A DNA stretch of 64,000 nucleotides. Source: a virus (lineage: Duplodnaviria > Caudoviricetes). The stretch spans positions 1-64,000 of the IMG/VR virus record IMGVR_UViG_3300021426_000068. One strand, written 5' to 3'. How positions within the stretch are numbered: position 1 is the stretch's first letter; each line of letters opens with the position of its first letter. The notes under the pieces were generated by a model. The model made no database searches. It had not been told where the DNA came from and saw only the letters and a list, made by a program, of their open reading frames with translations. This document shows positions 1-64,000 of the stretch, one piece after another. Position numbers and translations under genes: made by a program.

Positions 1-15
1 GTGCTCTTCCGATCT
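1..15 (+). other. Illumina adapter remnant (assembly artefact)
   Basis: GTGCTCTTCCGATCT is the 3' end of the TruSeq read-2 primer/adapter and sits at the contig edge. Confidence 0.9.
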
Positions 16-356
16 ATATCAAAGTGTGCTACAAAATTTTTAGAGAAAGTGTGCTTTCCATCACTTGTTATATATCTATCCTTGTCTAATGCACCACTCA
101 TCACTATATCCATATCTTTGTCCAATTCGGCATCATATTCATCTATTTCTTCTTGTGTCATACTTGACATTGGACGAAGATAAGGTTTACACTCTTCAAT
201 TGGAGTCGTAAATCCAGCTCCACTCGTAATAGCATTAAGAGGATTAAACCATTCTATAATGTAAATTCTATCGTTAAGAGCATCGTATACTCTTACTCCA
301 TATGGCAACCTTGCACAAAGGTCAATCAATACTAATTGTTTTTCTTCTTGTGTCAT
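16..356 (-). CDS. hypothetical phage protein, truncated at contig end
   Basis: ATG at 356, reads MTQEEKQLVLIDLCARLPYGV...KPYLRPMSSMT..., open up to the adapter; not in the ORF track. Confidence 0.7.
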
Positions 357-563
357 ATCTATTTATTTTTACCAATTTTAAAAAGTTCTTTTCATCTGTT
401 ATATTAAATTAAATTCCCATACATTCTCTATTAAACTTAATAATAGGATTATCACCTATATATTCATTGTTTATCCTATCATAAACAATATGTAAAAACT
501 CTGTAGAAGGGTCATATGGATGTATAAATAATGTTTTCATATTAAAATCTTTGCTGTTTTATA

Positions 564-580
564 TGCAATAACCGTGCCAA
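564..580 (-). promoter_or_regulatory. sigma54-type -24/-12 promoter
   Basis: Minus strand TTGGCACG-GTTA-TTGCA matches the TGGCACG-N4-TTGC consensus. Confidence 0.65.
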
Positions 581-600
581 AGTGACACGGTTATTTAATT

Positions 601-981
601 TTATTGTTTTTCAGTCTTTATTATACAACGTTTTTTACGATATCTTTCAAGACTTCTAATATTTGCTTCATAGTATTCTTTGGCAATTTCCAACAAACCA
701 TTGTAATATGATAGTGCATCTTCTCTGTTTTTAAATATAACACCATCCCATGTTTCATATGAAGAATCAAAGTCTCTACATGTCATGTTTCTAGAATATT
801 TGGCTCTGTGACGATTATTAGTTATAGTATAACTGTTATAACTGTTATAACCATCATGTTCATATACACGTGTTACTTCATATTCATATATTTTTTCTTG
901 TGGAAGTTTTATATCATCTATATTATGTCTGGTGAAAACATAATAAACCTTATCACCAATTTTTAAATTTTTATTATTCAT
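601..981 (-). CDS. hypothetical protein
   Basis: ORF track; likely start MNNKNLKIGDKVYY just after the upstream stop. Confidence 0.7.
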   Translation of the reverse strand: MNNKNLKIGDKVYYVFTRHNIDDIKLPQEKIYEYEVTRVYEHDGYNSYNSYTITNNRHRAKYSRNMTCRDFDSSYETWDGVIFKNREDALSYYNGLLEIAKEYYEANIRSLERYRKKRCIIKTEKQ

Positions 982-982
982 A

Positions 983-2155
983 TTAACTTGCAAAATTATT
1001 AAAATAATTCTTAACCAAAACAACAGGTGTTCCTTTATCACCACTACCAGTAGTCAAATCCATAAGTGAACCTAACAACCAAGTAAAATGACGAGGTGTA
1101 GTACCCTGAGAAGTCATACTTCCAACAAGATTGTTTTTCTTTGAACGTATTTCTTCTTTAATTGCTTCATTAAGTTCTTCGCCACTAAGGTTCTTATACT
1201 TATCGTCAGCAAATGCTTTAATTTTAATTTCATTAGGATAACCATCAAGTCCTGAAGTATATGCAGGACTTACTACAGGGTCAGCAAATTCCCAAATACT
1301 ACTACCAGGTTTTCCGTTTGAAGGACTATGGAAGCAACCATCACCGAAAACCATAACTTCGACAATCTTTCCTGTTTTATCAGCAATTTTTTCTTGAATT
1401 TCTTCAACAACTTTTTGTGCTTTTACCTTGTTAGGAAAAAGTTTAAGTTTCTCTTCAGTTGCTTTATTAGAACCAAGAAGACCATATTCACATTTATCAT
1501 CACAAATATTAGCAAGTGTTAGTTCTGTTTGGTCGAGTGATAAAGTTTTATTATTTGAAAGCCATTCTTTGTAATCATGTAAACCGCAATACAAAAATCC
1601 AATTTTACTACCATGTTTTACATTATAAGAAGAGTCTGGGTTTATCATTTCAAATCTTTTACCTTCTTTTTCACAAATCTCTTTATAATATTCAGTAATG
1701 TTAACACCAGTAAAAGGATTTTTACCCCTTGGGTTTCCTACTTCATCAAAGTCAGGCATAATAATTTTTACTTCATATTTAGCAGCACGTGCAATTGCTT
1801 TGAGAATCATACTAAACCTATTACGTGAGTAAATAGGACTATCTACAATAATAACATCTGGATTATTGAATTTCTTTTTAATATCTTCTGCAATTTCATC
1901 TACTGTTACATAATTTCCCTGTGCTCTTGCTACAACAGATTCAGTAATACCAATAACATCATGATGATTAATATCATAATTATATTGACCAGGTACTTCA
2001 ACTAAACCCTTTACATTTGAATTTGGATTTACAAACTTCTTTCCAAGTTTAGTTGCTTCAAGTACAGAATTAACAACAATATCTACAATATTGTCACCTT
2101 CTTTAATAATAGGGGTTTTGATACCCATGCTAATTACACCAATATTTTCGTTCAT
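983..2155 (-). CDS. F420-0:gamma-glutamyl ligase (CofE-like) family protein
   Basis: [40 protein letters not shown] motifs. Confidence 0.75.
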
Positions 2156-2201
2156 AATATTAATTTTTTAACCAATAGCAAATATACAAAAATTATACCA
2201 A

Positions 2202-2828
2202 TTAATCAATATCTTTTAAAGTATTTTTATTTTTTGAATAAACTATTATCCAACCAATGTCATCAATAATACAACATATTGCCCAAATAAATAATGCTGT
2301 TTTTAATGAAGGCATAAATAGTAATGCAGCAGTAAAACCAATAATACAAACTATACCAACAATAACATCATGATTATTATCATATATTTCACGTTCTTTT
2401 TCTACCCATAATTTTGCTTTAAATGTCATAATACATTTACTAACAAATGTTGTAATAAACGAAGAATATATTAATGAGACGATGGCAAATACCCAAACAT
2501 TATAATGAATAAAAACTAAAAACAAACCAAGTAAGCAACCTAAGACAGATTCTGTTATTGCAAAAACTAAAAAATGTTTAGTTACACCTTTCCTTATTCC
2601 ACCTTTCCAAATCATACCAACAACTAATCCTGCAATAGACCCTGCTAATGATTCAAATGCAATCCATTGGGCTGGAAGATTTGTATAAACCTCTTTAACA
2701 ATAGCAGGATTAATATATGTAATTAATAAACCTGAAATAAAAAGACTTAATAAAATCCATTTTTGATTTTTATCAGGGTGAACATTTATTAAGTCTAAAA
2801 TATATTTTCCAATGTTTTTAAAATTCAT
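2202..2828 (-). CDS. multi-pass membrane protein (MFS half-like)
   Basis: About 6 hydrophobic segments. Confidence 0.7.
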   Translation of the reverse strand: MNFKNIGKYILDLINVHPDKNQKWILLSLFISGLLITYINPAIVKEVYTNLPAQWIAFESLAGSIAGLVVGMIWKGGIRKGVTKHFLVFAITESVLGCLLGLFLVFIHYNVWVFAIVSLIYSSFITTFVSKCIMTFKAKLWVEKEREIYDNNHDVIVGIVCIIGFTAALLFMPSLKTALFIWAICCIIDDIGWIIVYSKNKNTLKDID

Positions 2829-2894
2829 TCTGATATAATTTTTTAATCATTGCAAATATACAAAAAAATAAAGAGAAATCAAAATGACTTCTCT

Positions 2895-3944
2895 TTATCT
2901 ATAATATTTTTCAGTATTTATAACCCTTTCTATTGCACTTTCACTCCACTTAGGAAAACGTTCTCTTATTTTAGCCTTTAAATCGTCTTTAGTGACATTT
3001 TTAACCTCAAAGGTGTTGCCTTGTACTGTTGTAAACATAAAGTGTCTTATAAGCGAGTTTTGTGGCTTTTCTGACGAAGTTTGCTGTATTGGTTCTGTTG
3101 ATAAAACTGTTTTTGTTACATAATTGTCTAATTCTTTAACAAATGGTTTATTTTGTATTTCCCAATATCTATATGTTGTACAAGCTTTATTATAACCATT
3201 TTCAAAAACAATTTTCTTTAAATTATTATCAGTAGAAATTTTTATTTCTTTAACTTTATTATTTCCAATATATTTGTTGTTATTATAATTATATATAATT
3301 AAGTCAACTAGTTTCATACTGTTAGCATTAATTAAACGAATTTCACCATTTTGCATGAAAATAAACATCAAAATAATTCTGTTTTCTTTATTTTGTTTTC
3401 TTATATCATTTTTAGCCTTAATATCAGCATCTAACTCCATTTCGTTCATTTGTTCAGCAGAAGCAATGCGTTCAACAGTAAAAATACCATCAGATTTTGA
3501 TGAAACTATTGCTGCAATTGTTCTAAATTCTCTACCATGTGCCTGTTTAGGATAATAACCATACATTTCACAATAATAATGACACATTTCATGTACTAAT
3601 GTTGATAATGCAGCCTTTTCTGTCCATCTATAATTACCATTTAACTTAATATATGGAATACAAATATCAAAAAAATTATCATAATCAACATATTCTTTGT
3701 AACCCCAATTATCAAGTAAATAAATCTGTCTAGTCTTTCTACTGTATTTTAACCCCTTTCTAGTTAAACAAAACCAACCAAGAATACCTCCATTTGAACC
3801 TTTTCCTGTTTTAAATATATCAAAATGACATGGTGGTAATTTTCCATCAAAAAGAAGACGATTCATTTTGATGTAATTATCAGCCATCCATTTAGTATCT
3901 GGAATAAATAAATTATTTTCTTCTATTTCATTTAATAACTTCAT
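2895..3944 (-). CDS. SprT-like zinc metalloprotease domain protein
   Basis: TLVHEMCHYY...AHGREF (HExxH + HG..F). Confidence 0.75.
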   Translation of the reverse strand: MKLLNEIEENNLFIPDTKWMADNYIKMNRLLFDGKLPPCHFDIFKTGKGSNGGILGWFCLTRKGLKYSRKTRQIYLLDNWGYKEYVDYDNFFDICIPYIKLNGNYRWTEKAALSTLVHEMCHYYCEMYGYYPKQAHGREFRTIAAIVSSKSDGIFTVERIASAEQMNEMELDADIKAKNDIRKQNKENRIILMFIFMQNGEIRLINANSMKLVDLIIYNYNNNKYIGNNKVKEIKISTDNNLKKIVFENGYNKACTTYRYWEIQNKPFVKELDNYVTKTVLSTEPIQQTSSEKPQNSLIRHFMFTTVQGNTFEVKNVTKDDLKAKIRERFPKWSESAIERVINTEKYYR

Positions 3945-4005
3945 AAAAAAAAATCTTCTTAATAATAAATATTAAGAAGATTACAAATTCTATGCCATAT
4001 TGTTT

Positions 4006-4356
4006 TTACTTAGTCTTAGGTTCAACTGATTTTCCACGAATAATATTTTCAAGTGCATCAAAGATAGATGAAATTGCTTTCCAATCGTAAAATCCGTTTG
4101 CTGCACCACCTGCAAGTAAACCAGCAACAGCACCAACCACATATTCCCAAACCACAGGAAGACCAAATGTTAAACCACCTGTTGCAACAAAACCTAACGC
4201 TATAACAACTGCAACAATCCAAGAAATCAAATGTCTTACCCAAGCAGTATCAATCTTGAAAATACCATTGATTACTGAAGTAAGTGTTGTTGTACCAACA
4301 ATAATAGAAGGAACAGCAATTAAAAGCTGTGATACCAATGTTGTGATAACTACCAT
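4006..4356 (-). CDS. small membrane protein (holin-like)
   Basis: 3 TM helices, GGAANGFYD, basic C-terminus. Confidence 0.5.
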   Translation of the reverse strand: MVVITTLVSQLLIAVPSIIVGTTTLTSVINGIFKIDTAWVRHLISWIVAVVIALGFVATGGLTFGLPVVWEYVVGAVAGLLAGGAANGFYDWKAISSIFDALENIIRGKSVEPKTK

Positions 4357-4417
4357 AATTTTTTGTTTTTATTTTATTATTATTTGATAAATATTATATA
4401 ATGTTTAAAAATTAGTG

Positions 4418-4509
4418 CGGAGGATACAGGATTCGAACCTGTGCGCCCATTTTTCTATGGACCTAGCGGTTTAGCAAACCGCCCCCTTCAGCCACTTGGG
4501 TAATCCTCC
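4418..4509 (-). tRNA. tRNA-Ser(GCT)
   Basis: GCGGT-TT GCT AA-ACCGC, long variable arm, G73. Confidence 0.93.
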
Positions 4510-4695
4510 GTTTTTTAAATATAAAATAGCCCCATTACGGTTACAAACCCTGGCAGACGAATACCGTACCTTTTTACTAATAATTTCCGTTTCTGCATAC
4601 ACTGTCCGTATTATTAAAAGTATCTGCTTACTCGCTAATGTGTTTATACTCACTTACTATTTATATTTATTAATAAATCACATGCCAAGTCGGGG

Positions 4696-4784
4696 AGTAC
4701 GTGACAGGATTCGAACCTGCATGGATGCTTTCACACCACTAGACGGTTTTGCAGACCGTTGCCTAACCACTCGACCACACGTAC
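4696..4784 (-). tRNA. tRNA-Cys(GCA) with long variable arm
   Basis: ACGGT-CT GCA AA-ACCGT, U73, 22-nt variable region. Confidence 0.85.
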
Positions 4785-4936
4785 ATAAAAAAAACAGGCT
4801 TTCAGAACCATCAGCACCTGTTACGAGTAGGATTATCTTTAGTCCCTACAGCAGACTCTTCATGTGTCTGTGTTCCACCAAGAGTTGTTGAGCGTTTCTT
4901 CAACACAAGTTCTAACTCAACGAGATAATTCTAAAA

Positions 4937-5254
4937 AATCAAATCTTTACTACATCATCTACTTGATATAACCTCGGCTTTCGGAGCATCATTCTACCAT
5001 CTTTCGAAGGAATGACTCTACACGAGGATTGCATTATCATTGGCTTATTTCCGCAGAAATTACCGATTTTACACCTCAGAGGTAAATGCATCTCTTATGA
5101 TTTATAGATTATATTCATAAGTACAAATTCGTATGACAACCCGACACTTTGGAACGGTTTCTTATTACGTATGTTAATGGCCACTTACATACCCGATTAC
5201 TCATATCCATTTGGCAAGGTCCTATATTAAAAATTACTAGGACAAGATTTGATT
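4937..5254 (-). ncRNA. candidate structured ncRNA (~318 nt)
   Basis: 11-bp terminal inverted repeat AATCAAATCTT, GC-richer interior, no ORF, within the tRNA array. Confidence 0.45.
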
Positions 5255-5293
5255 ATGCTTAACAAAGAAATGTTAAGGGGGAATATATTTCAA

Positions 5294-5359
5294 CAGAAAT
5301 CATTTTTACACGCTATCGAATTGGATGTTCAATAAATAAAAAATTGCTGTTAGATTTCT
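5294..5359 (-). ncRNA. ACAGCAA stem module RNA (copy 1)
   Basis: AGAAATC-TA-ACAGCAA...GATTTCT-G. Confidence 0.6.
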
Positions 5360-5369
5360 TAAAAATTAC

Positions 5370-5528
5370 TGGAGCCGAGAACAGGATTCGAACCTGCAAC
5401 CCCCTGATTAGGCAAGGTAGATAGAGTTGAACTATCATTTGCATTTCACCACTTTTAATACCCTGCAATCTGTCTCAGTAGATTATTCTGTATCAAGTCA
5501 GGTGCTCTACCGTTAAAGCTACCTCGGC
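5370..5528 (-). tRNA. tRNA-Thr(TGT) interrupted by an 83-nt insert (5411-5493)
   Basis: CCTGA-CTTG|insert|TAA-TCAGG, acceptor GCCGAGG/TCTCGGC, U73, CCA encoded. Confidence 0.85.
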
Positions 5529-5540
5529 CTATTATTTTAT

Positions 5541-5653
5541 CAGAAAACGTTGTTTTAAAATAAACCAAATTTTTGTTTATCACTTCGTAAAGTGATAAAA
5601 CAGTTGGAATCGAACCGACAATTTTTAACAAAAAAATTTGCTGTTTGTTTTCT
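5541..5653 (-). ncRNA. ACAGCAA module enclosing a permuted tRNA-like fold (copy 2)
   Basis: AGAAAAC-AA-ACAGCAA, T-arm GTCGG-TTCGATT-CCAAC, capped acceptor-like hairpin, D-like arm AAAA-TTTGGTTTA-TTTT, GTTTTCT-G. Confidence 0.65.
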
Positions 5654-5717
5654 TGTTACAAATATATAAATAAATAATATAAAAAACAAAATAATTTTAA
5701 TTTATTTATAATTTTTG

Positions 5718-5791
5718 GGTGAATGGTGGGAATCGAACCCACGTAGACAAGAACCACAATCTTGCGCCTAAACCACTCGGCCACATTCACC
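5718..5791 (-). tRNA. tRNA-His(GTG)
   Basis: CAAGA-TT GTG GT-TCTTG, encoded G-1 and C73. Confidence 0.93.
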
Positions 5792-5949
5792 ATATATACA
5801 GATTTTTTTGGTTTAACGTATATTCCGATGTATCTGCAAAATCACTACACGGGCCAGTTCCTCTCCGTTTCGCACCTTATTGGCCAGGTGTCGTAGTATG
5901 TACCATACTTCTACTACGCTGTTCCAGTTAGGTATGGATGGTAAAAGTC

Positions 5950-6139
5950 AATAATTATAGTTAAGTGCCCTTATTACCGCCTTACTCCCTTAATGTTTAG
6001 AATATTACTATCGTGCTACACCTTGGTTTTATGCATCTGGAGTTATCATATAGTGTTATACATTATATGAACGAACATGGGAGGATACTTTCATTTGCAA
6101 CCATGAACTTTGTCCACTAAACTTTTTACTATAATTATT
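5950..6139 (-). ncRNA. candidate structured ncRNA (~190 nt)
   Basis: 12-bp terminal inverted repeat AATAATTATAGT directly 3' of tRNA-Gly(GCC). Confidence 0.4.
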
Positions 6140-6141
6140 TG

Positions 6142-6215
6142 AGCAGTAGATGAGACTCGAACTCACAACCTTGACATTGGCAATGTCACTATCTAACCAA
6201 TTGATATACTACTGC
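6142..6215 (-). tRNA. tRNA-Gly(GCC)
   Basis: TGACA-TT GCC AA-TGTCA, U73. Confidence 0.92.
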
Positions 6216-6415
6216 ATTTACAGGTACGTAAACGAAATACCCTCAGAATTTCCCAATAGTTTATAGTTTAAAGACCTAAAACTATTAACTGGCTACTTCA
6301 CACCTACGAAAAACAGTCTCTTTTACCTAGGATTAGCACCCCTGTACGGTGATTGATGCTATATTACCGATGGTTATTGTACGTTACACCAAAAAGAACG
6401 TGTCTGTTTACTAAG

Positions 6416-6487
6416 AGCAGGTGAACAGAATCGAACTGTCATCCTCAGCTTGGAAGGCTGACGCACTAACCGTTGTGCTACACCTGC
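6416..6487 (-). tRNA. tRNA-Gly(TCC)
   Basis: TCAGC-CT TCC AA-GCTGA, U73. Confidence 0.93.
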
Positions 6488-6922
6488 ATAGTTGGAATTA
6501 TCGTATTCCAAAAACGTCAGAGTTTCACTGAAGGTTTTATAGCGTAAATTTTACCTCTATAAAGATATCACTACGTTTACGCAAACTCACAGTTCTTATA
6601 GTGATAATAATATTTAATGTTAAGCAACCATATCGTCTATGTTCTGCTTGTTTTATCATGGCCTTGGAAATGTTTGGGAATCGTCATTCACTTGACATTT
6701 TCCTTTCGGAACTTACTATGGTCTGTACCATGTTTTAACATTAAAATTTTAATTTTTCACAGATTAAATTTAACTGTATTGATGAAGGTTTTTAAAACTG
6801 TTATTATTTACTTTGCTAGCGTTCTTCAATAAAACAGAAAGAAATATCTCTTAAGAAACCTCTAGAATGTTCTTAACCTACGGAATCAGACACCTTCTAA
6901 ACCGTAATTCCTTTTACATTAA

Positions 6923-7129
6923 TTATCTATCAATTAAAACATTCTTTAATTGTTTGAATTCTCTTTTATCTTCTTTGTTTTTCTTCACTAATCTATCAAT
7001 TTTATCATCTTTACTACCACAATGCCTATCGTAAAATTTCTTTACTTTAAATGGGTAATCTTCAAAATCTTCACCGTAAATACCATGCTTAGATTTTGCT
7101 TTTTCAGAATGTAAATAAGTTTTTGACAT
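6923..7129 (-). CDS. small basic hypothetical protein
   Basis: ORF track; A-rich start context. Confidence 0.6.
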   Translation of the reverse strand: MSKTYLHSEKAKSKHGIYGEDFEDYPFKVKKFYDRHCGSKDDKIDRLVKKNKEDKREFKQLKNVLIDR

Positions 7130-7158
7130 AATTTTTATTTATTAAAATTAAATTTTTG

Positions 7159-7235
7159 TCGGGATGGCAGGAATTGAACCTGCATGTAACCAATTACACT
7201 TTCAACTCCTTATCAGGGAGAGGTGATACATCCCG
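7159..7235 (-). ncRNA. arm-shuffled tRNA-Ile(GAT)-like RNA
   Basis: CGGGATG acceptor, then CTCC-CT GAT AA-GGAG, then D-loop-like GTAATTGGTTAC, then T-arm GCAGG-TTCAATT-CCTGC, CATCCCG-A. Confidence 0.7.
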
Positions 7236-7246
7236 TTCATTTTTTG

Positions 7247-7369
7247 TTGAGAGTAGAGGAATCGAACCTCTGGCACGTCTTTATGATAGAATTGCTGTTA
7301 AATTGCTGTCTGTTTTTATTACGAAAAACGTTTTTTGCTTTTCGTATGTTACCACTACACCAACTCTCA
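7247..7369 (-). ncRNA. tRNA body with ACAGCAA module in the anticodon arm (copy 3)
   Basis: Normal acceptor, D and T arms; anticodon arm replaced by GTTTTTC-G-TAAT-AAAAAC-AG-ACAGCAA-TTTA-ACAGCAA plus a small TCT-ATCATAA-AGA hairpin. Confidence 0.7.
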
Positions 7370-7491
7370 ATATAAGTGGTTCATTACAATAAGGTTACAA
7401 CCGCTAAAAAAACCTAAATAGAATAGCAATCCTGCTCTAACGCTGCTTACGCATTTACTAAATTACATCATTCCTACCTGATAACTATTTG

Positions 7492-7612
7492 TGCGGAAGA
7501 ATGGATTCGAACCACTGACACAAAGATTTCCCAAAAACAAAAATTGCTGTTAATTTTTATATTCTAAAAATATTTCTTTAACTTTTGCTCTACCAGACTG
7601 AGCTACTTCCGC
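7492..7612 (-). ncRNA. tRNA-Phe-like body with ACAGCAA module in the anticodon arm (copy 4)
   Basis: GCGGAAG/CTTCCGC-A, normal D and T arms; AAAG...ATTTTTA-G-AATA-TAAAAAT-TA-ACAGCAA...GAA-AT-CTTT. Confidence 0.7.
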
Positions 7613-7814
7613 AATATAGTGAAATTGTATTCAATGTGTAAACATCAAATACCATACTTTCAGTTGTTTAACATTTCAAACTGTAAACCTCGGCTTTCAC
7701 TAAACCTACATGGTAAAAATAGTTTTAAGAAGTAACGTTAACTCTTCCTTAGCCATCTTATTTTAGTAGTATTATGACACTGCTACAATCACTTTAAGTA
7801 CTATTTGTGATTTG

Positions 7815-7899
7815 TCGGAATGATGGGATTCGAACCCATAAGCCCATTACAGGCACAAGTTCCTTAGACTTGCGTGTCTACCAATTGCACCACATTCCG
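7815..7899 (-). tRNA. tRNA-Leu(AAG)
   Basis: CAAGT-CT AAG GA-ACTTG, long variable arm, A73. Confidence 0.88.
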
Positions 7900-8168
7900 A
7901 TGGTGTTATACTTTTGTCACGGTTATATCCTTCTTTGCTTATTGCCACTTTAGATTATACTAAAGACAAAGGGTGTTATAACTTAGTAGGCTTAACAAAC
8001 CTAGTTCATCTTTTTATTGGTTCATGCATGTCCGCTACAATGTAAAAAAGATGTTCCCGATTGAAAAAACACTTATTGAAATCTTATACTGCTAAACGGC
8101 CATTTAGCAAAGATTTCTCACAACAGTGACAGGAATGGCCTGTTGAACCCCTTGTTCCTGTCTTTCAG

Positions 8169-8364
8169 TACTGGGTAGGGGAATCGAACCCCTATTACAA
8201 GAATGAGAGATTGTTGTAAGAGTTGAACTTACTCGTGGAGTTTTTCTATCCACTTCACCACTTTATTGGTACAACGACTTTCCTGTATTCGTCAAACAAT
8301 CTTTTAATTTGTTCAGGTTTATTCCTGTATAAATCTTGTGTACTAACCTTTATACGAACCCAGT
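8169..8364 (-). tRNA. tRNA-Glu (TTC or CTC) interrupted by a ~124-nt insert (8207-8330)
   Basis: CAAGA-TTT|insert|TCAT-TCTTG; a 1-nt junction shift gives CTC. Confidence 0.8.
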
Positions 8365-8385
8365 TTTTTAATTAAGATTTATAAG

Positions 8386-8458
8386 TAGCGCATTGCGGAT
8401 TCGAACCGCAGTGAAAGGACTGAAAATCCCTCATCCTGAACCACTAGATGAATGCGCC
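8386..8458 (-). tRNA. tRNA-Glu(TTC)
   Basis: AGGGA-TT TTC AG-TCCTT. Confidence 0.92.
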
Positions 8459-8466
8459 ATTATTCG

Positions 8467-8539
<73 letters not shown>

Positions 8540-8810
8540 ATAAAACCATACTTTAAAATCCTTTATCGAACACTTGTATGGTAATGACAAAACACGTCAG
8601 TTTTCACAGTCATATATCACTGATGGATTGTTTTACTTAAGTCATGACAAACTTAAAACTAAATAAAATTTAGAAATGATTTCTATGCATAGTATGTTAT
8701 TTCCCTTTTCTTTTGTTACTGTTTTTATTTTTATACTACTTAAAAACACTAGTAATCCAAATCGCAAATAACAAGTGACAGCCAAAAGTTATAAAAATTG
8801 TAGTTTATAT

Positions 8811-8929
8811 CGGAAAGCAATTGTTTTACATCCTTTAGGATGGGGTTGGACTTGAACCAACGAACCTCTCATGTTTTCATTTTTAGTGAAAAATGTTAAA
8901 CCATAAAAGTAAATTGCTGTATACTTTCC
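8811..8929 (-). ncRNA. ACAGCAA module enclosing a T-arm and capped hairpin (copy 5)
   Basis: GGAAAGT-AT-ACAGCAA...GTTGG-TTCAAGT-CCAAC, CATCC-TAAA-GGATG...GCTTTCC-G. Confidence 0.6.
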
Positions 8930-8936
8930 TATTTTG

Positions 8937-9008
8937 CGGTCGGTACGAGAATCGAACTCGTGTCTCCAGAGCGACAATCTGGAAGGATAACCACTACCCC
9001 AACCGACC
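8937..9008 (-). tRNA. tRNA-Asp(GTC)
   Basis: CCAGA-TT GTC GC-TCTGG, G73. Confidence 0.92.
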
Positions 9009-9073
9009 GTTTTTAATCTTTTTTACAAATATACAATAAATATATTTAAAAAACAATAAAAATATAAAATTTG

Positions 9074-9141
9074 TACCTCATGCGGATTCGAACCAGTCCT
9101 TCCTATTCCTGTAGGACGTGCTACCCTTACACCATAGAGAT
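9074..9141 (-). pseudogene. degenerate tRNA-like element
   Basis: D arm and GGTTCGAATCC present, but 6-nt anticodon loop (CAGGAA) and imperfect T and acceptor stems. Confidence 0.5.
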
Positions 9142-9473
9142 TCTGATTTAACAGACACATTAATGTGTTTCGAACCAAATTAATATGCCACCAAGTTTAA
9201 TATACTATACTTAAATATTATAATAATAAAAAACTAAGTTAATTATTATTTGATTTAAGTCACTACTTGCAAGATTTATGTAATTATAAATTATAATACT
9301 AGCGACAAACTTGGAAACGCAATTTAAAGCATTATAATATATTAAGAGCATCATATTAATTTGCAACTTAATATGAATTGTTACTTGCTGTTTTAATTTA
9401 AACTATAACCCCATGTCTCCCTCGAATATGCATTGACTAGTTACATACTTGTGGATTCTTCAAGTATCTCTCG

Positions 9474-9556
9474 TGGGTAGGGGAGGATTCGAACCTCCGA
9501 AGCCGTAGGGCGTCAGATTTACAGTCTGATGCGTTTGACCACTTCGCTACCTACCC
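9474..9556 (-). tRNA. tRNA-Tyr(GTA)
   Basis: TCAGA-CT GTA AA-TCTGA, long variable arm. Confidence 0.95.
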
Positions 9557-9683
9557 ATAGAACCGATATACCTCAGCCTCGGTAAACAACTCTGACACTA
9601 AACGATTCAGATGGTGGGACAAAGCCACGCATGAGTTTCGATTCTTAGATAAACTAGTATTTCTAAGACTGTACTAAAACAAA

Positions 9684-9950
9684 AAAGATATTAGAGGAAC
9701 TTTATCAGGAATCTTGCTAACATATACCGAACTTATAAGAAACTTACGCACTTGTTTCTTAACAACTTGTCACGTCCATATACTGCTTCACACACCATTA
9801 GAGAGACGATAAATATAAAACCCAACAATATTTATTTTCCTTAGTGTGTACCTTTCCGTACTGTTTAACCTGTTCAGCGTTAAAACTCACTGTCAATTCA
9901 GTTAACTGCTCTCCCAGCCTGTTCCAATCAACGTCTTTACTAATATCTTT
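9684..9950 (-). ncRNA. candidate structured ncRNA (~267 nt)
   Basis: 11-bp terminal inverted repeat AAAGATATTAG, no ORF. Confidence 0.45.
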
Positions 9951-9957
9951 AAATTAA

Positions 9958-10326
9958 TTATTCTATATTTGTTATATAAATATCTTTTGGATGTTCGCCA
10001 AATACATCATGTGTTACATTACATATCCATATTTCATGGTCAATTATACCAAGTTCATTTGTTAAAATTTCAGCAAATTCATTGTATAAAATTCCAGAAA
10101 TTCCATAATATGCACCTTCACTATCATGTTTTTTAAGATTAAAATGTAATAATGTATTATTAGAATACTCATCAGATATTTCCAATACTATTTCTTTTTT
10201 ACCTTTTGACAACAAATCTAATGCTATGTCAGAACCCATTACCATTTCATTTTCTTCTAACGTATGATTTGGAATATCTGCATACCATTTATTGTCTTGT
10301 TTAAAACATTTAATCTTTTTTTTCAT
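9958..10326 (-). CDS. conserved hypothetical protein
   Basis: WYADIP...EMVMGSD...IWICNVT..VFG.HP..IY. Confidence 0.75.
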   Translation of the reverse strand: MKKKIKCFKQDNKWYADIPNHTLEENEMVMGSDIALDLLSKGKKEIVLEISDEYSNNTLLHFNLKKHDSEGAYYGISGILYNEFAEILTNELGIIDHEIWICNVTHDVFGEHPKDIYITNIE

Positions 10327-10341
10327 ATTTCTAATTTTTTG

Positions 10342-10414
10342 TGGGCACAGGTAGAATCGAACTACCGCTGTAATCTTGTAAGGGTTACCGTCTAAACCAC
10401 TAGCTTATGCACCC
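10342..10414 (-). tRNA. tRNA-Val(TAC)
   Basis: TAACC-CT TAC AA-GATTA (one mismatch), A73. Confidence 0.8.
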
Positions 10415-10636
10415 AAAATTGCCCATCCATCTTTCATGATGTCTCAGTGAACACGCAAGGTCTTTTGCGTATGCTAAACCAATGTATCCTCTTTGTGCTA
10501 CTTCTTCGTCTATATTCAGAGTTAATACGATTACCTACACATACTCAATACAAATTTTAACTATACACCAGCCATTACCTTCCCTCTGATTCGGTAACTT
10601 CTTCTCATATAGTTGATAAGATGGCCCAACAAGACG

Positions 10637-10707
10637 TTGGGATATCATGATTCGAACATGAACTGAGAGAGCCAAAATCTCTAGTGCTACCATTACACCA
10701 TATCCCA
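10637..10707 (-). tRNA. tRNA-Gln(TTG)
   Basis: U1:A72, AGAGA-TT TTG GC-TCTCT. Confidence 0.92.
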
Positions 10708-10875
10708 ATAAAGGTAGCCACAGTCTTATTACTACCATTGAGTACTACGTTCTGTGCAACGTCTTTAAGTACATCTCACACCTTAAAGAATCCTAGTAAT
10801 ATTGATTAGACATTTATCTAATAAGATTTAGGAAAAGTTATTACAAATATACAATTTTATTTTTAGAAAAGCAAT

Positions 10876-11009
10876 CAGAAAACGTGTTTATTCTGTTTTA
10901 TCCGCTAAACTAATACTTATTGCATACATAATAAGTATGGTGGATTCGAACCAACCGACTTTTTCATTACAGGAAATAATATAACATAAAAAATTGCTGT
11001 TTATTTTCT
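10876..11009 (-). ncRNA. ACAGCAA module enclosing a complete circularly permuted tRNA (GTA loop) (copy 6)
   Basis: AGAAAAT-AA-ACAGCAA, TTTC-CT GTA AT-GAAA, AAGTC, T-arm, ATACTTA-linker-TAAGTAT, TA, D arm GTTT-AGCGGATA-AAAC, GTTTTCT-G. Confidence 0.72.
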
Positions 11010-11038
11010 TAAAAATTGCTTTGTTTTTTGTATGCTAG

Positions 11039-11206
11039 CGGGTACGGTAGGATTCGAACCTACGACCTGAGGATTAGGTACACTATTCAGATTTGAACTG
11101 AAATTACCAATGTTTAGGTTTCTTACCATTAGAAGATAATGTACTGGTTTATTACGGTGAACCACACCTTATACAGTCCCCTGCACTACCACTGTGCTAC
11201 ATACCC
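11039..11206 (-). tRNA. tRNA-Asn(GTT) interrupted by a 96-nt insert (11077-11172)
   Basis: GGGGA-CTGT|insert|TAA-TCCTC, G73. Confidence 0.85.
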
Positions 11207-11945
11207 TAATATATTCTATTAAATCTTTTTTCTTATTAGGTAATTTGTTTTTTTTACACCACTTCTTTAATGCATTATCAGAAACATTTAACTGTTTTCC
11301 AACAGATGTAAAACTACCATTTGTTTTAAATAATTCTAAAAAATATTCAATTGAAAGTTTAGAAAGTTTGTTGTTTTGTTTCTGATACTTAATATCATTC
11401 CTTTTCAACAATCTATTTAATGTTGAAATACTTATTAAGTATTTTTTAGAAATTTCTTTTTTTGTTAAATTATTAACAATATCATTTTTAATGCTATTAA
11501 TATCAATGCCATTAACAAATGTTTTGTTTTTTCTTTTTTCTTTATGCAATGAAAAATAATTTATTTCGTTTTCTGTTTCTTTTTTGTTTCGATTTTTAAC
11601 TTCTTCTTTAATTTTACTATGTATTTCTCTATGACAATTAGCACAAACTAAAATACATTTATCTGCTTCTTTTTTTAATGTTTCAAATTTAAGAGTATTA
11701 CCACAAGAAATACCAAATTCTTTTTCTTGTGGGTTTAAATGATGAAATTCGAGAGCATCAATACATTTATCATAACCACATATTTCACATTTACCACCTT
11801 TATATTCAACTAGTTTAATTTTATTTTTTTTTCTAGTATCTATAACTGCTTTTTTTCTACATTCTTTACATTTATAAGCACCATTAGTTAATACGTGTTC
11901 TGTGATACCATGTTTGGGGCATTCTTTAAATATTATATTTTTCAT
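11169..11945 (-). CDS. HNH homing endonuclease with C-terminal HTH
   Basis: KGGKCEICGY..CIDALEFHHLNP...CILVCANCHREIH. Confidence 0.88.
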   Translation of the reverse strand: MKNIIFKECPKHGITEHVLTNGAYKCKECRKKAVIDTRKKNKIKLVEYKGGKCEICGYDKCIDALEFHHLNPQEKEFGISCGNTLKFETLKKEADKCILVCANCHREIHSKIKEEVKNRNKKETENEINYFSLHKEKRKNKTFVNGIDINSIKNDIVNNLTKKEISKKYLISISTLNRLLKRNDIKYQKQNNKLSKLSIEYFLELFKTNGSFTSVGKQLNVSDNALKKWCKKNKLPNKKKDLIEYIRVCSTVVVQGTV

Positions 11946-12017
11946 AATTTACTTTTATAATAAATATAACCAAAAATCAAAAAATTAAACATTTTAGTTA
12001 ATTTTTATAAAAGTTAG

Positions 12018-12088
12018 TACACCCATAGTGATTCGAACACTAATAATCACTTTAGAAGAGTGATGTCCTTCCATTGAACGATGGGTGC
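12018..12088 (-). tRNA. tRNA-Arg(TCT)
   Basis: TCACT-CT TCT AA-AGTGA. Confidence 0.92.
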
Positions 12089-12148
12089 ATATGCCGTTCC
12101 TACGTCTTCTTTTTGTTTAAATAATTTAAAACAATTTCATCAAATTTG

Positions 12149-12466
12149 TGACCCCTGTGGGACTCGAACCCACGACCCCGACATTAACTTTACCACTATA
12201 ACTTTCATTATCCAACTCAATGAGTTGTTGTGGTCTGGACTATTTCATAACCATGCATTTCTGTTTAGGTTTCTCCTATATAGTCTCTACGCCATTTATG
12301 AACAATGTTCAATTTAGTAAGCCATCACCACATAATATGTCACCATATTACAGGCTTCTGTTTGTTAGGGAGATTCTACTTTAACAATTTCTTGTTAAGC
12401 ACTCTTTTTTTGTAATTTTATTACAAATTTTAAGTGTCGTGCTCTAGCCAACTGAGCTAAGAGGTC
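12149..12466 (-). tRNA. tRNA-Lys(TTT) with group I intron
   Basis: CGACA-CTT|intron|TTAA-TGTCG. Confidence 0.87.
12188..12431 (-). mobile_element. group I intron (244 nt, no ORF) in tRNA-Lys anticodon
   Basis: 5' exon ends in U, intron ends in G, P7 pair GACTA (GTAGAGACTATA) / TAGTC (GAAATAGTCCAG). Confidence 0.85.
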
Positions 12467-12574
12467 AATCCAATCTAATAATATATACATGGGGTATCTT
12501 ATTCCTATCCATGTGTTACTTCCTAAATCCCTTAGTACTTTTTAAGTACAATATATTATTAAATCAAAAATTTG

Positions 12575-12649
12575 TGGGGCCGAGTGGAGTTGAACCACTG
12601 CCTATGGATTTTCAGTCCATTGTACAATAACCACCTATACGACAGCCCC
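12575..12649 (-). tRNA. tRNA-Phe(GAA)
   Basis: ATGGA-CT GAA AA-TCCAT. Confidence 0.9.
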
Positions 12650-12844
12650 ATAAATTGTAATACTCAATGCAGTAATACGTACTCCTGCAAATTTTACATC
12701 CAGTGTTTTAACCTCATAAACTACTCACGCATCCGCTACTGAAAGACTTGAACTAACTTCTCTGGGTTGTAGTATTTTTAAAAAAAATTTTTGTAACGTC
12801 AAAAATATCTGAAAAAACGAAAAACACATATGAGTTTTTAAAAG

Positions 12845-12916
12845 TACTCCCAACAGGAATCGAACCTATACTATTAGTTCCGTAGACTAACGTTCTATCC
12901 GTTAAACTATGGGAGC
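12845..12916 (-). tRNA. tRNA-Arg(ACG)
   Basis: TTAGT-CT ACG GA-ACTAA, A20. Confidence 0.9.
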
Positions 12917-12927
12917 ATAATAATTAG

Positions 12928-12999
12928 CAGGAGCACTCTGATTCAAACAGAGGTCAGAACTTTTGGAGAGTCCTATGTTAATCACTACACCATGCTCCT
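12928..12999 (-). tRNA. tRNA-Trp(CCA)
   Basis: GGACT-CT CCA AA-AGTTC, G73; atypical T loop TTTGAAT. Confidence 0.85.
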
Positions 13000-13177
13000 G
13001 TATATATTATTAATAATAAAATTTCCACGAAGGGAGAAGTCTAACTCCCACTTCGTTTAACGACTTTTTACTAACAGAACAACATATCCACGTTTGTCTT
13101 TCCTATTTGTATTTTTGATACATCAAAAGCCTGAGGTCTGTGGACGATAACTCTAAACACAATGTTGTTAAATTATA

Positions 13178-13244
13178 CGGAAAACATTTATTGGCATTAA
13201 AAACCCATTTTTTAATAATTGAAATAAGTTGCTGTACGTTTTCC
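13178..13244 (-). ncRNA. ACAGCAA stem module RNA (copy 7)
   Basis: GGAAAAC-GT-ACAGCAA...GTTTTCC-G. Confidence 0.6.
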
Positions 13245-13249
13245 TTTTG

Positions 13250-13405
13250 TCGGGAAGACAGGACTCGAACCTGCGACCCCTGGTTCGGTCTGTATATAAG
13301 ATTCGAACTTATGATACTTCCGTTATTATACAGACTCACCAATTTTTCAGCTATTGGTTAACTGTAGCCAAAACCAGTGTTCTAAACCAACTGAACTACT
13401 TCCCG
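13250..13405 (-). tRNA. tRNA-Pro(TGG) interrupted by an 81-nt insert (13287-13367)
   Basis: CTGGT-TTTGG|insert|GA-ACCAG, C1:G72, A73. Confidence 0.87.
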
Positions 13406-13651
13406 ATATAATAACCGAGGTTCTTACTGTGCTCGGTCCACAGGATAGAAACTATTAACGTCACCATCATACAACATCGAATTTTATGAATAAGATTGTT
13501 ACCACGATGTATTTTACTTCCCTAATAAGTAAAGTATAACAAAATATGGTTTGCACTGTGTCCACACAGGTAACAAAAACATGTGGAAACCATTAAGTAC
13601 ACTATTTGTTACCTACCATTACTCTGTAATGGATTTAATTTAATATTAAAT

Positions 13652-13826
13652 AAAAAGTTAATAAAAAGGAATTCCGTAGTCACCTTTTTTAAATAAGAAA
13701 CCTCTTGCACTATTTACACAAGCCTAAAGCGTAACTAATCCTTATTTTCCACTGTTTTGATGCCTTGATATTCAGCCATATTTAGAATATTATGTTATAG
13801 CATCCCCAACTTGTAATTAACTTTTT
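13652..13826 (-). ncRNA. candidate structured ncRNA (~175 nt)
   Basis: 11-bp terminal inverted repeat AAAAAGTTAAT directly 3' of tRNA-Met. Confidence 0.3.
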
Positions 13827-13827
13827 G

Positions 13828-13902
13828 TTGCGTAGACTGGGATTGAACCAGTGACCTAGAGGATATGAATCTCACGTTCTAACCAGACTGAACTATTACG
13901 CT
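13828..13902 (-). tRNA. tRNA-Met(CAT), probably initiator
   Basis: TT CAT AT loop, unpaired 1:72; weak anticodon stem. Confidence 0.75.
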
Positions 13903-13909
13903 AAATCAA

Positions 13910-13991
13910 CAGGAAACATAAAATAAAATGTTACAAAACCCAAAAATTTGCTATTTTAATTAATTTATTATAAATTTGCTGTAAGTTTCCT
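13910..13991 (-). ncRNA. ACAGCAA stem module RNA (copy 8)
   Basis: AGGAAAC-TT-ACAGCAA...GTTTCCT-G. Confidence 0.6.
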
Positions 13992-13995
13992 TAAA

Positions 13996-14781
13996 TTAAC
14001 TTTCTTTAATATTTTTAATTATTTTTTCTTTCCAATAGTTTCTTCTTGTACTATTTTTATTTTTTGATTTAAATGTTTCTAATTGAGTATCACAATTTGG
14101 ACATATCATTCTAAGATTATCTCTTCTGTTATTTGCAGCATTTCCATCAATATGGTCAAGTACAAAAACTAGTGGCTTACCATTCCATTCTGGTTTACAT
14201 GTGCAACCTTCAATAGCACATTCATAATTCTGTTCTTTCAAAAAGAAATCTTTGAAACTTTTAGGTGTGTATCCGCCATTACAATATTGTTCATTATTTT
14301 CTAAAAATCTTTCATAAGAAATTTTATGTTTATATTTACTTGAACAACTATTGGAACAGAATTTTGTTTGATTACCATTTAATTCTTTATCACAATTTAA
14401 ACAATATTTTTTTACTTTTATTTTTTCTTGAATAATTCGTTTATTCTTACGTTTTTTTAATTTTGTTTTTATTTTTTCTTTAGTTTCGTCACTATGTTTT
14501 CTTCCTTTATTATTATAGGTTGCAGCACAAGATGAACTACAAAATTTTGTTTGTCCACGTTTTAGTTCTTTACCACAATTTAAACAATATTTCTTTTTTT
14601 TCTTTTTATAAAAAGAGAAGTCAAAACCGATTTTTTCCGCAATATCATTTATATAACTGATTCCAATTTTATTATCTGGAATATTGAAATATGAATGTAT
14701 ATCACCTTTTTTCTCAAAAGATTCAAATATTTCTAATACGTTTTTCTTCTTTTCTTCAGTTGAAATATCAATACTATTCAT
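13996..14781 (-). CDS. HNH homing endonuclease (Zn-finger repeats, NUMOD3-like)
   Basis: CLNC...FCSxSC twice, HSDETKEKI, LDHIDGNAANNRRDNLRMICPNC. Confidence 0.88.
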   Translation of the reverse strand: MNSIDISTEEKKKNVLEIFESFEKKGDIHSYFNIPDNKIGISYINDIAEKIGFDFSFYKKKKKKYCLNCGKELKRGQTKFCSSSCAATYNNKGRKHSDETKEKIKTKLKKRKNKRIIQEKIKVKKYCLNCDKELNGNQTKFCSNSCSSKYKHKISYERFLENNEQYCNGGYTPKSFKDFFLKEQNYECAIEGCTCKPEWNGKPLVFVLDHIDGNAANNRRDNLRMICPNCDTQLETFKSKNKNSTRRNYWKEKIIKNIKES

Positions 14782-14855
14782 AATAAATTTGTTTATATAT
14801 AAATAGTATATATTTCGGAAAAAATCAAGATTGAACATGAAAAAATAAACAATTG

Positions 14856-14945
14856 CGGAGGCAGTAGGATTCGAACCCACGCGGCCCTGTTACAAGCCCT
14901 AGCTGATTTCAAGTCAGCCCCCTTCAACCACTTGGGTATGCCTCC
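14856..14945 (-). tRNA. tRNA-Ser(TGA)
   Basis: GCTGA-CT TGA AA-TCAGC, long variable arm, G73. Confidence 0.94.
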
Positions 14946-15118
14946 ATTGGTGACTGGATAAGTTATCACACTACACCAGTCAGTTATGGTTAAATTATTT
15001 CAATTCACATATCTATAATTAACATTATATAATATTTATCAGACTTGTCAATGAACTTATCAAAGTTTTTACAAATATACTAAGAAGTTTTGATATTTCA
15101 AAATATATTTTTATTTTT

Positions 15119-15153
15119 CTGTTTTTTAATATATCAAATACTGTGCCAAACTT
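15119..15153 (-). promoter_or_regulatory. sigma54-like promoter, copy of a 35-bp direct repeat
   Basis: TTGGCACA-GTAT-TTGA; identical to 15531-15565. Confidence 0.55.
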
Positions 15154-15177
15154 TAAAATTTCACAATATTTTTTATG

Positions 15178-15261
15178 TGGCACAGGTGGGAATCGAACCC
15201 ACACTCTCAAATGAGAACAACATTTTGAGTGTTGCGTGTATACCAATTTCACCACTGTGCC
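15178..15261 (-). tRNA. tRNA-Leu(CAA)
   Basis: CAACA-CT CAA AA-TGTTG, long variable arm. Confidence 0.93.
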
Positions 15262-15267
15262 AAAAAT

Positions 15268-15513
15268 AATCTTGAAAATAAACAGGCTTACCTTAGATTT
15301 ACACCTCTCACGGAAGGTTAAGGAAACACCGTCATGTTTTATGCTCGCTGAAGTTTCGAACCCATCAGTATCTTTAAAGCAACCTTAATTACTTTTGTTC
15401 CGACTATACCATTTCACACTCTGTACACAAGCGGTAATTTTATACTTGGTAGCACTCTTTGTCATTTAATTTTTCGTTAGTGACCAACCCTGGGATGTAA
15501 CGTTTTCAAGATT
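15268..15513 (-). ncRNA. candidate structured ncRNA (~246 nt)
   Basis: 11-bp terminal inverted repeat AATCTTGAAAA, internal GGGTTCGAAAC T-loop-like motif, just downstream of a sigma54-like site. Confidence 0.45.
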
Positions 15514-15530
15514 TTTTATTTTTCAAAGAA

Positions 15531-15565
15531 CTGTTTTTTAATATATCAAATACTGTGCCAAACTT
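15531..15565 (-). promoter_or_regulatory. sigma54-like promoter, copy of a 35-bp direct repeat
   Basis: Identical to 15119-15153. Confidence 0.55.
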
Positions 15566-15577
15566 AAAATATCTCAT

Positions 15578-15611
15578 AAAAAAAACCTCCTAAGATGTAT
15601 ACTTGGAGGTT
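15578..15611 (-). terminator. intrinsic terminator (attenuator)
   Basis: AACCTCCAAG-loop-CTTAGGAGG-T8; the 5' arm can alternatively pair with the end of the leader ORF. Confidence 0.75.
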
Positions 15612-15667
15612 GGGAATATATTGTGGTTAGAAACCTATGTGTGTTTTTGTACCTATTTACTATATCC

Positions 15668-15793
15668 CTACTCCAAGTTTTTTTCTCTAAAGTTTCCTTT
15701 AGATGCTTTTGGGTCTACTGATGGCATACCAAACCAATAACTTGTTTGAACCAAGCCATTGCAAAGATTAATATTTGTATTGATATGTCTCAT
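15668..15793 (-). CDS. putative 41-aa attenuator leader peptide
   Basis: MRHINTNINLCNGLVQTSYWFGMPSVDPKASKGNFREKNLE-TAG; last codons overlap the antiterminator strand. Confidence 0.65.
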   Translation of the reverse strand: MRHINTNINLCNGLVQTSYWFGMPSVDPKASKGNFREKNLE

Positions 15794-15934
15794 ATTAGGA
15801 TATTTTTTCAACTATAAATATTTTATTTTTTACAAAAATACATATTTTTTAATAAAAAAACAATATTTTTTGTGAAATTTTTAAAAAAAGTTAAATTTTC
15901 AGGTAAATTTATTCTTTTTCGAATAAATTCATTG

Positions 15935-16005
15935 TGACACATATAGGATTCGAACCCATCTATTCTGTTTTAGGGACAGCTGACCAACCCCTGGTCCAAT
16001 GTGCC
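15935..16005 (-). tRNA. amber-reading tRNA (anticodon CTA)
   Basis: GGCACAT/ATGTGTC-A, GACC/GGTC D arm, CTGT-CC CTA AA-ACAG, normal T arm; C33 is atypical. Confidence 0.7.
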
Positions 16006-16058
16006 ATATTTGGGGATTGATTAAAGGATAATCCCCATAAATCCTTGACAACAATAAG

Positions 16059-16346
16059 TTATTTAACTGTTTCTAAATTTTTAAAAAGTTCACCTGTATC
16101 ATCTTGTACTGCGATTGCAGTTATAGAATAATTTAAATCAGGTTCACGAAATGCAGAGAAACGAATTCCCATTCTTTGAAGTTTGTTAAACCACTTATCA
16201 GTATCAGCATATAAATATATTAAATAGTCATTGTTCCAATCTTGATTTGGATTATTTATCATCCATTGTGCAACTGCATGTCCACCTTGCACACATCCGT
16301 ATACGGGTCTAAGTTTTTTATTCACTAATACGTATAATCTTTTCAT
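16059..16346 (-). CDS. peptidyl-tRNA hydrolase II (Pth2)-like protein
   Basis: LYVLV...VQGGHAVAQW...FREPDL..SITAIA. Confidence 0.7.
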   Translation of the reverse strand: MKRLYVLVNKKLRPVYGCVQGGHAVAQWMINNPNQDWNNDYLIYLYADTDKWFNKLQRMGIRFSAFREPDLNYSITAIAVQDDTGELFKNLETVK

Positions 16347-16827
16347 AGTTGTCAATGTCATAATCTAATGTTTTATACTTTTCACCGTTCCATCTTTTAT
16401 ACTCAATTTCAACTCTTGGAAGACGATATCCATAATTTTCAAGATAATAATTAATAGCAATTAAGTACATTGTTAAAGGGTGTTTACCTTCAAACTTTTC
16501 ATATTTATAATTAATATAATTAATAGGATTTAAGGATATTGTTGAAGGGTGTTTAAGAAATATGCCAAACAATTCATAATAATCCTTAAGTTTAATTGGT
16601 TTGGCATTTTTTTCTGTGATATAAAAATTCTTACCTCTTAAAAGATTGTATGCAGCATACATTGCTCTTAATAATTCCTTATTATGTTTTGCTGTTACCC
16701 AAGCATCATAAGGTGTTAATGTTCTTTCACCTTTAAAGTGAACGGTTTTTCTTTGTGGTTTAATTGTTTTTTGTTCTTTTTCTAATTTAGCAATTTGTTC
16801 TCTGAATTCTTTAATAATTGTTTCCAT
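16318..16827 (-). CDS. hypothetical protein
   Basis: ORF track; overlaps the Pth2 start. Confidence 0.75.
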   Translation of the reverse strand: METIIKEFREQIAKLEKEQKTIKPQRKTVHFKGERTLTPYDAWVTAKHNKELLRAMYAAYNLLRGKNFYITEKNAKPIKLKDYYELFGIFLKHPSTISLNPINYINYKYEKFEGKHPLTMYLIAINYYLENYGYRLPRVEIEYKRWNGEKYKTLDYDIDNYEKIIRISE

Positions 16828-16901
16828 AACATTTTTTCAATTTTAATTAATTATTCTTTTATTTTTTACATAATTTCCTAACCAATCCCAAATTGAAAAT
16901 C

Positions 16902-16931
16902 TTATGGAGGATTTAAAACCTAGTGTGTCAT
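16902..16931 (-). promoter_or_regulatory. amber-interrupted minigene MTH*VLNPP* (putative regulatory uORF)
   Basis: AAAAAATT-ATG ACA CAC TAG GTT TTA AAT CCT CCA TAA. Confidence 0.5.
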
Positions 16932-16980
16932 AATTTTTTAAATTTTTATTATTATTATTTTAACCGTGTGGTTTATGTCA

Positions 16981-18171
16981 CTAATTTGATATATTTTTCA
17001 AATTTGATTCAATACTATCATTAATATATAAGTTATCAAATTTAACGGTTAACGGAAAGTATTTAAATAATTCACTCACATTTTCGTGAATATTTTCTGT
17101 TATTTTTTCACGTTTTCCCTTATAAATATAATTAAATTCATCAATATTATCAAGTAAATCCCAATGAGTTACAACAAGATTAAGCTTTAAATTATATTGA
17201 CACCAAAAATTGTCTATACAATGTCTATTAAATGCTTCGTTTAATAAATCAAGATTTAAAATACCAGTTTTAAAATTTCCCTGAAATTCATTATACACAT
17301 TAGTTTCATGTTTATTTGTTAAATCGAAATTAAAACCTATTTTATTTGGTTCATAACCATTTCCGTGTCTGGTTAAATATGTTCTTGTAACAAAATAAAC
17401 TTCAGCATTATAAAGACTTTTTTCAAGAAATTTATCGTTAATAAAAGCATTTAGACCAACTTTAGATGGTGTAACATGTGGAAAAAAACCTCTTTCCATA
17501 TCAAGTAACAATCCTTGACTACCTTCAAAAATAAGTACATCAAAAAGTGAAAGTAATAAACCACCACCTGTTATACTAAATATACCACTGTACTCAATAT
17601 TATCGTCAACCATTTTACGATAAAGTTCACCTTCAGGAGAATAGTCTGTTGTTTCATTGTTAGAATAGTAATATAGTTCTAATTCTTCTAATGTTGTACT
17701 TTCTAAAAAATTTTCAGCATTAACATGAAAACCTTCTTTTTCTCTTTTAAAAGTTGGGTATATACCCCTTCCACAAGTACCATCTTTAATGATTTTTATA
17801 TCATTTCTACCACAAAAAACTTCATATGGTGTTATAAATGGTGTTTTTGGCATTACGTAAAGTGGTGGTACATTTTCCATTTTAGTTTTTAAAACTTCAT
17901 ATTCATTTTTCGCACTAATTGGGTCAAAATAAGCTGTTTTCCATATTAAAGTTGGTACTCCTAATAGAACACCGCTACCATAACTTGAACAAATATGTTC
18001 TATATTATTATAATTAACAGTATGTGCTGCTTGTGGCCCTCCGCTAAAGCGAATGACAAGGGGTTTTTTCCCCTCGTCAATTGCTTTTTTGCATAAGTAT
18101 TGTACTGTTACACCTTTACCTTCGTCACCAAAAGCTGAACCCAGTACTATTTTTATTTCTGTATTTTCCAT
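16981..18171 (-). CDS. adenylosuccinate synthetase-like protein (divergent PurA family)
   Basis: GSAFGDEGKG, RFSGGPQAAHTV, IFEGSQGLLLD, VTRTYLTRHGNG. Confidence 0.85.
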   Translation of the reverse strand: MENTEIKIVLGSAFGDEGKGVTVQYLCKKAIDEGKKPLVIRFSGGPQAAHTVNYNNIEHICSSYGSGVLLGVPTLIWKTAYFDPISAKNEYEVLKTKMENVPPLYVMPKTPFITPYEVFCGRNDIKIIKDGTCGRGIYPTFKREKEGFHVNAENFLESTTLEELELYYYSNNETTDYSPEGELYRKMVDDNIEYSGIFSITGGGLLLSLFDVLIFEGSQGLLLDMERGFFPHVTPSKVGLNAFINDKFLEKSLYNAEVYFVTRTYLTRHGNGYEPNKIGFNFDLTNKHETNVYNEFQGNFKTGILNLDLLNEAFNRHCIDNFWCQYNLKLNLVVTHWDLLDNIDEFNYIYKGKREKITENIHENVSELFKYFPLTVKFDNLYINDSIESNLKNISN

Positions 18172-20266
18172 TAAAGAATAACTTCAGGATTAATATGTGT
18201 TTCTTTGTTTAAATCAGTACTTTCAACAATAAGCGGTTTAATATCACTTTTCGTTGTTTGTTCTTTATAACATTTAGTAATAATACCAGCAATAAGTTCA
18301 GGAACATCATCACCATTACTTGATTGTGTATTCACAAAATTATCACCAAGTGCTTGCTTCCACTGACTTTGTACTCTATCTCTTACGCCTGAATAATCAG
18401 ACACATTAATATGAAATACATTCCAGCTTTCACGTGCTTCGTTAAGAATATCATATGCTGAAACATCAGATTGGCCACCACCAAAAAGTTCGTTAATATC
18501 ACGTTTAGGTGTACTTTCAAGAAAAGGTTCGTCACCAATTGTAATAAGGACACCTTTTTTACCATGTTTTTTCAGTGAATCAATATCAGTATGTCTTGCT
18601 GCAACATACCATGCAAGTGAATATCCTTCCAATTTTGTTATCATACGACTTTTTATTCGTATTTCTATAGTTTCTTTTTTACTATAGTTCAGCATATCTT
18701 TTCATCCTTTTAACTATTGTTAATGTTGGATGGGGGACACTCGTGGGAACATTATATTTATTCAGTTCCTATGCGTTACACTACTAAGAAGCCTATTCGA
18801 AATCTTCATTAGTTAGCACGAGATTGTCATCACAGATTTCCTCGTTTTTGCCCCCTTGTAATTCATATGATTCCTCATATGAACGGCAAAATTCTAAATA
18901 TTTTTTGTATTTTCTATCTAAATATATTGTGGAATTTTTATAAATATAATTTAAAAAATTAAAAGCTTTTTTACGTGATAAAGTAAATTGAAAAATGTTT
19001 TTATGTTTACTTGGTGTTTTGTTTTCAAAACATTTTGTTTGTTCCTTAATAGATGTTAACATATCAAATGTTCCTAATATTGATATTTCTTTATTTTTTT
19101 CAGTAAAACAAACACAGCCATCACCGTCAAAATAACCTCTTATAAAGTCTTTTACAAATTTTTGTGGTAATATTTCTTCTTTCGGAAAAGTTAAAATAAG
19201 TGATTTATTTGGGACACAGCCTTTTTCTATTAATGATTGATGAAAATTTTTATTGCGAATTTCCCATCTATATAAATCAAATATTTTTTCTTTTGTTTTT
19301 TTTGGATGATATTTTACATTATTTTCAGTTGATTCAACAAATCTATCAAACTTATGTAAATGTCCAACATCTTTTGCTTGAAGACAAATACCTGAAATAT
19401 ATGAGTTTTTTAAAACATATCCATCAGCATAAAAAAAACCTAACCAATAAGCTTTTTCTTCATTGTCTATTTTTTCAAAAACTTTATCATTAAATCTTTT
19501 TCCACTTTTACTTCCACATAAAACATTATATTGTGGTATAAAATCCTTTTGACTACCTCTAATTTTAATCCCATTAGCAAGCAAATAAAGTCTTATATCT
19601 TTTTTACTACTACCAACTATTACTTCAAGTTGATTTAATGAATAGCCACTTTCGCAGTAAAGTTCAATAACTTTATTTTTTTCAAATTTTTCGATTGTTC
19701 TTTGTAACATATTTATTTATTTTTATTAATAAATAGTTTGAAAAACGAAAAATCTCCTTTTTTTACACCACCAATACAAAAAATTAAGAATAATTATATT
19801 AATTGGAATAATATAATTGTCTACCCTCATTTGCTCCGCCACCAGATTCAATATAAATTGATTTAAGCCACTGTTCTTGAAGTAAATCAGATGTTTCAAA
19901 TTGTCCAACCTGAATAGGTGCAGTATCACATTCGTTGTCACCAACTCCCATGAAACATACCTGAGCATGTTCAACACCTTCGTCCATGATTTTCTTCATT
20001 AATTCTGGAAAACCTTTAGTAATGAGTTTTTTTGGTATATTACCCATACTACCTGTAACATCAAGAGCAATAATAATTGGAAAAGCATTAGGATGTTCTT
20101 CACTATCACGTGATTCTCTAATTTTACCTTTGATGTTCATTTTTTCATCAAGACTTCTCTTAGTAAATACTTCTCTATCAAGATAAGAAGTATCAACAGA
20201 TGCATAAGAAGCGTAAGAACAACTTCTTACGCTTGCATCTGCATATGAATAAACACCGCCGCCCAT
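18171..20266 (-). CDS. vWA-domain protein, spliced (exons 20266-19823 and 18629-18171; 300 aa)
   Basis: MIDAS DVTGSMG; joining gives ...ESGGGANEG|EGYSLAWY...ITIGDE. Confidence 0.85.
18630..19822 (-). mobile_element. group I intron with LAGLIDADG homing endonuclease
   Basis: Exon ends GGT(U), intron ends ...AATTG, in-frame rejoining, P7-like GCATA/TATGC (GTAACGCATAGG...AGATATGCTGAACT). Confidence 0.85.
18793..19710 (-). CDS. double-motif LAGLIDADG homing endonuclease
   Basis: KAYWLGFFYADG and FIRGYFDGDG motifs. Confidence 0.92.
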   Translation of the reverse strand: MLQRTIEKFEKNKVIELYCESGYSLNQLEVIVGSSKKDIRLYLLANGIKIRGSQKDFIPQYNVLCGSKSGKRFNDKVFEKIDNEEKAYWLGFFYADGYVLKNSYISGICLQAKDVGHLHKFDRFVESTENNVKYHPKKTKEKIFDLYRWEIRNKNFHQSLIEKGCVPNKSLILTFPKEEILPQKFVKDFIRGYFDGDGCVCFTEKNKEISILGTFDMLTSIKEQTKCFENKTPSKHKNIFQFTLSRKKAFNFLNYIYKNSTIYLDRKYKKYLEFCRSYEESYELQGGKNEEICDDNLVLTNEDFE

Positions 20267-20269
20267 AAA

Positions 20270-20671
20270 TTAGTCAGTATAAATTGATTTCCAAGTAGGA
20301 AGTACTTTATTTACAAGTTCAGTGTCAGTAAACTGTCCGAACAATGTTTCATATCTACCCAACATAATTTCAAGACGAATACTAAGATTACGTGTATCAA
20401 TACCAAGTTGTTCGTCTGCTTCCATAAACTTATTGACATCAAAGTTAGCAGGAACTACAGTTGCATCATAAGTTGTTGTTGGTGCAAGTTCAAGCATAAG
20501 GTTTTCAGTCTTACGCTTATTTTCACGAAGAGCACGGCAAAGGTCTTCAATGTGACGCTTGTAAGCAATTTCAGCATCTTCAGTAACACTTTCAGCACGG
20601 TCACGTTTAAGTTGTTTAAAGTCTCTTGTAAGGTTTGCTAAAAATAAACCCTGTTTCTTTTCTTCTGCCAT
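20270..20671 (-). CDS. hypothetical helical protein, co-transcribed with vWA/PurA-like genes
   Basis: ORF track; promoter TATATTTG at ~20704-20711. Confidence 0.8.
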   Translation of the reverse strand: MAEEKKQGLFLANLTRDFKQLKRDRAESVTEDAEIAYKRHIEDLCRALRENKRKTENLMLELAPTTTYDATVVPANFDVNKFMEADEQLGIDTRNLSIRLEIMLGRYETLFGQFTDTELVNKVLPTWKSIYTD

Positions 20672-20736
20672 AATTTTTTTACATTTAAGTTATTATTTCA
20701 ATACAAATATACAAATATTTTTTTTGTACAACAAAA

Positions 20737-20904
20737 TTATTCTACAACAACAGTTGAATCTGTAACAACATCTATGCTATCTTCTACAGATATGACAGCA
20801 TCAACATCAACAGGTTCAGTTGTATTATTCTTTGTTGAACGATTTCCACATGATGAAACAAGAATCATCATTAAACTAAAAATTAAAATTAAGTACTTTT
20901 TCAT
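20737..20904 (-). CDS. small lipoprotein (55 aa)
   Basis: MKKYLILIFSLMMILVSS-C-GNRS..., signal peptide II/lipobox; below the ORF-track cutoff. Confidence 0.7.
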   Translation of the reverse strand: MKKYLILIFSLMMILVSSCGNRSTKNNTTEPVDVDAVISVEDSIDVVTDSTVVVE

Positions 20905-21066
20905 TTCTTTTTCTTTTATTAAATTATTATTGATTATTTTTTAAATATAGTTTACAACTTTATCATCTGGATTTAAAATCCATCCATCTTTTCTAAAAAT
21001 TTTCCAATTATTTAGTTCCATTTCTATTTAATTTACTATTTATTATTGATAATAAATTTTATAATT

Positions 21067-21213
21067 ATGTGTAATTGTAAGTCTTCATTAAATAGTGGAA
21101 AGCCACAAGTAAAACAGGTTGTAAAAAAAGTAAAAAATATTACAACTTCTAAACCTATGAATAAACCACAAAAAACAATAAGTAGAAAAATAAGTTATAG
21201 AAGGCCTATTTAA
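21067..21213 (+). CDS. small basic Cys-tipped protein (48 aa)
   Basis: MCNCKSSLNSGKPQVKQVVKKVK...; preceded by ACTATTTAT motif. Confidence 0.5.
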   Translation: MCNCKSSLNSGKPQVKQVVKKVKNITTSKPMNKPQKTISRKISYRRPI

Positions 21214-21517
21214 TATTGTATTTAATATTAATTAGGCATTTTTTCATATCATTAATTATATTTTCTATAAAAAAATCATATTTAAGATATGAATCACAAA
21301 ACTCATTTGTAATTTGTTTTCTAATAATTATTGGTTTTTTATCTATTTTAGTTAACCATTTTATGTAGAAAAAATCATTATCTGTGTAAAATATTGATTT
21401 TACATTCAAATCAAAAATGGAAAATTGTTTATAACCACATACACTATTTTTGTTTACAAATAAAATATATTTTTTTTCATTTAAATATTCAATAAGTTTA
21501 GAATTAAATATATCCAT
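21206..21517 (-). CDS. hypothetical protein
   Basis: ORF track; coupled to thyX. Confidence 0.6.
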   Translation of the reverse strand: MDIFNSKLIEYLNEKKYILFVNKNSVCGYKQFSIFDLNVKSIFYTDNDFFYIKWLTKIDKKPIIIRKQITNEFCDSYLKYDFFIENIINDMKKCLINIKYNIK

Positions 21518-22460
21518 TTTGTTTAAATTCTTCTTCTAATTTTATTGCAAGTTTTTGAATATCAGGATGCGGTCTACCAGTTGTACCTTTTGCTCTTAAA
21601 TCGAAGAAGTGTTTCCAATCAGATACAAAAGCAGTCATAGCAAATTCAGTATTGATACCAAGTGGCAACACATAACGAGAATCTTCTGCTTTTAGATTAC
21701 AATCCATTAATTTCATATAACAAAATTCAGCAAAATCGTTTGCAGCAAGCCAATAACAAAGTTTATCAAATATTGGGTCTGATTTTTTCTCTTCTAATTT
21801 TTCTCGTAAATATTGTTTATGAATTAAACCAAGAATACCAAGCCAATTGTCTTTGTCTTCTAAAATCTTATTAATGGAATCTTTATCTGTCCAATGTGGA
21901 ATACTATATTTAATACCATCATCACCAAATTTATCTTTGTTTGAATAATCACAATATCTGGTACTTTCCTGACTGAATGATATACCATTTTCGCCTCGAT
22001 GTCTCATCGCACTTTGGCTTCCTATCCTGTCCATCCAAAAATTAACAGTAACTCTTTTTTCATGGTATTCAGTTGGTTCACATAGATACTTCAAGTCATC
22101 TAACCATCCGTTTTCATATAATACTCTTAAGTTTGTTGTTATATATCCAGTAATATTATTTTTATCATCAGATACATAATTTACTTTTGAAAAATGGTTT
22201 TTAGAATATTTCACAGGTAACACTTTTTCTTGCCAATCTTCAACAGTGTTCCAACTTGATTTTAAGTAAACAGTTCCGTGTTCCAATACTGAACAGTGAC
22301 CACTTTTATATAATGCATCAATAAACTTTTTTGCACGTTCAGGTGTTATTTCTTTTATCGTTTTGTAACAAATATAACCACATTTAGTTGCAATTTCATA
22401 AATTCCATCTATTCCAGAATTTTGTTTAACAATACTACATTTTGGTTCTATGAAAATCAT
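21504..22460 (-). CDS. thyX: FAD-dependent thymidylate synthase
   Basis: GHCSVLEH, RHR-x-SFSQESTRY, ARYVLP-like, W.HFFDLR. Confidence 0.92.
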   Translation of the reverse strand: MIFIEPKCSIVKQNSGIDGIYEIATKCGYICYKTIKEITPERAKKFIDALYKSGHCSVLEHGTVYLKSSWNTVEDWQEKVLPVKYSKNHFSKVNYVSDDKNNITGYITTNLRVLYENGWLDDLKYLCEPTEYHEKRVTVNFWMDRIGSQSAMRHRGENGISFSQESTRYCDYSNKDKFGDDGIKYSIPHWTDKDSINKILEDKDNWLGILGLIHKQYLREKLEEKKSDPIFDKLCYWLAANDFAEFCYMKLMDCNLKAEDSRYVLPLGINTEFAMTAFVSDWKHFFDLRAKGTTGRPHPDIQKLAIKLEEEFKQNGYI

Positions 22461-22480
22461 TTCATTATATTTTTATTTTA

Positions 22481-23149
22481 TTATTTCGTAATAATATTAT
22501 CAATTAAACCATACTGAATTGCTTCTTCAGCAGTAAACCATTTGTCACGGTCAGCATCACGTTCTATTTCTTCAAAAGATTTACCAGTGTTTTCTGACAA
22601 AATTTTATATAAATCGTTTTGTATCTTTTTAGTTTCGTCAGCCATAATTTGAATATCAGCACATTGTGCTCTATCAATTCCGTTACTTACCTGATGTATC
22701 ATAATCTTTCCATGAGGTAATGAATAACGTTTACCTTTTGCACCAGAAGAAATCAAAATAGAACCCATTGATGCTGCTAATCCTGTACAATAAGTAGATA
22801 CTGTTGGGTCAATAAAGTTCATTATGTCATAAATGCTTAATCCATCAATGACACTTCCTCCAGGAGAATTAATAAACATTTTAATTTCATCATTTTTATC
22901 AGAAATCGAATTAAGATATAGAAGTTGTGCATTAATTACATTAGCAACATCAGCATTAATTGCTGTTCCTAAATATATAATTTTATCATACATTAATCTA
23001 CTAAACACATCAATACCAACAACATTCAATTGTCTTTCTTCAAGAATAGTAGGATTAACATATCCATTTTTAATAAGATACTTTGAATATCCATCAAGTT
23101 TATTTGTACCTATACCGTTAGATACTGCAAATTTTTCAAAATCATTCAT
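22481..23149 (-). CDS. clpP: ATP-dependent Clp protease proteolytic subunit
   Basis: DVFSRL, FINSPGGSV, GLAASMGS, IMIHQ, DRDKWFTAEEA. Confidence 0.95.
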   Translation of the reverse strand: MNDFEKFAVSNGIGTNKLDGYSKYLIKNGYVNPTILEERQLNVVGIDVFSRLMYDKIIYLGTAINADVANVINAQLLYLNSISDKNDEIKMFINSPGGSVIDGLSIYDIMNFIDPTVSTYCTGLAASMGSILISSGAKGKRYSLPHGKIMIHQVSNGIDRAQCADIQIMADETKKIQNDLYKILSENTGKSFEEIERDADRDKWFTAEEAIQYGLIDNIITK

Positions 23150-23197
23150 ATTATTAAAGTTTTTACAAATATACAATTAAAAATTATTAAAACAAAG

Positions 23198-24046
23198 TTA
23201 CAAATTAATTAATTCTTCTCTATCTTCTTTTATATCTTCAATAGAATTAATTTCAAAGTTATAATAACCACCTTCTGGATTTGGAACTTCTATATAATCA
23301 TATGTTATATCTTCTGGGTCGGAAACATCCCATAGTACATATCCATGTCCAGTAATACTTTCACCAAAATCTTTCTGTGAAATACTTGAACAGTATACTA
23401 TCTTTACACCATTCTTTTTAATTTCTTGTTTCTTATGAATATGTCCAGCAATAACAAAATCACATTCACTAAAAACATTAGGGTCTATACCTGTTTCAGT
23501 TACATAATTAGTAACAGTAATAGCACCATTAATATCAGCATGAATTAAACCTACATATGTTAAAGGTGTTTTTGTTTTGAAATTTGCTTTATAATATTCA
23601 ATATCTGGTTTGTTAAATGCATCATAAGAAGAATAAAGACACCAAACAATGTTATCATCTTTATAACAGCCAGATTTAAAATCAGTTTCTTTATCAAGAT
23701 AAATAACATTTGATAACTTACCTATTTCAAATAATGGTGTTAATGAATCAACTCTATCAGTATTATTCATTAACATATCATGATTACCAATAATAACAAT
23801 TGTTTTTGCTACTTTTCCAAGTTCTGAAAGAAACCAATTAACACACAGTATACTCTCATTGGTTATACTTAATTTATTATGAAAAATATCGCCACAAACA
23901 ACAATTCTTACGTTGTTTTTATCACCTTCTTTTTCAACAATTTCTTTACATGAATCAATAAAACGTTGAAGTATTATTTTAAGTTCTTCAATACCTTTGA
24001 GTGAAGGTACATGTATATCACTACAAGCTATTATCTTAGTTACCAT
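23198..24046 (-). CDS. SbcD/Mre11 (gp47-like) metallophosphoesterase nuclease
   Basis: SDIH, GDIFH, GNHD, GHIH motifs. Confidence 0.85.
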   Translation of the reverse strand: MVTKIIACSDIHVPSLKGIEELKIILQRFIDSCKEIVEKEGDKNNVRIVVCGDIFHNKLSITNESILCVNWFLSELGKVAKTIVIIGNHDMLMNNTDRVDSLTPLFEIGKLSNVIYLDKETDFKSGCYKDDNIVWCLYSSYDAFNKPDIEYYKANFKTKTPLTYVGLIHADINGAITVTNYVTETGIDPNVFSECDFVIAGHIHKKQEIKKNGVKIVYCSSISQKDFGESITGHGYVLWDVSDPEDITYDYIEVPNPEGGYYNFEINSIEDIKEDREELINL

Positions 24047-24639
24047 AATACATCGTTACTAATATTCATTATTTTTAAAAGTTCTTCTAACTCTTCTTTA
24101 CTGTATAACCAATTTTTAATAACAGAATTTTGATATTTCCAAATACAATAAAAAAGTATTAAACATGAAGTATTATTAAAAATTTCATATATATTTTTAT
24201 CCTTGTTTTCTAAATAATGAATTACTTCATCATTATATTCACAAAATTCTTCCAAATTGATTGATAAGTCCAATATCTTTCCTGCTGATACGAAATCATT
24301 TTCAGTGTCATTTTTTAACATTTTAATATTTTGTCTAACTAAAATATCATAATCTTCTAATTTAGTGTTAGGAAAATATTTTTTGTTTAATTTTTCTAGA
24401 ACTTCATATGTATAATTTGTTACCATTATCATAAACAATTCTTTATTAGAAATTGGTTCAATCTTAACAGTATCATCAATTTCCACCTGATAACGATTAT
24501 ATAGTTCACCTTTTTCATATTTTCCGTCTAAAGATGTTTCTGTAATACGTACATAATCACTATTACCATCAGGGTTTAAGCCAAAAAGCATATATTTTGC
24601 TTTAAGTATTGTTGTTACATCTAATAAACTCATAATCAA
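24040..24639 (-). CDS. hypothetical protein
   Basis: ORF track; coupled. Confidence 0.7.
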   Translation of the reverse strand: MIMSLLDVTTILKAKYMLFGLNPDGNSDYVRITETSLDGKYEKGELYNRYQVEIDDTVKIEPISNKELFMIMVTNYTYEVLEKLNKKYFPNTKLEDYDILVRQNIKMLKNDTENDFVSAGKILDLSINLEEFCEYNDEVIHYLENKDKNIYEIFNNTSCLILFYCIWKYQNSVIKNWLYSKEELEELLKIMNISNDVLW

Positions 24640-24812
24640 TTTTCTAATTTAATAAATTTTTTATAAAAATCGTTTTTTTCTCTAACATATGTTCCATTGT
24701 TATCTTCGTAGAGAACAGCATCAATCCAAGTACCGTTTTCTGGTACTTTCATTCGTACTTCTTTAATAACAGTGTAAGTATGTTGATTTTTTGGATAAAA
24801 ATATTTATTCAT
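24636..24812 (-). CDS. small hypothetical protein (DUF1653-like)
   Basis: Y.V....M......W..AVLYE....YVRE..DF.KKF. Confidence 0.6.
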   Translation of the reverse strand: MNKYFYPKNQHTYTVIKEVRMKVPENGTWIDAVLYEDNNGTYVREKNDFYKKFIKLEN

Positions 24813-24825
24813 TTTTAATCTATTT

Positions 24826-26016
24826 TTAAAATTCCAAATCAATAATATCATCTTGATAATATTCTATAATATTATCATATTTATCACATTTCTCCCATGA
24901 ATAATTCTCATCTGAAAAATGTCCATATGTTGCAGTTTTTTGATATTTTGGTTGTTTAAGTTCAAGTGTTTTAATTATATTGTAAGGTGTAGGATTAAAA
25001 ATGTCATTAATAAGTTTTATTATAAAATTTTTATCAACATTGATTTTACCTTCAACATTAATACTAATTGGTTTAGATATACCTATTCCATATGACAACT
25101 GTATTGTTATATTGTCAGCAAGACCAGCATTAACAATGTTTTTAGCAATATATCTTGCATAATATGCAGCACTTCTATCTACCTTTGAAGCATCTTTACC
25201 AGAAAATGCGCCACCACCATGAGGTGCTTTACCGCCATATGTATCAACAATAATTTTTCTACCAGTTAGTCCTGTATCACCTTCTGGACCGCCAATAACA
25301 AATCTACCTGTTGGATTGATTAATTGTTTATAATCACCGTAATAAAAATATTGATAAAGATATGGTTTTTCTTTACATACTTCAGGTAAAATTATATCAT
25401 TTACATATTGTTTTAATGTTTCTGTTGTAACATTTTCATCATGTTGCATAGAAATTAACATAGTATCAATTTTGATTGGCTTATAATTACCATATTTTTC
25501 TTCATATTCAATGGTATATTGACATTTTGCATCTGGTTCGCAACCAGGTAATTTACCTTCTTTTCTAAGTCTATCATATACTTTCATTGTAGTATTGGAA
25601 AGAACAACAGATAATGGTAAATAATCAGGTGTTTCATTTGTTGCATAACCAAACATAATACCCTGGTCACCTGCACCTTGGTATTCTACATTTTCTTTAT
25701 CAACACCATGTCTAATATCTGAACTTTGTTCATGTAATGTGTTAACAAAAACTGCTGTTTCTGGATTGAACCCATTAGTTCCATTATATCCTATTTCTTC
25801 AATAATACGTTTAGCTGTACCTATAATATCAACCGTTGCTTTTGAATGTGCTTCTCCACCAATAACGAGTAAATTATTAGTAATAAAACATTCGCAAGCC
25901 ACTTTTGATTCTTTATCTTGTTTGAGAAATTCGTCAAGAATTGCATCCGAAATTTGGTCACATATTTTATCAGGATGACCACATGAAACTGATTCAGAAG
26001 TATAATAATTAATCAT
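24826..26016 (-). CDS. metK: S-adenosylmethionine synthetase
   Basis: SESVSCGHPDK, GAGDQG, GGGAFSGKD, KVDRSAAY. Confidence 0.97.
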   Translation of the reverse strand: MINYYTSESVSCGHPDKICDQISDAILDEFLKQDKESKVACECFITNNLLVIGGEAHSKATVDIIGTAKRIIEEIGYNGTNGFNPETAVFVNTLHEQSSDIRHGVDKENVEYQGAGDQGIMFGYATNETPDYLPLSVVLSNTTMKVYDRLRKEGKLPGCEPDAKCQYTIEYEEKYGNYKPIKIDTMLISMQHDENVTTETLKQYVNDIILPEVCKEKPYLYQYFYYGDYKQLINPTGRFVIGGPEGDTGLTGRKIIVDTYGGKAPHGGGAFSGKDASKVDRSAAYYARYIAKNIVNAGLADNITIQLSYGIGISKPISINVEGKINVDKNFIIKLINDIFNPTPYNIIKTLELKQPKYQKTATYGHFSDENYSWEKCDKYDNIIEYYQDDIIDLEF

Positions 26017-26078
26017 ATTGTTTTAATTTTATACAAAAATACAAAAAATATTGAATTATAACAACTATTTATAAAGAA

Positions 26079-26774
26079 ATGTTTTATTATATGAGCAAAA
26101 CAATTAAACTTACTGAAAATGATATTAAAAATATTGTTTTAGAATCTGTTGATAAATTGTTAAAAGAATATATTGAAATTGCTAAAAACATACCTAGTAA
26201 TATTCAAAAGCAATATTTAGCAAAAATAAGAAAGGAACGTTCTGACCTTGACCCAACTGGTTTTAGTTATATTGGAAATAAATTAATTCATAATGGAAGA
26301 AAAGCACAAAAAAAGCAAATAATTTCTAAGCCAAAAGATATGTCAGTTGAAGAATATTATCAAAAACTTGTTTTACCAAATAATGTTAAGATGGCTGAAC
26401 AAGAAAATGAATATTCAGACGAAGATTGGAGACCAGTACAAAATATTGGTAGATATTTTAATGGTGATGTTGATTATGGTTCTTATTATGAGGTATCAAA
26501 TTACGGAAGATTAAAAACCATTAATTTTAATAATGCATTAAGAAGTAATATTCAAAATGGATATGATGCACCAACAAGAAATGCTATGCAATTTCATTTA
26601 AATGGTAATGGTAATGATGGTTCTTCAATGAAAACATGTCCAGATGTTAAATATATTGTTGCAGATGCTTGGCTTGAACCACATAATCCTAAAGAATTTA
26701 AAGTAATTCATATAGATGGTGATTATCATAATAATAAAGTTGATAATCTTAAGTGGATACCAAGAAAAAGATAA
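26079..26774 (+). CDS. NUMOD4/HNH endonuclease-like protein
   Basis: EDWRPV...YEVSNYGRLK...HIDGDYHNNKVDNLKW. Confidence 0.8.
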   Translation: MFYYMSKTIKLTENDIKNIVLESVDKLLKEYIEIAKNIPSNIQKQYLAKIRKERSDLDPTGFSYIGNKLIHNGRKAQKKQIISKPKDMSVEEYYQKLVLPNNVKMAEQENEYSDEDWRPVQNIGRYFNGDVDYGSYYEVSNYGRLKTINFNNALRSNIQNGYDAPTRNAMQFHLNGNGNDGSSMKTCPDVKYIVADAWLEPHNPKEFKVIHIDGDYHNNKVDNLKWIPRKR

Positions 26775-26794
26775 AGGTGAGTTTTTTACTCACC

Positions 26795-27655
26795 TTATTT
26801 TTTATAGTTTGTTACTAAAACTTCGTCAGTACTATTTTTATCTCTATCAATTGCATGATATGAACAATTGGAGTATGTTTTATCTAAGTGATAAACATTG
26901 TATTTTTCACACCATTCTTTAAGTATTTCATTTTCTTTTCCTTTATTATATAAAACATTAGAAACAGCAAATTTAATCTTTTTTTCGTTTAATTTATCTA
27001 ATAATTCATATAATTGTTTTTCTAATGTTTCATTCCATCCATCTTGCTCATTATATGTAGCACAAGTTATTAAATATGGAGGGTCACAGTAAACGAAATC
27101 ATTTTCATTTAATTTTTCAGGTTTTAAAGAAAGGAAACTAGTATTTGTAAATACTATATTGTTTTCTTTAATAATATTATGAAAATTTATTAGATTCTTT
27201 TTGAGTGTTTCATTAAAGTAACTTCTATTTTTACCGAAAGGCATATTAAAGTTACCGTCTTTGTTAAAACGAACTTGATGGTTAAAACTATAACATATTA
27301 ATATAAACAAATCAATTGGATAATGTGTTTTGTTATAATAGTCTCTAAATTTATTATATCCTTCAGCATTATCAATTGTTAATGAATATATGGAAATCTT
27401 ATCTTCAATATATGAAATAAGTGCTTCCGTTTCATATTTTTTCATTTCTTGATATATTTCAATAACTTTTGTGTTTATATCATTTGCAATTATTTTATTT
27501 GCTTTAGTATTTATTGTTATATCTAGTCCACCACAAAACAAATCAATAAATCTACCATTTATATTATCAGGAAATAATGGTAGTATTTGTTTCAATAATT
27601 TATATTTACCACCAGTATAATTCATTGGTGATTTAACAAGATTTTCTATATTCAT
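26795..27655 (-). CDS. dam: Dam-family DNA adenine methyltransferase
   Basis: YTGGKYKLL, DLFCGG, FNMPFG, DFVYCDPPY. Confidence 0.9.
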   Translation of the reverse strand: MNIENLVKSPMNYTGGKYKLLKQILPLFPDNINGRFIDLFCGGLDITINTKANKIIANDINTKVIEIYQEMKKYETEALISYIEDKISIYSLTIDNAEGYNKFRDYYNKTHYPIDLFILICYSFNHQVRFNKDGNFNMPFGKNRSYFNETLKKNLINFHNIIKENNIVFTNTSFLSLKPEKLNENDFVYCDPPYLITCATYNEQDGWNETLEKQLYELLDKLNEKKIKFAVSNVLYNKGKENEILKEWCEKYNVYHLDKTYSNCSYHAIDRDKNSTDEVLVTNYKK

Positions 27656-27702
27656 AAACTAATTTTTGTACAAAAATACAAAAAAAAACTCAGTAAAACA
27701 AA

Positions 27703-28575
27703 TTACTGAGGTTTTGTTAACAGTTCATCACCTGGTCCAAATGTTCCACCATCAAGTTGCGGATTTTCTTTATTTAAATCATTATATGCTTTTGCAAAAA
27801 CTTTTCCTATTTTATTGACATATGTTTTAACAACATTATTTGCTAAATTATAAAACCATATGTAATTTTTACCTAAGTTGTTTTTAACGATTTCTGTAAA
27901 TTTTTCTTTGTTATTATTTGTTTTTAACACATATTCTCTAATAACATTAATGTTATTATAAACAATTGTATTTTTTAATGTTTCATATGGATTATTATAA
28001 GGATTATCCATTATTTGTTTATATATTCCATTTGCGAAAGCATCTTTTTCAAATTTACATCCATAATAAATAACAGTACCAACAATTTTTTTATATAAAT
28101 CAGAAGAATTTTTTAATTCTCTTGCTTTATTGTATAAGTTAAGGCTTTTCCTGTTAGATAATAAACTTTTTCCTGATTTAATCATTTGATAGACATGTTC
28201 AAATTCATGTTGAAGAGTCCCATTAAAGTCTACATATTTATTAATATCTCTAACATAGACAACTGTTGTTATTAAAGTAAATGTTCCATTTTTTTCTTTT
28301 CTTGAAGTTCCTCTATTATTTGGAATTGAATAAATTATATCATCATATGTACCAACATAATATAAATCATATACAATATTAATAGTATTATTTTCAAAAA
28401 CATATTGAAAATCACCATGTTTAAATCTTTTAATACCATTTTTTTCTGAAGGAATTGTCTTACTATGTTGAATAATTTTAGACAAAATATCACTTGATGT
28501 TGTTGACACAATGTCAGCAACACCAAGTTCTTCATACAATTTTTGTTTTATTTCTATTAATAAGTCTTTCATCAT
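27703..28575 (-). CDS. hypothetical protein with HExxH motif
   Basis: TLQHEFEHVYQ...EKDAF. Confidence 0.7.
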   Translation of the reverse strand: MMKDLLIEIKQKLYEELGVADIVSTTSSDILSKIIQHSKTIPSEKNGIKRFKHGDFQYVFENNTINIVYDLYYVGTYDDIIYSIPNNRGTSRKEKNGTFTLITTVVYVRDINKYVDFNGTLQHEFEHVYQMIKSGKSLLSNRKSLNLYNKARELKNSSDLYKKIVGTVIYYGCKFEKDAFANGIYKQIMDNPYNNPYETLKNTIVYNNINVIREYVLKTNNNKEKFTEIVKNNLGKNYIWFYNLANNVVKTYVNKIGKVFAKAYNDLNKENPQLDGGTFGPGDELLTKPQ

Positions 28576-28585
28576 TAATAAATAG

Positions 28586-28915
28586 TTAACGACTTACTTT
28601 TACAACAATGTTCTTGCGTTTATTTGTTGGAATAAGTTTCTCGTTCTTAAAAATTTCCATAACCATGTCATAAACCTGTGGATAAAGAGTATTAGAAGTC
28701 TCATTATCTATCTTTTTATTTTCCCTATCATAGAGATAAAGATAATTGTTCAAAAGGTCAATTTTAACAGAGCGTACAGGGAAATTGTTAGTAAGATAAC
28801 CTTTCCAATTAAGATAATTATAGATGTCAACTCGCCTAATTCTGCGAAGCATCATCATTTCTTTAAGTGGACCACGTGAGTTACAAAGTGTGTCAAAAAA
28901 ATTAAAATCTTTCAT
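28586..28915 (-). CDS. hypothetical protein
   Basis: ORF track. Confidence 0.7.
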   Translation of the reverse strand: MKDFNFFDTLCNSRGPLKEMMMLRRIRRVDIYNYLNWKGYLTNNFPVRSVKIDLLNNYLYLYDRENKKIDNETSNTLYPQVYDMVMEIFKNEKLIPTNKRKNIVVKVSR

Positions 28916-28934
28916 TTTATTAATAATTTAAAGT

Positions 28935-29477
28935 TTACCAAATATATTTAAGTTTTGCACCATTAACAAATCGTCTTGTACCAAGTCTTACTTCTGCTGC
29001 TATTTCAGGAAAAGTGTTATAAAAACGTTTCCATTCAGAATTACTTCGTTTTAGAGAAGGTACACGAATAAGATAAAACCGATTGCCTTTGTGTATACCT
29101 TTAAAACAATTTTTTTTGTCTTTTCTATCACCAAAACCCATAGCTGGCATCATACTTTTATGCTTTCCATCGAAAATAAAATCTGAATCAGGCATTTTAA
29201 GTTTTTCTTCTATAGGAAGTTTAAGGAAAATGTATTCTTCAGCATCAACTTCTTCACCTGGTTCATAAAGACTTTCGAAATATAATAAAGTATCATTATA
29301 TTCTTTAATCTTTTTTTGATATACAATTTCTATAATATTGTTACTATTATAATTTGTTACAATATTATCTCGTTTATCAAGTGAAGGCATCCATTTACAA
29401 CCTTCGTTCTGTAACATTAGACGATAAGTTGGAATGTGATATGAACGTCTATCATATTTACTTTTATTTTTTCTCAT
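28935..29477 (-). CDS. hypothetical protein
   Basis: ORF track. Confidence 0.7.
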   Translation of the reverse strand: MRKNKSKYDRRSYHIPTYRLMLQNEGCKWMPSLDKRDNIVTNYNSNNIIEIVYQKKIKEYNDTLLYFESLYEPGEEVDAEEYIFLKLPIEEKLKMPDSDFIFDGKHKSMMPAMGFGDRKDKKNCFKGIHKGNRFYLIRVPSLKRSNSEWKRFYNTFPEIAAEVRLGTRRFVNGAKLKYIW

Positions 29478-29501
29478 AATATGTTTTTTACATAACTATT
29501 T

Positions 29502-29517
29502 ACAAGAATTGTGCCAA
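29502..29517 (-). promoter_or_regulatory. sigma54-like promoter
   Basis: TTGGCACA-ATTC-TTGT upstream of 29477. Confidence 0.45.
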
Positions 29518-29532
29518 ACTTTTTCTTTATTC

Positions 29533-29808
29533 TCATGTTAATGCCCAACTAACAACACGAAATCCTTTAGGTTTACAATTTGTTTGGAGAAAGAAAATAC
29601 CATTTCCAGCATATTCTGCTCTATATATTTTTCTTTTCCAATAATGAAACCACAAAAACTTTTTGGGAACAACACAATCAGCAAAAACCTGAGTATGAGT
29701 ATTTGGCATACAGCATGAACAATCATGCCATGTTCTTATTTCATATTCAATTTCTCGCAGTTTAACTATGTTTTTATATGTAACTTTATATTTTATATCT
29801 CCTTTCAT
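29533..29808 (-). CDS. hypothetical protein
   Basis: ORF track; coupled. Confidence 0.65.
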   Translation of the reverse strand: MKGDIKYKVTYKNIVKLREIEYEIRTWHDCSCCMPNTHTQVFADCVVPKKFLWFHYWKRKIYRAEYAGNGIFFLQTNCKPKGFRVVSWALT

Positions 29809-30077
29809 ATAAGTTTCTTTTTAGAATTAAGTTCTTCATCAATCATCTGAATAGCATCATCAATACCTTCAAGTTCACCTCTTTCTTCTTCAGATTCGAG
29901 TTCTTCAATAGTTTTTCCTAAACCACCGTTATGTTCCAAACGAATAAGTTCTTCAATACGATGTTTACGATTTTCGAATGCTGCTCTCATTTTATGAAGT
30001 TCATTAACTTCAGCAGTACGATAAGTAACTATGCAACCACATATAATTGCAATAATAAATAAAATAAACCAAATCAT
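29805..30077 (-). CDS. membrane-anchored hypothetical protein
   Basis: N-terminal TM helix plus coiled coil. Confidence 0.65.
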   Translation of the reverse strand: MIWFILFIIAIICGCIVTYRTAEVNELHKMRAAFENRKHRIEELIRLEHNGGLGKTIEELESEEERGELEGIDDAIQMIDEELNSKKKLI

Positions 30078-30358
30078 AATAAATAATTTTTATTTAAATA
30101 ATTTTCAAAAATTTTATCAATAGCATTTTTAATATCTAAAACAGATGTTCCTTCTTTAATAATCAAAGCATAATTATTAACAAATTTATTAAATTTACTA
30201 AGGTTTTCTTCATATTTATCGAAACTTTCTTGTATACGTTCACTAATACCTGAACTTTTTTGTTTTTCTGAAATTGCAATATAATTCATATATTCGTCAC
30301 ATGAATTTTTTAAATTAGTTACAATTTCATAAATTTCATTAATTTCTCTTTGTGTCAT
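30074..30358 (-). CDS. hypothetical protein
   Basis: ORF track. Confidence 0.65.
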   Translation of the reverse strand: MTQREINEIYEIVTNLKNSCDEYMNYIAISEKQKSSGISERIQESFDKYEENLSKFNKFVNNYALIIKEGTSVLDIKNAIDKIFENYLNKNYLL

Positions 30359-30370
30359 AATTTTTATTTT

Positions 30371-30601
30371 TTAAGGTAACAACTCATATTGATATGCCCA
30401 GGCAACTATAGAATATTTTTCTTTAAGCCATTCCCAATTAGAGTGTTTTTCTTCTTTATTATTTACTATTTTAGTTGTATATGTATTCTTAAACGTTCCA
30501 AATTTTTCGTTTTTAGTTAGATAAATTACAGGTGTACTCATTTTATCAGGCGTAATATCTGAACTTTTCCAATTAAAACAAATTGTTTTATATTCTTCCA
30601 T
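30371..30601 (-). CDS. hypothetical protein
   Basis: ORF track. Confidence 0.65.
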   Translation of the reverse strand: MEEYKTICFNWKSSDITPDKMSTPVIYLTKNEKFGTFKNTYTTKIVNNKEEKHSNWEWLKEKYSIVAWAYQYELLP

Positions 30602-30668
30602 GTTTTTATTTTTAGATTAAGTTATTTTTTATAAAACACAAACTGATAATTACAATTATCATGCCATA

Positions 30669-30971
30669 TTATTTTTCAATTAGTTCAATTATATTATTGT
30701 AACAAATTTGTTGTTCTTTACATTCGTTATATAAAATTTTTGTTTCAATTGCTATTTTAGCAGAAGTAAATGAATGATAGGCGTTTGTTGAATATACTTT
30801 ACAGTTATTTTTATCACTATCATCAATAATGTAAACAACCCATGAATTTTTGTTTCTTTTAACAATTGAATAATTTGTGTCTTTATATCTGTTTTTTTTT
30901 ATATTTTCAAAAAAGCCGTTTGGATAATTTATAAATCTTTCTTTATCTTTTTCCTGTAATAATGTAACCAT
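30669..30971 (-). CDS. hypothetical protein
   Basis: ORF track. Confidence 0.6.
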   Translation of the reverse strand: MVTLLQEKDKERFINYPNGFFENIKKNRYKDTNYSIVKRNKNSWVVYIIDDSDKNNCKVYSTNAYHSFTSAKIAIETKILYNECKEQQICYNNIIELIEK

Positions 30972-30992
30972 AATTATTAAAACATTTTTTCA

Positions 30993-32018
30993 TTATATTA
31001 ATAATTCTATTTCAGAAAATTGTTTTCTTTTTTTATATATGTTTATTATACCTTGTTTATTTTCAGTTTGATAAATTTCTCCGAAGTCTTTATATTGACT
31101 ATCTTTTTTAAGATTGATATACCATATTTTATTTCGTAATCTTCCAACGTTTAATAAATTATATATTCTTTTTGTTTCACTGATATCAGTATCTCCATCA
31201 AGACAAATCGTTATATTAGCATTTGCCTTTTCATATAATTGTTTATATATTTCATTTTCCTTTTTTAATGATTTCCCTAGTAATGCAATTGTATTTGGAC
31301 TATAAAGAGTGTCAATAGCACCTTCAACTAATATTATATCATTATTCCATTGAATTTTATTTTCTTGAAAAACTATTTTGTTTTTATCTGCATCACAGTT
31401 TTTATATTTGGTTTTTCTTTTATCATTTTTATTGTTTATAAAATCTCTACCAACCCAATAATTTAAGTCACCTTCAGTATTATATGATGGTATAATAATT
31501 CTATCTCTATCCTGCCATTTTTCCTCATCCCATGTAGTATAACCAATATTATAAAAATCAATAATATCTTGTGTTATTTTTCTTTCGTTAAGATATTCTA
31601 TTAATTTTTGTTTTTTACACGTTTTCAAATCAATTTTTTTAAAAGTCAATGGAAGTTTTAAAGTGTTATAATATCCCAAATCTTCACCATTATCTTTGAA
31701 AAGTTCTAAATCATAATATTTAGATTCTTTTATCTCATTAATAATAGAAAAGTATTCATTTAAAAGTTCTTTAGAACCCCATTTACGTATCAAACGTGAA
31801 ATATTACCAGAATAATCATGACACCAACAATGAAACTTTCCTTTTTCAAAGGAAACTTCTAAGTTTTTTTTACCATCAGGAATTCCACCATTTTCATCAC
31901 GTGCTATTGGACAGTCAAACTGATACTGAGAAACATTAGTGCTAAATTCTCCTTGTTTACTTTCTCCAAGAATTAACACTAACATATCATATACTCTTCT
32001 TAGTTCAACTGGTAACAT
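30993..32018 (-). CDS. DNA primase (Zn finger + TOPRIM)
   Basis: CP...FHCWC, YLNERKI, RIIIPSY, VGR, VEGAID, LDGD, KDFGE. Confidence 0.88.
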   Translation of the reverse strand: MLPVELRRVYDMLVLILGESKQGEFSTNVSQYQFDCPIARDENGGIPDGKKNLEVSFEKGKFHCWCHDYSGNISRLIRKWGSKELLNEYFSIINEIKESKYYDLELFKDNGEDLGYYNTLKLPLTFKKIDLKTCKKQKLIEYLNERKITQDIIDFYNIGYTTWDEEKWQDRDRIIIPSYNTEGDLNYWVGRDFINNKNDKRKTKYKNCDADKNKIVFQENKIQWNNDIILVEGAIDTLYSPNTIALLGKSLKKENEIYKQLYEKANANITICLDGDTDISETKRIYNLLNVGRLRNKIWYINLKKDSQYKDFGEIYQTENKQGIINIYKKRKQFSEIELLI

Positions 32019-32135
32019 GCTATAATTTTTATTTTTCTTTACAAAAATACAAAATTTCTTTTGTTTTGCCAAACAATTCTTATAAAATCTTGACTTTTTA
32101 TAGATTTTATACTATTTATATTAAAAAGATTTATT

Positions 32136-33275
32136 ATGGCTAAAAAAATGACACAACAAGAATTTATTGAACGTGCAAAAGAAATACATGGGGATAAATA
32201 TGATTATTCAAAAGTTGAATATAAAAATTCTTCAACTAAAGTGTGTATCATTTGTCCTGAGCATGGAGAATTTTGGCAAGTTCCAAATTCTCATTTAAAC
32301 GGTAACGGATGTCGAAAGTGTAAATATGATGAATACAAAGAAAAACGTTCAAAAACGTTTGAAGAATTTGTTAATCAAGCAAAAGAAGTACACGGTGATA
32401 AATATGATTATTCTAAAGTTGAATATAAAAACAATCATACTAAAGTGTGTATTATTTGTCCTGAGCATGGAGAATTTTGGCAAACACCAAAAAATCATTT
32501 AAATAGTCAAGGTTGTATGAAATGTAAATTAAAAGAGCAAGGGAAACGATTAAAATATACAACAGAAAAGTTTATAGAAAAAGCGAAACAAGTACATGGA
32601 GATATATATGATTATTCTAAAGTTAACTATGTTGATAGTCACACTAAAGTGTGTATTATCTGTCCTGAACATGGAGAATTTTGGCAAAAACCTGATAATC
32701 ATTTAAATGGATGGGGTTGTAAAAAATGTGGTTTAAAAAAAAGTAGCGAAAAACAAACATTAACAACGGAAGATTTTATTAAACGTGCAAAAGAAATACA
32801 TGGGGATAAATATGATTATAGTAAGGTAAACTATATTGATACTAAAACCAAAGTATGTATTATTTGCCATAAACATGGTGAATTTTGGCAAACACCTAAT
32901 AATCATTTACATGGATATGGATGTAAAAAATGTTTTGAAAGTCATATGGAACGAGATGTTGCAAAAGTTTTAAACGAAAATAATATAAAGTTTGAACAGG
33001 AAAAAACATTTGATTGGTTGAAATATGAAAACAATTTATATTTAGATTTTTATTTACCTGAATATGATGTAGCCATAGAATGTCAAGGTGAACAACATTT
33101 TCAACCAGTTGATTTTTCGGGAAAAAATTATGAATTAGCAAAAAAACAATTTTTATTAATTCAAAATAGAGATAAAATTAAAAAAACATTATGTGAAAAA
33201 AATGGTATAAAACTTTTATATTATATAAGCAATGAAGATTACAATACAATAATAAAAAAGATAAGAGACAGTTAA
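32136..33275 (+). CDS. homing endonuclease-like protein: four Zn-ribbon repeats + PD-(D/E)XK/Vsr-like nuclease
   Basis: (HGDKYDYSKV.Y.....KVCIICPEHGEFWQ.P..HL.G.GC..C)x4; LDFYLPEYDVAIECQGEQH. Confidence 0.85.
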   Translation: MAKKMTQQEFIERAKEIHGDKYDYSKVEYKNSSTKVCIICPEHGEFWQVPNSHLNGNGCRKCKYDEYKEKRSKTFEEFVNQAKEVHGDKYDYSKVEYKNNHTKVCIICPEHGEFWQTPKNHLNSQGCMKCKLKEQGKRLKYTTEKFIEKAKQVHGDIYDYSKVNYVDSHTKVCIICPEHGEFWQKPDNHLNGWGCKKCGLKKSSEKQTLTTEDFIKRAKEIHGDKYDYSKVNYIDTKTKVCIICHKHGEFWQTPNNHLHGYGCKKCFESHMERDVAKVLNENNIKFEQEKTFDWLKYENNLYLDFYLPEYDVAIECQGEQHFQPVDFSGKNYELAKKQFLLIQNRDKIKKTLCEKNGIKLLYYISNEDYNTIIKKIRDS

Positions 33276-33282
33276 CTGTCTC

Positions 33283-33801
33283 TTATTCTTTATCTAACAT
33301 ATTTTTTAACATTTCTAAATCTTTAGATTCTTCAAACCAGGCATTACGCCAATTAACATAAAATCCGTAAAGTTTTGTTAATGTTTTCATGTTTTCATTT
33401 GTTAAAATTAAACCATCGCACCAAAGAAAACAACCTTCACCTGTACTAGTCCTTAATTTAAACTGAAATTTTAAATTATTAAGTCTTGGAATTGTACCAC
33501 TAAATATAAGATTATTTTCTGAAGGAAGATAAATTAAAGGTGATTCGGAAACTTTATCACCTGGTTTTGAAAATTGTGCACCACTATCAACAGAACTTCT
33601 AAATTGTTCTATTTGGCTTGAAAGAACACTCTGTCCAAATTTAGGGTCATCAGTAATTGCTATAGCATCTTCTTTTCCAGACTGACTATCTTCAGTAAGT
33701 AAAGATTTGCTATTTTCGGAATTTGAACTTTCTTTAATTGTACGTATTTTATTAAGTATATCCCTAATATCATCGTACTGTTTAGTCTGATTAGGTTTCA
33801 T
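33283..33801 (-). CDS. hypothetical protein
   Basis: ORF track. Confidence 0.7.
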   Translation of the reverse strand: MKPNQTKQYDDIRDILNKIRTIKESSNSENSKSLLTEDSQSGKEDAIAITDDPKFGQSVLSSQIEQFRSSVDSGAQFSKPGDKVSESPLIYLPSENNLIFSGTIPRLNNLKFQFKLRTSTGEGCFLWCDGLILTNENMKTLTKLYGFYVNWRNAWFEESKDLEMLKNMLDKE

Positions 33802-33813
33802 TTTAATAAACAA

Positions 33814-34302
33814 TTATCCCATTATTCCATTCCAATAGTTAGTTTTTGGTCTATTAGAATGTTTTATTATTTTTTCAATTTTTTGCTGTTCGTTTTGTGC
33901 TTTTCTAATTTCTTCATTTATTAATTTTTCAGCATCTTCTTTTGTATTAACTGATTCAAACTTTTCATTAAATGATTTAACTGATTCTTCAAAATTATCA
34001 TTAATCTCATTAATTTCTTTAATTAAATCATTAGTTTTTTCAATTGTTTCTTTTGTTATTTCTTCGTTAATAGTATCATCTTCATATGTTTCTATTGAAG
34101 CATCAACACCTGAAATACTATTTATGGCATCTTCTAATGTAACTTCATTATTATTTGTTAATGAAACTGAATCTTCAACAATATCAAGATTTTCGTCAAG
34201 TTTAACGGTTTTATTTTTTTCTTCGATTACATTTTCTTTAACAGTTTTAGAAGATTTAACTTTTTCTTTTTCGATTTTCTTATTGTTTTTCTTTGTATTC
34301 AT
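33814..34302 (-). CDS. hypothetical acidic coiled-coil protein
   Basis: ORF track. Confidence 0.7.
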   Translation of the reverse strand: MNTKKNNKKIEKEKVKSSKTVKENVIEEKNKTVKLDENLDIVEDSVSLTNNNEVTLEDAINSISGVDASIETYEDDTINEEITKETIEKTNDLIKEINEINDNFEESVKSFNEKFESVNTKEDAEKLINEEIRKAQNEQQKIEKIIKHSNRPKTNYWNGIMG

Positions 34303-34325
34303 ATTTCTTTATATTTCTTCTTTAA

Positions 34326-35021
34326 TTATTTATAAATAGTTCCATTTAAGTTAAAAGATAACGCAGCACTTCTCATTTTCTTAAAACTATTTTCATTGAT
34401 TTGTCTTATACGTTCTTTAGATATTCCTAATTCTTTTCCAATTTCTTCTAATGTTTTTGGTTCTTCACCGTTTAATCCATAATATTGTGAAATTATAGTA
34501 CGTTCCTTATTAGATAAAAAGTTCATTAAAGAACCTATTTTTTGCTTAATATCTATTTCATCTGCACTATCATTTTCATATGGTATATCTAAATTGTCTT
34601 GACTATTGTCATCATCAATTTCATCTTTTTCATTATAAGTTGGTAAATCTTCAGCATCTATTGAATTTCTTTTTTCTATTGCTTCTTTAATTGTTTGTTT
34701 AATCCACCATACAGAGTAACTTATAATTTTAAATCCTTTATCACCATCAAAATTATCTAAAGCCTTTATTAAACCTAAATTACCTTCTGATATTAAATCG
34801 GAATATGACAACCCTCTACCTTGATAATTTTTTGCTATGTTAGCAACAAATTTAAGGTTTGATGAAACAAGTTTGTTTCTTGCTTCTATATCATTATCAT
34901 ATTTATATTTATACCATAAATCATATTCTTCTTCACGAGATAATGGTTTACACTCACTAATATCATTAAAATATTTTTCAATATTAGTATCGTATTCAAC
35001 GATATTTCTATTACGTTTCAT
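34326..35021 (-). CDS. phage sigma70-family RNA polymerase sigma factor
   Basis: NLKFVANIAKNY, DLISEGNLGL, YSVWWIKQ, TLEEIGKELGISKERIRQI. Confidence 0.92.
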   Translation of the reverse strand: MKRNRNIVEYDTNIEKYFNDISECKPLSREEEYDLWYKYKYDNDIEARNKLVSSNLKFVANIAKNYQGRGLSYSDLISEGNLGLIKALDNFDGDKGFKIISYSVWWIKQTIKEAIEKRNSIDAEDLPTYNEKDEIDDDNSQDNLDIPYENDSADEIDIKQKIGSLMNFLSNKERTIISQYYGLNGEEPKTLEEIGKELGISKERIRQINENSFKKMRSAALSFNLNGTIYK

Positions 35022-35819
35022 TTAATCTATGTTTTCATTTTCTTTATTTTTTGTAGCAATTTCAGAAATTCTGTCATTACTAAGTTTAACATATTCACTA
35101 ACTTTATCTATACCAATAAAATTTCTTTTTAACTTTATTGCAGCAATACCTGTTGTACCGCTTCCACAAAATGGGTCAAGTACTAAATCACCTTCATTAG
35201 ACCAAGATAAAATGTGGTTGTATGCAAGTTTTTCAGGAAAAACAGCAGGATGTTCAGTTGTATTTTTTGCAACAGCAATTTTCCATATATTACCCTTAAC
35301 TTTTTCTTTATTAATATTAAAGGTTTTATGTGTTCTACCATTTTCGCCACCAATGTTTTTACATGTTGAATCATATGTTTTTCCAGCACATTTACACTCT
35401 TCCATTATAGGATTAAATGTTTTTGGTGTTCCTTTTGAAAAAACAAACATATATTCAAAAGTTTGGTTATATCTAGGTTGTTTAACTTGTGGAAGTGGAT
35501 TGGCTTTTTCAAAAATCATTGTATCATTTAATTTAAAACCTGCTTCCATAAAAGCAAGAGCATGTCTAAACGAAGTACCTGTTTCACTTCCATTTTTAGT
35601 TTTATCACCTACAATCCAAACAACAATTCCACCTGGTCGTGTTATAATAAATAGTTGTTGTATAATTTCTTTACATATATCAAGATTCCATTCAAGACTA
35701 TCTTTATATGTTCTCATATCATCATAAGGTGGGCTAGTAACAGTTAAGTCTACTTGTACACCTTCTTCTATAAGTTCTTTTAATTTTATTCTACTATCAC
35801 CTTCTAATACTTTAAACAT
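35022..35819 (-). CDS. site-specific DNA methyltransferase (N4/N6, beta class)
   Basis: VTSPPY ... HPAVFP ... VLDPFCGSGTT. Confidence 0.92.
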   Translation of the reverse strand: MFKVLEGDSRIKLKELIEEGVQVDLTVTSPPYDDMRTYKDSLEWNLDICKEIIQQLFIITRPGGIVVWIVGDKTKNGSETGTSFRHALAFMEAGFKLNDTMIFEKANPLPQVKQPRYNQTFEYMFVFSKGTPKTFNPIMEECKCAGKTYDSTCKNIGGENGRTHKTFNINKEKVKGNIWKIAVAKNTTEHPAVFPEKLAYNHILSWSNEGDLVLDPFCGSGTTGIAAIKLKRNFIGIDKVSEYVKLSNDRISEIATKNKENENID

Positions 35820-38209
35820 TATAAAACAGATTTTATTGAACTTATATTATTTTCTTTTTTAATTGTGATAACTTGTGAATGCCAGTCAAGAATGTCATTA
35901 AGGTGAGTAATATGTAAAACAAAACTAAAATAAGGTATTATTTTATCATATAACTTTTTAACAGCATCATAATTTTCTTTAGCAACACCGCCTAAAATTT
36001 CATCAAGAAGAATAAATGGTGGTCTACTAAGCATAGACATATTTCCTAAAACGACACGAAGAGCAAGTGAAGCAACAGTTCTTTCAAATCCAGAAGCAGC
36101 GTTAAGTTTACATTTAGCACCATCACGTTCCATAATAAAATCAACTTCATTCTTATCATTCATAATAACTTCAACTGTAAAGTCTGCGACATCATTAAGT
36201 AAGTTATCCATTTGCGCATTTATAATTGGTAAAGTATTTCTTAATACTATTTTTGAAATACCATCTTTACCAATTAGTCTAAGATAAAGTTTCCAATCTT
36301 TTTCAATCTTTTCTTCATTATTAATTTTAACAATAATAGATTCTTTTTCTGTTATATTTTTTTTATTGGTTTCTGTATCTTTTTCTAATGAAACAATTTC
36401 ACTATTTAAACGATTTTTAATATTATCTTCAGTCTTAACTGTTTCTTTTAATGTATTAATTTTTGCATCAATATCACTATTAGTTTTAATTGCTTCTTTG
36501 TTATCATTAAATTTTTTAATTATTTCTTTGGTTTCTTTAAGTTCAAGACGAAGATTAACAATTTTAGTTTCCAATGCAGAAATTTTAAGTTCTAATTGAT
36601 TTTTTGTCTTATAATTTTCTTTCTTAACTTCAATTTTTTCTATTTTAGAAATAACTTCTTCCTTTTCAGTGTTAAGTTTTATACCTTCATCAATTAGTTC
36701 TTTTATTTTTGTCTTATTTTCTTCTATATGTTTAGTATTATCAATACCATCAAATCTTTTTCCACAAGTAGGACAAAATTCACTTGTTTTAAGTTGTTTA
36801 TTACTATTTTTAAGATTTTCAATATTTGTTTTTATTTTGGAAATATTATATATTAATGTTTCTTTTTTTGAAACAAGTGTTTTATAATCTTCTTCAGAAT
36901 ATTCATAATCAGTAATTTTGTTAACTTGTTTTTCTAAATTAGCCTTTAATGCACTGTTTTCTTTTCCTGTTTTTATAATGTTTTCTATTTTGGTTTCAAG
37001 AGTAGTAACATTAATATTAGGATTAACACTATTATCTATTTGTTTCTTTTCTGATGCATAACGTGTAATATCATTGTTATATCTATCAATATTTTTTTCA
37101 CATTCTGTGACTTTTTTCTTTTTTTCTTCAATTTCTTCATTATTGGATTTATTTTTTTCTTTTAATGAAGAAATTTCACTATTAAGCGTTTCTCTATTAT
37201 ATATATCACAATATCTACCAACAGAAATCTTTTTATTCCATGTTTCTCTAGCAATAGTATTCTTATCTTCAAGACATGACAAACCAATCCAACGTGAAAG
37301 AAGTCTTCCCCTATCAGTTTTTTTAAGGGAAATTAATTCATCAAGGTCTTTCATGTTAGCTGAAATAATAAGGTCAAAGTCGTTTTCATCACCTATTGCT
37401 TCTTTTATAACTTTATTAGTTGCAGTAGAAGATGCTTCTTGCAGATTATCAACATCAACAAGTTCTTCTTGTTCACCGACTTCGTTAATCTTATAATACT
37501 CTATCTTTTGTGTGGCACTTCTAAGTTCCTTTTTAGATTTTCCAGCTCTTTTAAGTGTTCTTTTAATTATATAGTCAGTACCATCAATATTAATACAACC
37601 TTCTACCTTTAATTCAGTTTCGTTTTGTAAATGTATATTAAATAATTGTCCTAACTCATCATCTGCTTTTCCTGAATGTGTCTTTCCAAAGAAAAGAAAA
37701 TGAAGTAAGTCATATGCAAAAGTTGACTTTCCACTTTTATTTGCAGGTTCACCATTAAGTAATACTAAACCATGTAATTGTGTAAAGTCAAAATGATTAT
37801 TTTTTCCATAAGATAAAAAATTATCCCAATCTAACCATTTAATAGTATAACGTTTTCCTTTTTCATATTTATCGAAATTAATTTGATTATTTATCATTGA
37901 GTCAATAGAAACAATAGCATCCCAATCATAATCTTTAATTTCGTTTTCAGTAATATATTGTTTATATAATTTATGGTGAAAATTAACGTCAGTTATGTCT
38001 TTTATGTTTTCAGCGTTTAATGCTGTATCACCATTTGCTGATAACTTTTTAAAATTTTTTTCTATTGTTATATTAGAAGGGGAAATTCCATATTTTTCGC
38101 CAAATAATGCTTTTATGTTTTTTTCTTTTTCTTTAGTATAATCAATAGGTGAAAGATTCCATTTTATTTTAACTTTACCATTTTTTCCTATTTCTATTTT
38201 CTTCTCCAT
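35819..38209 (-). CDS. SbcC/Rad50 (gp46-like) ATPase
   Basis: NFLSYG, SGKST, coiled coil with CPTC hook, ASGFE, ILLDE, ITH. Confidence 0.92.
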   Translation of the reverse strand: MEKKIEIGKNGKVKIKWNLSPIDYTKEKEKNIKALFGEKYGISPSNITIEKNFKKLSANGDTALNAENIKDITDVNFHHKLYKQYITENEIKDYDWDAIVSIDSMINNQINFDKYEKGKRYTIKWLDWDNFLSYGKNNHFDFTQLHGLVLLNGEPANKSGKSTFAYDLLHFLFFGKTHSGKADDELGQLFNIHLQNETELKVEGCINIDGTDYIIKRTLKRAGKSKKELRSATQKIEYYKINEVGEQEELVDVDNLQEASSTATNKVIKEAIGDENDFDLIISANMKDLDELISLKKTDRGRLLSRWIGLSCLEDKNTIARETWNKKISVGRYCDIYNRETLNSEISSLKEKNKSNNEEIEEKKKKVTECEKNIDRYNNDITRYASEKKQIDNSVNPNINVTTLETKIENIIKTGKENSALKANLEKQVNKITDYEYSEEDYKTLVSKKETLIYNISKIKTNIENLKNSNKQLKTSEFCPTCGKRFDGIDNTKHIEENKTKIKELIDEGIKLNTEKEEVISKIEKIEVKKENYKTKNQLELKISALETKIVNLRLELKETKEIIKKFNDNKEAIKTNSDIDAKINTLKETVKTEDNIKNRLNSEIVSLEKDTETNKKNITEKESIIVKINNEEKIEKDWKLYLRLIGKDGISKIVLRNTLPIINAQMDNLLNDVADFTVEVIMNDKNEVDFIMERDGAKCKLNAASGFERTVASLALRVVLGNMSMLSRPPFILLDEILGGVAKENYDAVKKLYDKIIPYFSFVLHITHLNDILDWHSQVITIKKENNISSIKSVL

Positions 38210-38375
38210 AAACTTCTTCTTTGATAATATTTTTTATCTGTTTTTTAAGTAAAGACTTTATTGTTTTTTTATTTTTCTTTTTTAACCTTCTAAAGTGATT
38301 ATTATGAATATCAGGCAAATCAAATTCCCAAATATTTTCATTTTTTCTAAACAATGATTTTAAACTTGTTTTCAT
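38175..38375 (-). CDS. small basic hypothetical protein
   Basis: ORF track; coupled. Confidence 0.5.
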   Translation of the reverse strand: MKTSLKSLFRKNENIWEFDLPDIHNNHFRRLKKKNKKTIKSLLKKQIKNIIKEEVYGEENRNRKKW

Positions 38376-38821
38376 AAAACCCAACCAGAATTGTTAGAAA
38401 TTAAAATATCTTTATCTTTGTATTTAAGATATACTTTATTATTTTTAGTAAATACATTACAGATATGTGTCATACCCATTTTACATGTTGTATTATTTCT
38501 CCATCCAACAAGGGCTTTGTTTTTTCCATAAAAATCAATAATACATAATGTTTTATCAACACCTTTTTTAGTTAACTTTTTTTCTAATAATCCTTCTTTT
38601 TTCCATGAATTATAAGTTTTTAAATTAATATTAAGAAAATCTTTAAAGATTGGATTTTTTATTATCCATTCTTCTTGTCTTTTTTTCCATTCTTCATATG
38701 TCTCTTCTCTATATTTATTATAACCACTAGTATTTTTGCCATTATAGTTTAAAATGTATTTTATAGGTACATTAAAATATAATGAGTCTACTTCTCTATT
38801 TTTGTTAAATTTTTTACTCAT
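38372..38821 (-). CDS. hypothetical protein
   Basis: ORF track. Confidence 0.7.
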   Translation of the reverse strand: MSKKFNKNREVDSLYFNVPIKYILNYNGKNTSGYNKYREETYEEWKKRQEEWIIKNPIFKDFLNINLKTYNSWKKEGLLEKKLTKKGVDKTLCIIDFYGKNKALVGWRNNTTCKMGMTHICNVFTKNNKVYLKYKDKDILISNNSGWVL

Positions 38822-39291
38822 TTTAATTTTCTTTTTTTAGGCTTTTGAATAACAGTTTCTTGGAATTTATCAGTATCATCATAAACAATGTTTTCATTTA
38901 TATGACCAGGATGTGAAAAAACTTTAACATTTTCAATCTCGTCTTTTGACGTATCTTCGTTCCTATATTTTTCATCAAGTTCTCCGTTTTCGTTCATAAT
39001 CCCAGCAGATTTTAAAAATTGTGATGCTGTTTCTTTATTTTGTGTTACATCTTTAACAACAGATTTTAGAGTTTCTATTTCTTTAGAATTACTAAAAGGA
39101 GATTCGCCATATTTTTCTATCAAAAATTGTTTGTTTAACAATTCATTAACGAAAGGTGTGACTTTAATACCATTAAAGTCACAATATTCTTTTATTTTTT
39201 CATAGAGTGGATTGTAAATTAAAACTAAATGTTTATTTTGCAATTCTTTAATTTGTGTATCTATAATAGAAATAGATTCTTTATTTTTCAT
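38818..39291 (-). CDS. hypothetical protein (possible ribbon-helix-helix)
   Basis: LYEKIKEYC..NGIKV..FVNELL. Confidence 0.65.
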   Translation of the reverse strand: MKNKESISIIDTQIKELQNKHLVLIYNPLYEKIKEYCDFNGIKVTPFVNELLNKQFLIEKYGESPFSNSKEIETLKSVVKDVTQNKETASQFLKSAGIMNENGELDEKYRNEDTSKDEIENVKVFSHPGHINENIVYDDTDKFQETVIQKPKKRKLK

Positions 39292-39403
39292 AACGTAAAT
39301 ATAGTTTTTACAAAAATACAAAAAATAAAATTAATAAACAAAAAATACTGGATTTTATTTACAATTTTAATTTCAAATAATATATTTATTAAAAATATTT
39401 AAA

Positions 39404-40192
39404 ATGGAAAATAGAATAATTTTAGGATTAGATGTAAGTACTAAATGTATTGGTATTAGTATTATTGAAGATAATGGAGAAGGAATACCAAAAATTATTG
39501 CAATAACTCATAAGAAACCAAAATTACCAAAAGGTGTTGAAGATGATTTTGAAGGACTTTGTATAAAAAAACAAATTTTTGAGGATGAATTTTTAAAAAA
39601 AATTAATGAATATACAGGTAATAAAAAAATTACTGATGTAGTAATTGAAGAAGCTCTTTTAACTTCTAAAAATGCATATACTGTTGCTACATTATTAAGA
39701 TTTAATGGTATGATTGGTAACTCTGTATATGAAGTATTAGGAATCACACCTAAATTTATATCTTCATATGATGCCAGGTTATATTCATTCCCAACATTAG
39801 CATCAATTAGAAAATACAAGAAAAATGGAGAAGAATATCCATTAAAACATGTTTTAGATGCAATAAAAAAAGATAACATAGTATTGTTTGGTTCATATCC
39901 TTTTGATATTGATAAAAAAACTGTAATGTTAAATATGGTTAATGAAATGTATAAAGGAGAAAATTCAATTCCTTGGGAATTGAATAAGAAAGGTGAATTG
40001 AAAAAAGAAAATTATGATGCATGTGATTCACTTGTTTGTGCTCTTGCACACAGTAATTTAATGAGATATGGAATAGATAAACCAACTATTATTGATAGTA
40101 AAGTAATAGAAAACGAAAAAACAATTACAATTAATTATACAACTAGTGTTTGGAATAATAAAATAGAAAAGAAAATTATTTTACAAAAATAA
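39404..40192 (+). CDS. RuvC-like Holliday junction resolvase
   Basis: ILGLDVSTKCIG, VVIEE, YDACDSL. Confidence 0.75.
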   Translation: MENRIILGLDVSTKCIGISIIEDNGEGIPKIIAITHKKPKLPKGVEDDFEGLCIKKQIFEDEFLKKINEYTGNKKITDVVIEEALLTSKNAYTVATLLRFNGMIGNSVYEVLGITPKFISSYDARLYSFPTLASIRKYKKNGEEYPLKHVLDAIKKDNIVLFGSYPFDIDKKTVMLNMVNEMYKGENSIPWELNKKGELKKENYDACDSLVCALAHSNLMRYGIDKPTIIDSKVIENEKTITINYTTSVWNNKIEKKIILQK

Positions 40193-40250
40193 CAAAACCA
40201 TAATGTTTAACTATTTATATAAAAATAATAGTTAAATAAAAATAAATATT

Positions 40251-41018
40251 ATGTATTTAAATGACCCTCGTGAAAATACTATTGATTTAGATAAACATGC
40301 AATATGGGAAAGTGATAATAGAATAGAAAAAAGATATATTTGGAATGGTTTGATTACTGATTTATGTGACTTACCAATTGAAGAATATATGAAAAACCCA
40401 ATTATTGAAGCTATTAAATCTTCAGGTTCAGATTCAGGCTCTTCACAAGCCATTGAAGAACTTAATGAAACTGTAAAAGATTTAAGAGATAAAGTATTAA
40501 ATAGTATGGAAGAAGATACTAATGAAATTGTTAGTGCTATTACTGATAATGCTAATTCAATCATACAAATACTTAGTGGTGGTACATATGAACAAATTTT
40601 ATTCTTTTATACATCTGTCAATAATCAAATACCATATTCTAATATTAAAAAAGAAATGTTTTTTTCAGGTGTAATCAATATTAATAGTGAAGGTTTTATT
40701 ACCTATATGTTAGGTGACCCATCTGAAGAAGATTGGAACTTATATAGTTCAGGAACAATAACTGAATCAGAATTAGTTGATAGAAGTAATAATGATTACT
40801 ATTTAGTTGTACCTAAAAAATATGGTATAACTAAAAATTTTGTTATTATGGAAGAAGGAAGTTCAGACGTTACAAATTCATTTGTGGAAGTATCTGAATT
40901 AAGTAATTTGTTTGAAGGATATATTGTTTTTAAATCACATGATAAAGACCATTTTAATATTGACTTTCCTTCAGAAAAAAATATTAAAATAATTCATAAA
41001 ATAAAATTTTTTAACTAA
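40251..41018 (+). CDS. hypothetical (likely virion) protein
   Basis: ORF track; ACTATTTATA motif upstream. Confidence 0.7.
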   Translation: MYLNDPRENTIDLDKHAIWESDNRIEKRYIWNGLITDLCDLPIEEYMKNPIIEAIKSSGSDSGSSQAIEELNETVKDLRDKVLNSMEEDTNEIVSAITDNANSIIQILSGGTYEQILFFYTSVNNQIPYSNIKKEMFFSGVININSEGFITYMLGDPSEEDWNLYSSGTITESELVDRSNNDYYLVVPKKYGITKNFVIMEEGSSDVTNSFVEVSELSNLFEGYIVFKSHDKDHFNIDFPSEKNIKIIHKIKFFN

Positions 41019-41019
41019 A

Positions 41020-41265
41020 ATGGTAACAAATAGTGAAGACATAAAAAAGTTTTCTTCGCAATTTCAGTATAATGGTGACGGACCACTTGATGCAAAACAA
41101 AATCCAGTTGAAACTGTAGCAGAACTTCCAACACCATTAAAAGCTTATGAAGGACAAACATTAACAGTACTTACTCCTGATGAAAATAATATTATTTGGG
41201 ATTATCAATTTATAAATGGTGAATGGAAAAGAAAAAATAAAAATATAGATTGTGGAGAATTTTAG
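41020..41265 (+). CDS. small hypothetical (virion-associated?) protein
   Basis: GPLDAK...YEG...IDCGEF-TAG. Confidence 0.7.
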   Translation: MVTNSEDIKKFSSQFQYNGDGPLDAKQNPVETVAELPTPLKAYEGQTLTVLTPDENNIIWDYQFINGEWKRKNKNIDCGEF

Positions 41266-41267
41266 AT

Positions 41268-42233
41268 ATGGAATTAAAATATTTTAAAGAATTTAATACT
41301 AAATCCGACTATGATACTTACATTAATGGTGACCCAATTTTACCTAATGTAAGTTTTGTTAATCAGGATGTCTATTATGAAGATGGTAATACACCACCAC
41401 CTATTATTAGTGCTGGGATGATATGTTATCATGATGGCAGTAGTTTCAAGTTTTGTACCAGTGATGAATGGAGTGCTTCACTTGGTGAAGTACAGGGAGT
41501 AGTTGTAGTTCCTTCAAATCATACAATTGATGGAACAGCAAGAATAATGTGTATTGATGGTGTTAATACTGACGGTTCACATGGTGATGATGGTGAACAA
41601 GAAATGGAATGGGGACCAAGAAATATAGACATATGGCTTCGTAATTTAAATCAAGTACCAACATGGGATAATACAATAGGTGGTGCTATTGGTAATAATG
41701 TTTATGGTCGTTTACCTTCAACAAGTAAAGATGGTGACTTTACTGGAGCAACATGTGCCACTGACAGTATTGCTAAGTATGCAGGTTTTACACCATATAT
41801 TCCTAGTCCATATTTAGAAGATGGTAGTCTTAACTCTGATTATATTAATACGGTTAAAGTTCCTAATAATGCATTAAGTGATTTCAACGGTAAATATAAC
41901 ACATCAGTATTGGTTGGATTAGGGACAGCATATACTGCTGCTAATGCATGTCATCAGTACGGAACGACCGCTTTACCAGCTGGTAATTGGTATTTACCTG
42001 CAATGGGTGAACTTGGTTATATAATTTCAAGATATAATGAAATTAATACCGCTTTAGTTGCTTTAAAAGGATATGGTGGCACTGAGTTGTATGGCCAGCG
42101 TACATATTGGAGTTCTACTGAGTACAGTGATTTCGGTGCTCTTGCAGTGGAAACTTTTGTAGGTGATGTTAAATATATGTATAAATATTCCGAGTATTAT
42201 GTTCGTGCCTTTGCCTCTGTTCCTGTTGAATAA
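41268..42233 (+). CDS. DUF1566/C-type-lectin-fold putative adhesin
   Basis: WYLPAMGEL...YWSSTEY...YVRAF. Confidence 0.7.
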   Translation: MELKYFKEFNTKSDYDTYINGDPILPNVSFVNQDVYYEDGNTPPPIISAGMICYHDGSSFKFCTSDEWSASLGEVQGVVVVPSNHTIDGTARIMCIDGVNTDGSHGDDGEQEMEWGPRNIDIWLRNLNQVPTWDNTIGGAIGNNVYGRLPSTSKDGDFTGATCATDSIAKYAGFTPYIPSPYLEDGSLNSDYINTVKVPNNALSDFNGKYNTSVLVGLGTAYTAANACHQYGTTALPAGNWYLPAMGELGYIISRYNEINTALVALKGYGGTELYGQRTYWSSTEYSDFGALAVETFVGDVKYMYKYSEYYVRAFASVPVE

Positions 42234-42235
42234 TA

Positions 42236-42266
42236 AAAAAGGTAACAAGTTATTGTTACCTTTTTT
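42236..42266. terminator. bidirectional intrinsic terminator
   Basis: AAAAAAGGTAACAA-gtta-TTGTTACCTTTTTT between convergent genes. Confidence 0.75.
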
Positions 42267-42362
42267 CCTTTATTATTTCTTCTAATTTATATGGGTTAAT
42301 AAAATTTTCAGATTTAACCTTAATTATTTCATGTCCTCATCTTAAACACCCACACATATTAA

Positions 42363-42644
42363 CTAATTTTTATTATTAAGTTTTTTTTCAAGACGTTCTA
42401 ATTTATAATTTTTTTCTTTAACAAACTCTTCATAACCACCAAATAAGATAGACATTTGTTCTACCATAATAGACACATCAGCCAGTTCAGTTATAACATC
42501 TTTATCAGTTACTCTATTACGTTTAGATTTATGAACAGCAGCAAGTAATTCACCAATTTCTTCATCAAGCATATCTAATTGTGGTTGAATACCCCAAGTT
42601 AAAATTGCTTGTTCATATAATTTTAATTTTTTTTCTTTTTCCAT
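42363..42644 (-). CDS. MazG-like nucleotide pyrophosphohydrolase
   Basis: EEIGEL...ELADV. Confidence 0.8.
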   Translation of the reverse strand: MEKEKKLKLYEQAILTWGIQPQLDMLDEEIGELLAAVHKSKRNRVTDKDVITELADVSIMVEQMSILFGGYEEFVKEKNYKLERLEKKLNNKN

Positions 42645-42646
42645 AA

Positions 42647-43234
42647 TTATTCATTAATAACATTAATTTGACAAGATTTCATAACAGTAAGTGCTGCTTT
42701 ATGTGATTCAGGTGTTACACCTGCACAACAAGATGCATCAACAGTGATATCAGCAACAGTTGATATTGTACCCCCATAATACCTTGTTTTTAAAAGTAAT
42801 GCATTTGAAATAATACAAATGTTAGTACAATATCCTATAATTTCAATATAAAGATGAAAAATTTTTCCTCTTTCACCTGGATTGTTATTATTAATTTCTT
42901 CAATTAAATCAAATGAACCGAATGTTGGCTTTTCTATATAAGTTACTGTTATATTTCTTTCTTCAGCTGCATCAAGTGCTTGTTTTATACCATTTTCAAT
43001 ACACCATCCTGGTGTTGCCTTAATACAATGTTCTACAGGAAGTGCCAAACCTTCTTGTGTTTTAAGATAATCATGTTTATGAGTATCCATTGTTACATAA
43101 ATTTGACTTCCTTCAAAATTATTAATTTTTTCAATAATGTTTGGTACAGCATTAATTGCTTCTTCGTTACGAAGACTTCCATAAATAAAGTCATTTTGTG
43201 GGTCAATCACACATAAAATTTGATTTTTTTCCAT
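42647..43234 (-). CDS. nicotinamidase/isochorismatase family hydrolase
   Basis: IDPQNDF, TMDTH, HCI..TPGW, KPTFGS, GYCTNICI. Confidence 0.88.
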   Translation of the reverse strand: MEKNQILCVIDPQNDFIYGSLRNEEAINAVPNIIEKINNFEGSQIYVTMDTHKHDYLKTQEGLALPVEHCIKATPGWCIENGIKQALDAAEERNITVTYIEKPTFGSFDLIEEINNNNPGERGKIFHLYIEIIGYCTNICIISNALLLKTRYYGGTISTVADITVDASCCAGVTPESHKAALTVMKSCQINVINE

Positions 43235-43240
43235 AATTTT

Positions 43241-44380
43241 TTAATTTTCATAATCATTAAGAATAATAAACAAAGAAATACCTATATTACATAAGATTGT
43301 TAATATAAACAATGTTATTATTTGATTTTTTGTTAATGAAACTTTTATATATTTAAAATCTGAGAATTCTTTTCTTTTCCAATGATGTAAATTATTAATT
43401 AACCATTGAGAATATTCAGTTAAACTTAATACTTCATTATTTCTATATTTTTCCATTGTTTTAATTGCCATTTTTCTATCATCTTCCCATGAAAAAGAAT
43501 AACACCAATTAACAGTTTTATCTGGATTTAATGAAAAACAAACAATTAATTCATTTTTATTTCCACCTTGCCAATATGATTGTTGTTTATATGCTGTTTC
43601 TATAGTTTTGTTAGAATCAAAAATTAATACGAAAATTCTAAATTGTTTTTCTTTACCATAAAAACCATTTATATATTTAAGTTCATTAATATCATTGTTA
43701 TTAAACAGTATATTAGTATTATTTAATAACGGATTTTGGTCTAAACTATATATATCAGGATAATCATATAGATTAAATTCTTTTGCTTCTTTTTTAGAAA
43801 TCTCTTCAAACTTAAATATAGAATTTGAAGCCTTTATTTTATTTTCATAACCATGTGGTTCTGTTATTGTATATATTGTTTCTTTTTGATTATCCCAAAA
43901 ATAGTCTTGTGCATCACCATCTATTCTATAATAATTACGATGCATATCAACAAACACCATTTTTGATTTAAACCTATTTTTAATCAAATTAAAGGTGTTT
44001 TCATTTAAAGAATGTTCATAACTACTTATATTACTTACATATGTCCAAAATTCTGCATGATATTGACGATATGAACAATCATATTCTTCTTCTTTATAAA
44101 TTGTATTTCCTTCATTATCAGTACCAACCGCAACCTTTCTGGTACATCTTCTTTCTATCCATTCGTCCCATTCATCATAATGTCTAATTTTTGTGACATA
44201 ACCACCTAAATATTCAGTATCTTCTGTTTTTGATATAATCATTATTTCTTTTACTATTAAAGTAAAAAGAATTGAAGGTATAATTAATATTATATATTCC
44301 CACCATACAATATTCTTCTTAAAAAACATAAGAAGAAATATAGAAATTATGAATGGGAGAAAATATAAAATTGTTTCCAT
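43241..44380 (-). CDS. membrane protein (TPM-like C-terminal region)
   Basis: N- and C-terminal TM helices, WQGGNKNEL. Confidence 0.75.
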   Translation of the reverse strand: METILYFLPFIISIFLLMFFKKNIVWWEYIILIIPSILFTLIVKEIMIISKTEDTEYLGGYVTKIRHYDEWDEWIERRCTRKVAVGTDNEGNTIYKEEEYDCSYRQYHAEFWTYVSNISSYEHSLNENTFNLIKNRFKSKMVFVDMHRNYYRIDGDAQDYFWDNQKETIYTITEPHGYENKIKASNSIFKFEEISKKEAKEFNLYDYPDIYSLDQNPLLNNTNILFNNNDINELKYINGFYGKEKQFRIFVLIFDSNKTIETAYKQQSYWQGGNKNELIVCFSLNPDKTVNWCYSFSWEDDRKMAIKTMEKYRNNEVLSLTEYSQWLINNLHHWKRKEFSDFKYIKVSLTKNQIITLFILTILCNIGISLFIILNDYEN

Positions 44381-44383
44381 TAA

Positions 44384-44929
44384 TTATTTTTTAAATAAGT
44401 CAACATCATCATCAATACCTGTTTCTATTGTACTTTTTGTTCTTGTAGAAGATATTACTGTATATTCAATTGGTATTTTATTATGAATAAACCATCTTGA
44501 AGGATATGTTTCACACAAAGTACTATGTTCTCTAATTATATCAAGCATAAGTTCCTGTGAATGCTGAAATTCAGTTCTATAAATTTCAATTGAAGCCATT
44601 AAATCTTTATAGAGAGAAGTATCAAAGTTTGGATTGCTTTCCTGTATCCATTTCATAAGACTACCATCACCATTTGAATATCTACCACCAATAATTTCTG
44701 GATATATTTCTTTAAAAGCATCTTTGTATTCATTGGAAACTTGTGCTTTTTGTTGAATAATTTTCCACATTTTATCGTAAACACCTTCTACTTTTCCATA
44801 TTGTGCTTCTGCTCTTTTTCTTAATTCAATCTCTCTATTATTGTAACTAAAACTCATTATTACTGTTACAATAGCCCCAAGGCCAATAATTAGTACTAAA
44901 ATTAATGTTAAAAGTTTATTACTGTTCAT
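44384..44929 (-). CDS. membrane-anchored helical protein (LemA-like)
   Basis: N-terminal TM, WIQESNPNFD. Confidence 0.7.
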   Translation of the reverse strand: MNSNKLLTLILVLIIGLGAIVTVIMSFSYNNREIELRKRAEAQYGKVEGVYDKMWKIIQQKAQVSNEYKDAFKEIYPEIIGGRYSNGDGSLMKWIQESNPNFDTSLYKDLMASIEIYRTEFQHSQELMLDIIREHSTLCETYPSRWFIHNKIPIEYTVISSTRTKSTIETGIDDDVDLFKK

Positions 44930-45197
44930 TTTCGTTTATTTTTTTAAGTTTAAATATAATTCCTTTATCAATGTTTTTAATTTCAGTTACCATATATCCG
45001 TCATCTGTTTTATAACCTCTTGCAATATATGGTCCACCTGGTGGGTCAATTGCTATTATGTCATCTAATGTTCCTGTTATCCCATATGGATAATCATATT
45101 CTTGAAGTAAAGAATATTCATCATCATTTATTTTTATAAACTGCGTTACAATATAATCTCTATTTGCTAAATTGATTATGTTCTTCATGTCATTCAT
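44919..45197 (-). CDS. hypothetical protein
   Basis: IDPPGGPYI motif; ORF track. Confidence 0.7.
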   Translation of the reverse strand: MNDMKNIINLANRDYIVTQFIKINDDEYSLLQEYDYPYGITGTLDDIIAIDPPGGPYIARGYKTDDGYMVTEIKNIDKGIIFKLKKINENEQ

Positions 45198-45476
45198 ATT
45201 TTTCCTTTTTGACAAAACTATATTTTTTATTTTTTAAAAACAAACTTTTTGAAAATTATTTGTTTTTTGTAATGCTTTCTGTTAATTAATAGAACTGTAT
45301 GAATATTTAGCTTAACATATTTAGCTTAAAATAATTTATTTAGCTTATAATAAAATAATTAAGCTAAACATGATATCGTTAATTATAAGTTATAGGTTTC
45401 TTGAAAATTTTTTCTTTTATGTTGAGTTTCTAAAAATTTAAATGTATATTTGTAAAAAACATAAAGATTGTAAATT

Positions 45477-46040
45477 ATGAGTTTTAAAGTTTATAATGGA
45501 GTAAAGTTCAAAACTAACAGTTTATATGAACTTAAAGAACAATTACTAAGTATAAAAAAAGAATGTATTAAGATTGCTAATGATGCTATTAATACTACTG
45601 ATATTTATAACTTAACTCTTATGAATAAAATAGAAATATCAGAAGAAAACATAGTTAATATTTGGAAAGCAGTATCAGAAGAAATAAGAACATGTAGTCC
45701 ATTTGCACCTTTATTTAATTTTAGTATTGTTATATACCCTTACGAAGATGGAACATTATATGGTGTTATCTTTGCTGATGGCTTAAAAGAATTCCGTAAT
45801 TTAATAGATAAATATTGTGAAGATTTTTACTATTGGGATAATGTAGATATGCCATCAAATGTTTCTGAAAAAGAATGGAAACATAGAATGCACGTTTGGA
45901 ATAATATTTTTAGTAATTCTGCACGTTATAGTGATGCTGGTTTTTCTTATGAAATAGTAAGTTATCGTGATTTATCTTTACGAAGAATTAAAGAAGTTTT
46001 GACTGAATATCTAGAAAAAAATAATAAAAAAGATGAGTGA
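45477..46040 (+). CDS. hypothetical protein
   Basis: ORF track; TATATTTG promoter at ~45445. Confidence 0.75.
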   Translation: MSFKVYNGVKFKTNSLYELKEQLLSIKKECIKIANDAINTTDIYNLTLMNKIEISEENIVNIWKAVSEEIRTCSPFAPLFNFSIVIYPYEDGTLYGVIFADGLKEFRNLIDKYCEDFYYWDNVDMPSNVSEKEWKHRMHVWNNIFSNSARYSDAGFSYEIVSYRDLSLRRIKEVLTEYLEKNNKKDE

Positions 46041-46761
46041 AAATTTAGATAAAATATTAAAAGATTCAAGGAAACGTTGGAAAATAAACAAAATAAAACT
46101 TTTCTTTACTTGCCCATATAGAATATGTAAATCAACAATATTATGTTTACGTTTTCCATTTCTTTATCCAAGAAATAGATTGACAGATAAACATTATAAC
46201 AACTGGAAAATAAATAATTTTCATCAAAAAAATTGGACAAAAGCTTACAAATATGAAAAAAACGAATCCTCTCCTGATTCTATAGGTACATGGAAAGTTA
46301 TTGATAAAAAACTTGCTTTTAAAATAAAATTTTTGGACAATATAGAACGTTTTCTATCAATTTTTCATTGTATTCCAAGTTATACTGAACTTGATGCTAT
46401 GCCAAAAGGATGGAGAAAATGTTTTGGTATACAAATGTGTAAAGAAATTAAAAAAGCACTATTGGAAGATGGTGGTAGAAAAAAACTTTACAACTATCGT
46501 ATAAGCCAAATTAAAGAAAAATTTGGATGTTTAAGATGGTATGATGAAAGAGGTTGTGAAGAAGTGGATAAAATAATTAATAAATATGAATATATTTCAT
46601 ATAGAACATGTATTAAATGTGGAAGAACTGCTGAATATATAACTAAAGGATGGATAACACCTTATTGTGAAAAATGTATTCCTGAAGAACAAAAAGAAAA
46701 ATCTGATAAATATTTTTATGATATTGATTTTTATGGTTGGACTAGAAGTAAATTAAAATAA
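46033..46761 (+). CDS. conserved phage protein
   Basis: MPKGW...QIKEKFGCLRWY...TCIKCG...GWITPYCEKC. Confidence 0.75.
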   Translation: MSENLDKILKDSRKRWKINKIKLFFTCPYRICKSTILCLRFPFLYPRNRLTDKHYNNWKINNFHQKNWTKAYKYEKNESSPDSIGTWKVIDKKLAFKIKFLDNIERFLSIFHCIPSYTELDAMPKGWRKCFGIQMCKEIKKALLEDGGRKKLYNYRISQIKEKFGCLRWYDERGCEEVDKIINKYEYISYRTCIKCGRTAEYITKGWITPYCEKCIPEEQKEKSDKYFYDIDFYGWTRSKLK

Positions 46762-46783
46762 TTTGGTATAAATTTGTGTAGTT

Positions 46784-47608
46784 ATGAAATTTAAAAATCT
46801 TGAAGATAAATGTCAGTATTATAGAAGTCTTACTGATTATAGAATTCTTCCTAATAGTAATATTCTTGTAATGCTTGATGGAAAAAAATTCAGTACTTTA
46901 ATTAAGAATAATTTTAAGAAACCGTTTGATGATACATTCATTGATATGATGAATCGTACTGCACAGTTTCTTTGTAATAATGTGCAGGGTGTAAAATTTG
47001 CATATACCCAAAGTGATGAAATTAGTCTTCTTATAACTGATTATGATACACCTAACACTGACACACCATTTGGAGGAAGAATCTGTAAGTTACAGTCTCT
47101 TCTTGCTTCACTTGCTACAAGTGAATTTAATAGATGGTTTACTATATGGAATCTTAATAAGTGTAAAGACAACGTTGATGTTGGTAAGTTTATTTCTAAG
47201 ATGAAAATGGCTCAATTTGATTGTAAGGTATGGACAGTACCTAGTTTGAACGATGCTTATGCATGGTTTCTTTATCGTCAGATTGACTGTGTTAGAAACT
47301 CAAAACAACAAACAGCACAAACTTATCTTCCTAATACACAACTTCTTAACCTTGATACTGATAAACAGATTGAAATGTGTAAAAATGAAAGTGGTATTGA
47401 TTGGAATAGTTTTGAAGATATATATAAATATGGGAGATTTGTATATAAATTTCCTGAACATTTTTCAAAAACGCTTTCTGATGAAACAAATGTAGAATTT
47501 GAAAGAAATAAATTTAAAGTGGTTCCAGCATTTTTACTTAACGAAAATAAAGAACAATTTTTTGAAATAATAAAAAATAGTATAAAAAAGACCGATTATG
47601 AAGATTAA
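46784..47608 (+). CDS. Thg1-like 3'-5' RNA polymerase / tRNA-His guanylyltransferase
   Basis: LDGKKFS, KPFD, YTQSDEISL, FDCKV, RQIDC.RNS, KYG. Confidence 0.88.
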   Translation: MKFKNLEDKCQYYRSLTDYRILPNSNILVMLDGKKFSTLIKNNFKKPFDDTFIDMMNRTAQFLCNNVQGVKFAYTQSDEISLLITDYDTPNTDTPFGGRICKLQSLLASLATSEFNRWFTIWNLNKCKDNVDVGKFISKMKMAQFDCKVWTVPSLNDAYAWFLYRQIDCVRNSKQQTAQTYLPNTQLLNLDTDKQIEMCKNESGIDWNSFEDIYKYGRFVYKFPEHFSKTLSDETNVEFERNKFKVVPAFLLNENKEQFFEIIKNSIKKTDYED

Positions 47609-48065
47609 AATTTTAACAGAAAAGGAAATAGAAGTTAAATTCATGAAATGCGAAATTGAAGTTTTTCCTGAAGATGCTATTGTTAACGGTGAATGTGATG
47701 ACGAAGATAAATGTTTAATGCCTTTTTTGGAAAAATGTGGAACAGATAGTTTCTTATGGAAACCAGTTATAGATATTGACGAAGGAAAAATAGTAAATTG
47801 GCCAAATGGTACTACGGCTAAAACAAACTATAAATCAGTTGATTATAATAAAATTTATTTTTATAATGAAAAAGAAAAACTTATATCTTGGTTTAGTAAA
47901 GAGGAACAAGAAGAAGTAAATGTATATGAAGGATATGTACCTGAAATTCTTGATTGTGTTGGAGATGGTTATGGTGATTATGTACAAATGAAAATAGATG
48001 AAAACGGATATATTAATAACTTTGATAAAGAGGATATATATCAAATTTTTAATGAAGAAGAATAA
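47598..48065 (+). CDS. hypothetical protein
   Basis: YVP......GYGDYV.M.ID.NG.I. Confidence 0.75.
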   Translation: MKIKILTEKEIEVKFMKCEIEVFPEDAIVNGECDDEDKCLMPFLEKCGTDSFLWKPVIDIDEGKIVNWPNGTTAKTNYKSVDYNKIYFYNEKEKLISWFSKEEQEEVNVYEGYVPEILDCVGDGYGDYVQMKIDENGYINNFDKEDIYQIFNEEE

Positions 48066-48089
48066 ACAAAAATAAAAAGAATAAAAGTT

Positions 48090-48380
48090 ATGGCTGAAGA
48101 AAGGTTTGCAACAAAAGATGAAATTTTAAAAGCAATTAAAGAATCTTATAAAAAGAAAAAAATCTCTTACAAAGAATATATGGTTCAAATCAATAAAGTT
48201 GAAAAACATTATGATGAATGGAAGAAAGGATATGAAGCAGAAAGAGGTATTAATAATGAAATTGATATGACTAATGAAGAACTTGCTATTGGAAAAAGAT
48301 TAACAGAACTTCAGGTTAAAAAAGATAATATATTAGATAAAGAAAAAGATTTAATAGATGAAGAAAAAGCAGATGATTAA
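48090..48380 (+). CDS. hypothetical protein
   Basis: ORF track. Confidence 0.7.
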   Translation: MAEERFATKDEILKAIKESYKKKKISYKEYMVQINKVEKHYDEWKKGYEAERGINNEIDMTNEELAIGKRLTELQVKKDNILDKEKDLIDEEKADD

Positions 48381-48814
48381 TCATCTGCTTTATTAAGAAA
48401 GTATAAATTACAATTTTCATCAACACCAAGATGTGCAAAATAGTTAGCATTTTTTTCAGTGTAAAAATTATAATAACATTGTTTTTTATAACTATATGAA
48501 CTAGCCCATATAACACTAGGGATACCTATTATAAGAAGATATAATGGTCCAAGTATTTTACTTTGAACTGTATGTCCATCAACTTCATGTGAAATACCAG
48601 TTTCGTTCATGCGTTTAGAAACATATGCAAATGGTCCCAATGAAATACCACCTAACATATTTTCACATTTAAAACCAAAGTTAAAATGTCTATCAGCAAC
48701 AAGTTCACGTTTTCCTAAAAACGGTAACATTGCAATTGCAACAATAAACTGAGGTAATTGCCAAATGCATAGGAGAATAAATATCATCCACCAAATAATA
48801 GATTTATTTTTCAT
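48377..48814 (-). CDS. membrane protein with degenerate HExxH-like motif
   Basis: WQLPQ, GISLG, HEVDGHTVQS.ILGPLYL, Y.FYTE..AN. Confidence 0.75.
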   Translation of the reverse strand: MKNKSIIWWMIFILLCIWQLPQFIVAIAMLPFLGKRELVADRHFNFGFKCENMLGGISLGPFAYVSKRMNETGISHEVDGHTVQSKILGPLYLLIIGIPSVIWASSYSYKKQCYYNFYTEKNANYFAHLGVDENCNLYFLNKADD

Positions 48815-48914
48815 AGTATTTTTTTAATAAATAGTTGTTTTTAAAATAAAAACTTTGTATTTTTGTAAAAAGAAAATTTAGTTTGAAATAAGTTAATAAT
48901 AAAAAATTTAGAAT

Positions 48915-49427
48915 ATGTTAGTATTTATTGCTGGTCGTCTTGGTAAAGACGCTTCTATTGAGACAACATCTAGCGGAACTAAAATGGTTAAGTTCAGTGT
49001 TGTAGAAAATGAATATAAAAATGGTGAAGAAACATCTGTTTGGTATGATGTAACTTCTTTTTCTCCATTTATTATGGAAAAGCAAATTAATGCTTTAAAG
49101 AAAGGTAGTTTTATTGTAGCACCTGCTGATTTGAATGTTAGACCTTCTTTTAGTAAGAATGGGCAACTTTATTTGAACTATGATGCTATTGTTAATAGTG
49201 TGAAAATTATTAACATTAATAGTAAAAGAAATAATACTGAAGGTTCAGATTCAACAGAAGAAAATAGTGAAGTATCTGTAACAGGAATTCCAAGGGGAGA
49301 AAAGGAAGAAGTTAAAGAAAAGCCTAAAGTAAAAGAAACTCCAAAGGTAGAAAAATCTGAAGTGACTGAACCAAAGCCTTATGTTGATGACGAAGATGAT
49401 GGTGATGGTGAAGAACTTCCATTCTAA
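48915..49427 (+). CDS. ssb: single-stranded DNA-binding protein
   Basis: GRLGKD, OB fold, acidic tail ending ELPF. Confidence 0.9.
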   Translation: MLVFIAGRLGKDASIETTSSGTKMVKFSVVENEYKNGEETSVWYDVTSFSPFIMEKQINALKKGSFIVAPADLNVRPSFSKNGQLYLNYDAIVNSVKIININSKRNNTEGSDSTEENSEVSVTGIPRGEKEEVKEKPKVKETPKVEKSEVTEPKPYVDDEDDGDGEELPF

Positions 49428-49494
49428 TAATAATAGTTCAATCAAGTTTTTCGAAAAATTAATTTGATTGAACTTTTTTATAAAACAAAAAAAT

Positions 49495-49818
49495 ATGATA
49501 AACATTAGACAAATTGAAAACATAGAGTCATATAACTCTTTTAAAGAAAATGAAAAAGTTGTTTTAATTTTTCATGCTGATTGGTGTGGTCCATGTAGAG
49601 TTTTAGACGGAATAGTTTCAAAACTTGACATAACCAAAGTAAATGATTTTATATTTGGTGAAATAAATGTTGATGATGATTTTGCTGAAGAAATAACTAA
49701 AACATATTCTATTAGAAATATTCCAGTAACTGTTATTTTAAAAAATGGTAAAGAAATTGAAAGAATAGTTGGTATTTTTAAATCTGAAGATATTTATAAA
49801 AAACTTAACAAAATATGA
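49495..49818 (+). CDS. trxA: thioredoxin
   Basis: WCGPC, IRNIP. Confidence 0.9.
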   Translation: MINIRQIENIESYNSFKENEKVVLIFHADWCGPCRVLDGIVSKLDITKVNDFIFGEINVDDDFAEEITKTYSIRNIPVTVILKNGKEIERIVGIFKSEDIYKKLNKI

Positions 49819-50027
49819 TAATTTTTAAATATATAGTTGCAATAATAGCATTATTTTCTACTTTACTTTATATTACAAATATAATTAGTGATATTATTAT
49901 ACCACATTCTATAAAGGCTATTAATTTAAATATGAGTGAAGATGATTTAACAAAAAAATCTTCATTTTTAAAATTTATTTTAATGATTATTATTTCAATA
50001 ACCTGGCCAATTTTATTTATTTTTTAA
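49815..50027 (+). CDS. small membrane protein
   Basis: 2 TM helices. Confidence 0.6.
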   Translation: MIIFKYIVAIIALFSTLLYITNIISDIIIPHSIKAINLNMSEDDLTKKSSFLKFILMIIISITWPILFIF

Positions 50028-50028
50028 T

Positions 50029-50253
50029 ATGGAAAAAATTAAATGGTTTGATGAATATATAAAGGATGTACCAAATAATAAAAAATTATATAAATTTATG
50101 TGTTTTTTTCTTTTTAGGAAAAAAGGTTTAACATACAAAGAAATGTATCTTATTCTTGAATTCTTAAAAAGAAAAAAATTAGGAGAAAAAAGTAAAGAAT
50201 ATGCAATGTTAGAAATTGTTGGAATTTATAAATATAATCAAAATAAACAGTAA
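50029..50253 (+). CDS. hypothetical protein
   Basis: ORF track. Confidence 0.55.
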   Translation: MEKIKWFDEYIKDVPNNKKLYKFMCFFLFRKKGLTYKEMYLILEFLKRKKLGEKSKEYAMLEIVGIYKYNQNKQ

Positions 50254-50258
50254 TTTTC

Positions 50259-51014
50259 ATGGAAGGATATAAAATTCAATATAATTTTTTTGAAACAATT
50301 GTTGCTGGTGATAACCCTAAAGAACTAATGAAACGGTATGATAACACTGTTAAGGTTGAAGATTATATTGTTTGTAAATTTAATGATGCAAAAAAATTAA
50401 AAGAAAAAACAATTATAGCATATAAAGAAATTGTTAACAATAACAACATACCAACAGTAACAAAAGAATATTATCAAGAAGAATTAGAAGAAATAGAAAA
50501 TATGTCTGATGAAGATGCTTTTTTCTATTTAACATATGACTGTGATTATGATGAAGATAATAATGCAATATCAAATAAAAATCCTAAAGGAAAATATTCT
50601 TTTTTTCAACCAGGAAAATTGTTTTCTGTTCCTTTTATAACAAAAGACGGAAATGAAGTGTTTCAAGCACATAAAGGTGAAATTGATTGGGAAAAGATGC
50701 ATTTGCATGGTACTGAAATATATGACATAGCATGGGAAATGGTTGTTAATAAAAGAAAACCAAGAACTGAATATGAAAAACAAATATATGAAAATATGAA
50801 AGAAAGAACCGCTTACTTTAGAAGTTTTGGAAATAAAGAAAATTATGTTATTCATAGTACAGCATTTTGGGCATATGCATTTGTTGATAAAAACAATTGG
50901 TATGAGTTAGAAGATAATATGAATCAATTTATATGGGTTTCTGAATTCTATGATAGGTTTATTAAACCATTAAAAGATGAAACACTTTTAACAATATATG
51001 AATGTAAAAAATAA
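50259..51014 (+). CDS. hypothetical protein
   Basis: ORF track. Confidence 0.75.
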   Translation: MEGYKIQYNFFETIVAGDNPKELMKRYDNTVKVEDYIVCKFNDAKKLKEKTIIAYKEIVNNNNIPTVTKEYYQEELEEIENMSDEDAFFYLTYDCDYDEDNNAISNKNPKGKYSFFQPGKLFSVPFITKDGNEVFQAHKGEIDWEKMHLHGTEIYDIAWEMVVNKRKPRTEYEKQIYENMKERTAYFRSFGNKENYVIHSTAFWAYAFVDKNNWYELEDNMNQFIWVSEFYDRFIKPLKDETLLTIYECKK

Positions 51015-51042
51015 AAAGGAAGTCTTTAAAGACTTCCTTTTT
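51014..51042. terminator. bidirectional intrinsic terminator
   Basis: AAAAGGAAGTCTT-taa-AGACTTCCTTTT between convergent genes. Confidence 0.75.
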
Positions 51043-51052
51043 ATTAATTAAA

Positions 51053-54000
51053 TTAAAAATCAGTACTTGTTGTATTATCATGTTTACCAATTGTATACGG
51101 ATTAGTAAATGATATTGTAATTTTATTTGTTGTACTATTACCAGTAACAGAAATTTCATCTGTTGTACCTTGTAATATATTAATAAGAGAAGTAAATAAA
51201 TCTGAACTAAATTTTTGTTCAATTTTTGTTTCAATTGTGCTATCAAGTGTATTAATAATATTTTGAATATTATTTACATTAGTTTCAAGATTATTTATTC
51301 TATTTTCAAATTCAATTACTTTATTTTCAAGTAATGTTACTTTATTAACAATATTTTTAAATTCTTCATTTGATGCTCTTGCTAATGTTGTAACGTCTCC
51401 ACTTAAAGTTATTATATCTTCACTAACTTCAGCGAGTTTATTATAACTTGCAACACCATTTTCAACATCAACTTTCATTCCAATCTTATAGTCATCAATA
51501 ACTAAATAGTTTGTTGAATCAGCAGAAACTGTATATATATCAACTAAACTTGAAAGTGGAACTGTTATTATCTCTTTTCCTGAAGCGGTATTAAATGTAA
51601 ATATCAAATTAGAACCAACTAATTGTACATTTTCAAGCATACCATCTTTAACAAATTTATTAACATTAATAGAAGATATTGTTTCACCATTATTTCCCTT
51701 AAGAACAATATATTCATTATTGGAAGTATCTGAACTTGTTGCAAGTGATATTGTTGTAACTAATCCAGAATCATCTTGTGAAAGAATTTTATCCGAAGGA
51801 TTTAATGTTAATTTAATTTTTGTCTCATTATCTGTTTTTTCTAGTGAAATTGCTTTATCACCTTTTAATGTTTTTGAATCAATATTATTAATAATATCTT
51901 TAATATTATTAATTTCTGAAACAGTACTTGAACTTAATGTTGTAACATTACCACTAATGGAATTTTCAGCATTAGTTGCTCTTGTTACTTCGTTGGTTAT
52001 TCTGTCTGTAAGATTAGAAATTATAACTTCAGTTGATGATGTATAGCCTGTTATCATTCTTTCAAGTCTTTCATCTGTATCTATACGACTATTTCTTTCC
52101 TCACTTACAGCATTAGTGTATTGTCTTATAACATCAGTTATCGCTGCTTGTCTATTTGAAATTTCATTATTAATTTCAGTTTGAAGAGATGTTTCTTTAT
52201 TAGTTGCTCTTGTTGCTTCATTATTAATCAATGTTGTTAATTCAGATTCTTTACTGGTTGCTCTTGTAGTCTCAGTATCAATTTTTCTATCAAGTAAAGA
52301 ATCACCATTTTGTCTTGCCAATTCTTCAGTTTGAATTTTAGTATTAAGTTCGTTTTCAACTGATATTGCACGTTCTTTTTCAGTTTGAATTTTACTATTA
52401 AGTTCAGATTCTTTACTGGTTGCTCTTGTAGTCTCAGTATCAATTTTAGATTCAACTGTTAATAATTGACTATTAATATTTTGTGTTAAATTATTAACAG
52501 TATCTTTTATTGCATTTTCAACTTCAGTAGCACGTTCTTCTTCATCTATAATTTTATTATTTAAATCATTTAAAGAACGAGAAACAACTCTTTCATTATC
52601 TTCAATTATTTTTTTAATTGTTGTTTCAGCACTTAATGAACGTTCTGTTTCAACATTAACAGCATTGTTTATAGCAGAATTAATTCCACTAATTTTAACA
52701 CCGTTTGAACTAACAGTAAGATATTCTTCTGAATTTGGGTCAATTAAAACATAAACTTTACTTTCTTCAACTTTTAAACCGTCTTTAAATTCAGTTTCTG
52801 AAAGGAAAGAAGAAACATCAAGGTCAACAATATTTGTAGAACCATCTGAAAGAATATATGTAAATCTAATATATTCTTTTTCACCAATTGTGATTAATTC
52901 AACTGATTGAAGTGAACTATCTTTATAAATTTTTACTGTATCACCAAGATAATTTCCATTATTATCAACTAATGCATATTCTTCTTTAACATTTGTTGAA
53001 GAAGGATTTGAAAGTTTTTTAATAGAAAGTTTTGTACTAAGTGTTCCATCATTATTTTTAGCAATTGTTAAACCATCTATATTAACTGATAAATCAGTAC
53101 CAGAATCTGATTTGTTTACCAACACAGTTTTATCTTCTGATTTAACCGTAATTTTTTTAATTATATCTTCTGTTGAAGCACTAAATTGTTCAACAGAATC
53201 ACTTAATTCATTAAGATTATTTTTTATGGTTTCTGTTGAAGCACTTAACAAACTAATATTATTATTAGTTTCATTAATGCTATCAATTATATCTTGTTCT
53301 TTTTTTATTGCTCTATCAATTTCATCACTTAATTGTTCTTTAACAACACTAAATTCATTTATGGTAGCACCACTAAAATTATTTATTTTCTCTTCAAGAT
53401 TAGTAATTTGATTAATAGTGTTTGAACTCAATTGATTAAGTGTTCTATCAAGAATAATATCAGCATCATTAAGTGATACGGCATCATCTATATAATTTGC
53501 TGTATGTGTATGAGGATATGTACCATCATTATTTAAACCAGCACCTGTTTGTGTGTTATCAAGTTCTGTTTGAATGCTGTTATCTTTTTCAACTGAACGA
53601 ATAATTTCATTTGAAATATTTTCTTCAACAGATATAAATCTATTAATACTTGCAGCACTTAATTGATTAAGTGTTCTATCAAGAATAAAATCAGCATCAT
53701 TAAGTGATACAGCATCATCTATATAATTTGCTAAATCATCTGGTGAAGTATTGTGTTTTTTATATGTACCATCTTCATTTAGACCAGCACCTGTTTGTGT
53801 TGTGTTAAGTTCACTTTGAATGTTATTTTCAACAGTTGTTGAACGTGTAGTTTCATTCTCTATTTTATCTTCAATCTTTTTGAGTTCTTCATTTGTAGCA
53901 TGTGCTAATGTTGTGACATCACCACTAATTGATTCTTCAGCAGCAAGTGCACGGTCTTTTTCTTCATTAAAATTGTTTTCAACACGTTTAAGTTCTCTAT

Positions 54001-55378
54001 CAAGGATAACATCAGCATTATCAAGTGAAGTTGCTTCATGAATATAATTTGTTTCACCTTGTGTGTTATGTCTATTATATGTACCATCTTCATTTAGACC
54101 AGCACCTGTTTGTGTTGTGTTAAGTTCACTTTGAATTGTATTGGCTGACAGTTCAGTATTTTCCCTAAGATTATTAATTGAGTTTTCTAAAGTGGTTTCA
54201 GCAGTTATTGCACGTTCTTTTTCTGCATTAACAACATTAACAATTGTGTTTTGTATACCACTAAGTTTAACACCATCTGGACCAACTGTCATAAATTTTT
54301 CCGAAGAAGAATCAATATTCACATATACTTTATGATTATCAACTCTTAAACCATCTAAAAATTCACTTTCTTCAAGAAAAGTTTCAACATTTATACAAAC
54401 TAATTGATAAAATCCATCTGCTTTATAATAAATTAAACATAATGCAGTATCACCAGTACCAGGTGTTACAATTGGTTTAGTATAATCATTAAGTCTATCA
54501 TCAACATGACCAAGATATACATCATAGAGAGAACTATCTTTATAAATTAAAATACGTTCACTATTAGGTTGAACTTGTCCGTCTTTATTTACTAAATCAT
54601 ATGCTTCTCTAACATTTTTGTCTAAACCTGTTGTTACTTTAACAAGGTGTAAACCATTTAATGCTTCTGTTTGTTTTTCAGAAAAATCTATGAAGTTTAA
54701 ATCAAGTTGTTTTATTGCATCAAGTAAACTATAATTATCATGTATTGGGTGTGGTTTTTTTGCTTTACCATGATAATCCTCATATTCACCAATTGGAATA
54801 CTATTACCACTTATATTAATATAAGCAATATTATCTCTTACATTACCAGATGTTTCATTAACAACAATATTTTTAACAGATTCTTCTTTTAATTGTTTAA
54901 CATCATCATCAACACGTTTAAGTTCTTCGTCAAGTTTAACATCAGCTTCATTAAGAGAATTTACATTATCAATGTAATTTGCTTCAATATTTTTTTCATA
55001 AGTACCATCTTCATTCAAACCAGCACCTGTTTGTGTCGTGTTAAGTTCACTTTGAATTTCTTCTAATTTTTCAAAAATCTCTTTTGAATTACCAGATAAT
55101 TCAGTTATATCTTCTTTAAGTTTTGCTGAATCAATAATGTGATAATCTTCTAAAACATTTTCAAATTGTTCACCTTTTGTTCCTATAGCAAACATTACTT
55201 GTGTTTTTCCACTATCATCAATGTACGATACAACAACAGGTTCACCAATAAGAGATTTATCAAATCTCTTATCAGTTCCAATCATATTATCTGTAAGTCT
55301 TTTTATATAATTTAATGCATCTTGTCTTGTTATATTTTTTGATGCACCATCAAAATGTACAAATTGTAATCTATTCAT
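51053..55378 (-). CDS. large repetitive coiled-coil fibre protein (tail/whisker-like)
   Basis: Four QSELNTTQTGAGLNEDGTY-type repeats, E..RA...E heptads, repeated F.DGL.V..VYV.ID domain. Confidence 0.75.
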   Translation of the reverse strand: MNRLQFVHFDGASKNITRQDALNYIKRLTDNMIGTDKRFDKSLIGEPVVVSYIDDSGKTQVMFAIGTKGEQFENVLEDYHIIDSAKLKEDITELSGNSKEIFEKLEEIQSELNTTQTGAGLNEDGTYEKNIEANYIDNVNSLNEADVKLDEELKRVDDDVKQLKEESVKNIVVNETSGNVRDNIAYINISGNSIPIGEYEDYHGKAKKPHPIHDNYSLLDAIKQLDLNFIDFSEKQTEALNGLHLVKVTTGLDKNVREAYDLVNKDGQVQPNSERILIYKDSSLYDVYLGHVDDRLNDYTKPIVTPGTGDTALCLIYYKADGFYQLVCINVETFLEESEFLDGLRVDNHKVYVNIDSSSEKFMTVGPDGVKLSGIQNTIVNVVNAEKERAITAETTLENSINNLRENTELSANTIQSELNTTQTGAGLNEDGTYNRHNTQGETNYIHEATSLDNADVILDRELKRVENNFNEEKDRALAAEESISGDVTTLAHATNEELKKIEDKIENETTRSTTVENNIQSELNTTQTGAGLNEDGTYKKHNTSPDDLANYIDDAVSLNDADFILDRTLNQLSAASINRFISVEENISNEIIRSVEKDNSIQTELDNTQTGAGLNNDGTYPHTHTANYIDDAVSLNDADIILDRTLNQLSSNTINQITNLEEKINNFSGATINEFSVVKEQLSDEIDRAIKKEQDIIDSINETNNNISLLSASTETIKNNLNELSDSVEQFSASTEDIIKKITVKSEDKTVLVNKSDSGTDLSVNIDGLTIAKNNDGTLSTKLSIKKLSNPSSTNVKEEYALVDNNGNYLGDTVKIYKDSSLQSVELITIGEKEYIRFTYILSDGSTNIVDLDVSSFLSETEFKDGLKVEESKVYVLIDPNSEEYLTVSSNGVKISGINSAINNAVNVETERSLSAETTIKKIIEDNERVVSRSLNDLNNKIIDEEERATEVENAIKDTVNNLTQNINSQLLTVESKIDTETTRATSKESELNSKIQTEKERAISVENELNTKIQTEELARQNGDSLLDRKIDTETTRATSKESELTTLINNEATRATNKETSLQTEINNEISNRQAAITDVIRQYTNAVSEERNSRIDTDERLERMITGYTSSTEVIISNLTDRITNEVTRATNAENSISGNVTTLSSSTVSEINNIKDIINNIDSKTLKGDKAISLEKTDNETKIKLTLNPSDKILSQDDSGLVTTISLATSSDTSNNEYIVLKGNNGETISSINVNKFVKDGMLENVQLVGSNLIFTFNTASGKEIITVPLSSLVDIYTVSADSTNYLVIDDYKIGMKVDVENGVASYNKLAEVSEDIITLSGDVTTLARASNEEFKNIVNKVTLLENKVIEFENRINNLETNVNNIQNIINTLDSTIETKIEQKFSSDLFTSLINILQGTTDEISVTGNSTTNKITISFTNPYTIGKHDNTTSTDF

Positions 55379-55438
55379 TAATTTAAATTTTTTGGATATT
55401 TTATTATTATTTAAATAATAATTTATTTGAAATTATGA

Positions 55439-58123
55439 TTATTCATAATTAGGTAATAACCCAAAGTTTGTATCAATATTTATTTTAATTTCTTCATCGT
55501 TTTCTCTCATAAGAATAAGACCATCTTGTACTGTTAAAACATAATCTTTATCTTTTATATCTTTTCCATCAAGTCTTTCAATTTCTGATTGTGTTGAAGC
55601 ACTTAATTCACTTATATGTTCATTTGTTTCATCAATTTTTATTTTTAATCTTTCATCTTCAATCTTTCTTTCTTCTTCTTCTATTTTAAGTGATTTATCA
55701 AGTGTTTTAATTGCATCAATAATTGTCTTATCTTCTGAAATATAATTATTGCTTGAAACATTTTTATAAAAAGTATGTGTACTTGTTTGAGTATTAAAAA
55801 CTTCTATATATGTTTCACCTGTCCAACCACTAGCACTTGGAATATCTGGATAATCTTCAGGAATTCTTATGATTGTATGTGGATTTGATTCTGCTTCTTC
55901 TTTAGATACAGGTTTCCAAATGGCATCATAAAAATCAATATTATAACCTTCTTCAGAATTTCCATCTGCACCAATAATATCTTTTGCTATATTATCGTCT
56001 ATTTTATTAGAACGTTCAATTTCTGATTGTGTTAATGCACTTAATTCTTTAACATCTTCTTTAAGTTGTTCAATATCAGAAGTTAATCCTGAAACTAAAA
56101 TACCATCTGGTCCAACTGAAATACAATTATCAGAATTAGGGTCAATTTTTACATAAACATTATGATTTATAACTTCTAAACCATCTTTAAATTCTTTTTC
56201 TTGTATGAAATCTTCTAATGGTAATTTCACTAATTTAAATTTACCTGTATTTGTTTGATAAATAATAAAAATAAATTCACTTTTGCCAGAAGTTGAAGGT
56301 TCTATAATCCATTCACCATCTTCTTCATTAATGGATACATTTCCTTCATCATCATAACCATATGTTATTTCTTTTATTGATTTATCTTTTGGTATGTTAA
56401 TTGTAGCACCTCTTGTTTCACCATTGACAAATAATTCGTAAGAAGATAAAATTGTTTCACTTGTTGGTTCTACTTCTTTTACTTCTATAGATTCAATTGC
56501 TTCAGCTAACATTGTTTCAGCTGATAATGCTCTTTCTGTTTCAGCATCAATCTTATCATTAAGTTCTTCAGTTGCACCACTTATTTCATCAATTTTTTCA
56601 TTCATTTTATCAAGTTCTTCCTGTACTTCTTTTTTAAGTGCTTCGGAAGTGTCAATTAATTCAAATGTTCCATCTTCTTTTTCATAAACTCTCCACTCAT
56701 GATAAGTATCACCTGATGTCGAAGAGTCTCCATCATAATCAAGTATAACAACAGAATCACCAGGTCTCATTTGTTTTTTGAGCCATACTTTTCCATCCCA
56801 TTCATTAATAAAGAATACTTCTTTAATTTCTCTATCTTCTCCAGATAAACTTCTCCATTCAGAAGATGTCACACCACTGAATTCTTCATTAAGAAGACCA
56901 ATATTAACAGAAGTCCATATTTTAGAATAACCAACTTCTGGGTTTGAAATTAAAACAGTTGGCACAACATCACCAAGAATATTATCATATTCATTAAATT
57001 CAGTACATCCATATTCATAATCTTTTACAAGACGAAGTGAAAGTCTTGAAGTTGGTTTTGATGATTCCTGAAGAACTTGTCTTGAATCATATGAGAACGT
57101 TCTTGTAAAAATATTTGGATTAGAATTGTTAGCTACTTCATCAGGTGTATAAGACCAGAAAGAAGCAAGTTTATATAAACCTTCAATATCATCATCCCAA
57201 TCTTCAGCAATTACACCTCTACTACCTTCACCATATCCAATTGGTATAATATGAAATGTGTTTGGACTACCTGTTGTTGGAAGATTATCTTCTGATAAAA
57301 CAATTTCAGTTTCACCAGATATAGTTTCTTCTTTAATAGGTTTCCATGAACTAACACTTTTAGCCCTTCCTCCTGCAAATTTACCAGTCCAAACATTTAC
57401 ATCTGTTGTATCATGTGTTCTATCTTCTTCACAATATTCAGCAGCATTAAGTAAATCTGCCCAATCTTTTCTTGATGGTACTCTCCAAAGTGAACCAGAA
57501 TCTTCAAGTTCTTTTTGAATTTTTTTAATTGCTTCATATGTGTATAAAACACCAAATGCTTGATAATTTTCTTTTGTAACAATTCTAAAACCTTTACCAT
57601 GTTCAGAACCTTCAGGCATAGGTGTTTTTCCATCTGTTCTATCTAAAAAATATTTAGCTGGTGAATAAGTTCCTGTTTTTTCAATATCATTAATTCTTAA
57701 TGGATTTGATACTCTTCCATCACCTTTAATTGTATAATCAGTTGCAACTTTTATTTCTTCACCTGCGACAAAAAAACCGTCTAATTCTTCTTTTGTACCA
57801 TCAGGATAAGTTACAATTAAAACCCCTCTATCTTTATCAAATTCAAATGTCATTTTTTTGAAAAGGATTTCAGGTAAATCAGGTAATGTTGCAACAATAG
57901 TATCACCATCAACTCTTGTTAATACTAATTCATTGTTGTCATTAAATTCAGCCGATTCAATATCATAACTTCTAAGGAAGAAAAAATTCTCATCCATCTC
58001 ACTACCTAAAAGAGAACAATTCTTTGTGTAATCACCTGGATATTTACTCACTAATTTAAAGTATTTTACACCATTGATTTCTTTTACAATAGCACCTTTA
58101 TTAGTTTTTATTTCGCTAGACAT
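55439..58123 (-). CDS. virion protein with FISUMP-like domain and fibre repeats
   Basis: GVLYTY...WRVPSRKDWADL...FWS...LSLRLVKD; shares the FKDGLEV..VYVKID domain with the downstream gene. Confidence 0.7.
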   Translation of the reverse strand: MSSEIKTNKGAIVKEINGVKYFKLVSKYPGDYTKNCSLLGSEMDENFFFLRSYDIESAEFNDNNELVLTRVDGDTIVATLPDLPEILFKKMTFEFDKDRGVLIVTYPDGTKEELDGFFVAGEEIKVATDYTIKGDGRVSNPLRINDIEKTGTYSPAKYFLDRTDGKTPMPEGSEHGKGFRIVTKENYQAFGVLYTYEAIKKIQKELEDSGSLWRVPSRKDWADLLNAAEYCEEDRTHDTTDVNVWTGKFAGGRAKSVSSWKPIKEETISGETEIVLSEDNLPTTGSPNTFHIIPIGYGEGSRGVIAEDWDDDIEGLYKLASFWSYTPDEVANNSNPNIFTRTFSYDSRQVLQESSKPTSRLSLRLVKDYEYGCTEFNEYDNILGDVVPTVLISNPEVGYSKIWTSVNIGLLNEEFSGVTSSEWRSLSGEDREIKEVFFINEWDGKVWLKKQMRPGDSVVILDYDGDSSTSGDTYHEWRVYEKEDGTFELIDTSEALKKEVQEELDKMNEKIDEISGATEELNDKIDAETERALSAETMLAEAIESIEVKEVEPTSETILSSYELFVNGETRGATINIPKDKSIKEITYGYDDEGNVSINEEDGEWIIEPSTSGKSEFIFIIYQTNTGKFKLVKLPLEDFIQEKEFKDGLEVINHNVYVKIDPNSDNCISVGPDGILVSGLTSDIEQLKEDVKELSALTQSEIERSNKIDDNIAKDIIGADGNSEEGYNIDFYDAIWKPVSKEEAESNPHTIIRIPEDYPDIPSASGWTGETYIEVFNTQTSTHTFYKNVSSNNYISEDKTIIDAIKTLDKSLKIEEEERKIEDERLKIKIDETNEHISELSASTQSEIERLDGKDIKDKDYVLTVQDGLILMRENDEEIKINIDTNFGLLPNYE

Positions 58124-58200
58124 ATTATATTGTTAAAAATTATATTTATTATTTTTAGATAAATAGTTTTTAAAGAGTAAAAGATGAATTCTATTATTTT

Positions 58201-60312
58201 TTATTTTTCAAATAAACAATTTCTTGTTGTTATATTATCAATATAACCATTATAAATTTTAAAATTAGAAATATCTCCAATAAAACTTCCACAAAAGTTT
58301 TTTTCCATTGGAAACATATATTCTAAAAATTGATAATAATCTGGTAAAATTGATTCAAGTAAACCTTGTGTACCACCACCTAATGATATATTAAATGGAA
58401 CGGCTTCTTGTTTTAAATATGTGTCATTAAGTTCTCTAAAATTAAATTCTGTTAATTCTTCACTTATAAATACAAGATTTCCATTCACAAAAAAGAATAA
58501 CTTCATTTTACGTTTACCTTTATTTATATCAGGACATATTGTACCATCTTTTCTATAATTAATTGTTGGATTTAATATTGTTATTTTTACAACAACATCA
58601 TTCCATTCATTATATTTAATTATTCCATCCTTAGAATATTCTTCTTTAACTGTAAAATAAGGCTTATTCTCTTCATCACATTCAACAACACCATATTTAT
58701 AACCAATAGCACCGTTTTCTGTTATTTTTAAACAAAAAGCATTGTTTTTAATGTCTTTATATATATTGTATGGTATTGAATTTTCTTCTTGATAAAGATA
58801 TATGTTATTTACAGTATAACCTGTTTTAGTCCTGTTCATGAGAGGAAAATAATTTATGTTCCCCCAATCATTTCTACCAGTAAGAATAACCTTCGTGTCT
58901 TCTATCCAATCTTTTACTGTTAATCCAAGTGGTGTTCTATCAAACATTAAAAACTTGTTATCTGTTTCAATTTCATAATAACCTTTTTTTGTTATTAAAT
59001 TTCCAATACTATCTTTAATCTTTTCCTTCTCTATTTTAATATCTTGCTTAAAATAATCTTCTGAAGCGTATTTTTTCCCACCACCACATTCTAAATCTTT
59101 AAAATAATCATCAGCATAATACTCATCACAAGAACAATCAGGAACTTTTTCTTCTTTTTTATCACATCCACCTTTTCCCTTACAACAATTTACGGAAGAT
59201 TCATCATACTTGTATGTGTATAAATCAGATACATGCCATTTATAATCAGGTATTGATGTTATGTTACATTCACAAGTGTCACGTGGAAAAACTTTTCTTG
59301 GTTTTTCTTCTTTCTCTTCTTCACCTTTACAATTACACCCATCAGCATCACCATTGAAAATTACTTCTATGCCCCTTTCACATGGCTCAGTGTCTTCCTT
59401 ATTAAGATAATCATCAGCAAAATAATTTTCACACGGGTCAATTTCAGGTTCTTTACAATTACATGGTTTTGTACATCCACTATCAAAATAATCATCACCA
59501 AAATAATTTTCGCAAGGATTTACTTCTTCTTCAATGTCAGAAGTATAATCTTGTGGCTCAACTATATGATTTTGTATACTTGCACTTGGGTCTAAATATC
59601 CATCATTTTCCATACTTTCTATTTTCATGGTGTCTGTTATAGCAGAATCCGTTTTATACATATTTATAAATTTATTCTCTGCTCTTGTTCCCATAAAAAA
59701 GAAAATACCGTTATTCTCTGGATGTATTTCATTAATAGTACCCCTTTCAACATCATAATCACTTCTTGGTCTTATTCTAAATTGTAAATTCCATTCTAAA
59801 TCTGGACCATTTGGTAATACTTGATAATTAAAACCAAACAATTTATAAAAACCTTGATAAAAACCGCCTTTAAAACTTATATATTTTTTATTTTCTTCTG
59901 TTTCTAAAAACATTGGATAAATAAAATTTTGTGTGTTTCCTGTTATTGGTGTCATGAAAAAACGTGTATCACCTGATTCTATATCATATGTACTACCTGT
60001 TAAAATTTTTAAAAAGTCACTATTTGTTATTCTATCTTTTTGATATTGAATAATTCCATTGTCTATTCCAGTAAACCCTATATCTTTTAATAAAACACCA
60101 TCATTAATTGCTTCATCCCATGTAATATCTGAATATAAAATACCATCATTAATATTAAGTTCTGAAAAATCTGCTATAAGATTTTCATTTAAATTACAAT
60201 TTGAACCAATAACTTCTCCACGATAGAGCATAAAATCAAAATACTCATCGTTATAAAGTCTTGCATCTATACTTCTTGTACTATTATTTTTAATATTTTG
60301 ATATGTAAGCAT
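58201..60312 (-). CDS. large hypothetical (LamG-like halves with Cys/acidic insert)
   Basis: SFKGGFYQG; C-terminal FFVNG...ISLGGG...FIGDISNFKIY; CENYF.DDY repeats. Confidence 0.65.
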   Translation of the reverse strand: MLTYQNIKNNSTRSIDARLYNDEYFDFMLYRGEVIGSNCNLNENLIADFSELNINDGILYSDITWDEAINDGVLLKDIGFTGIDNGIIQYQKDRITNSDFLKILTGSTYDIESGDTRFFMTPITGNTQNFIYPMFLETEENKKYISFKGGFYQGFYKLFGFNYQVLPNGPDLEWNLQFRIRPRSDYDVERGTINEIHPENNGIFFFMGTRAENKFINMYKTDSAITDTMKIESMENDGYLDPSASIQNHIVEPQDYTSDIEEEVNPCENYFGDDYFDSGCTKPCNCKEPEIDPCENYFADDYLNKEDTEPCERGIEVIFNGDADGCNCKGEEEKEEKPRKVFPRDTCECNITSIPDYKWHVSDLYTYKYDESSVNCCKGKGGCDKKEEKVPDCSCDEYYADDYFKDLECGGGKKYASEDYFKQDIKIEKEKIKDSIGNLITKKGYYEIETDNKFLMFDRTPLGLTVKDWIEDTKVILTGRNDWGNINYFPLMNRTKTGYTVNNIYLYQEENSIPYNIYKDIKNNAFCLKITENGAIGYKYGVVECDEENKPYFTVKEEYSKDGIIKYNEWNDVVVKITILNPTINYRKDGTICPDINKGKRKMKLFFFVNGNLVFISEELTEFNFRELNDTYLKQEAVPFNISLGGGTQGLLESILPDYYQFLEYMFPMEKNFCGSFIGDISNFKIYNGYIDNITTRNCLFEK

Positions 60313-60350
60313 AAATAATATTAACTTTTTAATTATAATTCTTTATTTAA

Positions 60351-62174
60351 TTATACTTCTTGAACAACCCAACCTGATGGAATACCATTAATCCCTGTTG
60401 GCCAAGTAACACCTGCTGCTTTAACAAATGTTCCTGAAGAAGTAATATCTCTTACCCACTGATATAAACAATTACTTGCACTTATATTTGTTGCTAAACA
60501 TTTAATATAATTTAATGATGTACAACCATAAAACATACTATAATAACAATATTGTGCTAACGTAGTAGCAGGTAATTCAGGTGCTGTGACTAAACTTGTA
60601 CAACCATTAAACATACTTTGATAACAACCATTTGCTAACGTAGTTGCAGGTAGTTCAGATGCTGTGACTAAACTTGTACAACCAATAAACATACTATAAT
60701 AACAATATTGTGCTAACGTAGTAGCAGGTAGTTCAGATGCTGTGACTAAACTTGTACAACCTTCAAACATACTATAATAACAACCAAGTGCTAACGTAGT
60801 TGCAGGTAATTCAGGTGCTGTGACTAAACTTGTACAACCAATAAACATACTATAATAACAATATTGTGCTAACGTAGTAGCAGGTAATTCAGGTGCTGTG
60901 ACTAAACTTGTACAACCAGCAAACATATTAGAATAACAATTACTTGCTAACGTAGTTGCTGGAAGTATTGAAGGTGCTGTGACTAAACTTGTACAACCAA
61001 TAAACATTTCAGCATAACAACTATCTGCTAACGTAGTAGCAGGTAATTCAGGTGCTGTTGTAAGAGAAGTACAACCACTAAACATACTATAATAACAATT
61101 ATCTGCTAACGTAGTTGCAGGTAATTCAGGTGCTGTTGTAAGAGAAGTACAACCACTAAACATTTCAGCATAACAACCAAGTGCTAACGTAGTTGCAGGT
61201 AATTCAGGTGCTGTGACTAAACTTGTACAACCAGCAAACATATTAGAATAACAATTACTTGCTAACGTAGTAGCAGGTAATTCAGGTGCTGTGACTAAAC
61301 TTGTACAACCTTCAAACATACTATAATAACAACCATCTGCTAACGTAGTAGCAGGTAATTCAGGTGCTGTGACTAAACTTGTACAATAATAAAACATACT
61401 ATAATAACAATCATCTTTTAATGTAGTAGCAGGTAAAATAAGGTTTTCAGCAGATGTTAAACCAGTACAAACAGAAAAAATTGAGAATGTATCATTTTCT
61501 GCTAATTCAATTTTATCTATAAAATCATCACCATAGATAAGACTCATTATATTTCCTTCAATTTCAAAACCAGCCGTTGAATCACTAAATAAATTAAAAA
61601 TATCTCTATTAATTCCTTTAAACATTAAAACATCACCATTTACAACTGATATTGTAGAACTTGTACTTACCCATGTCTCACCACCATCGGTTGAATATTC
61701 TAATTCATGATTATTTAAATATATTTCACCATCTTCTATTATCTTAAATGTTAAATATTGTTTACTATAATCTGGTTTTTCCTGTGCTTTTTGTGTGATT
61801 GTCCATGTACCAATAATGGAATTATTGTGCTTTGCTATAACACTACCTGTTTGTTGTTCTTCAGTTGTGTTTTCATTAAAATTAGCAGTAATATTACCAT
61901 TGTTATCAGTAATAGCCGTTACTATTCCTGTAAATTCAAAAGTAATGAAAGGATAGTTAGTGTCATATGTATTAATGATACTTGTATCGGTTGATTCAAC
62001 TTCAGTTGAATCAACACCAAAATTAAAATAATAATCTTCAGGCGTTGGTATACCATCTTTATAATAGACATCCTGACCAACGAAACTTACATTTGGTAAC
62101 ATTGGTTTACCATTAATGTAAGTTATATATTCACCATATGTTTCAAACTCCTTAAAATGTTTTAATTTACTCAT
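60351..62174 (-). CDS. BspA-like leucine-rich-repeat surface/adhesin protein
   Basis: About 13 tandem 24-aa repeats PELPATTLAxxCYxxMFxGCTSLVTA. Confidence 0.8.
   Translation of the reverse strand: MSKLKHFKEFETYGEYITYINGKPMLPNVSFVGQDVYYKDGIPTPEDYYFNFGVDSTEVESTDTSIINTYDTNYPFITFEFTGIVTAITDNNGNITANFNENTTEEQQTGSVIAKHNNSIIGTWTITQKAQEKPDYSKQYLTFKIIEDGEIYLNNHELEYSTDGGETWVSTSSTISVVNGDVLMFKGINRDIFNLFSDSTAGFEIEGNIMSLIYGDDFIDKIELAENDTFSIFSVCTGLTSAENLILPATTLKDDCYYSMFYYCTSLVTAPELPATTLADGCYYSMFEGCTSLVTAPELPATTLASNCYSNMFAGCTSLVTAPELPATTLALGCYAEMFSGCTSLTTAPELPATTLADNCYYSMFSGCTSLTTAPELPATTLADSCYAEMFIGCTSLVTAPSILPATTLASNCYSNMFAGCTSLVTAPELPATTLAQYCYYSMFIGCTSLVTAPELPATTLALGCYYSMFEGCTSLVTASELPATTLAQYCYYSMFIGCTSLVTASELPATTLANGCYQSMFNGCTSLVTAPELPATTLAQYCYYSMFYGCTSLNYIKCLATNISASNCLYQWVRDITSSGTFVKAAGVTWPTGINGIPSGWVVQEV
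60515..61440 (-). repeat. 72-bp coding tandem repeat array
   Basis: Near-identical GCTAACGTAGTAGCAGGTAATTCAGGTGCTGTGACTAAACTTGTACAACC units. Confidence 0.9.
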
Positions 62175-62274
62175 CTTATTTATATTTTCTTTATAAATAG
62201 TTTGTTTATCTAATATGTTTTTTGTATTTTTGTAAAAAGACGTAATAATAAACAAATATAAACAGTTATATAGA

Positions 62275-62871
62275 ATGAAGATATTGACTGAAAAGAAATT
62301 TGAAGTTGCATGGAACAACTTTTGGAAAAGACTTACTAATATAGAATTAGACGTTAACTTTAAAGAAGAAGAATTAAAAGAAGAACTAAGAACGGCTTCA
62401 GGTGCATTAAATGATGATACAGGAATTTCTTATCCTGGTGGTTTGATTACTCATATTAATATTACTTTAGCATTAGCAGATAAAATTTATGAAACAATTT
62501 CTTCTACACCATTTAATGTTTTAAATATTGATAAAAATTCACTTGATAAAGTACTTTTACTTATGCATCTTTCTAAAATTGAAATGTATAAAGTAAATGA
62601 TAATGCATGGGAAGTTGAAAAACGTGGATTAAACTATAAATTTAATGATGAGTTAAAGGGAAGATTAAAATTTGGTGAAAGAAGTATTCTTGTTTGTATG
62701 GATGCACAAATTCCTTTAACGGAAGAAGAATTTGAAGCAATACGTTCTATTGATAGAAAAAGTGAAGGAACAGGTTCAGATATGTATGAGTCTAATTTAT
62801 CTTTAATTGTACGTCAGGTTAATGAACTTGCTTATGCTTTTGAAAGAGAACGTTATAAAACTGAAAAGTAA
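62275..62871 (+). CDS. HD-domain-like protein (degenerate)
   Basis: YPGGLITH...LLMHLSK...GERS...LTEEEFEAI. Confidence 0.6.
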   Translation: MKILTEKKFEVAWNNFWKRLTNIELDVNFKEEELKEELRTASGALNDDTGISYPGGLITHINITLALADKIYETISSTPFNVLNIDKNSLDKVLLLMHLSKIEMYKVNDNAWEVEKRGLNYKFNDELKGRLKFGERSILVCMDAQIPLTEEEFEAIRSIDRKSEGTGSDMYESNLSLIVRQVNELAYAFERERYKTEK

Positions 62872-63713
62872 TGAATGATTTAGATAAAGTATTAAGCCTC
62901 ATGAATAGAATGAGACTTTTTCCTGAAACTGATAAATATAAACTTAAATATTGTTTTATTATCGAAAACAAACATGAAGATTTATTAGAAGAAGGTGTTC
63001 ATAAATCATATGAAGCCAAAGATATGCTTAAGATATTACTTAAGTACTATAATATTGGTAATGAAGAAAATTTCATAGAAAACGGTAATGAAATAGGTGT
63101 ATATTTTGACGGTAGTTATAATTCTGATGGAAAATTTTATAATAATGAAATTGTTGTATTCATACTTGTTATACCAAAGGGTTTTAAAGATTTCGAAAAG
63201 ATAAAGAAGTTTTTTGAAAATTGTGGATGGATTTTAGCACAAGAGAAAGTATATTATAAAAATAATAATTACATATCTTATACTTTTCATAAAAACAAGC
63301 AAGTAAAGGCAATTGATGAATTACCAGAAGTATTATATCATTTAACGCCATTAAGTAAACTGAAAAAGATTACAAAGAATGGTTTAGTGCCAAGAACAAG
63401 TAATATAATGTCAAATAGACCAGAAAGAGTTTATTTATATACTGAAAAAATGTCTTTATTTTCTTTTCAACAGTTTGCAAATCATTTATGGAAAGCACAA
63501 TTAGAAAAACAACTTAATTTAAATGGATTAAGTAAAGAAGAAATCGCTGAAAAATTAAATCAACCAAGAACAGAAAAATATTGTTTATTAGAAATAGACA
63601 CTTCTAAATGTAATGATTTAAAAATATTTGGAGACCCTGATATGGATGGTGCTGTTTGGACATATGATAATATACCTCCACAAGCAATAAAAGTAATAAA
63701 TAAAGATATTTAA
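62871..63713 (+). CDS. protein with C-terminal ART/Tpt1(KptA)-like fold
   Basis: LYHLT......I.KNGLVP...RPERVYL...LLEID...WTYDNIPP. Confidence 0.55.
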   Translation: MNDLDKVLSLMNRMRLFPETDKYKLKYCFIIENKHEDLLEEGVHKSYEAKDMLKILLKYYNIGNEENFIENGNEIGVYFDGSYNSDGKFYNNEIVVFILVIPKGFKDFEKIKKFFENCGWILAQEKVYYKNNNYISYTFHKNKQVKAIDELPEVLYHLTPLSKLKKITKNGLVPRTSNIMSNRPERVYLYTEKMSLFSFQQFANHLWKAQLEKQLNLNGLSKEEIAEKLNQPRTEKYCLLEIDTSKCNDLKIFGDPDMDGAVWTYDNIPPQAIKVINKDI

Positions 63714-63718
63714 AAATT

Positions 63719-63970
63719 ATGAAGCCAGAGGAATTACGTATAAATGATATAATTAAGTTGGAATATCGTGGTATTCCGTGTTATGCTAAGGTTATTAAGG
63801 TTATTGAGAAAAATAATGTTTATAAAGTAAATACAAATGAACCAATTACAATTGTGTCAGTTAAGGTAATGATACCTAAAGAAGACAATAAAATTATTTA
63901 TGAATCATTTATACTTACTGAAGATAAAGATTATGAACTTATTTATGGTGATGATTTAGTTAATGGATAA
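63719..63970 (+). CDS. hypothetical protein
   Basis: ORF track. Confidence 0.6.
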   Translation: MKPEELRINDIIKLEYRGIPCYAKVIKVIEKNNVYKVNTNEPITIVSVKVMIPKEDNKIIYESFILTEDKDYELIYGDDLVNG

Positions 63971-64000
63971 TATGGATAATATGGATGAAAGGCAAAAAAT

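What the first reader, a model, noticed from the sequence alone, without database searches (positions are those of the whole stretch)
5294..13991. Eight-copy 'stem-NN-ACAGCAA' RNA module in three topologies (Y-RNA-like)
Seen: the minus-strand consensus is a 7-bp purine-rich strand, 2 nt, invariant ACAGCAA, a U-rich tract, and later the complementary strand followed by G. Stem sequences co-vary (AGAAATC/GATTTCT, AGAAAAC/GTTTTCT, GGAAAGT/GCTTTCC, GGAAAAC/GTTTTCC, AGGAAAC/GTTTCCT). It occurs alone (5294, 13178, 13910), wrapped around permuted tRNA folds (5541, 8811, 10876), and circularly permuted inside the anticodon arm of normal tRNA bodies (7247, 7492). Established: bacterial YrlA Y RNAs join a Ro60-binding terminal stem to a tRNA-like domain with the T arm before the D arm and a loop-capped acceptor stem. 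Inference: a protein-binding handle that tethers tRNA mimics to a phage or host RNA repair/decay protein, or acts as a sponge. The motif is not one I recognise as the canonical Ro site, and no TROVE gene is in this window.
Basis: partly seen in the sequence, partly recalled or inferred. Interest (0 to 1): 0.88.

Follow-up and report, generated by a model that had tools for sequence, protein, structure and literature searches.

The report
Handle-tagged tRNA-mimic RNAs of a phage
Eight small RNAs scattered through this large phage's tRNA gene block share one "handle" (a 7-bp stem followed by ACAGCAA). In many other phages and giant viruses the same handle lies right beside the gene for a Ro60-shaped ring protein, so these are probably an uncatalogued kind of Y RNA, some of them built from rearranged tRNAs.

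Summary
Six minus-strand copies have a 7/7-paired stem, 2 nt, ACAGCAA, then the complementary strand plus G. Two more have the stem capped as a hairpin inside tRNA bodies. Shuffles of the region give 0.014 full copies.

They belong to a large RNA family. I first found it outside the window, downstream of a gene for a DUF2828+DUF7788 protein. Its predicted fold matches Ro60/TROVE over its full length. A covariance model was built only from 60 such RNAs in other viruses:
- It hits 172 sites in 80 loci of that gene, all on the gene's strand and downstream of it.
- It hits four window copies (E 1e-7 to 2e-4).
- It hits RNAs beside the gene in Felix O1, Listeria LP-048, mycobacteriophage LeBron, Campylobacter PC14 and Bacillus Tsamsa.

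All three topologies recur in other viruses. The long form has the YrlA plan: T arm, capped acceptor stem, D arm.

Best reading: Y-RNA-like partner RNAs of a Ro60-like protein. Binding is inferred, not shown. This 132-kb contig, estimated 37% complete, lacks the gene.

The only Rfam family that recognises the handle, below threshold, is Dictyostelium Class I RNA.

This scan has noted the same pairing on other DNA (182 notes, at least 160 genomes). I found no published description.

The parts
5294..5359 (-). Minimal handle RNA ('alone' form): stem AGAAATC/GATTTCT, TA, ACAGCAA, inner hairpin, trailing G
   Evidence: 7/7 pairs plus G. Model R1, built from other viruses, scores 36.0 bits, E 1e-7, full length. 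The MFE fold keeps the terminal stem.
5541..5653 (-). Long handle RNA wrapping a permuted tRNA-like body: anticodon-like hairpin (loop UUUGUUA), T arm, capped acceptor stem, D-like arm, 3' strand plus G
   Evidence: It aligns in register with 35 long forms from other viruses (A4).
7247..7369 (-). tRNA body with an open 7-bp acceptor stem, D arm and T arm. Between the D arm and a short CAU hairpin it carries a capped stem plus two tandem ACAGCAA (cores at 7292-7298 and 7303-7309).
   Evidence: acceptor 7/7, T arm. The same topology occurs in at least 12 other viral loci.
7492..7612 (-). tRNA body (Rfam tRNA 49 bits) with the handle capped as a hairpin (ATTTTTA-G-AATA-TAAAAAT, TA, ACAGCAA) inserted after the D arm
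   Evidence: R1 gives a local hit at 7529-7562, 12.8 bits. The MFE fold is an alternative that places ACAG in an apical loop.
8811..8929 (-). Long handle RNA: stem GGAAAGT/GCTTTCC, hairpin with loop UUCACUA, T arm, loop-capped 5-bp acceptor-like helix, no D arm
   Evidence: The MFE fold keeps the terminal stem, T arm and capped helix.
10876..11009 (-). Long handle RNA wrapping a complete permuted tRNA: anticodon hairpin with loop CUGUAAU (GUA), T arm, 9-bp capped acceptor, U8-A9, D arm with GG
   Evidence: It is in register in A4, where RNAalifold finds the terminal stem, T arm, capped acceptor and D arm with 21 of 23 pairs covarying. R1 scores 24.7 bits, E 2e-4, with an alternative nearer 3' partner.
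13178..13244 (-). Minimal handle RNA: stem GGAAAAC/GTTTTCC, GT, ACAGCAA
   Evidence: R1 scores 35.1 bits, E 1.8e-7. The MFE fold keeps the stem.
13910..13991 (-). Minimal handle RNA: stem AGGAAAC/GTTTCCT, TT, ACAGCAA. It ends 8 nt before tRNA-Met.
   Evidence: R1 scores 27.8 bits, E 2.5e-5. Rfam Dicty_Class_I_RNA gives a full-length match of 25 bits against a gathering score of 41.5.

Best explanation
The eight elements are small non-coding RNAs, probably made from the same transcripts as the phage's tRNAs. They belong to a widespread, uncatalogued family of 'ACAGCAA-handle' RNAs.

The handle has four parts: a 7-bp clamp helix that joins the two ends (outer A-U and G-C pairs, inner C-G pair), a 2-3 nt spacer, single-stranded ACAGCAA on the 5' side, and a G after the 3' strand. 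I take it to be the recognition site for a ring protein of the DUF2828+DUF7788 family, a divergent Ro60 (TROVE plus vWA/MIDAS) relative. This parallels the way the 5' strand of a Y RNA stem is read by Ro60.

The segment between ACAGCAA and the 3' strand is a variable payload:
- a small hairpin (3 copies);
- a circularly permuted tRNA-like body, T arm then loop-capped acceptor then D arm, as in bacterial YrlA (3 copies);
- the inverse arrangement, with the handle grafted as an extra arm between the D arm and the anticodon arm of an otherwise ordinary tRNA body (2 copies).

The particle would present tRNA-shaped RNA to, or recruit, enzymes that act on tRNA, such as an exonuclease like PNPase or repair enzymes like RtcB or Thg1-like proteins. 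Likely roles are tRNA quality control, or decoying during the phage-host conflict over tRNA.

Shown here: family membership, stem covariation, strict strand and position linkage to the gene in other viruses, and the Ro60-like fold of the protein. Inferred: binding, the effector and the biological role. The partner gene is not on this 37%-complete contig.
For: 1. Linkage found from the protein side. In 76 viral loci of the DUF2828 gene with at least 300 nt downstream, 69 carry at least one full module downstream on the gene strand. There are 166 full modules in 281 kb downstream, 3 in 436 kb upstream or within the gene, and 8 in 717 kb of the opposite strand. The median distance from the stop codon is 186 nt.
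2. Model R1, built from 60 of these RNAs, gives 172 hits at E<=0.01 in the 80 loci. All are on the gene strand and downstream.
3. R1 contains no window sequence, yet hits window copies at E 1e-7, 1.8e-7, 2.5e-5 and 2e-4.
4. Covariation: 6 of 7 stem pairs change on both sides, in 149 cells.
5. Linkage found from the RNA side. Of 119 loci fetched only by the pattern 'ACAGCAA ... T arm', 29 hold a DUF2828 gene within 15 kb or less. In a control set of 118 loci only one does, and that one is a true locus.
6. Cultured phages of four bacterial phyla carry R1 hits beside the gene or in the adjoining tRNA array, on the same strand: Tsamsa, LP-048, Felix O1, LeBron (whose gene is annotated 'RNA-binding protein' in this record and 'Ro-like RNA binding protein' in related mycobacteriophage records) and PC14.
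7. The protein model (pLDDT 84, pTM 0.84) has Ro60/TROVE structures as its 11 best PDB matches, aligned over the full length.
8. The long forms share a terminal stem, T arm, capped acceptor and D arm, with 21 of 23 pairs covarying. Two window copies align in register. Rfam YrlA gives sub-threshold full-length hits on relatives, 31-38 bits, E down to 7e-5.
9. Lak-B2, a Prevotella megaphage, has a DUF2828+DUF7788 ORF with a module about 100 nt upstream.
Against: - No DUF2828, DUF7788, TROVE, RtcB or RRM gene lies on the 132.8-kb contig. The contig is only about 37% complete, so this is weak evidence.
- One complete 49.5-kb phage (G003) has a long-form module but no DUF2828 gene at E<=0.001. The RNA can therefore exist without a phage-encoded partner.
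- No binding, expression or RNA-end data were available.
- Kinship of this phage to the Lak phages is not established. An 894-aa window protein finds nothing in them.
- The handle sequence differs from every known Ro60 site, and the Rfam YrlA model does not hit the window at E<=5.
Confidence: 0.7

Rival explanations
1. The modules are processing or punctuation signals of the polycistronic tRNA transcript. They would be structures cut by a host or phage RNase to release neighbouring tRNAs, with no role as stable RNAs.
For: In the window they abut tRNAs: 13910 ends 8 nt before tRNA-Met, and 13244, 8929 and 5359 start 6-10 nt after a tRNA. The conserved AAG start and CUG end could mark cleavage sites.
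Against: - Arrays of up to eight modules occur with no tRNA in the locus (L103/L119).
- They track the DUF2828 gene rather than tRNAs.
- The payloads are elaborate, covarying tRNA-like folds with capped acceptor stems.
- The handle is also grafted inside tRNA bodies.
Confidence: 0.08
2. The wrapped and grafted copies are permuted or interrupted tRNA genes. They would be matured into working tRNAs by excision at the handle, circularisation and opening of the acceptor cap, with the handle acting as a splicing signal as the bulge-helix-bulge motif does in archaea and red algae.
For: Copy 10876-11009 has every tRNA part, including a GUA anticodon loop, U8-A9 and GG in the D loop. Both connectivities of the same junction occur, which is the logic of intron-containing versus permuted tRNA genes.
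Against: - Most family members have no tRNA parts at all, being 38-66 nt hairpins.
- The acceptor caps are short loops with no discriminator or CCA context.
- Position 37 is often a pyrimidine in the window's anticodon-like loops.
- Normal tRNA-Tyr, tRNA-Phe and tRNA-Met genes already exist in the array.
- No RtcB is found on the contig, and I did not search for a splicing endonuclease.
- YrlA offers a precedent for non-decoding permuted tRNA mimics.
Confidence: 0.08
3. The RNAs act on their own, or with a host factor, as decoys or sponges for host tRNA-targeting nucleases or tRNA-binding proteins. Co-location with DUF2828 in other viruses would then reflect shared regulation rather than a complex.
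For: A complete 49.5-kb phage carries a long-form module without a DUF2828 gene. This contig lacks the gene. Anticodon-like loops are displayed: GUA, UGU, CAC and CAU.
Against: The invariant handle, as opposed to the payload, is the feature that travels with the gene in bacteriophages and in giant-virus bins. A decoy needs only the tRNA-like part. Minimal forms carry no obvious target mimic.
Confidence: 0.1
4. The motif is a DNA-level site such as a promoter, terminator, recombination site or transposon end.
For: It is a short conserved heptamer in AT-rich intergenic DNA. The flanking inverted repeats could be read as DNA hairpins.
Against: - Strand bias is absolute: 172 of 172 model hits are on the gene strand, and all window copies are on the tRNA strand.
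- Stems covary while the core is invariant.
- G-U pairs, which would be mismatches in duplex DNA on the other strand, are tolerated.
- The arms lie 40-130 nt apart and enclose covarying tRNA-like helices.
Confidence: 0.01

Closest known systems
Ro60/Rsr with Y RNAs, especially bacterial and phage YrlA (Rfam RF02553; Chen et al. 2014, PMC4201824; Thermus phage phiLo Ro60-Yrl, PMC12135203)
   Same: - Small RNAs are encoded next to the gene of a Ro60-fold ring protein, on the same strand and often in several copies.
- A terminal stem joins the 5' and 3' ends, with a conserved motif on the 5' side.
- The long form carries a tRNA-like domain in the order T arm, loop-capped acceptor stem, D arm.
- A short form without the tRNA domain also exists, like YrlB.
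- RtcB lies nearby in Listeria phage LP-048, as in the Salmonella rsr-yrlBA-rtcBA operon (established knowledge for the latter; for LP-048).
   Different: - The protein belongs to Pfam DUF2828+DUF7788, not TROVE, with no sequence-level PDB match.
- The conserved RNA motif is ACAGCAA, not GNCGAA/GGUCCGA.
- The Rfam YrlA model does not hit the window and reaches only 31-38 bits on relatives, against a gathering score of 69.
- Many long copies keep an anticodon-like hairpin.
- A third topology exists, with the handle grafted into an open-ended tRNA.
- The RNAs are embedded in viral tRNA arrays.
Dictyostelium Class I RNAs (Rfam RF01414; Kjellin et al. 2021, PMC7919456)
   Same: - A short terminal stem joins the ends.
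- The RNA starts AAG and ends CUG(U).
- Invariant ACAGCAA lies right after the 5' strand. Copy 13991 reads CUUACAGCAA against the 11-nt motif CCUUACAGCAA.
- The interior is variable and A/U-rich, and sizes of about 40-65 nt are shared with the viral minimal forms.
- RF01414 is the only Rfam family besides tRNA that repeatedly matches the modules full-length: 8 hits of 23-27.6 bits.
- A Thg1-like enzyme acts on Class I RNA in Dictyostelium (PMC5041481), and this phage encodes a Thg1-family protein.
   Different: - All scores are below the gathering score of 41.5.
- The spacer is 2 nt rather than 3.
- There is no DUSE promoter or Pol III context.
- The host is a virus, not a dictyostelid.
- The known Class I binder is the RRM protein CIBP/Rnp1A. 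No link of Class I RNAs to a Ro60-like protein is known, and I could not test whether Dictyostelium has one.
Circularly permuted tRNA genes (Cyanidioschyzon merolae type) and permuted two-piece tmRNA
   Same: The 3' half (T arm, acceptor 3' strand) lies upstream of the 5' half (acceptor 5' strand, D arm). Flanking sequences pair with each other.
   Different: Nothing indicates processing into a mature tRNA. The junction lies between the D and anticodon arms and carries a conserved protein-type motif rather than a bulge-helix-bulge. Most family members have no tRNA parts.

Membership tests
   Window hits: 5292-5362 at E 1e-7, 13176-13247 at E 1.8e-7, 13908-13994 at E 2.5e-5, 10968-11012 at E 2e-4. 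The other four copies give only local or weak hits because of their long payloads.
   None on the 132.8-kb contig, but CheckV completeness is 37%. The gene is present in Lak-B2 with a module upstream and in 3 of 5 whole records that hold long-form modules.
   Minimal forms. Wrapped permuted tRNA in 70 of 132 pattern matches. Handle grafted into open tRNA bodies in at least 12 loci.
Y RNA / YrlA (Rfam RF02553) | Rfam covariance model score at or above the gathering score of 69 bits | tested here: not met
   No YrlA hit in window 4000-16500 at E<=5. Relatives' long forms reach 30.8-37.9 bits.
Y RNA / YrlA (Rfam RF02553) | Ro60-binding motif GNCGAA(N)G / GGUCCGA on the 5' strand of the terminal stem | tested here: not met
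   The conserved motif is ACAGCAA in all copies. The canonical motif is as given in Chen 2014 and the phiLo paper.
Y RNA / YrlA (Rfam RF02553) | tRNA-like domain with the T arm before the D arm and a loop-capped acceptor stem | tested here: met
   Copies 5541 and 10876 align with 35 relatives. RNAalifold gives the terminal stem, T arm, capped acceptor and D arm, with 21 of 23 pairs covarying. Copy 8811 lacks the D arm.
Y RNA / YrlA (Rfam RF02553) | Bound by a Ro60 (TROVE) protein and tethers it to an effector such as PNPase | not testable with these tools
   There is only genetic linkage to a Ro60-fold protein of another Pfam family.
Dictyostelium Class I RNA (Rfam RF01414) | Rfam model score at or above the gathering score of 41.5 bits | tested here: not met
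   25.0 bits for 13934-13989. Seven modules of other viruses score 22.9-27.6 bits.
Dictyostelium Class I RNA (Rfam RF01414) | Short terminal stem plus the 11-nt motif CCUUACAGCAA beside the 5' strand, with AAG start and CUGU end | tested here: inconclusive
   The stem, ACAGCAA, the AAG start (5 of 6 copies) and the C(U/C)G end are present. The four bases before ACAGCAA are not conserved and the spacer is 1 nt shorter.
Dictyostelium Class I RNA (Rfam RF01414) | DUSE promoter about 60 nt upstream; dictyostelid genome | tested here: not met
   The record is an IMG/VR virus contig with PHROG-type phage genes. The RNAs lie inside a tRNA array.
Permuted tRNA genes matured by splicing | Bulge-helix-bulge junction and a mature, aminoacylatable tRNA product | not testable with these tools
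   The gene order is permuted, but the junction carries the ACAGCAA handle. I did not search for a splicing endonuclease, and RtcB is absent from the contig.

The most novel reading that the evidence does not exclude
The viral ACAGCAA-handle RNAs and the Class I RNAs of dictyostelid amoebae may be one RNA family. Class I RNAs would then be the Y-RNA equivalents of a DUF2828-type Ro60-like protein. Their 5' ends would be maintained by Thg1-like 3'-5' polymerases, an enzyme family that this phage and several other handle-bearing phages also encode. This would give the long-unexplained Class I RNAs a biochemical partner. It would also define an RNP shared by bacteriophages, giant viruses and a eukaryotic lineage.
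Probability: 0.3. Interest if true: 0.92.

Novelty: new variant of a known kind. Interest (0 to 1): 0.8.

Why it matters
Ro60-Y RNA particles are a classic RNA-surveillance system and a human autoantigen. Their known RNA partners share one binding motif. The data here point to a second, much larger viral branch:
- It has its own protein clade. That clade is labelled only 'DUF2828', 'vWFA' or 'RNA-binding protein' in 692 GenBank phage records, including Felix O1-type, P100/A511-type and mycobacteriophage genomes.
- It has its own RNA handle, which is in no RNA catalogue.
- That handle is used to tag hairpins, permuted tRNAs and whole tRNAs.

This gives a testable function to unannotated RNAs inside phage tRNA arrays. 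It suggests a mechanism for tRNA quality control or decoying during infection. It also offers a concrete lead for the unexplained Class I RNAs of Dictyostelium.

This window adds a case in which all three topologies sit together in one tRNA array, with no partner gene within 132 kb.

Tried and rejected
- The pattern scan AAGAAAAYNNACAGCAA in viral contigs was too loose. Of 118 loci, only L103 was a true relative.
- Single-protein searches for relatives of three window proteins found nothing. The 894-aa protein also finds nothing in Lak or three other large phages, so kinship to Lak remains open.
- DNA similarity to GenBank phages covers only HNH and tRNA pieces.
- No RRM_1, TROVE, RtcB, DUF2828 or DUF7788 is on the contig.
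- Rfam at gathering thresholds finds only tRNAs in the window and in 15 DUF2828 loci.
- The profile of the protein family finds no solved structure by sequence; only the fold search does.
- R1 over whole Lak-A1 and Lak-B2 genomes gives only weak hits, E about 0.03. The Lak-B2 module upstream of its DUF2828 gene has a 3-nt spacer.
- The genome-contig scan with the protein alignment returned only two MAG contigs, because its peptide patterns were clade-specific.
- Two attempts to learn whether Dictyostelium has a DUF2828 protein, or what DDB_G0281243 is, were uninformative.
- Papers naming DUF2828, UCP015417 or PF11443 mention them only in passing in unrelated studies. A search combining ACAGCAA with Y RNA, Ro-like or tRNA-like terms also turned up no description of this RNA family.
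- An early idea that the handle is a self-cleaving ribozyme, or an Sm/Hfq-type U-tract site, was dropped. The U-tract is not conserved and no ribozyme family matched.

Full report
**Setting**

The window is the first 64 kb of a 132,807-bp IMG/VR virus contig. The contig has 27.6% G+C and CheckV puts it at 37% complete. PHROG matches are phage-type: an SbcC-like protein, an endonuclease and a PurZ-like synthetase. The minus strand between about 4,400 and 16,000 carries a tRNA array. ARAGORN finds 21 genes there and Rfam adds several tRNAs with long inserts.

**Observation**

Reading the minus strand and a script confirm six canonical copies. Each has a 7-nt purine-rich strand, 2 nt, ACAGCAA, 40-120 nt, the complementary 7 nt, then G. 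All six pair 7/7. They lie at 5359-5294, 5653-5541, 8929-8811, 11009-10876, 13244-13178 and 13991-13910.

Two further copies have the stem capped by a loop and sit inside tRNA bodies, at 7612-7492 and 7369-7247. The second carries two tandem ACAGCAA.

Dinucleotide shuffles of the region give 0.51 ACAGCAA and 0.014 full motifs. The region itself holds 10 and 7. No such copy occurs elsewhere on the contig.

Five of the six canonical copies start AAG, and all end C(U/C)G.

The wrapped copies have, in order:
- an anticodon-like hairpin, with loops UUUGUUA, UUCACUA and CUGUAAU;
- a T arm;
- an acceptor helix closed by a short loop;
- in two of the three copies, a D arm.

The break therefore lies between the D arm and the anticodon arm.

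**What it is**

Rfam gave no family at gathering thresholds. With relaxed thresholds the only non-tRNA match of note was Dicty_Class_I_RNA on copy 13991, full length, at 25 bits.

A loose pattern scan of viral contigs was mostly noise, but one locus, L103, had eight tandem modules. They lie directly downstream of a gene for a DUF2828+DUF7788 protein with a vWA MIDAS motif. I then took several steps.

1. I aligned 33 homologues (A1) and fetched 80 viral loci of this gene.
   - A script found full modules downstream on the gene strand in 69 of the 76 loci that have enough flank.
   - The counts are 166 modules in 281 kb downstream, 3 in 436 kb upstream or within the gene, and 8 in 717 kb of the other strand.
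2. I built covariance model R1 from 60 of these RNAs (A2). Six of the seven stem pairs show double changes, in 149 cells. Pairedness itself was a selection criterion and so carries no weight.
   - R1 gives 172 hits at E<=0.01 in the 80 loci, every one on the gene strand and downstream of the gene.
   - R1 holds no window sequence, yet it finds four window copies at E 1e-7 to 2e-4.
3. The AlphaFold model of the protein has pLDDT 84 and pTM 0.84. Its 11 best PDB matches are Ro60/TROVE structures aligned over the whole length: Xenopus and human Ro60, Deinococcus Rsr and Thermus phage phiLo Ro60.
   - The PHROG label is 'RNA-binding protein'.
   - Related mycobacteriophage records (Archie, DrSeegs, Enceladus) call their homologue 'Ro-like RNA binding protein'. 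The LeBron record labels gp53 'RNA-binding protein'.
4. tblastn finds the protein in 692 GenBank phage records. All five cultured phages I examined have R1 hits beside the gene or in the adjoining tRNA array, on the same strand:
   - Bacillus phage Tsamsa;
   - Listeria phage LP-048, which also has RtcB 1.3 kb downstream;
   - Salmonella phage Felix O1, where the hits interleave with tRNAs as in this window;
   - mycobacteriophage LeBron;
   - Campylobacter phage PC14.
5. Lak-B2, a Prevotella megaphage, has a 461-aa DUF2828+DUF7788 ORF with a module about 100 nt upstream. That module has a 3-nt spacer.

**The three topologies are general**

I scanned viral contigs for ACAGCAA followed within 15-45 nt by a T-arm consensus.

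- Seventy of the matches are closed by the 7/7 complement plus G. They enclose a T arm, a capped acceptor and a D arm.
- An alignment of 35 of these with two window copies (A4) gives an RNAalifold consensus of terminal stem, T arm, capped acceptor and D arm. Twenty-one of the 23 pairs show compensatory changes.
- Rfam YrlA gives sub-threshold, partly full-length hits on such elements: 30.8-37.9 bits, E down to 7e-5, against a gathering score of 69.
- Among the unclosed matches, at least 12 show the window's third topology. That topology has an open 6-7 bp acceptor stem, a D arm, a capped handle stem, ACAGCAA, an anticodon-like region, a T arm and the acceptor 3' strand.
- Twenty-nine of these 119 RNA-selected loci contain a DUF2828 gene within the fetched 15 kb or less. 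In the control set only one locus does.

**Mechanism**

By analogy with Ro60 and Y RNAs, the clamp helix plus single-stranded ACAGCAA is most likely the binding site of the DUF2828 ring. In the known system the protein reads mainly the 5' strand of the terminal stem, and the rest of the RNA tethers an effector such as PNPase. On this view the payload is what is presented to other factors.

The repeated company of tRNA arrays, RtcB and Thg1-family genes points to tRNA surveillance, repair or decoying. Thg1-family genes occur here at 46784-47608 and in 3 of 5 other handle-bearing records. All of this is inference. No binding or expression data could be obtained.

**Caveats for this window**

The contig has no partner gene, but it is about one third of a genome. 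One complete 49.5-kb phage has a long-form module without the gene. A host-encoded or absent partner therefore cannot be excluded.

**Relation to known families**

This system works like Ro60/YrlA. It fails the membership tests for YrlA on both motif and model score, and the protein belongs to a different Pfam family.

It also closely resembles Dictyostelium Class I RNAs. Those have a terminal stem, an AAG start, CCUUACAGCAA, a CUGU end and a length of 42-65 nt. RF01414 gives eight full-length sub-threshold hits on modules.

In Dictyostelium a Thg1-like enzyme adds the 5' G of Class I RNA. One of the four pull-down proteins, DDB_G0281243, is of unknown function. I could not determine whether it, or any Dictyostelium protein, is DUF2828-like.

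**Novelty**

I found no paper describing DUF2828's function or an ACAGCAA RNA partner. Rfam 15 has no such family.

After reaching these conclusions I looked up the scan's notes. The same protein-RNA pairing has been noted on other DNA 182 times, in at least 160 genomes. Several follow-ups reach the same reading, including the Class I resemblance. These are AI notes, not independent evidence.

**Verdict**

The finding is a real feature.

Noticed in passing
window 46784-47608 (+): A 274-aa ORF matches Pfam Thg1 (tRNA-His guanylyltransferase family), 96 bits. Thg1-family genes also occur in 3 of 5 other handle-bearing phage records tested (G001, G004, Lak-B2). In Dictyostelium a Thg1-like enzyme acts on Class I RNAs.
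   Followed up: partly
window 5373-5528, 11039-11206, 13250-13405 (-): Three tRNA genes are matched end to end by the Rfam tRNA model but carry inserts of about 85-95 nt in the anticodon region. Each insert contains its own T-arm-like hairpin. Each is immediately followed or preceded by a handle RNA.
   Followed up: no
window about 12100-12470 (-): A tRNA-like gene has its two halves separated by about 250 nt of structured sequence in the anticodon loop, which looks like a group I-type intron. Neither Rfam nor ARAGORN called it.
   Followed up: no
window 16981-18171 (-): A 396-aa ORF matches phrog_1211 (PurZ-type adenylosuccinate synthetase relative, E 5e-35). This hints that the phage may replace adenine with 2-aminoadenine in its DNA.
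   Followed up: no
window 11169-11945 and 13996-14880 (-): Two ORFs sit inside the tRNA array. The one at 13996-14880 has zinc-ribbon/treble-clef matches and a sub-threshold HNH_3 match. The one at 11169-11945 has only a sub-threshold helix-turn-helix match. The stretch around 11600-11800, inside the second ORF, is the main DNA similarity to Lak and other jumbo phages, where it falls under HNH endonuclease annotations.
   Followed up: partly
window 8207-8301 and 7159-7235 (-): Two aberrant tRNA-like genes. ARAGORN calls the first with a 2-nt anticodon. Rfam scores the second only 33.6 bits, and its arms appear out of order.
   Followed up: no
L223 (IMGVR_UViG_3300006143_000018, 49.5 kb, complete with terminal repeats): A small complete phage carries a well-formed long-form handle RNA but no DUF2828 homologue at E<=0.001. 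This is a natural test case for whether the RNA can work with a host partner.
   Followed up: partly
L227 1-552 (-) and L321 5683-5940 (-): A ROOL RNA (254 bits) and a tmRNA (94 bits) lie in the same phage tRNA arrays that hold handle RNAs.
   Followed up: no
L186 7242-7372 and 7376-7507; L126 5719-5847: These are nested modules. An outer handle RNA has a complete inner handle RNA, with its own ACAGCAA, as its payload.
   Followed up: no

Follow-up and report, generated by a model that had tools for sequence, protein, structure and literature searches.

Putative mobile introns built around a tRNA mimic interrupt four tRNA genes of a rumen huge phage

The window analyzed here, the first 64,000 nucleotides of record IMGVR_UViG_3300021426_000068, belongs to a 133-kb, 37% complete fragment of a rumen huge phage and holds an array of 27 tRNA and tRNA-like genes, only one of which is followed by an encoded CCA (26 of 27 lack it). 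By reading the minus strand directly and typing the spliced forms with ARAGORN, we found four of these genes to be interrupted within anticodon positions 34-37 of otherwise canonical tRNAs, as are the interrupted genes of related phages. On the minus strand, the tRNAThr(TGT) gene (5373-5528; exon 1 at 5494-5528, exon 2 at 5373-5410) is split between nucleotides 35 and 36 by an insert of 83 nt (5411-5493), the second tRNAGlu(TTC) gene (8170-8363) between 34 and 35 by one of 124 nt (8207-8330), the tRNAAsn(GTT) gene (11039-11206) between 35 and 36 by 96 nt (11077-11172) and the tRNAPro(TGG) gene (13250-13405) between 36 and 37 by 81 nt (13287-13367). Once the inserts are removed, the anticodon loops are 7 nt long and the products are typed as Thr(tgt), Glu(ttc), Asn(gtt) and Pro(tgg); the Rfam tRNA model scores the unspliced Thr, Asn and Pro genes at 47.6, 54 and 52.9 bits across spans of 156, 168 and 156 nt, respectively. 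The insert boundaries are unique because no bases are common to both sides of the junctions. An earlier note on this DNA had given the same coordinates and insertion sites, and was also right that the array holds no further Thr, Asn or Pro tRNA; an intact tRNAGlu(TTC) at 8385-8458 lies beside the interrupted Glu gene. The window array also includes a group I-like intron in tRNALys(TTT) (12148-12466), with similar introns in the arrays of several relatives, and HNH endonuclease ORFs, one of which (11169-11945) overlaps exon 1 of tRNAAsn and has its stop within the leader of the Asn insert.

The inserts follow one order of parts, with an N-U-A start, a short hairpin, a tRNA mimic (an acceptor-like stem and a true T arm, with a D-like loop containing GG) and one unpaired C. 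The loop of the hairpin forms an H-type pseudoknot with the bases directly before the next stem in most members of the family described below. The Thr insert opens with the leader AUA (5491-5493) and the hairpin CAG/CUG (5488-5490 with 5476-5478), has a pseudoknot of AAUCU (5480-5484) with AGAUU (5467-5471), and continues into an acceptor-like stem (5459-5466 with 5412-5419), a T arm (5420-5436) and the terminal C (5411). Its Asn counterpart has the leader AUAA, the hairpin GGUG/CACC and a pseudoknot of UGGUU (11160-11164) with AACCA (11145-11149), followed by the acceptor-like stem (11137-11144 with 11078-11085), T arm (11086-11102) and C (11077). For Pro, the leader CUA precedes the hairpin CAGUUA/UAGCUG, whose loop ACCAA pairs with UUGGU as the pseudoknot, with the acceptor-like stem at 13328-13335 and 13288-13295, the T arm at 13296-13312 and the C at 13287. 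The Glu insert is of a different subtype, resembling introns of Lak megaphages, in which the leader AUA leads to the hairpin CAGG-AAUAAA-CCUG, the linker after it is A-rich and no pseudoknot forms; its acceptor-like stem (8295-8302 with 8208-8215) encloses three extra hairpins, and the T arm lies at 8216-8232 and the terminal C at 8207. On reading and folding, the 8-bp stems, 5-bp T arms with TTCRANT loops, hairpins and final C are as the earlier note described them, as is the missing second pseudoknot stem in Glu.

A family set of 26 members was assembled from the window inserts and relatives in 10 other IMG/VR phage records, with the related rumen phage records being 168-412 kb long and the mini-introns, relatives included, ranging from 46 to 124 nt. 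A first covariance model trained solely on relatives from other phages recovers the Thr and Asn inserts of the window with the boundaries that had been read from the letters alone. A second model, R2, gives Thr 69.0 bits (E 1.1e-13, exact boundaries), Asn 67.7 bits (E about 1e-13) and Pro 38.8 bits, all three being in its training set, and aligns full-length to Glu, which was left out of training, with a score of 27.6 bits that is within the false-positive range. The shared fold is far from a chance result. Standard pairs occupy 93.5% of pair cells across the 26 members compared with 55% in shuffles, covariation extends to every helix, and compensatory changes are found at 8 of 8 acceptor-like pairs, 4 of 5 T-stem pairs and 5 of 5 pseudoknot pairs, the pseudoknot covarying although it is absent from the search model. 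For example, the stems of same-site Asn introns in three relatives (G002, G004 and G010) covary fully, and those of orthologous Pro introns in G006 and G010 are wholly different yet complementary. The inserts thus form the single structured family, with the architecture, that the earlier note had proposed.

A fixed distance from the T loop sets the 3′ site in this family. Acceptor-like and T stems together make 13 layers in every member, mostly all paired, so that the 3′ splice site falls exactly 21 nt past the start of the T loop (7 loop bases, 13 stacked layers and one unpaired base) in 26 of 26; among the first 15 members the T loop begins at intron length minus 21 throughout, and alignment columns 129-154 are ungapped in all 26. 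The G53:C61-like pair is likewise invariant (26/26), and the T loop and D-like GG are retained. Larger members also keep D arms and long variable arms with degenerate anticodon arms, the interior of the mimic ranging from 12 to about 60 nt. The 5′ module varies, the knot giving way to a plain hairpin and A-rich linker in the Lak introns and in that of Glu. Where present, the knot lies 0-1 nt from the acceptor-like stem and is probably stacked on it. Across 24 introns with flanks (23 members and an insert in a tRNATrp gene of one relative, G007), U2 is found in 24, A3 in 23 and a last C in 23, the sole other end being that of the Trp insert, which lacks the mimic; in the family as a whole A3 is kept in 25 of 26 members, with U2 and the last C near-invariant.

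The four inserts are almost certainly true introns, given that the exons are intact, that three of the four genes are the only ones for their amino acid, and that a relative has an uninterrupted Thr allele with exons at least 95% identical. The spliced Thr of the window shares 95% identity with the uninterrupted Thr(TGT) of a related phage, and the spliced Pro shares 87% with an intact Pro(TGG) in G007, insert-less orthologues of the kind that the earlier note expected in relatives. Within the Thr(TGT) gene lineage, whose exons are at least 95% identical, the gene is uninterrupted, carries an intron at 35/36, or carries one of a different subfamily at 34/35, and therefore the element is mobile. 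An Arg(TCT) gene of G010 carries the same intron subtype as the window Thr gene. Which tRNAs are interrupted varies among phages, and close relatives have the same tRNAs intron-free. Judged from sequence, the inserts are mobile introns acting at the RNA level, and they are probably maintained selfishly, as are the group I-like introns of the same arrays.

How such an intron might leave its transcript is suggested by the mimic, and our leading reading, to which we assign a probability of roughly 0.4, is excision by two cuts, one of RNase Z type behind the discriminator-like C and one by a nuclease at N|NUA, followed by sealing with an Rnl2-family ligase. The tRNA mimic would offer the 3′ junction to whichever enzyme trims the tRNAs of the array itself; with 26 of 27 genes lacking an encoded CCA, RNase Z-type cutting after the discriminator is needed for the array. 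Such a cut just past the C would leave a 5′-phosphate on exon 2. A second endonuclease, positioned by the hairpin or knot, would cut three bases before that element and leave a 3′-OH; the invariant U at +2 would be compatible with an RNase E/G-type site, a guess at the nuclease made from one base. That the 5′ module varies is easier to reconcile with a protein that reads shape than with a fixed catalytic core. A phage Rnl2-family RNA ligase may then seal the anticodon-loop nick, and the freed intron may be trimmed further by RNase P. Lying so near the acceptor-like stem, the knot could obstruct RNase P as well as RNase Z. G007 has two RNA_ligase (PF09414) ORFs, G001 and G011 have such ORFs as well, G002 gives a weak match and none was found in the window's own record, which is 37% complete. 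Ligase carriers are near-complete relatives and Lak phages, the annotations of the latter including T4 RNA ligase 2 and a CCA-adding enzyme. Rnl2-type ligases are frequent in large phages for other reasons.

The strongest competitor, which we nevertheless consider rather unlikely, is a new class of small ribozyme that splices itself or cleaves itself at both ends, catalysis residing in the leader, hairpin and knot and the tRNA-like domain serving only as a rigid scaffold, with the ends being joined by the RNA itself or, if cleavage gives cyclic phosphate and 5′-OH, by host RtcB. Other mobile anticodon-loop introns of bacteria and phages self-splice, and group I-like ones share these arrays; insertion at 34/35, 35/36 and 36/37 in many tRNAs is what would be expected from reverse splicing into an exposed loop, and the near-invariant junction bases would also suit catalysis. 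In G007 the sole Trp gene carries a 46-nt insert with leader, hairpin and knot, and with neither the mimic nor the final C, and therefore the mimic may be dispensable for splicing; a 2H phosphoesterase gene within the tRNA array of the same phage would suit cyclic-phosphate ends. On these grounds the 5′ module could be the core of a new self-splicing or self-cleaving RNA of ∼30-80 nt that reverse-splices into anticodon loops and for which the mimic is an optional scaffold, a proposal that is a little less probable still and that, if true, would add a third autocatalytic intron kind in bacteria and phages. However, the 5′ module has no conserved core, its knot being missing from the Glu and Lak introns, the interior of the mimic varies severalfold, and helix geometry suggests that the splice sites would lie about one helical turn apart. 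A search of Rfam 15 with the inserts gave no match to any family at E up to 5, including hammerhead, twister, twister-sister, pistol, hatchet and HDV-like ribozymes (theta ribozymes are not in Rfam), and to our knowledge the helix order is unlike that of pistol, HDV-like, twister or hatchet. A complete elbow, 13 stacked pairs and a single unpaired base resemble instead the substrate of a tRNA enzyme.

A benefit to the phage, rather than selfish persistence, appears less probable again: the introns would hide the anticodon until a phage factor is produced, or shield the tRNA or its gene from host anticodon nucleases or from free-standing homing endonucleases encoded by the array. Every insertion falls at positions 34-37, where known anticodon nucleases cut, and HNH ORFs are present in the array, including the one that ends in the Asn intron leader. 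Nevertheless, the same tRNAs are intron-free in close relatives, the interrupted set differs per phage as expected of sporadic mobile elements, no regulator was identified and a spliced tRNA is as nuclease-exposed as any other. In their behaviour the introns resemble a selfish mobile element. Least probable is that the inserts stay in, inactivating the host tRNA gene as tRNA-derived mobile inserts from which RNase P and RNase Z would release the inner tRNA-like RNA as the sole, perhaps functional, product, since the good RNase P/Z-type mimicry of the inner domain, the intact Glu(TTC) next to the interrupted one, and metatranscriptome contigs on the array without spliced junctions or intron ends (contigs that are uninformative on junctions) are outweighed by canonical exons (Rfam 47-54 bits despite the inserts, at least 95% identity to an intact allele), the lack of another phage copy of the window Thr, Asn and Pro and the G007 Trp, exact 7-nt loops on excision in 26 of 26 cases and orthologous introns retained across diverged phages, all of which point to selection on the spliced product.

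Compared with known systems, group I introns are like the mini-introns in being mobile, sporadic anticodon-loop inserts of the same arrays. Their hallmarks are a terminal G, a guide-paired U before the 5′ splice site, a P3-P9 core and a length of about 200 nt or more, whereas the window inserts end in C, follow an exon base that is T, C, G or A, are 81-124 nt long, have no P3-P9 core and give no Intron_gpI match at E up to 5. Archaeal and eukaryotic tRNA introns also lie in or near the anticodon loop and are spliced by proteins (splicing endonuclease with RtcB or Trl1 ligase), in hosts that differ from the bacterial ones of these phages, and transposition between tRNA genes has been proposed for Thermoproteales introns. 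A bulge-helix-bulge, in which two 3-nt bulges with the splice sites flank a 4-bp helix, is impossible here, as the 8-bp stem holds the end of the intron and leaves a single C free; the 3′ site lies one base past that stem, and the 5′ site precedes the hairpin by three unpaired bases. The earlier note had thus correctly set the inserts apart from group I, group II and bulge-helix-bulge introns. The 21-nt geometry of the mimic is that of a tRNA with an 8/5 or 9/4 acceptor/T helix, such as tRNA-Sec, followed by the discriminator base. Mitochondrial tRNA punctuation and MALAT1 mascRNA use a mimic of acceptor, T arm and elbow within a longer RNA to mark cut sites for RNase P and RNase Z, as the phage mimic may do; unlike the predicted phage intron, these elements do not lie within a tRNA and their flanks are not ligated afterwards.

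The closest relatives are the tRNA introns of Lak megaphages, termed ‘enigmatic’ by Devoto et al. 2019 (Nat Microbiol; PMC6784885, Fig. 4 and Table S6), and by their sequence features the window inserts are members of this already reported family, so the class is not undescribed as the earlier note had thought possible. The Lak introns too are anticodon-loop inserts in tRNAs of huge gut phages with ‘no hit in rfam’, one of which ‘may encode a tRNA’, and Lak tRNA alleles occur both with and without the intron (PMC6784885). Read by eye, those of Table S6 (listed under Tyr, Phe, Thr and Gly) have N-U-A and a hairpin, a T loop with 8+5, 9+4 or 7+6 stacked pairs around it and one final C. The 5′ part of the window Glu intron is similar to them (Table S6, PMC6784885), with an AAUAAA-loop hairpin and A-rich linker in common. 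The Lak introns shown have this plain hairpin, whereas the window Thr, Asn and Pro introns and most relatives have a covarying pseudoknot, and the phages differ, being here other rumen phages (the 133-kb fragment and relatives of 168-412 kb). The Lak paper gives no shared architecture, mechanism or family model (PMC6784885). By the rule of this family, the Lak ‘Tyr(GTA)’ gene would be better read as an Asn(GTT) gene split at 35/36.

Reading the sequence directly, we found that the four inserts in the tRNA array (Thr, 5411-5493; Glu, 8207-8330; Asn, 11077-11172; Pro, 13287-13367; all on the minus strand) lie exactly where the earlier note had placed them, and its observation of four inserts is confirmed. 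Their removal restores normal tRNAs, as had been claimed: ARAGORN calls the spliced forms Thr(tgt), Glu(ttc), Asn(gtt) and Pro(tgg), each with a normal loop, and the intron boundaries are unambiguous, since the two junctions share no repeated base. The leaders are 3-4 nt long (AUA, AUA, AUAA and CUA in Thr, Glu, Asn and Pro, respectively), after which all four introns share the architecture set out in the earlier note: a hairpin, an 8-bp closing stem resembling an acceptor stem, a loop containing GG, a T arm of 5 bp whose loop reads UUCRANU, and a single C at the end. The loop of the 5' hairpin pairs with the bases immediately 5' of the closing stem in the Thr, Asn and Pro introns, giving an H-type pseudoknot (the knot); the Glu intron, as noted before, has no second pseudoknot stem. 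Searches of the inserts against Rfam, at gathering thresholds and at E-values up to 5, gave no match. Despite their inserts, the interrupted Thr, Asn and Pro genes score 47.6-54 bits with the Rfam tRNA model, which does not call the interrupted Glu gene, and in unspliced form they are named Arg, Ser and Ala, respectively, by ARAGORN.

The window covers the leading 64 kb of a single 132.8-kb contig (27.6% G+C; CheckV completeness of the record, 37%). Homing endonucleases and a PurZ-like adenylosuccinate synthetase are among the phage genes of this contig, and DNA near-identical to it occurs in gut metagenomes of cattle, sheep and goat. Its array, at 4.4-16 kb on the minus strand, holds 27 tRNA or tRNA-like genes, among them a CTA (amber) suppressor (15934-16005, minus strand); despite this suppressor, the standard code suits the ORFs almost equally well. 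Megablast of the array against GenBank phages returned short tRNA matches only. Two free-standing HNH homing-endonuclease ORFs lie within the array (11169-11945 and 13996-14880, both minus strand), the first overlapping exon 1 of the interrupted Asn gene; after crossing that exon, it stops at the UAA of the Asn intron leader. ARAGORN made no call on a weak tRNA-like gene (7159-7235, minus strand; Rfam 33.6 bits), in which the acceptor stem and T arm are normal and the D and anticodon region is odd. Outside the array are an F420-ligase-like ORF (983-2155, minus strand) and the PurZ-like gene (16981-18171, minus strand; PHROG 'aminooxy adenylosuccinate synthetase'), which hints at a 2-aminoadenine genome. 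The contig starts with GTGCTCTTCCGATCT (window 1-15), which looks like an Illumina adapter remnant from assembly.

Related huge-phage contigs were retrieved from IMG/VR using as a handle the DUF6717 protein gene at 9958-10326, within the array. DUF6717 itself was ruled out as an intron partner, since it lies far from the tRNAs in the phage records G003 and G007. Scanning whole records of the relatives with the Rfam tRNA model and the intron mode of ARAGORN revealed oversized tRNA genes with homologous inserts. A first covariance model, trained on five inserts that two other phages carry and that belong to a single subfamily, recovered the window Thr and Asn introns and further members, with boundaries identical to the hand-drawn ones. 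A second model of 14 members was searched over 14 viral records, and two IMG/VR motif scans were added, which together with the first model brought the confirmed members to 26, spread over 11 phage records and interrupting Thr, Glu, Asn, Pro, Met(CAT), Leu(TAA), Val, Arg(CCT), Arg(TCT), Lys(TTT) and Tyr genes. Model hits of up to 33.1 bits on uninterrupted stretches were, where inspected, ordinary tRNAs with an upstream hairpin (for example 10636-10729), as was a 34.7-bit hit in another phage (G005:40203-40303), and two true members score within this range (Glu, 27.6 bits; the Leu intron of phage G009, 26.4 bits). Because the model score does not separate members from false hits, membership was assigned by position in the anticodon loop and the ARAGORN call on the spliced form.

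The earlier note expected covariation in the pseudoknot, T arm and acceptor-like stem, and the 26 members covary in all three. In their alignment, 93.5% of pair cells hold standard pairs, as against 55% after shuffling and 31-41% with partners slid by 1-3 columns. Compensatory double changes occur in 8/8 pairs of the closing stem, 4/5 of the T stem, 2/3 of the hairpin and 5/5 of the pseudoknot. The alignment was fitted to the nested helices of the model, and since the pseudoknot lies outside it, the covariation there counts as independent evidence. U2, A3 (25/26), the final C (26/26) and the G:C pair closing the T loop (26/26) are near-invariant. By-eye inspection for intron-exon complementarity that could act as an internal guide found nothing consistent.

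In every member the T loop starts exactly 21 nt upstream of the 3' splice site, a distance made up of the 7-base loop, 13 stacked layers and a single unpaired base. The layers are divided 8+5, 9+4 or 7+6, with mismatches in a few members. Thirteen is the helix length of tRNA-Sec, and the tRNA mimic formed by the closing stem, D-like loop and T arm differs in this from ordinary tRNAs, which have 12 pairs; the final C occupies the place of the discriminator base. The 5' module is less fixed (27-32 nt; the knot or, in Glu, a plain hairpin and an A-rich linker), and the interior of the mimic ranges from 12 to about 60 nt. Larger members still have a D arm and a long variable arm, but their anticodon arms are degenerate and so they cannot decode; working inner tRNAs are ruled out, these arms being degenerate or absent.

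The exons of the interrupted genes stay canonical, and uninterrupted copies of Thr, Asn and Pro are, as first reported, absent from the array, where a Glu copy is present. A single Thr(TGT) gene lineage (exon identity of 95% or more) exists in three forms: uninterrupted in G005, the insert-less orthologue that had been expected; with the window's intron at 35/36; and, in phage G002, with a 34/35 intron that belongs to another subfamily. An Arg(TCT) gene of phage G010 carries the window's Thr intron subtype as well, and the Pro introns of three phages share one site with stems that are entirely different yet complementary. Together, these comparisons point to repeated independent insertion into anticodon positions 34-37 and to introns whose precise removal is probably under selection.

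Other inserts interrupt tRNAs of the array and its relatives. In a tRNA-Lys(TTT) gene (12148-12466, minus strand), 244 nt are inserted behind CUU (34/35). This insert has a terminal G, and relatives carry inserts of 185-600 nt with motifs in common with it in Ser, Leu and other tRNAs; it resembles a compact group I intron, but the Rfam Intron_gpI model did not match it. A tRNA-like gene at 7492-7612 (minus strand; Rfam 49 bits) is split by a second kind of insert, of about 49 nt, in which a hairpin is followed by AACAGCAA. This hairpin-ACAGCAA module also lies 3' of several ordinary array tRNAs and splits tRNAs in G005 and G007, once within the anticodon stem. ACAGCRA occurs 20 times where 8.6 would be expected, and ten of these occurrences lie at 5.3-14 kb on the minus strand (5344, 5638, 7292, 7303, 7544, 8914, 9385, 10994, 13229 and 13976). 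In G007, an anticodon insert of 46 nt (sequence L014, 2575-2620, minus strand), consisting of an AUA leader, hairpin and pseudoknot, interrupts the sole tRNA-Trp(CCA) of this 363-kb phage; it has neither tRNA mimic nor terminal C.

Logan contigs from four metatranscriptome runs were aligned to window 4300-16200. They span the inter-tRNA spacers and break at the tRNA genes, giving no junction information. Loose contig ends at 13280 and 8208 come from intron-free tRNAs of different organisms or strains and do not represent splicing in this genome, and one contig has 117 other letters in place of the Pro gene region (164 nt). The spacers are the array parts best represented in the four rumen assemblies, where contig depth reaches about 340. 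Their lengths are 200-670 nt, and they contain hardly any ORFs of at least 50 aa, or none (4932-5286, 7921-8151, 8561-8903, 9681-9957 and 13414-13873), and may encode further non-coding RNAs.

To our knowledge, tRNA introns of bacteria and phages are thought to be removed solely by group I self-splicing. For the present introns, the best-supported reading from sequence is that tRNA-processing enzymes would be recruited for excision. CCA follows only 1 of the 27 array genes, and because they lack it, array tRNAs need endonucleolytic 3' trimming after the discriminator; the 3' intron junction offers the same geometry with a fixed ruler. A cut there by RNase Z would leave a 5'-phosphate on exon 2, and an enzyme that cuts before N-U-A and leaves a 3'-OH would yield ends joinable by an Rnl2-type ligase. 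The preferences of RNase E/G are compatible with the invariant U at intron +2. ORFs for such ligases (PF09414) occur in phages G001, G007 (two) and G011, with a weak match in G002, and Rnl2-type ligases are annotated in Lak phages too (PMC6784885). Among the relatives' PF09414 ORFs, those at L091:1435-2091 (minus strand) and L092:1444-2124 (plus strand) encode 218-226 aa. RtcB was not found in G000, G001, G002, G006 and G007, nor was T4 Rnl1; the Rnl1 control matched nowhere either, which makes the Rnl1 negative a weak one. Excision by a small ribozyme stays a live rival to recruited enzymes because the knot directly adjoins the closing stem and could get in the way of RNase P and RNase Z, the sole Trp gene in G007 carries the knot module alone, and a 2H phosphoesterase gene within the G007 array would suit cyclic-phosphate ends. 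Lak-type introns, noted in 2019, seem to need either tRNA-trimming enzymes and an RNA ligase or a new miniature ribozyme, and either route would be new biochemistry.

Standard tRNA finders miss or misname the interrupted genes, which distorts the tRNA sets assigned to phages as well as predictions of recoding. By the family rule (AUAC start, stem plus C end), the 'Tyr GTA' of Lak A1/A2 reads as a probable Asn(GTT) split at 35/36, not Tyr(GTA); it is listed as a 74-nt tRNA without a long variable arm (PMC6784885, Table S6). Introns in Lak megaphage tRNAs were reported and termed enigmatic by Devoto et al. (2019, PMC6784885), with 'no hit in rfam', excision points placed by intron-free alleles and a Thr(TGT) intron described as possibly encoding a tRNA of its own. 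The literature searched yielded no later mechanistic work on phage tRNA introns. The earlier interpretation is partly supported: it stands in that the inserts are one family, here including a covarying, pseudoknot-bearing form, and falls in calling the class possibly undescribed, because the published Lak introns fit the same rules; the class is already described, and its architecture and mechanism are not. The NUA start, covarying knot, 13 stacked pairs, 21-nt distance and final C make these 'enigmatic' introns directly testable at the bench. The Lak introns (Table S6, PMC6784885) obey the window rules of NUA start, hairpin, 13 stacked pairs and final C, and resemble the window Glu intron in having an AAUAAA-loop hairpin without the knot; the window inserts are new members, and a pseudoknot-bearing form, of this published but unexplained intron family.

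What the first reader, a model, noticed from the sequence alone, without database searches (positions are those of the whole stretch)
10876..11009. Complete circularly permuted tRNA (GTA anticodon loop) in a phage
Seen, 5' to 3': anticodon hairpin TTTC-CTGTAAT-GAAA, variable AAGTC, T arm with TTCGAAT, acceptor 3' strand ATACTTA, linker, acceptor 5' strand TAAGTAT, T8A9, D arm with GG. The break lies between the D and anticodon arms, where the ACAGCAA module is attached. Established: permuted tRNA genes are known from some algae and archaea and rely on BHB splicing. Inference: either a YrlA-type mimic that keeps an anticodon as bait for anticodon nucleases, or a precursor circularised and reopened into a tRNA.
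Basis: partly seen in the sequence, partly recalled or inferred. Interest (0 to 1): 0.8.

Follow-up and report, generated by a model that had tools for sequence, protein, structure and literature searches.

The report
Handle-clamped permuted tRNA mimic in phage
This 134-base phage gene encodes a small RNA that is a tyrosine-tRNA look-alike written in rotated order and clamped by a conserved "handle" (7-bp helix plus ACAGCAA); it belongs to a large, apparently undescribed phage RNA family that travels with a Ro60-shaped protein, so it is most likely a new kind of Y-RNA-like tRNA mimic, not a tRNA that is cut and re-joined.

Summary
A 7-bp helix joins the two ends, followed by AA-ACAGCAA.

It is one of at least 68 such RNAs that I parsed from viral contigs, and unannotated copies occur in cultured Cronobacter and Citrobacter phages. 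All five helices covary: 97.8% of cells pair against 61% in shuffles.

The arm order matches YrlA-type Y RNAs, but the Ro60 motif, a TROVE gene and an Rfam match are all missing. Instead the handle sits next to DUF2828 genes, in 37 of 119 loci fetched by an RNA pattern alone, mostly within 135 nt upstream on the same strand. A DUF2828 model from a relative matches Ro60 structures over its full length.

I found no bulge-helix-bulge (BHB) motif and no splicing endonuclease. Close orthologues differ in the anticodon. The handle also equals the CCUUACAGCAA motif of Dictyostelium Class I RNAs.

Limits: this 37%-complete record holds no DUF2828 gene, and neither binding nor RNA ends were tested. Earlier notes of this scan report the same handle in many other genomes.

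The parts
11003..11009 (-). P1 closing helix, 5' strand (AGAAAAU)
   Evidence: Pairs with 10877-10883. Covaries in 43 relatives: 99.7% paired, and all 7 pairs show changes on both sides.
10994..11000 (-). Invariant ACAGCAA motif of the handle, 2 nt (AA) after P1
   Evidence: Near-invariant in the 68 parsed members, which were selected by an [A/T/G][C/T]AGC[A/G]A pattern. The same heptamer lies in the CCUUACAGCAA motif of Dictyostelium Class I RNAs.
10977..10993 (-). U-rich 5' linker between the handle and the tRNA body
   Evidence: Direct reading. Its length varies across the family.
10962..10976 (-). Anticodon arm UUUC-CUGUAAU-GAAA (U33, GUA, A37)
   Evidence: Orthologue L012 has CUUU-CUGCAAA-AAAG, with two compensatory stem changes and a different anticodon.
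10957..10961 (-). Variable loop AAGUC (C48 can pair with G15)
   Evidence: Direct reading. L012 has AAGAC.
10939..10956 (-). T arm GG(U)UGG-UUCGAAU-CCACC
   Evidence: The helix is 98.1% paired in the family.
10913..10938 (-). Sealed acceptor hairpin: AUACUUA, a 12-nt loop, UAAGUAU (7 bp, extendable to 9). No CCA; U at the discriminator position.
   Evidence: All 7 pairs covary in the family, 98.7% paired. There are 3 compensatory changes against L012.
10895..10912 (-). U8 A9 and D arm GUUU-AGCGGAUA-AAAC (A14, G15, G18 G19, A21)
   Evidence: The helix is 98.2% paired in the family.
10884..10894 (-). A26 and A-rich 3' linker (AGAAUAAACAC)
   Evidence: The family consensus is AAAN just before the P1 3' strand.
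10876..10883 (-). P1 3' strand (GUUUUCU) and the conserved following G
   Evidence: G follows P1 in 62 of 68 members.
5541..5653 (-). Paralogous handle RNA: T arm, 12-bp hairpin, D-like hairpin, no anticodon loop
   Evidence: Model R1 scores 36.9 bits.
8811..8929 (-). Paralogous handle RNA: 7-nt-loop hairpin, T arm, short hairpin. Orthologue at L012:7436-7553.
5294..5359 (-). Free-standing handle RNA (no tRNA cargo)
13178..13244 (-). Free-standing handle RNA
13910..13991 (-). Free-standing handle RNA

Best explanation
The element is the gene of a small non-coding RNA of about 134 nt, transcribed with the minus-strand tRNA cluster.

Shown: it folds as a complete tRNA body whose acceptor end is sealed by a loop. 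The chain is opened between the D and anticodon arms (26/27). The two ends there are clamped by a 7-bp helix followed by AA-ACAGCAA, the 'handle'.

Inferred from synteny and fold in other phages: the handle is the docking site of a Ro60-shaped ring protein of the DUF2828/DUF7788 (vWA) family. The RNA would then work like a YrlA-type Y RNA, with one module holding the protein and the other displaying a tRNA look-alike.

Inferred only: the displayed tRNA-Tyr-like body, with an intact anticodon loop, engages tRNA-binding factors. These could be host tRNA-targeting nucleases, or modification or repair enzymes, with the RNA acting as decoy or tether. It does not decode on the ribosome. RNase P nicking of the 7-bp acceptor hairpin, as in M. 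smegmatis YrlA, is possible.
For: Fold and family:
- ARAGORN calls a tRNA after re-permutation and in 0 of 1000 shuffles.
- 68 members were parsed; the model finds 43 at E<=1e-3.
- 97.8% of cells pair against 61% in shuffles, and the covariation score is 0.935 against 0.228.
- Orthologue L012:4282-4413 scores 102 bits and carries about 8 compensatory changes.

Same arm order as Rfam YrlA (PMC4201824).

The handle is an independent unit:
- It stands alone, sits inside an anticodon arm, or clamps tRNA bodies.
- In complete relative G002 it lies 3 nt before the DUF2828 start codon.

Link to DUF2828:
- PF11443 is found in 6 of 8 handle-bearing records, including all that are at least 95% complete, and in 0 of 14 control genomes.
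- 37 of 119 loci fetched only by the DNA pattern ACAGCAA-N20-50-GGTTCGAATCC hold a DUF2828-like gene. In 29 of these the nearest non-overlapping handle lies within 135 nt (27 upstream, 2 downstream), all on the same strand. Among control loci the count is 2 of 47.
- An AlphaFold model of the G001 protein (pLDDT 85.9) has Ro60/Rsr/phage Ro60 as its top 11 full-length PDB matches, E 4e-7 to 1e-4. The family has a MIDAS DxSxS motif.

Against a decoding role:
- U1-A72, U73 and a short variable loop do not fit a bacterial tRNA-Tyr, which is a class II tRNA with A73 (background knowledge).
- A canonical tRNA-Tyr lies at 9473-9556.
- The anticodon changes between close orthologues, GUA/GCA and GGA/GUA.
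- Only 11 of 68 members have N73-CCA.
Against: - No DUF2828 homologue is in this record, by HMM or by protein search. The record is only 37% complete, so this is inconclusive.
- In G001, G008, G009 and G012 no handle lies directly upstream of the DUF2828 gene.
- G008 and G009 have the protein but no match to the T-arm pattern.
- Protein-RNA binding is not shown anywhere.
- Some family members look like genuine tRNAs: Pro with C1-G72, A73, CCA and UGG; class II Tyr with G1-C72, A73 and CCA; Asn with G73 and CCA. In these the anticodon stem is split at 29/30 and the two parts covary.
- No expression data could be obtained.
Confidence: 0.6

Rival explanations
1. It is a true circularly permuted tRNA gene. 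The handle brings the two ends together, an endonuclease trims them, a ligase (host RtcB or a phage Rnl) joins 26 to 27 into a circle, and RNase P plus 3' processing open the acceptor loop to give a working tRNA.
For: - A complete cloverleaf appears after re-permutation.
- 46 of 66 members have a canonical U33/R37 anticodon loop.
- Split anticodon stems covary, and some members carry full identity sets with CCA.
- A tRNA at 7492-7612 carries the handle like an intron, in the same cyclic order.
- RNA ligases are present in 3 of the 5 relatives' records searched, and RtcB in one.
Against: - There is no BHB motif; the flanks of the break are unpaired A/U linkers of variable length.
- PF01974 is absent from five handle-bearing records, and among the controls it rings only in archaea.
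- The break position varies from 26/27 to 31/32.
- Handles exist without exons.
- Removing the insert of tRNA 7492-7612 does not restore a canonical loop.
- This copy lacks bacterial Tyr identity, and a normal tRNA-Tyr exists.
- The anticodon drifts between orthologues.
Confidence: 0.15
2. It is a two-piece (nicked) tRNA-like RNA. RNase P and 3' trimming with CCA addition open the 7-bp acceptor hairpin. The halves stay together through P1 and the acceptor stem, and the molecule is aminoacylated or used by a tRNA-dependent enzyme.
For: - M. smegmatis YrlA, which has a 7-bp acceptor stem, is cleaved by RNase P and receives CCA in vivo (PMC4201824).
- This element has a 7-bp acceptor stem directly after the T arm.
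- 11 of 68 members encode N73-CCA at the right place.
Against: - Most members have tiny sealing loops without CCA.
- The hairpin extends 2 bp beyond position 1/72, which is unfavourable for RNase P (inference).
- No data on RNA ends exist.
Confidence: 0.12
3. It is a protein-independent decoy. The RNA soaks up host anticodon nucleases or other tRNA-directed defence enzymes through its Tyr-like anticodon loop, and the handle serves only for stability or processing.
For: - Canonical anticodon loops of many specificities occur across the family, and anticodon switches occur between close orthologues.
- The element lies in a phage tRNA cluster.
Against: It does not explain the invariant ACAGCAA, the free-standing handles, or the tight synteny with DUF2828 genes.
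Confidence: 0.08
4. It is debris of tandem tRNA genes, a decayed dimer with no function.
For: Tandem tRNA duplicates that could give rise to such an arrangement occur in related loci.
Against: - Compensatory changes occur in every helix across 43 relatives.
- There are about 8 compensatory changes and no disruptions against the orthologue L012.
- The family is conserved in cultured phages of other hosts.
Confidence: 0.02

Closest known systems
YrlA-type Y RNAs with Ro60/Rsr (Rfam RF02553; Chen et al. 2014, PMC4201824; Thermus phage phiLo Ro60, PMC12135203)
   Same: - A terminal stem formed by the 5' and 3' parts.
- The order variable loop, T arm, sealed acceptor-like hairpin, UA, D arm.
- tRNA tertiary-pair nucleotides are kept.
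- The gene family is syntenic with a Ro60-shaped TROVE-like plus vWA protein.
- Y RNAs of this type also occur in phages.
   Different: - The Ro60 motif GNCGAAN0-1G (CGAA) is replaced by NN-ACAGCAA.
- The partner is DUF2828/DUF7788, which the Pfam TROVE model does not hit.
- A full anticodon arm is retained.
- The genes lie scattered in tRNA clusters.
- There is no Rfam match, even at E<=10.
Class I RNAs of dictyostelid social amoebae (Kjellin et al. 2021, PMC7919456)
   Same: - A short covarying stem joins the 5' and 3' ends.
- CCUUACAGCAA lies directly after the 5' strand; the phage consensus is C-UU-ACAGCAA.
- The interior is variable.
- UG follows the 3' strand (phage: G-U).
- Example: DdR-28, GTTGAC-CTT-ACAGCAA...GTCAAC-TG.
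   Different: - They are eukaryotic, 42-65 nt long and carry no tRNA-like cargo.
- The stem has 6 bp.
- The known binder is the RRM protein Rnp1A; no link to DUF2828 is published.
- This copy has AA, not UU, before ACAGCAA.
Circularly permuted tRNA genes of Cyanidioschyzon merolae and Thermofilum (background knowledge; cited in PMC3400036 and PMC6379350)
   Same: The 3' half is encoded upstream of the 5' half, the acceptor strands are joined by a short linker, and a helix is formed by leader and trailer.
   Different: Those rely on a BHB motif and the EndA/Sen endonuclease. Here there is no BHB and no endonuclease, the host is bacterial, the break positions vary, and the same handle occurs without tRNA parts.
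Phage T4 stable RNAs species 1 and 2 (rnaC, rnaD), and the 'enigmatic introns' of Lak megaphage tRNAs (PMC6784885)
   Same: These are small stable or odd RNAs of unknown role encoded inside phage tRNA clusters. T4 species 1 ends in a T arm plus acceptor-like strand.
   Different: They have no P1-ACAGCAA handle and no permuted full cloverleaf.

Membership tests
YrlA Y RNA (Rfam RF02553) | T arm, sealed acceptor-like hairpin, 2 nt and D arm in that order, enclosed by a stem made of the 5' and 3' parts | tested here: met
   Direct reading, the consensus of RF02553, and covariation of all helices.
YrlA Y RNA (Rfam RF02553) | Ro60-binding motif GNCGAAN0-1G in the 5' strand of the stem | tested here: not met
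   The 5' strand reads AGAAAAU-AA-ACAGCAA. The motif definition comes from PMC4201824.
YrlA Y RNA (Rfam RF02553) | Encoded next to an rsr/TROVE gene | tested here: not met
   PF05731 is absent from this record and from seven other handle-bearing records. It is found only in Rhizobium phage RHph_Y65, whose matching element shows no ACAGCAA motif.
YrlA Y RNA (Rfam RF02553) | Reaches the Rfam gathering score | tested here: not met
   No YrlA match at E<=10 on 10700-11260.
Circularly permuted tRNA genes (BHB type) | The 3' half lies upstream of the 5' half, and re-permutation gives a cloverleaf | tested here: met
   ARAGORN calls tRNA-Tyr(gta) and 0 of 1000 shuffles.
Circularly permuted tRNA genes (BHB type) | A bulge-helix-bulge motif at the junction of leader and trailer | tested here: not met
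   P1 is a plain 7-bp helix. The sequences next to the break are unpaired A/U linkers of 6-19 and 9-14 nt.
Circularly permuted tRNA genes (BHB type) | A splicing endonuclease (EndA/Sen, PF01974) is available | tested here: not met
   Absent from five handle-bearing records, three of them at least 95% complete. The controls ring only in archaea. The host genome is unknown.
Circularly permuted tRNA genes (BHB type) | A mature, re-joined tRNA is detectable | not testable with these tools
Handle RNAs (P1-NN-ACAGCAA ... P1'-G; undescribed family) | A 7-bp covarying closing helix, ACAGCAA 2 nt after its 5' strand, an A-rich tract before its 3' strand and G after it | tested here: met
Handle RNAs (P1-NN-ACAGCAA ... 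P1'-G; undescribed family) | A DUF2828 (Ro60-shaped) gene in the same genome | tested here: inconclusive
   None in the 132.8-kb record, which is 37% complete. Present in relatives G001, G002, G003, G008 and G009.
Dictyostelid Class I RNAs | A short terminal stem with the 11-nt motif CCUUACAGCAA adjacent to its 5' strand | tested here: inconclusive
   ACAGCAA is identical and the spacing is similar. This copy has AA where the motif has UU, while the phage family consensus is C-UU-ACAGCAA. Homology against convergence was not tested.

The most novel reading that the evidence does not exclude
The handle (short helix plus UUACAGCAA) and the Ro60-shaped DUF2828 protein form a second, undescribed Ro/Y-RNA-like particle. 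It is widespread in phages and, through the identical motif of Dictyostelium Class I RNAs, possibly also present in eukaryotes. In phages it carries swappable tRNA bodies and anticodon arms, whose anticodons change between close relatives. It would use them as decoys or adaptors in the conflict over tRNAs with host defence nucleases.
Probability: 0.35. Interest if true: 0.88.

Novelty: new variant of a known kind. Interest (0 to 1): 0.74.

Why it matters
If the reading is right, large phages (and cultured T4-like Cronobacter and Citrobacter phages) encode a whole class of tRNA-shaped small RNAs that standard tRNA and Rfam scans miss. These RNAs would be tied to an uncharacterised Ro60-like protein family.

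This would give DUF2828 a function. It would extend the Ro60/Y-RNA principle to a new protein-RNA pair. It would offer a molecular lead for the long-unexplained Class I RNAs of social amoebae, which carry the same motif. It would also point to a new layer in the phage-host conflict over tRNAs.

The Cronobacter phage LPCS28 locus makes this directly testable at the bench. There the DUF2828 gene is followed by three handle RNAs.

Tried and rejected
Searches that found nothing:
- Rfam at gathering score and at E<=10 gave only ordinary tRNAs.
- blastn of the region against GenBank phages gave no match.
- An exact 21-mer found nothing in IMG/VR.

Ideas tested and dropped:
- Intron or BHB-like splicing signal. 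This was my working idea until. I dropped it because there is no BHB, no EndA and the break positions vary. Deleting the handle insert of tRNA 7492-7612 also cannot restore a canonical 7-nt loop.
- HDV-like theta ribozyme. P1 does not start with G.U, no J4/2 or P2 follows P1, and ACAGCAA is absent from all supplementary sequences of PMC10879173.
- Canonical Ro60. TROVE is absent.
- A resemblance to RNase P conserved regions CR-I and CR-V. I considered it and dropped it as unsupported.
- A pseudoknot between AGCAAU and AUUGCU downstream of P1. It is present in this copy only and is not conserved.

Negative results that bear on the main reading:
- A possible helix between the two linkers (UGUUAUAUU with AAUAAACA) is seen by eye, and only partly in L012. 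It was not tested for covariation.
- No handle lies directly upstream of the DUF2828 genes of G001, G008, G009 and G012.
- No DUF2828 was found in the window's own genome.

Full report
**Setting.** The window is the first 64 kb of a 132.8-kb IMG/VR virus record judged 37% complete. GC content is 24-35%. It encodes a bacterial-type MetK and a DnaG-type primase. A minus-strand cluster at 4.4-16 kb holds 21 ARAGORN tRNAs and further Rfam tRNA hits. Relatives found through neighbouring proteins are phage records of 183-412 kb, most of them 317-412 kb.

**The observation.** In order these are:
- the anticodon hairpin UUUC-CUGUAAU-GAAA and the variable loop AAGUC;
- a T arm with UUCGAAU;
- the acceptor 3' strand AUACUUA, a 12-nt loop, and the acceptor 5' strand UAAGUAU;
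- U8 A9 and a D arm with A14, G15, G18 G19 and A21.

Joining the 5' half to the 3' half in silico makes ARAGORN call tRNA-Tyr(gta). None of 1000 dinucleotide-preserving shuffles is called. No ordinary tRNA is called on the native order. The flanks do not supply the missing halves, so this is not a tRNA dimer, a false positive that Chen et al. warn about. The two ends of the finding coincide exactly with a 7-bp helix, AGAAAAU with GUUUUCU. That helix is followed on the 5' side by AA-ACAGCAA and on the 3' side by G.

**A family, not a singleton.** The same module (7-bp helix, 2 nt, ACAGCAA ... complementary strand, G) occurs six times in the cluster. Three copies stand alone and three clamp T-arm-containing folds. 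It also occurs in a local hairpin form inside tRNA 7492-7612 and before a 3'-half-like piece at 7236-7330.

Related phage loci carry it too. A rule-based parser found 68 distinct RNAs with this layout: P1, NN, ACAGCAA, anticodon part, variable loop, T arm, acceptor 3' strand, loop, acceptor 5' strand, UA, D arm, linker, P1', G.

A covariance model built from the window element alone finds 43 relatives at E<=1e-3. On that alignment:
- 97.8% of cells pair, against 61% in shuffles and 37-47% when partners are slid;
- the covariation score is 0.935 against 0.228;
- all five helices show many double changes (the alignment was fitted to the model, so the counts lean towards it).

The nearest orthologue, L012:4282-4413 (102 bits), differs by about eight compensatory pairs and breaks none. 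It keeps the odd bulged U in the T stem and has CUGCAAA where the window has CUGUAAU.

The family consensus is (U)(A)ARGANNC-UU-ACAGCAA ... AAAN-GNNUCYU-G(U). Unannotated members exist in cultured phages: Cronobacter LPCS28 and S13, and Citrobacter Ci1.

**Is it a tRNA that is cut and re-joined?** For a while this looked attractive.
- 46 of 66 members keep a canonical U33/R37 loop.
- Several look like genuine tRNAs. L032:7587-7712 is Pro-like with C1-G72, A73, CCA and UGG. L030:6701-6835 is a class II Tyr with G1-C72, A73 and CCA. L060 is Asn-like with G73 and CCA.
- The commonest layout splits the anticodon stem at 29/30, with the distal and local strands covarying.
- RNA ligases occur in 3 of the 5 relatives' records searched (G001, G002, G004), and RtcB in one.

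The evidence against is stronger.
- No bulge-helix-bulge motif exists.
- The break lies anywhere from 26/27 to 31/32, next to unpaired linkers of variable length.
- No splicing endonuclease domain is found in five handle-bearing records.
- The handle occurs with no tRNA parts at all.
- Removing the handle insert of tRNA 7492-7612 cannot restore a canonical loop.

This particular copy has U1-A72, U73, a weak A/U acceptor stem and a short variable loop. Bacterial tRNA-Tyr is class II with A73 (background knowledge), and a normal tRNA-Tyr lies at 9473-9556. Near-identical orthologues differ only in the middle anticodon base: GUA/GCA here, and GGA/GUA in L105/L114/L123. That is hard to reconcile with a decoding tRNA.

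**What it works like.** BLAST of a family member hit a permuted tRNA-like stretch about 90 nt upstream of a TROVE (Ro60) gene in Rhizobium phage RHph_Y65, beside weak Rfam YrlA hits. The YrlA consensus has exactly this order: variable-like stretch, T arm, sealed acceptor hairpin, UA, D arm, all inside a stem. YrlA was described as a tRNA mimic bound by Ro60, and the M. smegmatis form is even cut by RNase P and given CCA (PMC4201824).

The window element is nevertheless not a YrlA member. It lacks the GNCGAAN0-1G motif, it gets no Rfam hit, and TROVE is absent from it and from seven other handle-bearing records.

**The partner.** Earlier notes of this scan named a DUF2828 protein as the recurring neighbour of the handle. 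I treated that as a lead and tested it.
- PF11443 is present in 6 of 8 handle-bearing records, including every one that is at least 95% complete and Cronobacter LPCS28. It is present in 0 of 14 control genomes.
- Among 119 loci (1.0 Mb) fetched purely by the DNA pattern ACAGCAA-N20-50-GGTTCGAATCC, 37 encode a DUF2828-like protein. In 27 of these the nearest non-overlapping handle lies within 135 nt upstream on the same strand. Of 47 control loci from phage tRNA clusters (0.76 Mb), only two have the gene, and both carry handles.
- In the complete relative G002, a free-standing handle ends 3 nt before the gene's ATG.
- In LPCS28 the gene is followed by three handle RNAs.
- The protein family has a vWA MIDAS motif.
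- An AlphaFold model of the G001 protein (mean pLDDT 85.9, pTM 0.85) has Ro60 from Xenopus and human, Rsr of D. radiodurans, and the Ro60 of Thermus phage phiLo as its eleven best PDB matches, all over the full length. Matches to vWA domains alone come only after those.

Handle RNAs and DUF2828 therefore repeat the Y RNA/Ro60 pairing with different sequences. Binding itself is inferred, not shown.

**Limits for this window.** No DUF2828 homologue is in the 132.8 kb available, and 63% of the genome is missing. Relatives G001, G002, G003, G008 and G009 have one. In G001, G008, G009 and G012 no handle sits directly upstream of the gene. No expression or end-mapping data could be obtained.

**Literature.** Searches for permuted or split tRNAs in phages, tRNA introns of large phages, YrlA, phage Ro60 and DUF2828 found no description of this RNA family or of the pairing. 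The following are known:
- canonical phage Ro60 with CGAA-motif Y RNAs (PMC4201824, PMC12135203; a one-line mention of TROVE in jumbo phages in PMC7824862);
- 'enigmatic' tRNA introns of Lak megaphages (PMC6784885);
- HDV-like theta ribozymes next to phage tRNAs, whose sequences do not contain ACAGCAA.

One unexpected link stands out. The Class I RNAs of dictyostelid amoebae are defined by a short covarying terminal stem with the 11-nt motif CCUUACAGCAA next to its 5' strand and UG after the 3' strand. An example is DdR-28, GTTGAC-CTT-ACAGCAA...GTCAAC-TG. That is the phage handle. I did not test whether this reflects homology and a shared DUF2828 partner.

**Verdict.** The 'circularised and reopened' reading is not supported. 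The element is a member of a widespread, apparently undescribed class of handle-clamped tRNA mimics. These are most likely the RNA subunits of a Ro60-like DUF2828 particle (confidence about 0.6). What the displayed Tyr-like body does remains an inference; decoy, tether and nicked tRNA-like substrate are the candidates.

Noticed in passing
window 5373-5528, 11039-11206, 13250-13405 and about 8162-8301, minus strand: Four tRNA genes carry 85-99-nt inserts in the anticodon loop. The inserts are related to one another: they share a GGUGA motif and a T-arm-like hairpin followed by an acceptor-like strand, a 'mini-tRNA inside a tRNA'. This resembles the enigmatic tRNA introns of Lak megaphages (PMC6784885).
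   Followed up: partly
window 7492-7612, minus strand: A tRNA body (Rfam 49 bits) has the hairpin form of the handle (AUUUUUA-G-AAUA-UAAAAAU-UA-ACAGCAA) inside its anticodon arm. No deletion restores a canonical 7-nt loop, so it is probably an unspliced tRNA-scaffolded handle RNA.
   Followed up: partly
window 7236-7330, minus strand: Two tandem ACAGCAA motifs follow a local hairpin, and then comes what looks like a tRNA 3' half (T arm AGAGG-UUCGAUU-CCUCU and the strand ACUCUCA). No matching 5' half was seen nearby.
   Followed up: no
L012:9024-9132: A free-standing handle is followed by a tRNA 5' half (acceptor strand, D arm, GAAGA) that ends in a second P1-type 3' strand plus G. This is a possible split arrangement.
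   Followed up: no
window 15934-16005, minus strand: A tRNA with anticodon CTA, which ARAGORN labels 'Pyl', is an amber suppressor and hints at TAG recoding in part of the genome. Long ORFs in the window are nevertheless open under table 11.
   Followed up: no
window 11169-11945, minus strand: The N-terminal roughly 110 residues of this 258-aa protein, which has a weak C-terminal HTH match, recur in 44 viral loci, most of them inside tRNA clusters. It may be a mobile or tRNA-cluster-associated gene.
   Followed up: partly
window 13996-14880, minus strand: A 294-aa zinc-ribbon/HNH endonuclease gene sits inside the tRNA cluster, and its start overlaps tRNA-Ser 14855-14945.
   Followed up: no
window 9060-9180 and 12120-12260, minus strand: There are orphan T arms (GGUUCGAAUCC at 9093-9085; GUGGG-UUCGAGU-CCCAC at about 12174-12158) that no tRNA caller reports. 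They may be further tRNA-like pieces.
   Followed up: no
L174 (Cronobacter phage LPCS28, OM638103 36343-36739): Downstream of the DUF2828 gene and a sigma-70-like promoter lie two CCA-ended tRNA bodies with a UCAGCA-type hairpin handle in the anticodon arm, then a permuted P1-ACAGCAA RNA. None of the three is annotated. This is a ready experimental system.
   Followed up: partly
L175 (Rhizobium phage RHph_Y65, MN988525 about 138650-139490): An array of several YrlA-like or tRNA-like RNAs lies upstream of a TROVE gene. One of them is about 80% identical over 90 nt to the class II Tyr-type handle RNAs but lacks ACAGCAA. This suggests tRNA-mimic cargo is exchanged between the two Ro60-like systems.
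   Followed up: partly
PMC7919456, supplementary file 56: The Class I RNA search of that paper lists high-scoring outgroup candidates with the same stem-UUACAGCAA design in Arabidopsis and Capsaspora. The authors did not count these as Class I RNAs.
   Followed up: no

Follow-up and report, generated by a model that had tools for sequence, protein, structure and literature searches.

A short transcription unit in front of a phage tRNA array is read here as a translation-coupled transcription attenuator at the head of that array, with a probability of about 0.55. Comparison with related phages supports the anatomy of the unit, a selected open frame, covarying alternative helices, the position at the array head, and amino-acid sets that are enriched and maintained complete; translation of the leader, termination, the direction of the switch and the stress sensed are what we infer.

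The window, meaning the whole 64,000-nt stretch that was analysed, corresponds to positions 1–64,000 of an IMG/VR phage record of 132.8 kb with an estimated completeness of 37% and a G+C content of 27.6%. On its minus strand, the order of elements is CTA tRNA, promoter, 41-codon ORF, core, hairpin with U8, sigma54-like motif, 256-nt RNA and tRNA-Leu(CAA). The coordinates, translation and pairing given in the first-pass annotation were all correct on re-check. The elements of the leader unit and its upstream neighbour were assigned as follows.

15934–16005, minus strand: suppressor tRNA with anticodon CTA, the sole tRNA upstream of the leader unit (ARAGORN, Rfam)
15811–15865, minus strand: candidate promoter region of the leader unit, with TTG at 15863–15861, TAnnTTTG at 15840–15833 and TATTTATA at 15820–15813 (repeat and conservation)
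15668–15793, minus strand: leader ORF, ATG at 15793 and TAG at 15670–15668, 41 codons with 20 different residues (translation and homologues)
15735–15761, minus strand: 10-bp hairpin within the leader ORF (kept in L007)
15660–15679, minus strand: R2, the 5' strand of the antiterminator, spanning the last three codons and the stop, AACTTGGAG-TA-GGGATATAG (duplex with R3)
15617–15641, minus strand: near-invariant 25-nt core CACATAGGTTTCTAACCACAAYATA in the loop of the antiterminator, with a small GGTT/AACC hairpin (conservation)
15601–15620, minus strand: R3, the antiterminator's 3' strand; its 3' half doubles as the 5' arm of the terminator (duplex and covariation)
15578–15611, minus strand: predicted intrinsic terminator, hairpin 15611–15584, with R4 as its 3' arm, and U8 15585–15578 (fold and covariation)

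Under the proposed mechanism, a host-type promoter (Bacteroidota sigma-A-like) would start a short RNA carrying the 41-codon ORF, and the speed of ribosome transit through the leader would matter, the peptide itself being unimportant. A ribosome arriving promptly at the stop would cover R2, so that R3:R4 would form and transcription would terminate at about 15578. With a ribosome lagging upstream, R2:R3 would form first, no terminator would arise, and the polymerase would enter the 256-nt RNA and the tRNA genes.

In total, 66 related loci were retrieved via a neighbouring 100-aa gene, the relatives being phages of 345–413 kb from ruminant and other gut metagenomes. The spacer matched that of L007 at 71% over 616 nt, and over 42 nt of its length it was more than 90% identical to L008 and L009/L010; blastn of the spacer against a phage database returned no match, and a PurA-based search for the locus yielded none. 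Scans for the core were run with an 18-mer on viral contigs, with a degenerate version, and with the 18-mer on metagenome contigs, and the diverged copy of L012 was added by an nhmmer profile. Together, viral contigs (15 units) and metagenomes (79 loci) supplied 55 distinct units with 51 distinct leader peptides, and the family was abundant in ruminant gut metagenomes. Next to the unit, the CTA suppressor recurred in L007, L008, L009, L012 and several metagenome loci. Among more distant relatives, no leader unit was found in the stretch directly past the conserved neighbour gene (L017 and L042) or directly past the suppressor tRNA (L013 and L061).

The promoter motifs that had been proposed just upstream of the ORF were present, of Bacteroidota type and conserved in relatives. 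The 40-nt promoter motif (repeat family D6) occurred four times in the array region, its motifs were conserved in comparison with L007, and TTG-N19-21-TAnnTTTA lay upstream of the ORF in relatives. From the known Bacteroidota −33/−7 consensus, we infer that the region would have promoter activity for the leader unit. RNA contigs from four ruminant gut metatranscriptomes covered the unit; such contigs report presence only, without ends or strand, may include DNA carry-over, and are uninformative for the parts left uncovered. A 323-nt contig matched 15883–15598 and continued for about 37 nt more, ending close to the U-run; another covered 15785–15615, and a thinner one bridged the terminator at a depth of 2.7 versus 7.5. 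For the attenuator reading, the occurrence of the unit in RNA contigs, one ending near the terminator and a thin one bridging it, is a weak hint.

The leader frame was free of in-frame stops over 40–54 codons in all 15 units from viral contigs (about 10 clades). In the same units the other two frames carried a mean of 4.1 stops and one of the 30 was open; given the composition of each sequence, the chance of an open leader frame was 0.01–0.07 per sequence. In the enlarged set, 52 of the 53 leader frames that were found had 27–63 codons and an end before the core; in the L132 variant the leader stop is lost and the frame continues through the core. Alignment of the window with L007 placed gaps of 3 nt inside the ORF and gaps of 10 and 7 nt outside it. 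The peptide itself drifted: Met1 was the only invariant residue among the 15 homologous peptides, identity to the window peptide was 8–44%, and dN/dS in four close leader pairs was 1.1, 1.7, 1.4 and 0.5, with changes spread evenly across the three codon positions. Purifying selection on the peptide sequence, as expected of a conserved small protein family, was not seen by these measures. An open frame with a drifting peptide would be the signature of a frame that needs to be translated while its product is irrelevant.

These data also bear on the idea that the ORF is an ordinary gene for a small protein, equipped with a terminator, in which the diverse composition would reflect the needs of a 41-residue protein. 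Such a gene would account for a frame that is open and conserved and that has a promoter and a terminator, but the flanking non-coding RNA is conserved far better than the peptide. With Met1 alone invariant and dN/dS near 1, an ordinary small protein was therefore counted out, and we regard it as very improbable.

Several further properties of the ORF were recorded. The internal hairpin carries one compensatory change in L007, U-A to C-G, in an alignment read by eye. The Glu codons of the window leader lie solely within or adjoining R2. Rfam 15 covariance models run over the leader returned tRNAs and chance-level matches only. The phage record uses the standard genetic code, and TAA ends 84 of its 94 long ORFs, the rare stops being TAG (6 of 94) and TGA (4 of 94); TAG or TGA ends nine of the first 15 leader ORFs. 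Read-through of the leader stop by the neighbouring CTA suppressor was considered and dropped as a general feature: the leader frame of the window and that of L091 stay open through more TAGs, past the terminator, and the other 13 leaders lack this pattern.

The claim that the 41-codon ORF encodes all 20 amino acids was borne out by translation. The probability of such a set, for which a computation had been proposed, came to about 0.002–0.02: it was 0.002 for 41 residues drawn from the phage's own proteome composition and 0.008–0.018 in shuffles of the ORF's own bases. Among the 51 distinct leader peptides, 27 contained all 20 kinds and most others 18–19. The peptides were grouped into 17 clades at 40% identity, each clade being weighted once, and the discovery clade was excluded from the clade-level shuffle tests. 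The P values for completeness are approximate, the clades being distant homologues of one another. The four tests gave the following results.

Whole-ORF base shuffles: P = 4e-4 for mean z; all-20 clades 4.4 observed, 0.43 expected, P = 1e-3
Within-3-block shuffles: clade mean z +1.07, P = 3e-4; all-20 clades 4.4 observed, 0.44 expected, P = 1e-3
Within-5-block shuffles: clade mean z +1.05, P = 8e-4; all-20 clades 4.4 observed, 0.45 expected, P = 1e-3
Within-codon-position shuffles: clade mean z +0.92, P = 1e-3; all-20 clades 4.4 observed, 0.58 expected, P = 3e-3

Against the pooled composition of the leaders, 5.4 complete clades were observed and 0.8 expected (all 17 clades). This pooled composition is itself flatter than that of the phage proteome, with Trp at 2.1% versus 1.0%, His at 2.3% versus 1.4% and Cys at 2.5% versus 1.4%. 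Within clades, 11 of 23 diverged lineages were complete, compared with 4.5 expected under random refill of the changed positions (P = 4e-4), and a lost residue could be regained elsewhere, as for Cys, which is at position 11 in the window peptide and at position 22 in L136. The all-20 set thus recurs and appears to be kept by selection, as judged from these comparisons. In the first set of 15 sequences the enrichment of amino-acid kinds was borderline only, and the claim rests on the 51 peptides. The set is complete in only about one-third of clades, and in five of the 17 the leaders average 14–17.7 kinds. The number of distinct codons in the leaders was not raised, and no tandem codons for one amino acid (regulatory codons) were found in them, the composition being unusually even. 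Leader amino acids matched the tRNAs of their own array slightly better than those of other arrays (own 0.67, cross 0.64, P about 0.03, uncorrected for kinship, with partial arrays and intron-bearing tRNAs missed); this test is weak because arrays and leaders each cover nearly everything.

Complementarity between the ORF end with its stop and the 5' arm of the terminator, also claimed at first pass, was found. In the window, R2:R3 forms two 8-bp helices of −19.5 kcal/mol (z = −4.8 against shuffled upstream sequence). The terminator stem pairs CCTCC (15609–15605) with GGAGG (15590–15586), plus two further pairs, at −11.2 kcal/mol; it was overlooked by a simple terminator scan because the stem is interrupted. 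An R2 equivalent was present in all relatives examined, and in each of the 13 units that were fully folded a purine-rich R2 paired in two helices with R3 just past the core. Across the 55 units, R2:R3 had a median of −16.4 kcal/mol and a median z of −1.9 against shuffled upstream sequence, and the terminator hairpins ranged from −9.8 to −17.4 kcal/mol and were followed by at least five T. The energies of the R2:R3 and R3:R4 structures were comparable.

In a 12-sequence alignment, 92.9% of terminator stem cells were paired, with compensatory changes in three pairs, and this covariation was reached by none of 500 shuffles and by no slid register. Compensatory changes in R2:R3 were seen at R3 columns 80, 87, 89 and 101; R2 was not alignable by MAFFT, so these pairs were taken from per-sequence duplex predictions, which are biased to pairing and for which the shuffles serve as the control. 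Column 89 pairs with R2 as G-C in five sequences, A-U in five and G-U in two, column 87 changes from A-U to U-A in L084, and column 80 changes twice from G-C to A-U. At columns 87 and 89, R3 covaries with R2 as well as with R4. A strand that covaries with two partners is what would be expected of a two-state antiterminator/terminator switch.

The stop codon lay between 13 nt inside R2 and 29 nt beyond it (median 5 nt, 55 units). In about 80% of units it was no further than 15 nt past R2, the innermost lying 13 nt inside, and in the rest it was 18–29 nt past. A ribosome bound at the stop would cover at least part of R2 in about four-fifths of the units; in the remaining fifth or so, the gap between the end of the predicted R2 and the stop exceeds 15 nt, which puts R2 outside the footprint of a terminating ribosome. 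No region-1 partner for R2 (an anti-antiterminator) was seen.

Conservation on this scale also decides the case of a chance ORF with chance complementarity in an AT-rich spacer. A complete amino-acid set at P of about 0.002–0.02 is not far-fetched among the many small ORFs of a 64-kb window; the comparison refutes it: across 55 distinct units, conservation extends to the ORF, the two helices, the terminator and the position. We give it next to no credence.

The best-conserved part of the unit is the core, although the pairing switch needs no set loop sequence. The core was identical in the window, L007, L008 and L009 and diverged only in L012. Invariance of the 18-mer is by construction in the exact-word scans; the degenerate scan revealed one substitution across the seven free positions, and the flanks CAC and YATA, outside the scan pattern, were constant too. 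The constant flanks, the single substitution and the L012 divergence together indicate that the core is strongly, not absolutely, conserved. Candidate roles are a polymerase pause site, a protein-binding or nut-like site, a seed acting in trans, and a DNA enhancer for the next promoter. A 19-mer scan of 185,579 genomes for a counterpart in hosts gave three matches with unrelated flanks, two of them one near-identical stretch in two Flavobacteriales MAGs.

Conservation of the core primary sequence far beyond the needs of a pairing switch would fit a self-contained, possibly dual-function small RNA gene, with the transcript from promoter to terminator as its product, the core as a seed or protein-binding site acting in trans (on host or phage RNAs linked to tRNA metabolism, for example), the terminator ending the gene, and the ORF and R2:R3 tuning stability or exposing the core on translation. 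The unit has its own promoter and terminator, with a separate promoter-like motif after them, and the 271-nt leader folds unusually stably (z = −4.5). Attenuator-derived RNAs with functions in trans are known, rnTrpL/peTrpL being the precedent (PMC6614838, PMC7968998). In the window and the genome, however, the search for a target complementary to the core gave only chance matches with four mismatches. A small RNA gene would also leave unexplained the alternate pairing of R3 with R2 and R4, the same-strand position at the array head and the maintained complete sets, and we consider it unlikely.

The core could alternatively be a site for the transcription machinery, either a nut/put/boxA-like RNA or a DNA enhancer for sigma54-like promoters, with the ORF as a modulator; a nut-like site would render the polymerase termination-resistant over the long untranslated tRNA array. 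In lambda, pR-cro-nutR-tR1 has the order promoter, small ORF, conserved site, terminator and downstream genes, and the order of the present unit recalls it. In many relatives the core lies about 75–125 bp before the −24 element of the sigma54-like motif, and the core, which contains a short GGTT/AACC palindrome, is conserved in sequence rather than in pairing. The likeness to lambda nutR and to rrn boxA is one of position only: where a long transcription unit begins, a conserved RNA site is flanked by a small ORF on one side and a terminator on the other. No N-like gene was found, and a search for NusG-like genes in this record and those of four relatives (three 100% and one 93% complete) also came up empty. 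The enhancer version is strained by L009 and L073, where the first sigma54-like motif is about 300 nt past the terminator, by L008, L012 and L083, where it is absent from that place, and by motifs inside the array that have no core. The selected open frame and the amino-acid completeness would again be left unexplained, and this possibility is rated slightly below that of a small RNA gene.

Downstream of the terminator, the following features were assigned.

15531–15569, minus strand: 39-nt repeat (family D15) with a sigma54-like TGGCAC-N5-TTG at 15560–15547 (repeat)
15262–15517, minus strand: conserved 256-nt RNA, the first downstream product, ending exactly at the 5' end of tRNA-Leu (RNA contigs and conservation)
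15177–15261, minus strand: tRNA-Leu(CAA), the first array tRNA behind the unit (ARAGORN, Rfam)

About 20 more tRNAs follow tRNA-Leu(CAA) in the window. In 64 distinct elements, all tRNAs within 3 kb downstream were on the strand of the leader, and the 3 kb upstream held no tRNA save the CTA suppressor in some clades; the distribution on the two sides places the unit at the array head. A gap of 27–42 nt with no promoter motif separates the U-run from the first tRNA in L083, L105 and L155, so that the first genes of these arrays would have to be reached from the leader promoter.

In most relatives, TGGCAC-N5-TTG was found 4–30 nt past the terminator, and at tightly spaced loci the first tRNA begins 28–33 nt from the start of the motif, which is the geometry of a −24/−12 promoter. 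In the window, a second copy of the 39-nt repeat lies at 15119–15157, after tRNA-Leu. The sigma54-like motif probably represents the class of promoter from which the array is transcribed. Since a promoter-like motif follows the terminator, the array would not depend on read-through. We speculate that read-through from the leader would supplement the array's own promoters, perhaps early, before their activator is present. The first-pass interpretation was upheld in part. The layout of ribosome-mediated attenuation, described there as established, is supported by comparison, through the open frame, the mutually exclusive and covarying R2:R3 and R3:R4 helices, the stop in or near R2 and the place at the array head; at odds with the simple model are the sigma54-like promoter that the array usually has, a conserved core that the model does not need, and completeness in only about one-third of clades.

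Other copies of the sigma54-like motif, TTTGGCAC-N5-TTGY, are intergenic before genes or tRNAs, at 579, 3997, 15148, 15560, 29516 and 30666 of the window (minus strand). Elsewhere in the genome it occurs at 67892 and 119267 (plus strand), before protein genes, and in L087 up to five copies lie within 1.4 kb. The 256-nt RNA, between this motif and the 5' end of tRNA-Leu, is discrete and abundant, and no Rfam family matched it. The metatranscriptome of the source sample contains a 286-nt contig that wraps round, joining 15517 to 15262 with an overlap of 30 nt, which is what a circular or tandem RNA would give; in a second study, a 252-nt contig covered 15267–15518 at a depth of 46. The termini form an 11-bp helix in the predicted fold, and those of the L007 counterpart look pairable via a different sequence in an alignment read by eye. 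L007, L061 and L045 share conserved blocks of this RNA, and one relative has a form without 121 nt (15311–15431).

Directly behind the leader unit, the arrays of many relatives open with tRNA-Trp and then tRNA-Cys; Trp and Cys are the two amino acids that the phage proteome uses least. Relatives also have further suppressor tRNAs: the first array tRNA of L083 (1679–1751) has the anticodon TCA, and L091 carries two tRNAs with anticodon TTA (2229–2299 and 2483–2555). Four tRNA genes of the window (5373–5528, 7492–7612, 11039–11206 and 13250–13405, minus strand) fit the tRNA model only with insertions of 50–95 nt, which are too short for a group I intron and odd for bacterial or phage tRNAs; in the first, an 86-nt insert lies within the anticodon loop. 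Repeat family D7 occurs in two of these genes (5383–5433 and 11049–11099) and at 8179–8229, adjoining an odd tRNA at 8207–8301. An HNH endonuclease with duplicated zinc-ribbon repeats lies inside the array (13996–14880, minus strand) and a LAGLIDADG homing endonuclease just upstream of the array region (18793–19710, minus strand). A gene of the adenylosuccinate synthetase family at 16981–18171 (minus strand; Pfam PF00709, E = 4e-27) has its best phage matches at about 31% identity, annotated as PurZ-type (2-aminoadenine pathway), and the phage may carry a modified adenine.

In its anatomy, the unit resembles the trpL, hisL, leuL, thrL, pheL and ilvL attenuators, with which it shares a short leader ORF, a terminator before the genes and a competing antiterminator on the 5' arm of the terminator, as well as an ORF end on the 5' strand of the antiterminator and an unconstrained peptide; as in those leaders, ribosome position would choose the fold. 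Unlike these amino-acid-operon leaders, it has no codon runs for a single amino acid and no region 1 was seen, its frame tends to hold all 20 amino acids, it precedes tRNAs and small RNAs rather than biosynthetic enzymes, and it has an invariant loop core and usually a promoter after the terminator. In mef/mel(msrD), a leader ORF precedes antibiotic-resistance genes and the attenuator senses ribosome stalling (PMC4335068). There, as in the proposed phage unit, read-through would follow slow translation of the leader from any cause; mef/mel(msrD) involves drug-stalled ribosomes and protein genes, whereas the phage unit shows no sign of a drug, and its coverage of the amino acids is suggestive of a gauge of decoding supply. 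T-boxes likewise tie the choice between terminator and antiterminator to tRNA status, but they are untranslated and bind uncharged tRNA directly, whereas the phage unit has a selected ORF; the Rfam covariance model found no T-box match in 15100–16100 at E up to 10.

The closest biology in print is the long tRNA array of Anabaena (trn operon), which is induced under translational stress and has the repressor TrcR at its promoter (PMC8421152, PMC10272220). In both that operon and the proposed phage unit, a supernumerary tRNA array is switched on when translation is impaired; in contrast to control by TrcR, the candidate control in the phage is a cis-acting switch of leader ORF and terminator, and the two Anabaena papers make no mention of an attenuator, leader or terminator. 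Our literature search found no published account of tRNA operons or phage tRNA arrays being controlled by a leader peptide, no published leader selected for all 20 amino acids and no published case of tRNA genes sitting behind a translated leader.

What the attenuator would sense can be addressed from its amino-acid content. In a frame that tends to hold every amino acid, the ribosome would be slowed whenever almost any charged tRNA ran short, and the leader would thus gauge overall decoding capacity. In the strict form of this proposal, the leader is selected for at least one codon per amino acid, and any shortage of charged tRNA would open the antiterminator, whether caused by starvation or shut-off of the host or by a defence nuclease that cleaves tRNA. 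The host polymerase would then read from the early promoter into the phage tRNA array, as a homeostatic feedback on tRNA supply, and at the invariant core the polymerase would pause, or a factor would bind, to keep ribosome and polymerase in step. The first-pass annotation had inferred a 'universal tRNA-damage sensor' and had looked to homologous leaders for conserved completeness and pairing: in these the pairing covaries and completeness is enriched and maintained, and it is not universal. Maintained completeness lends real support to a universal decoding sensor and makes it plausible, and in its strict form we hold it tentatively, at less than even odds.

Leader-peptide attenuation has so far been known for amino-acid operons and T-boxes for synthetase genes. 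The unit offers a testable handle on phage tRNA arrays, whose regulation was not found in print, and the conserved 18-mer of the core is an easy search handle for the family. If the proposal is true, the unit would show how giant phages time the deployment of their private tRNA sets, would tie phage tRNA arrays to host defences that deplete tRNA, and would represent a compact natural sensor of overall decoding capacity.
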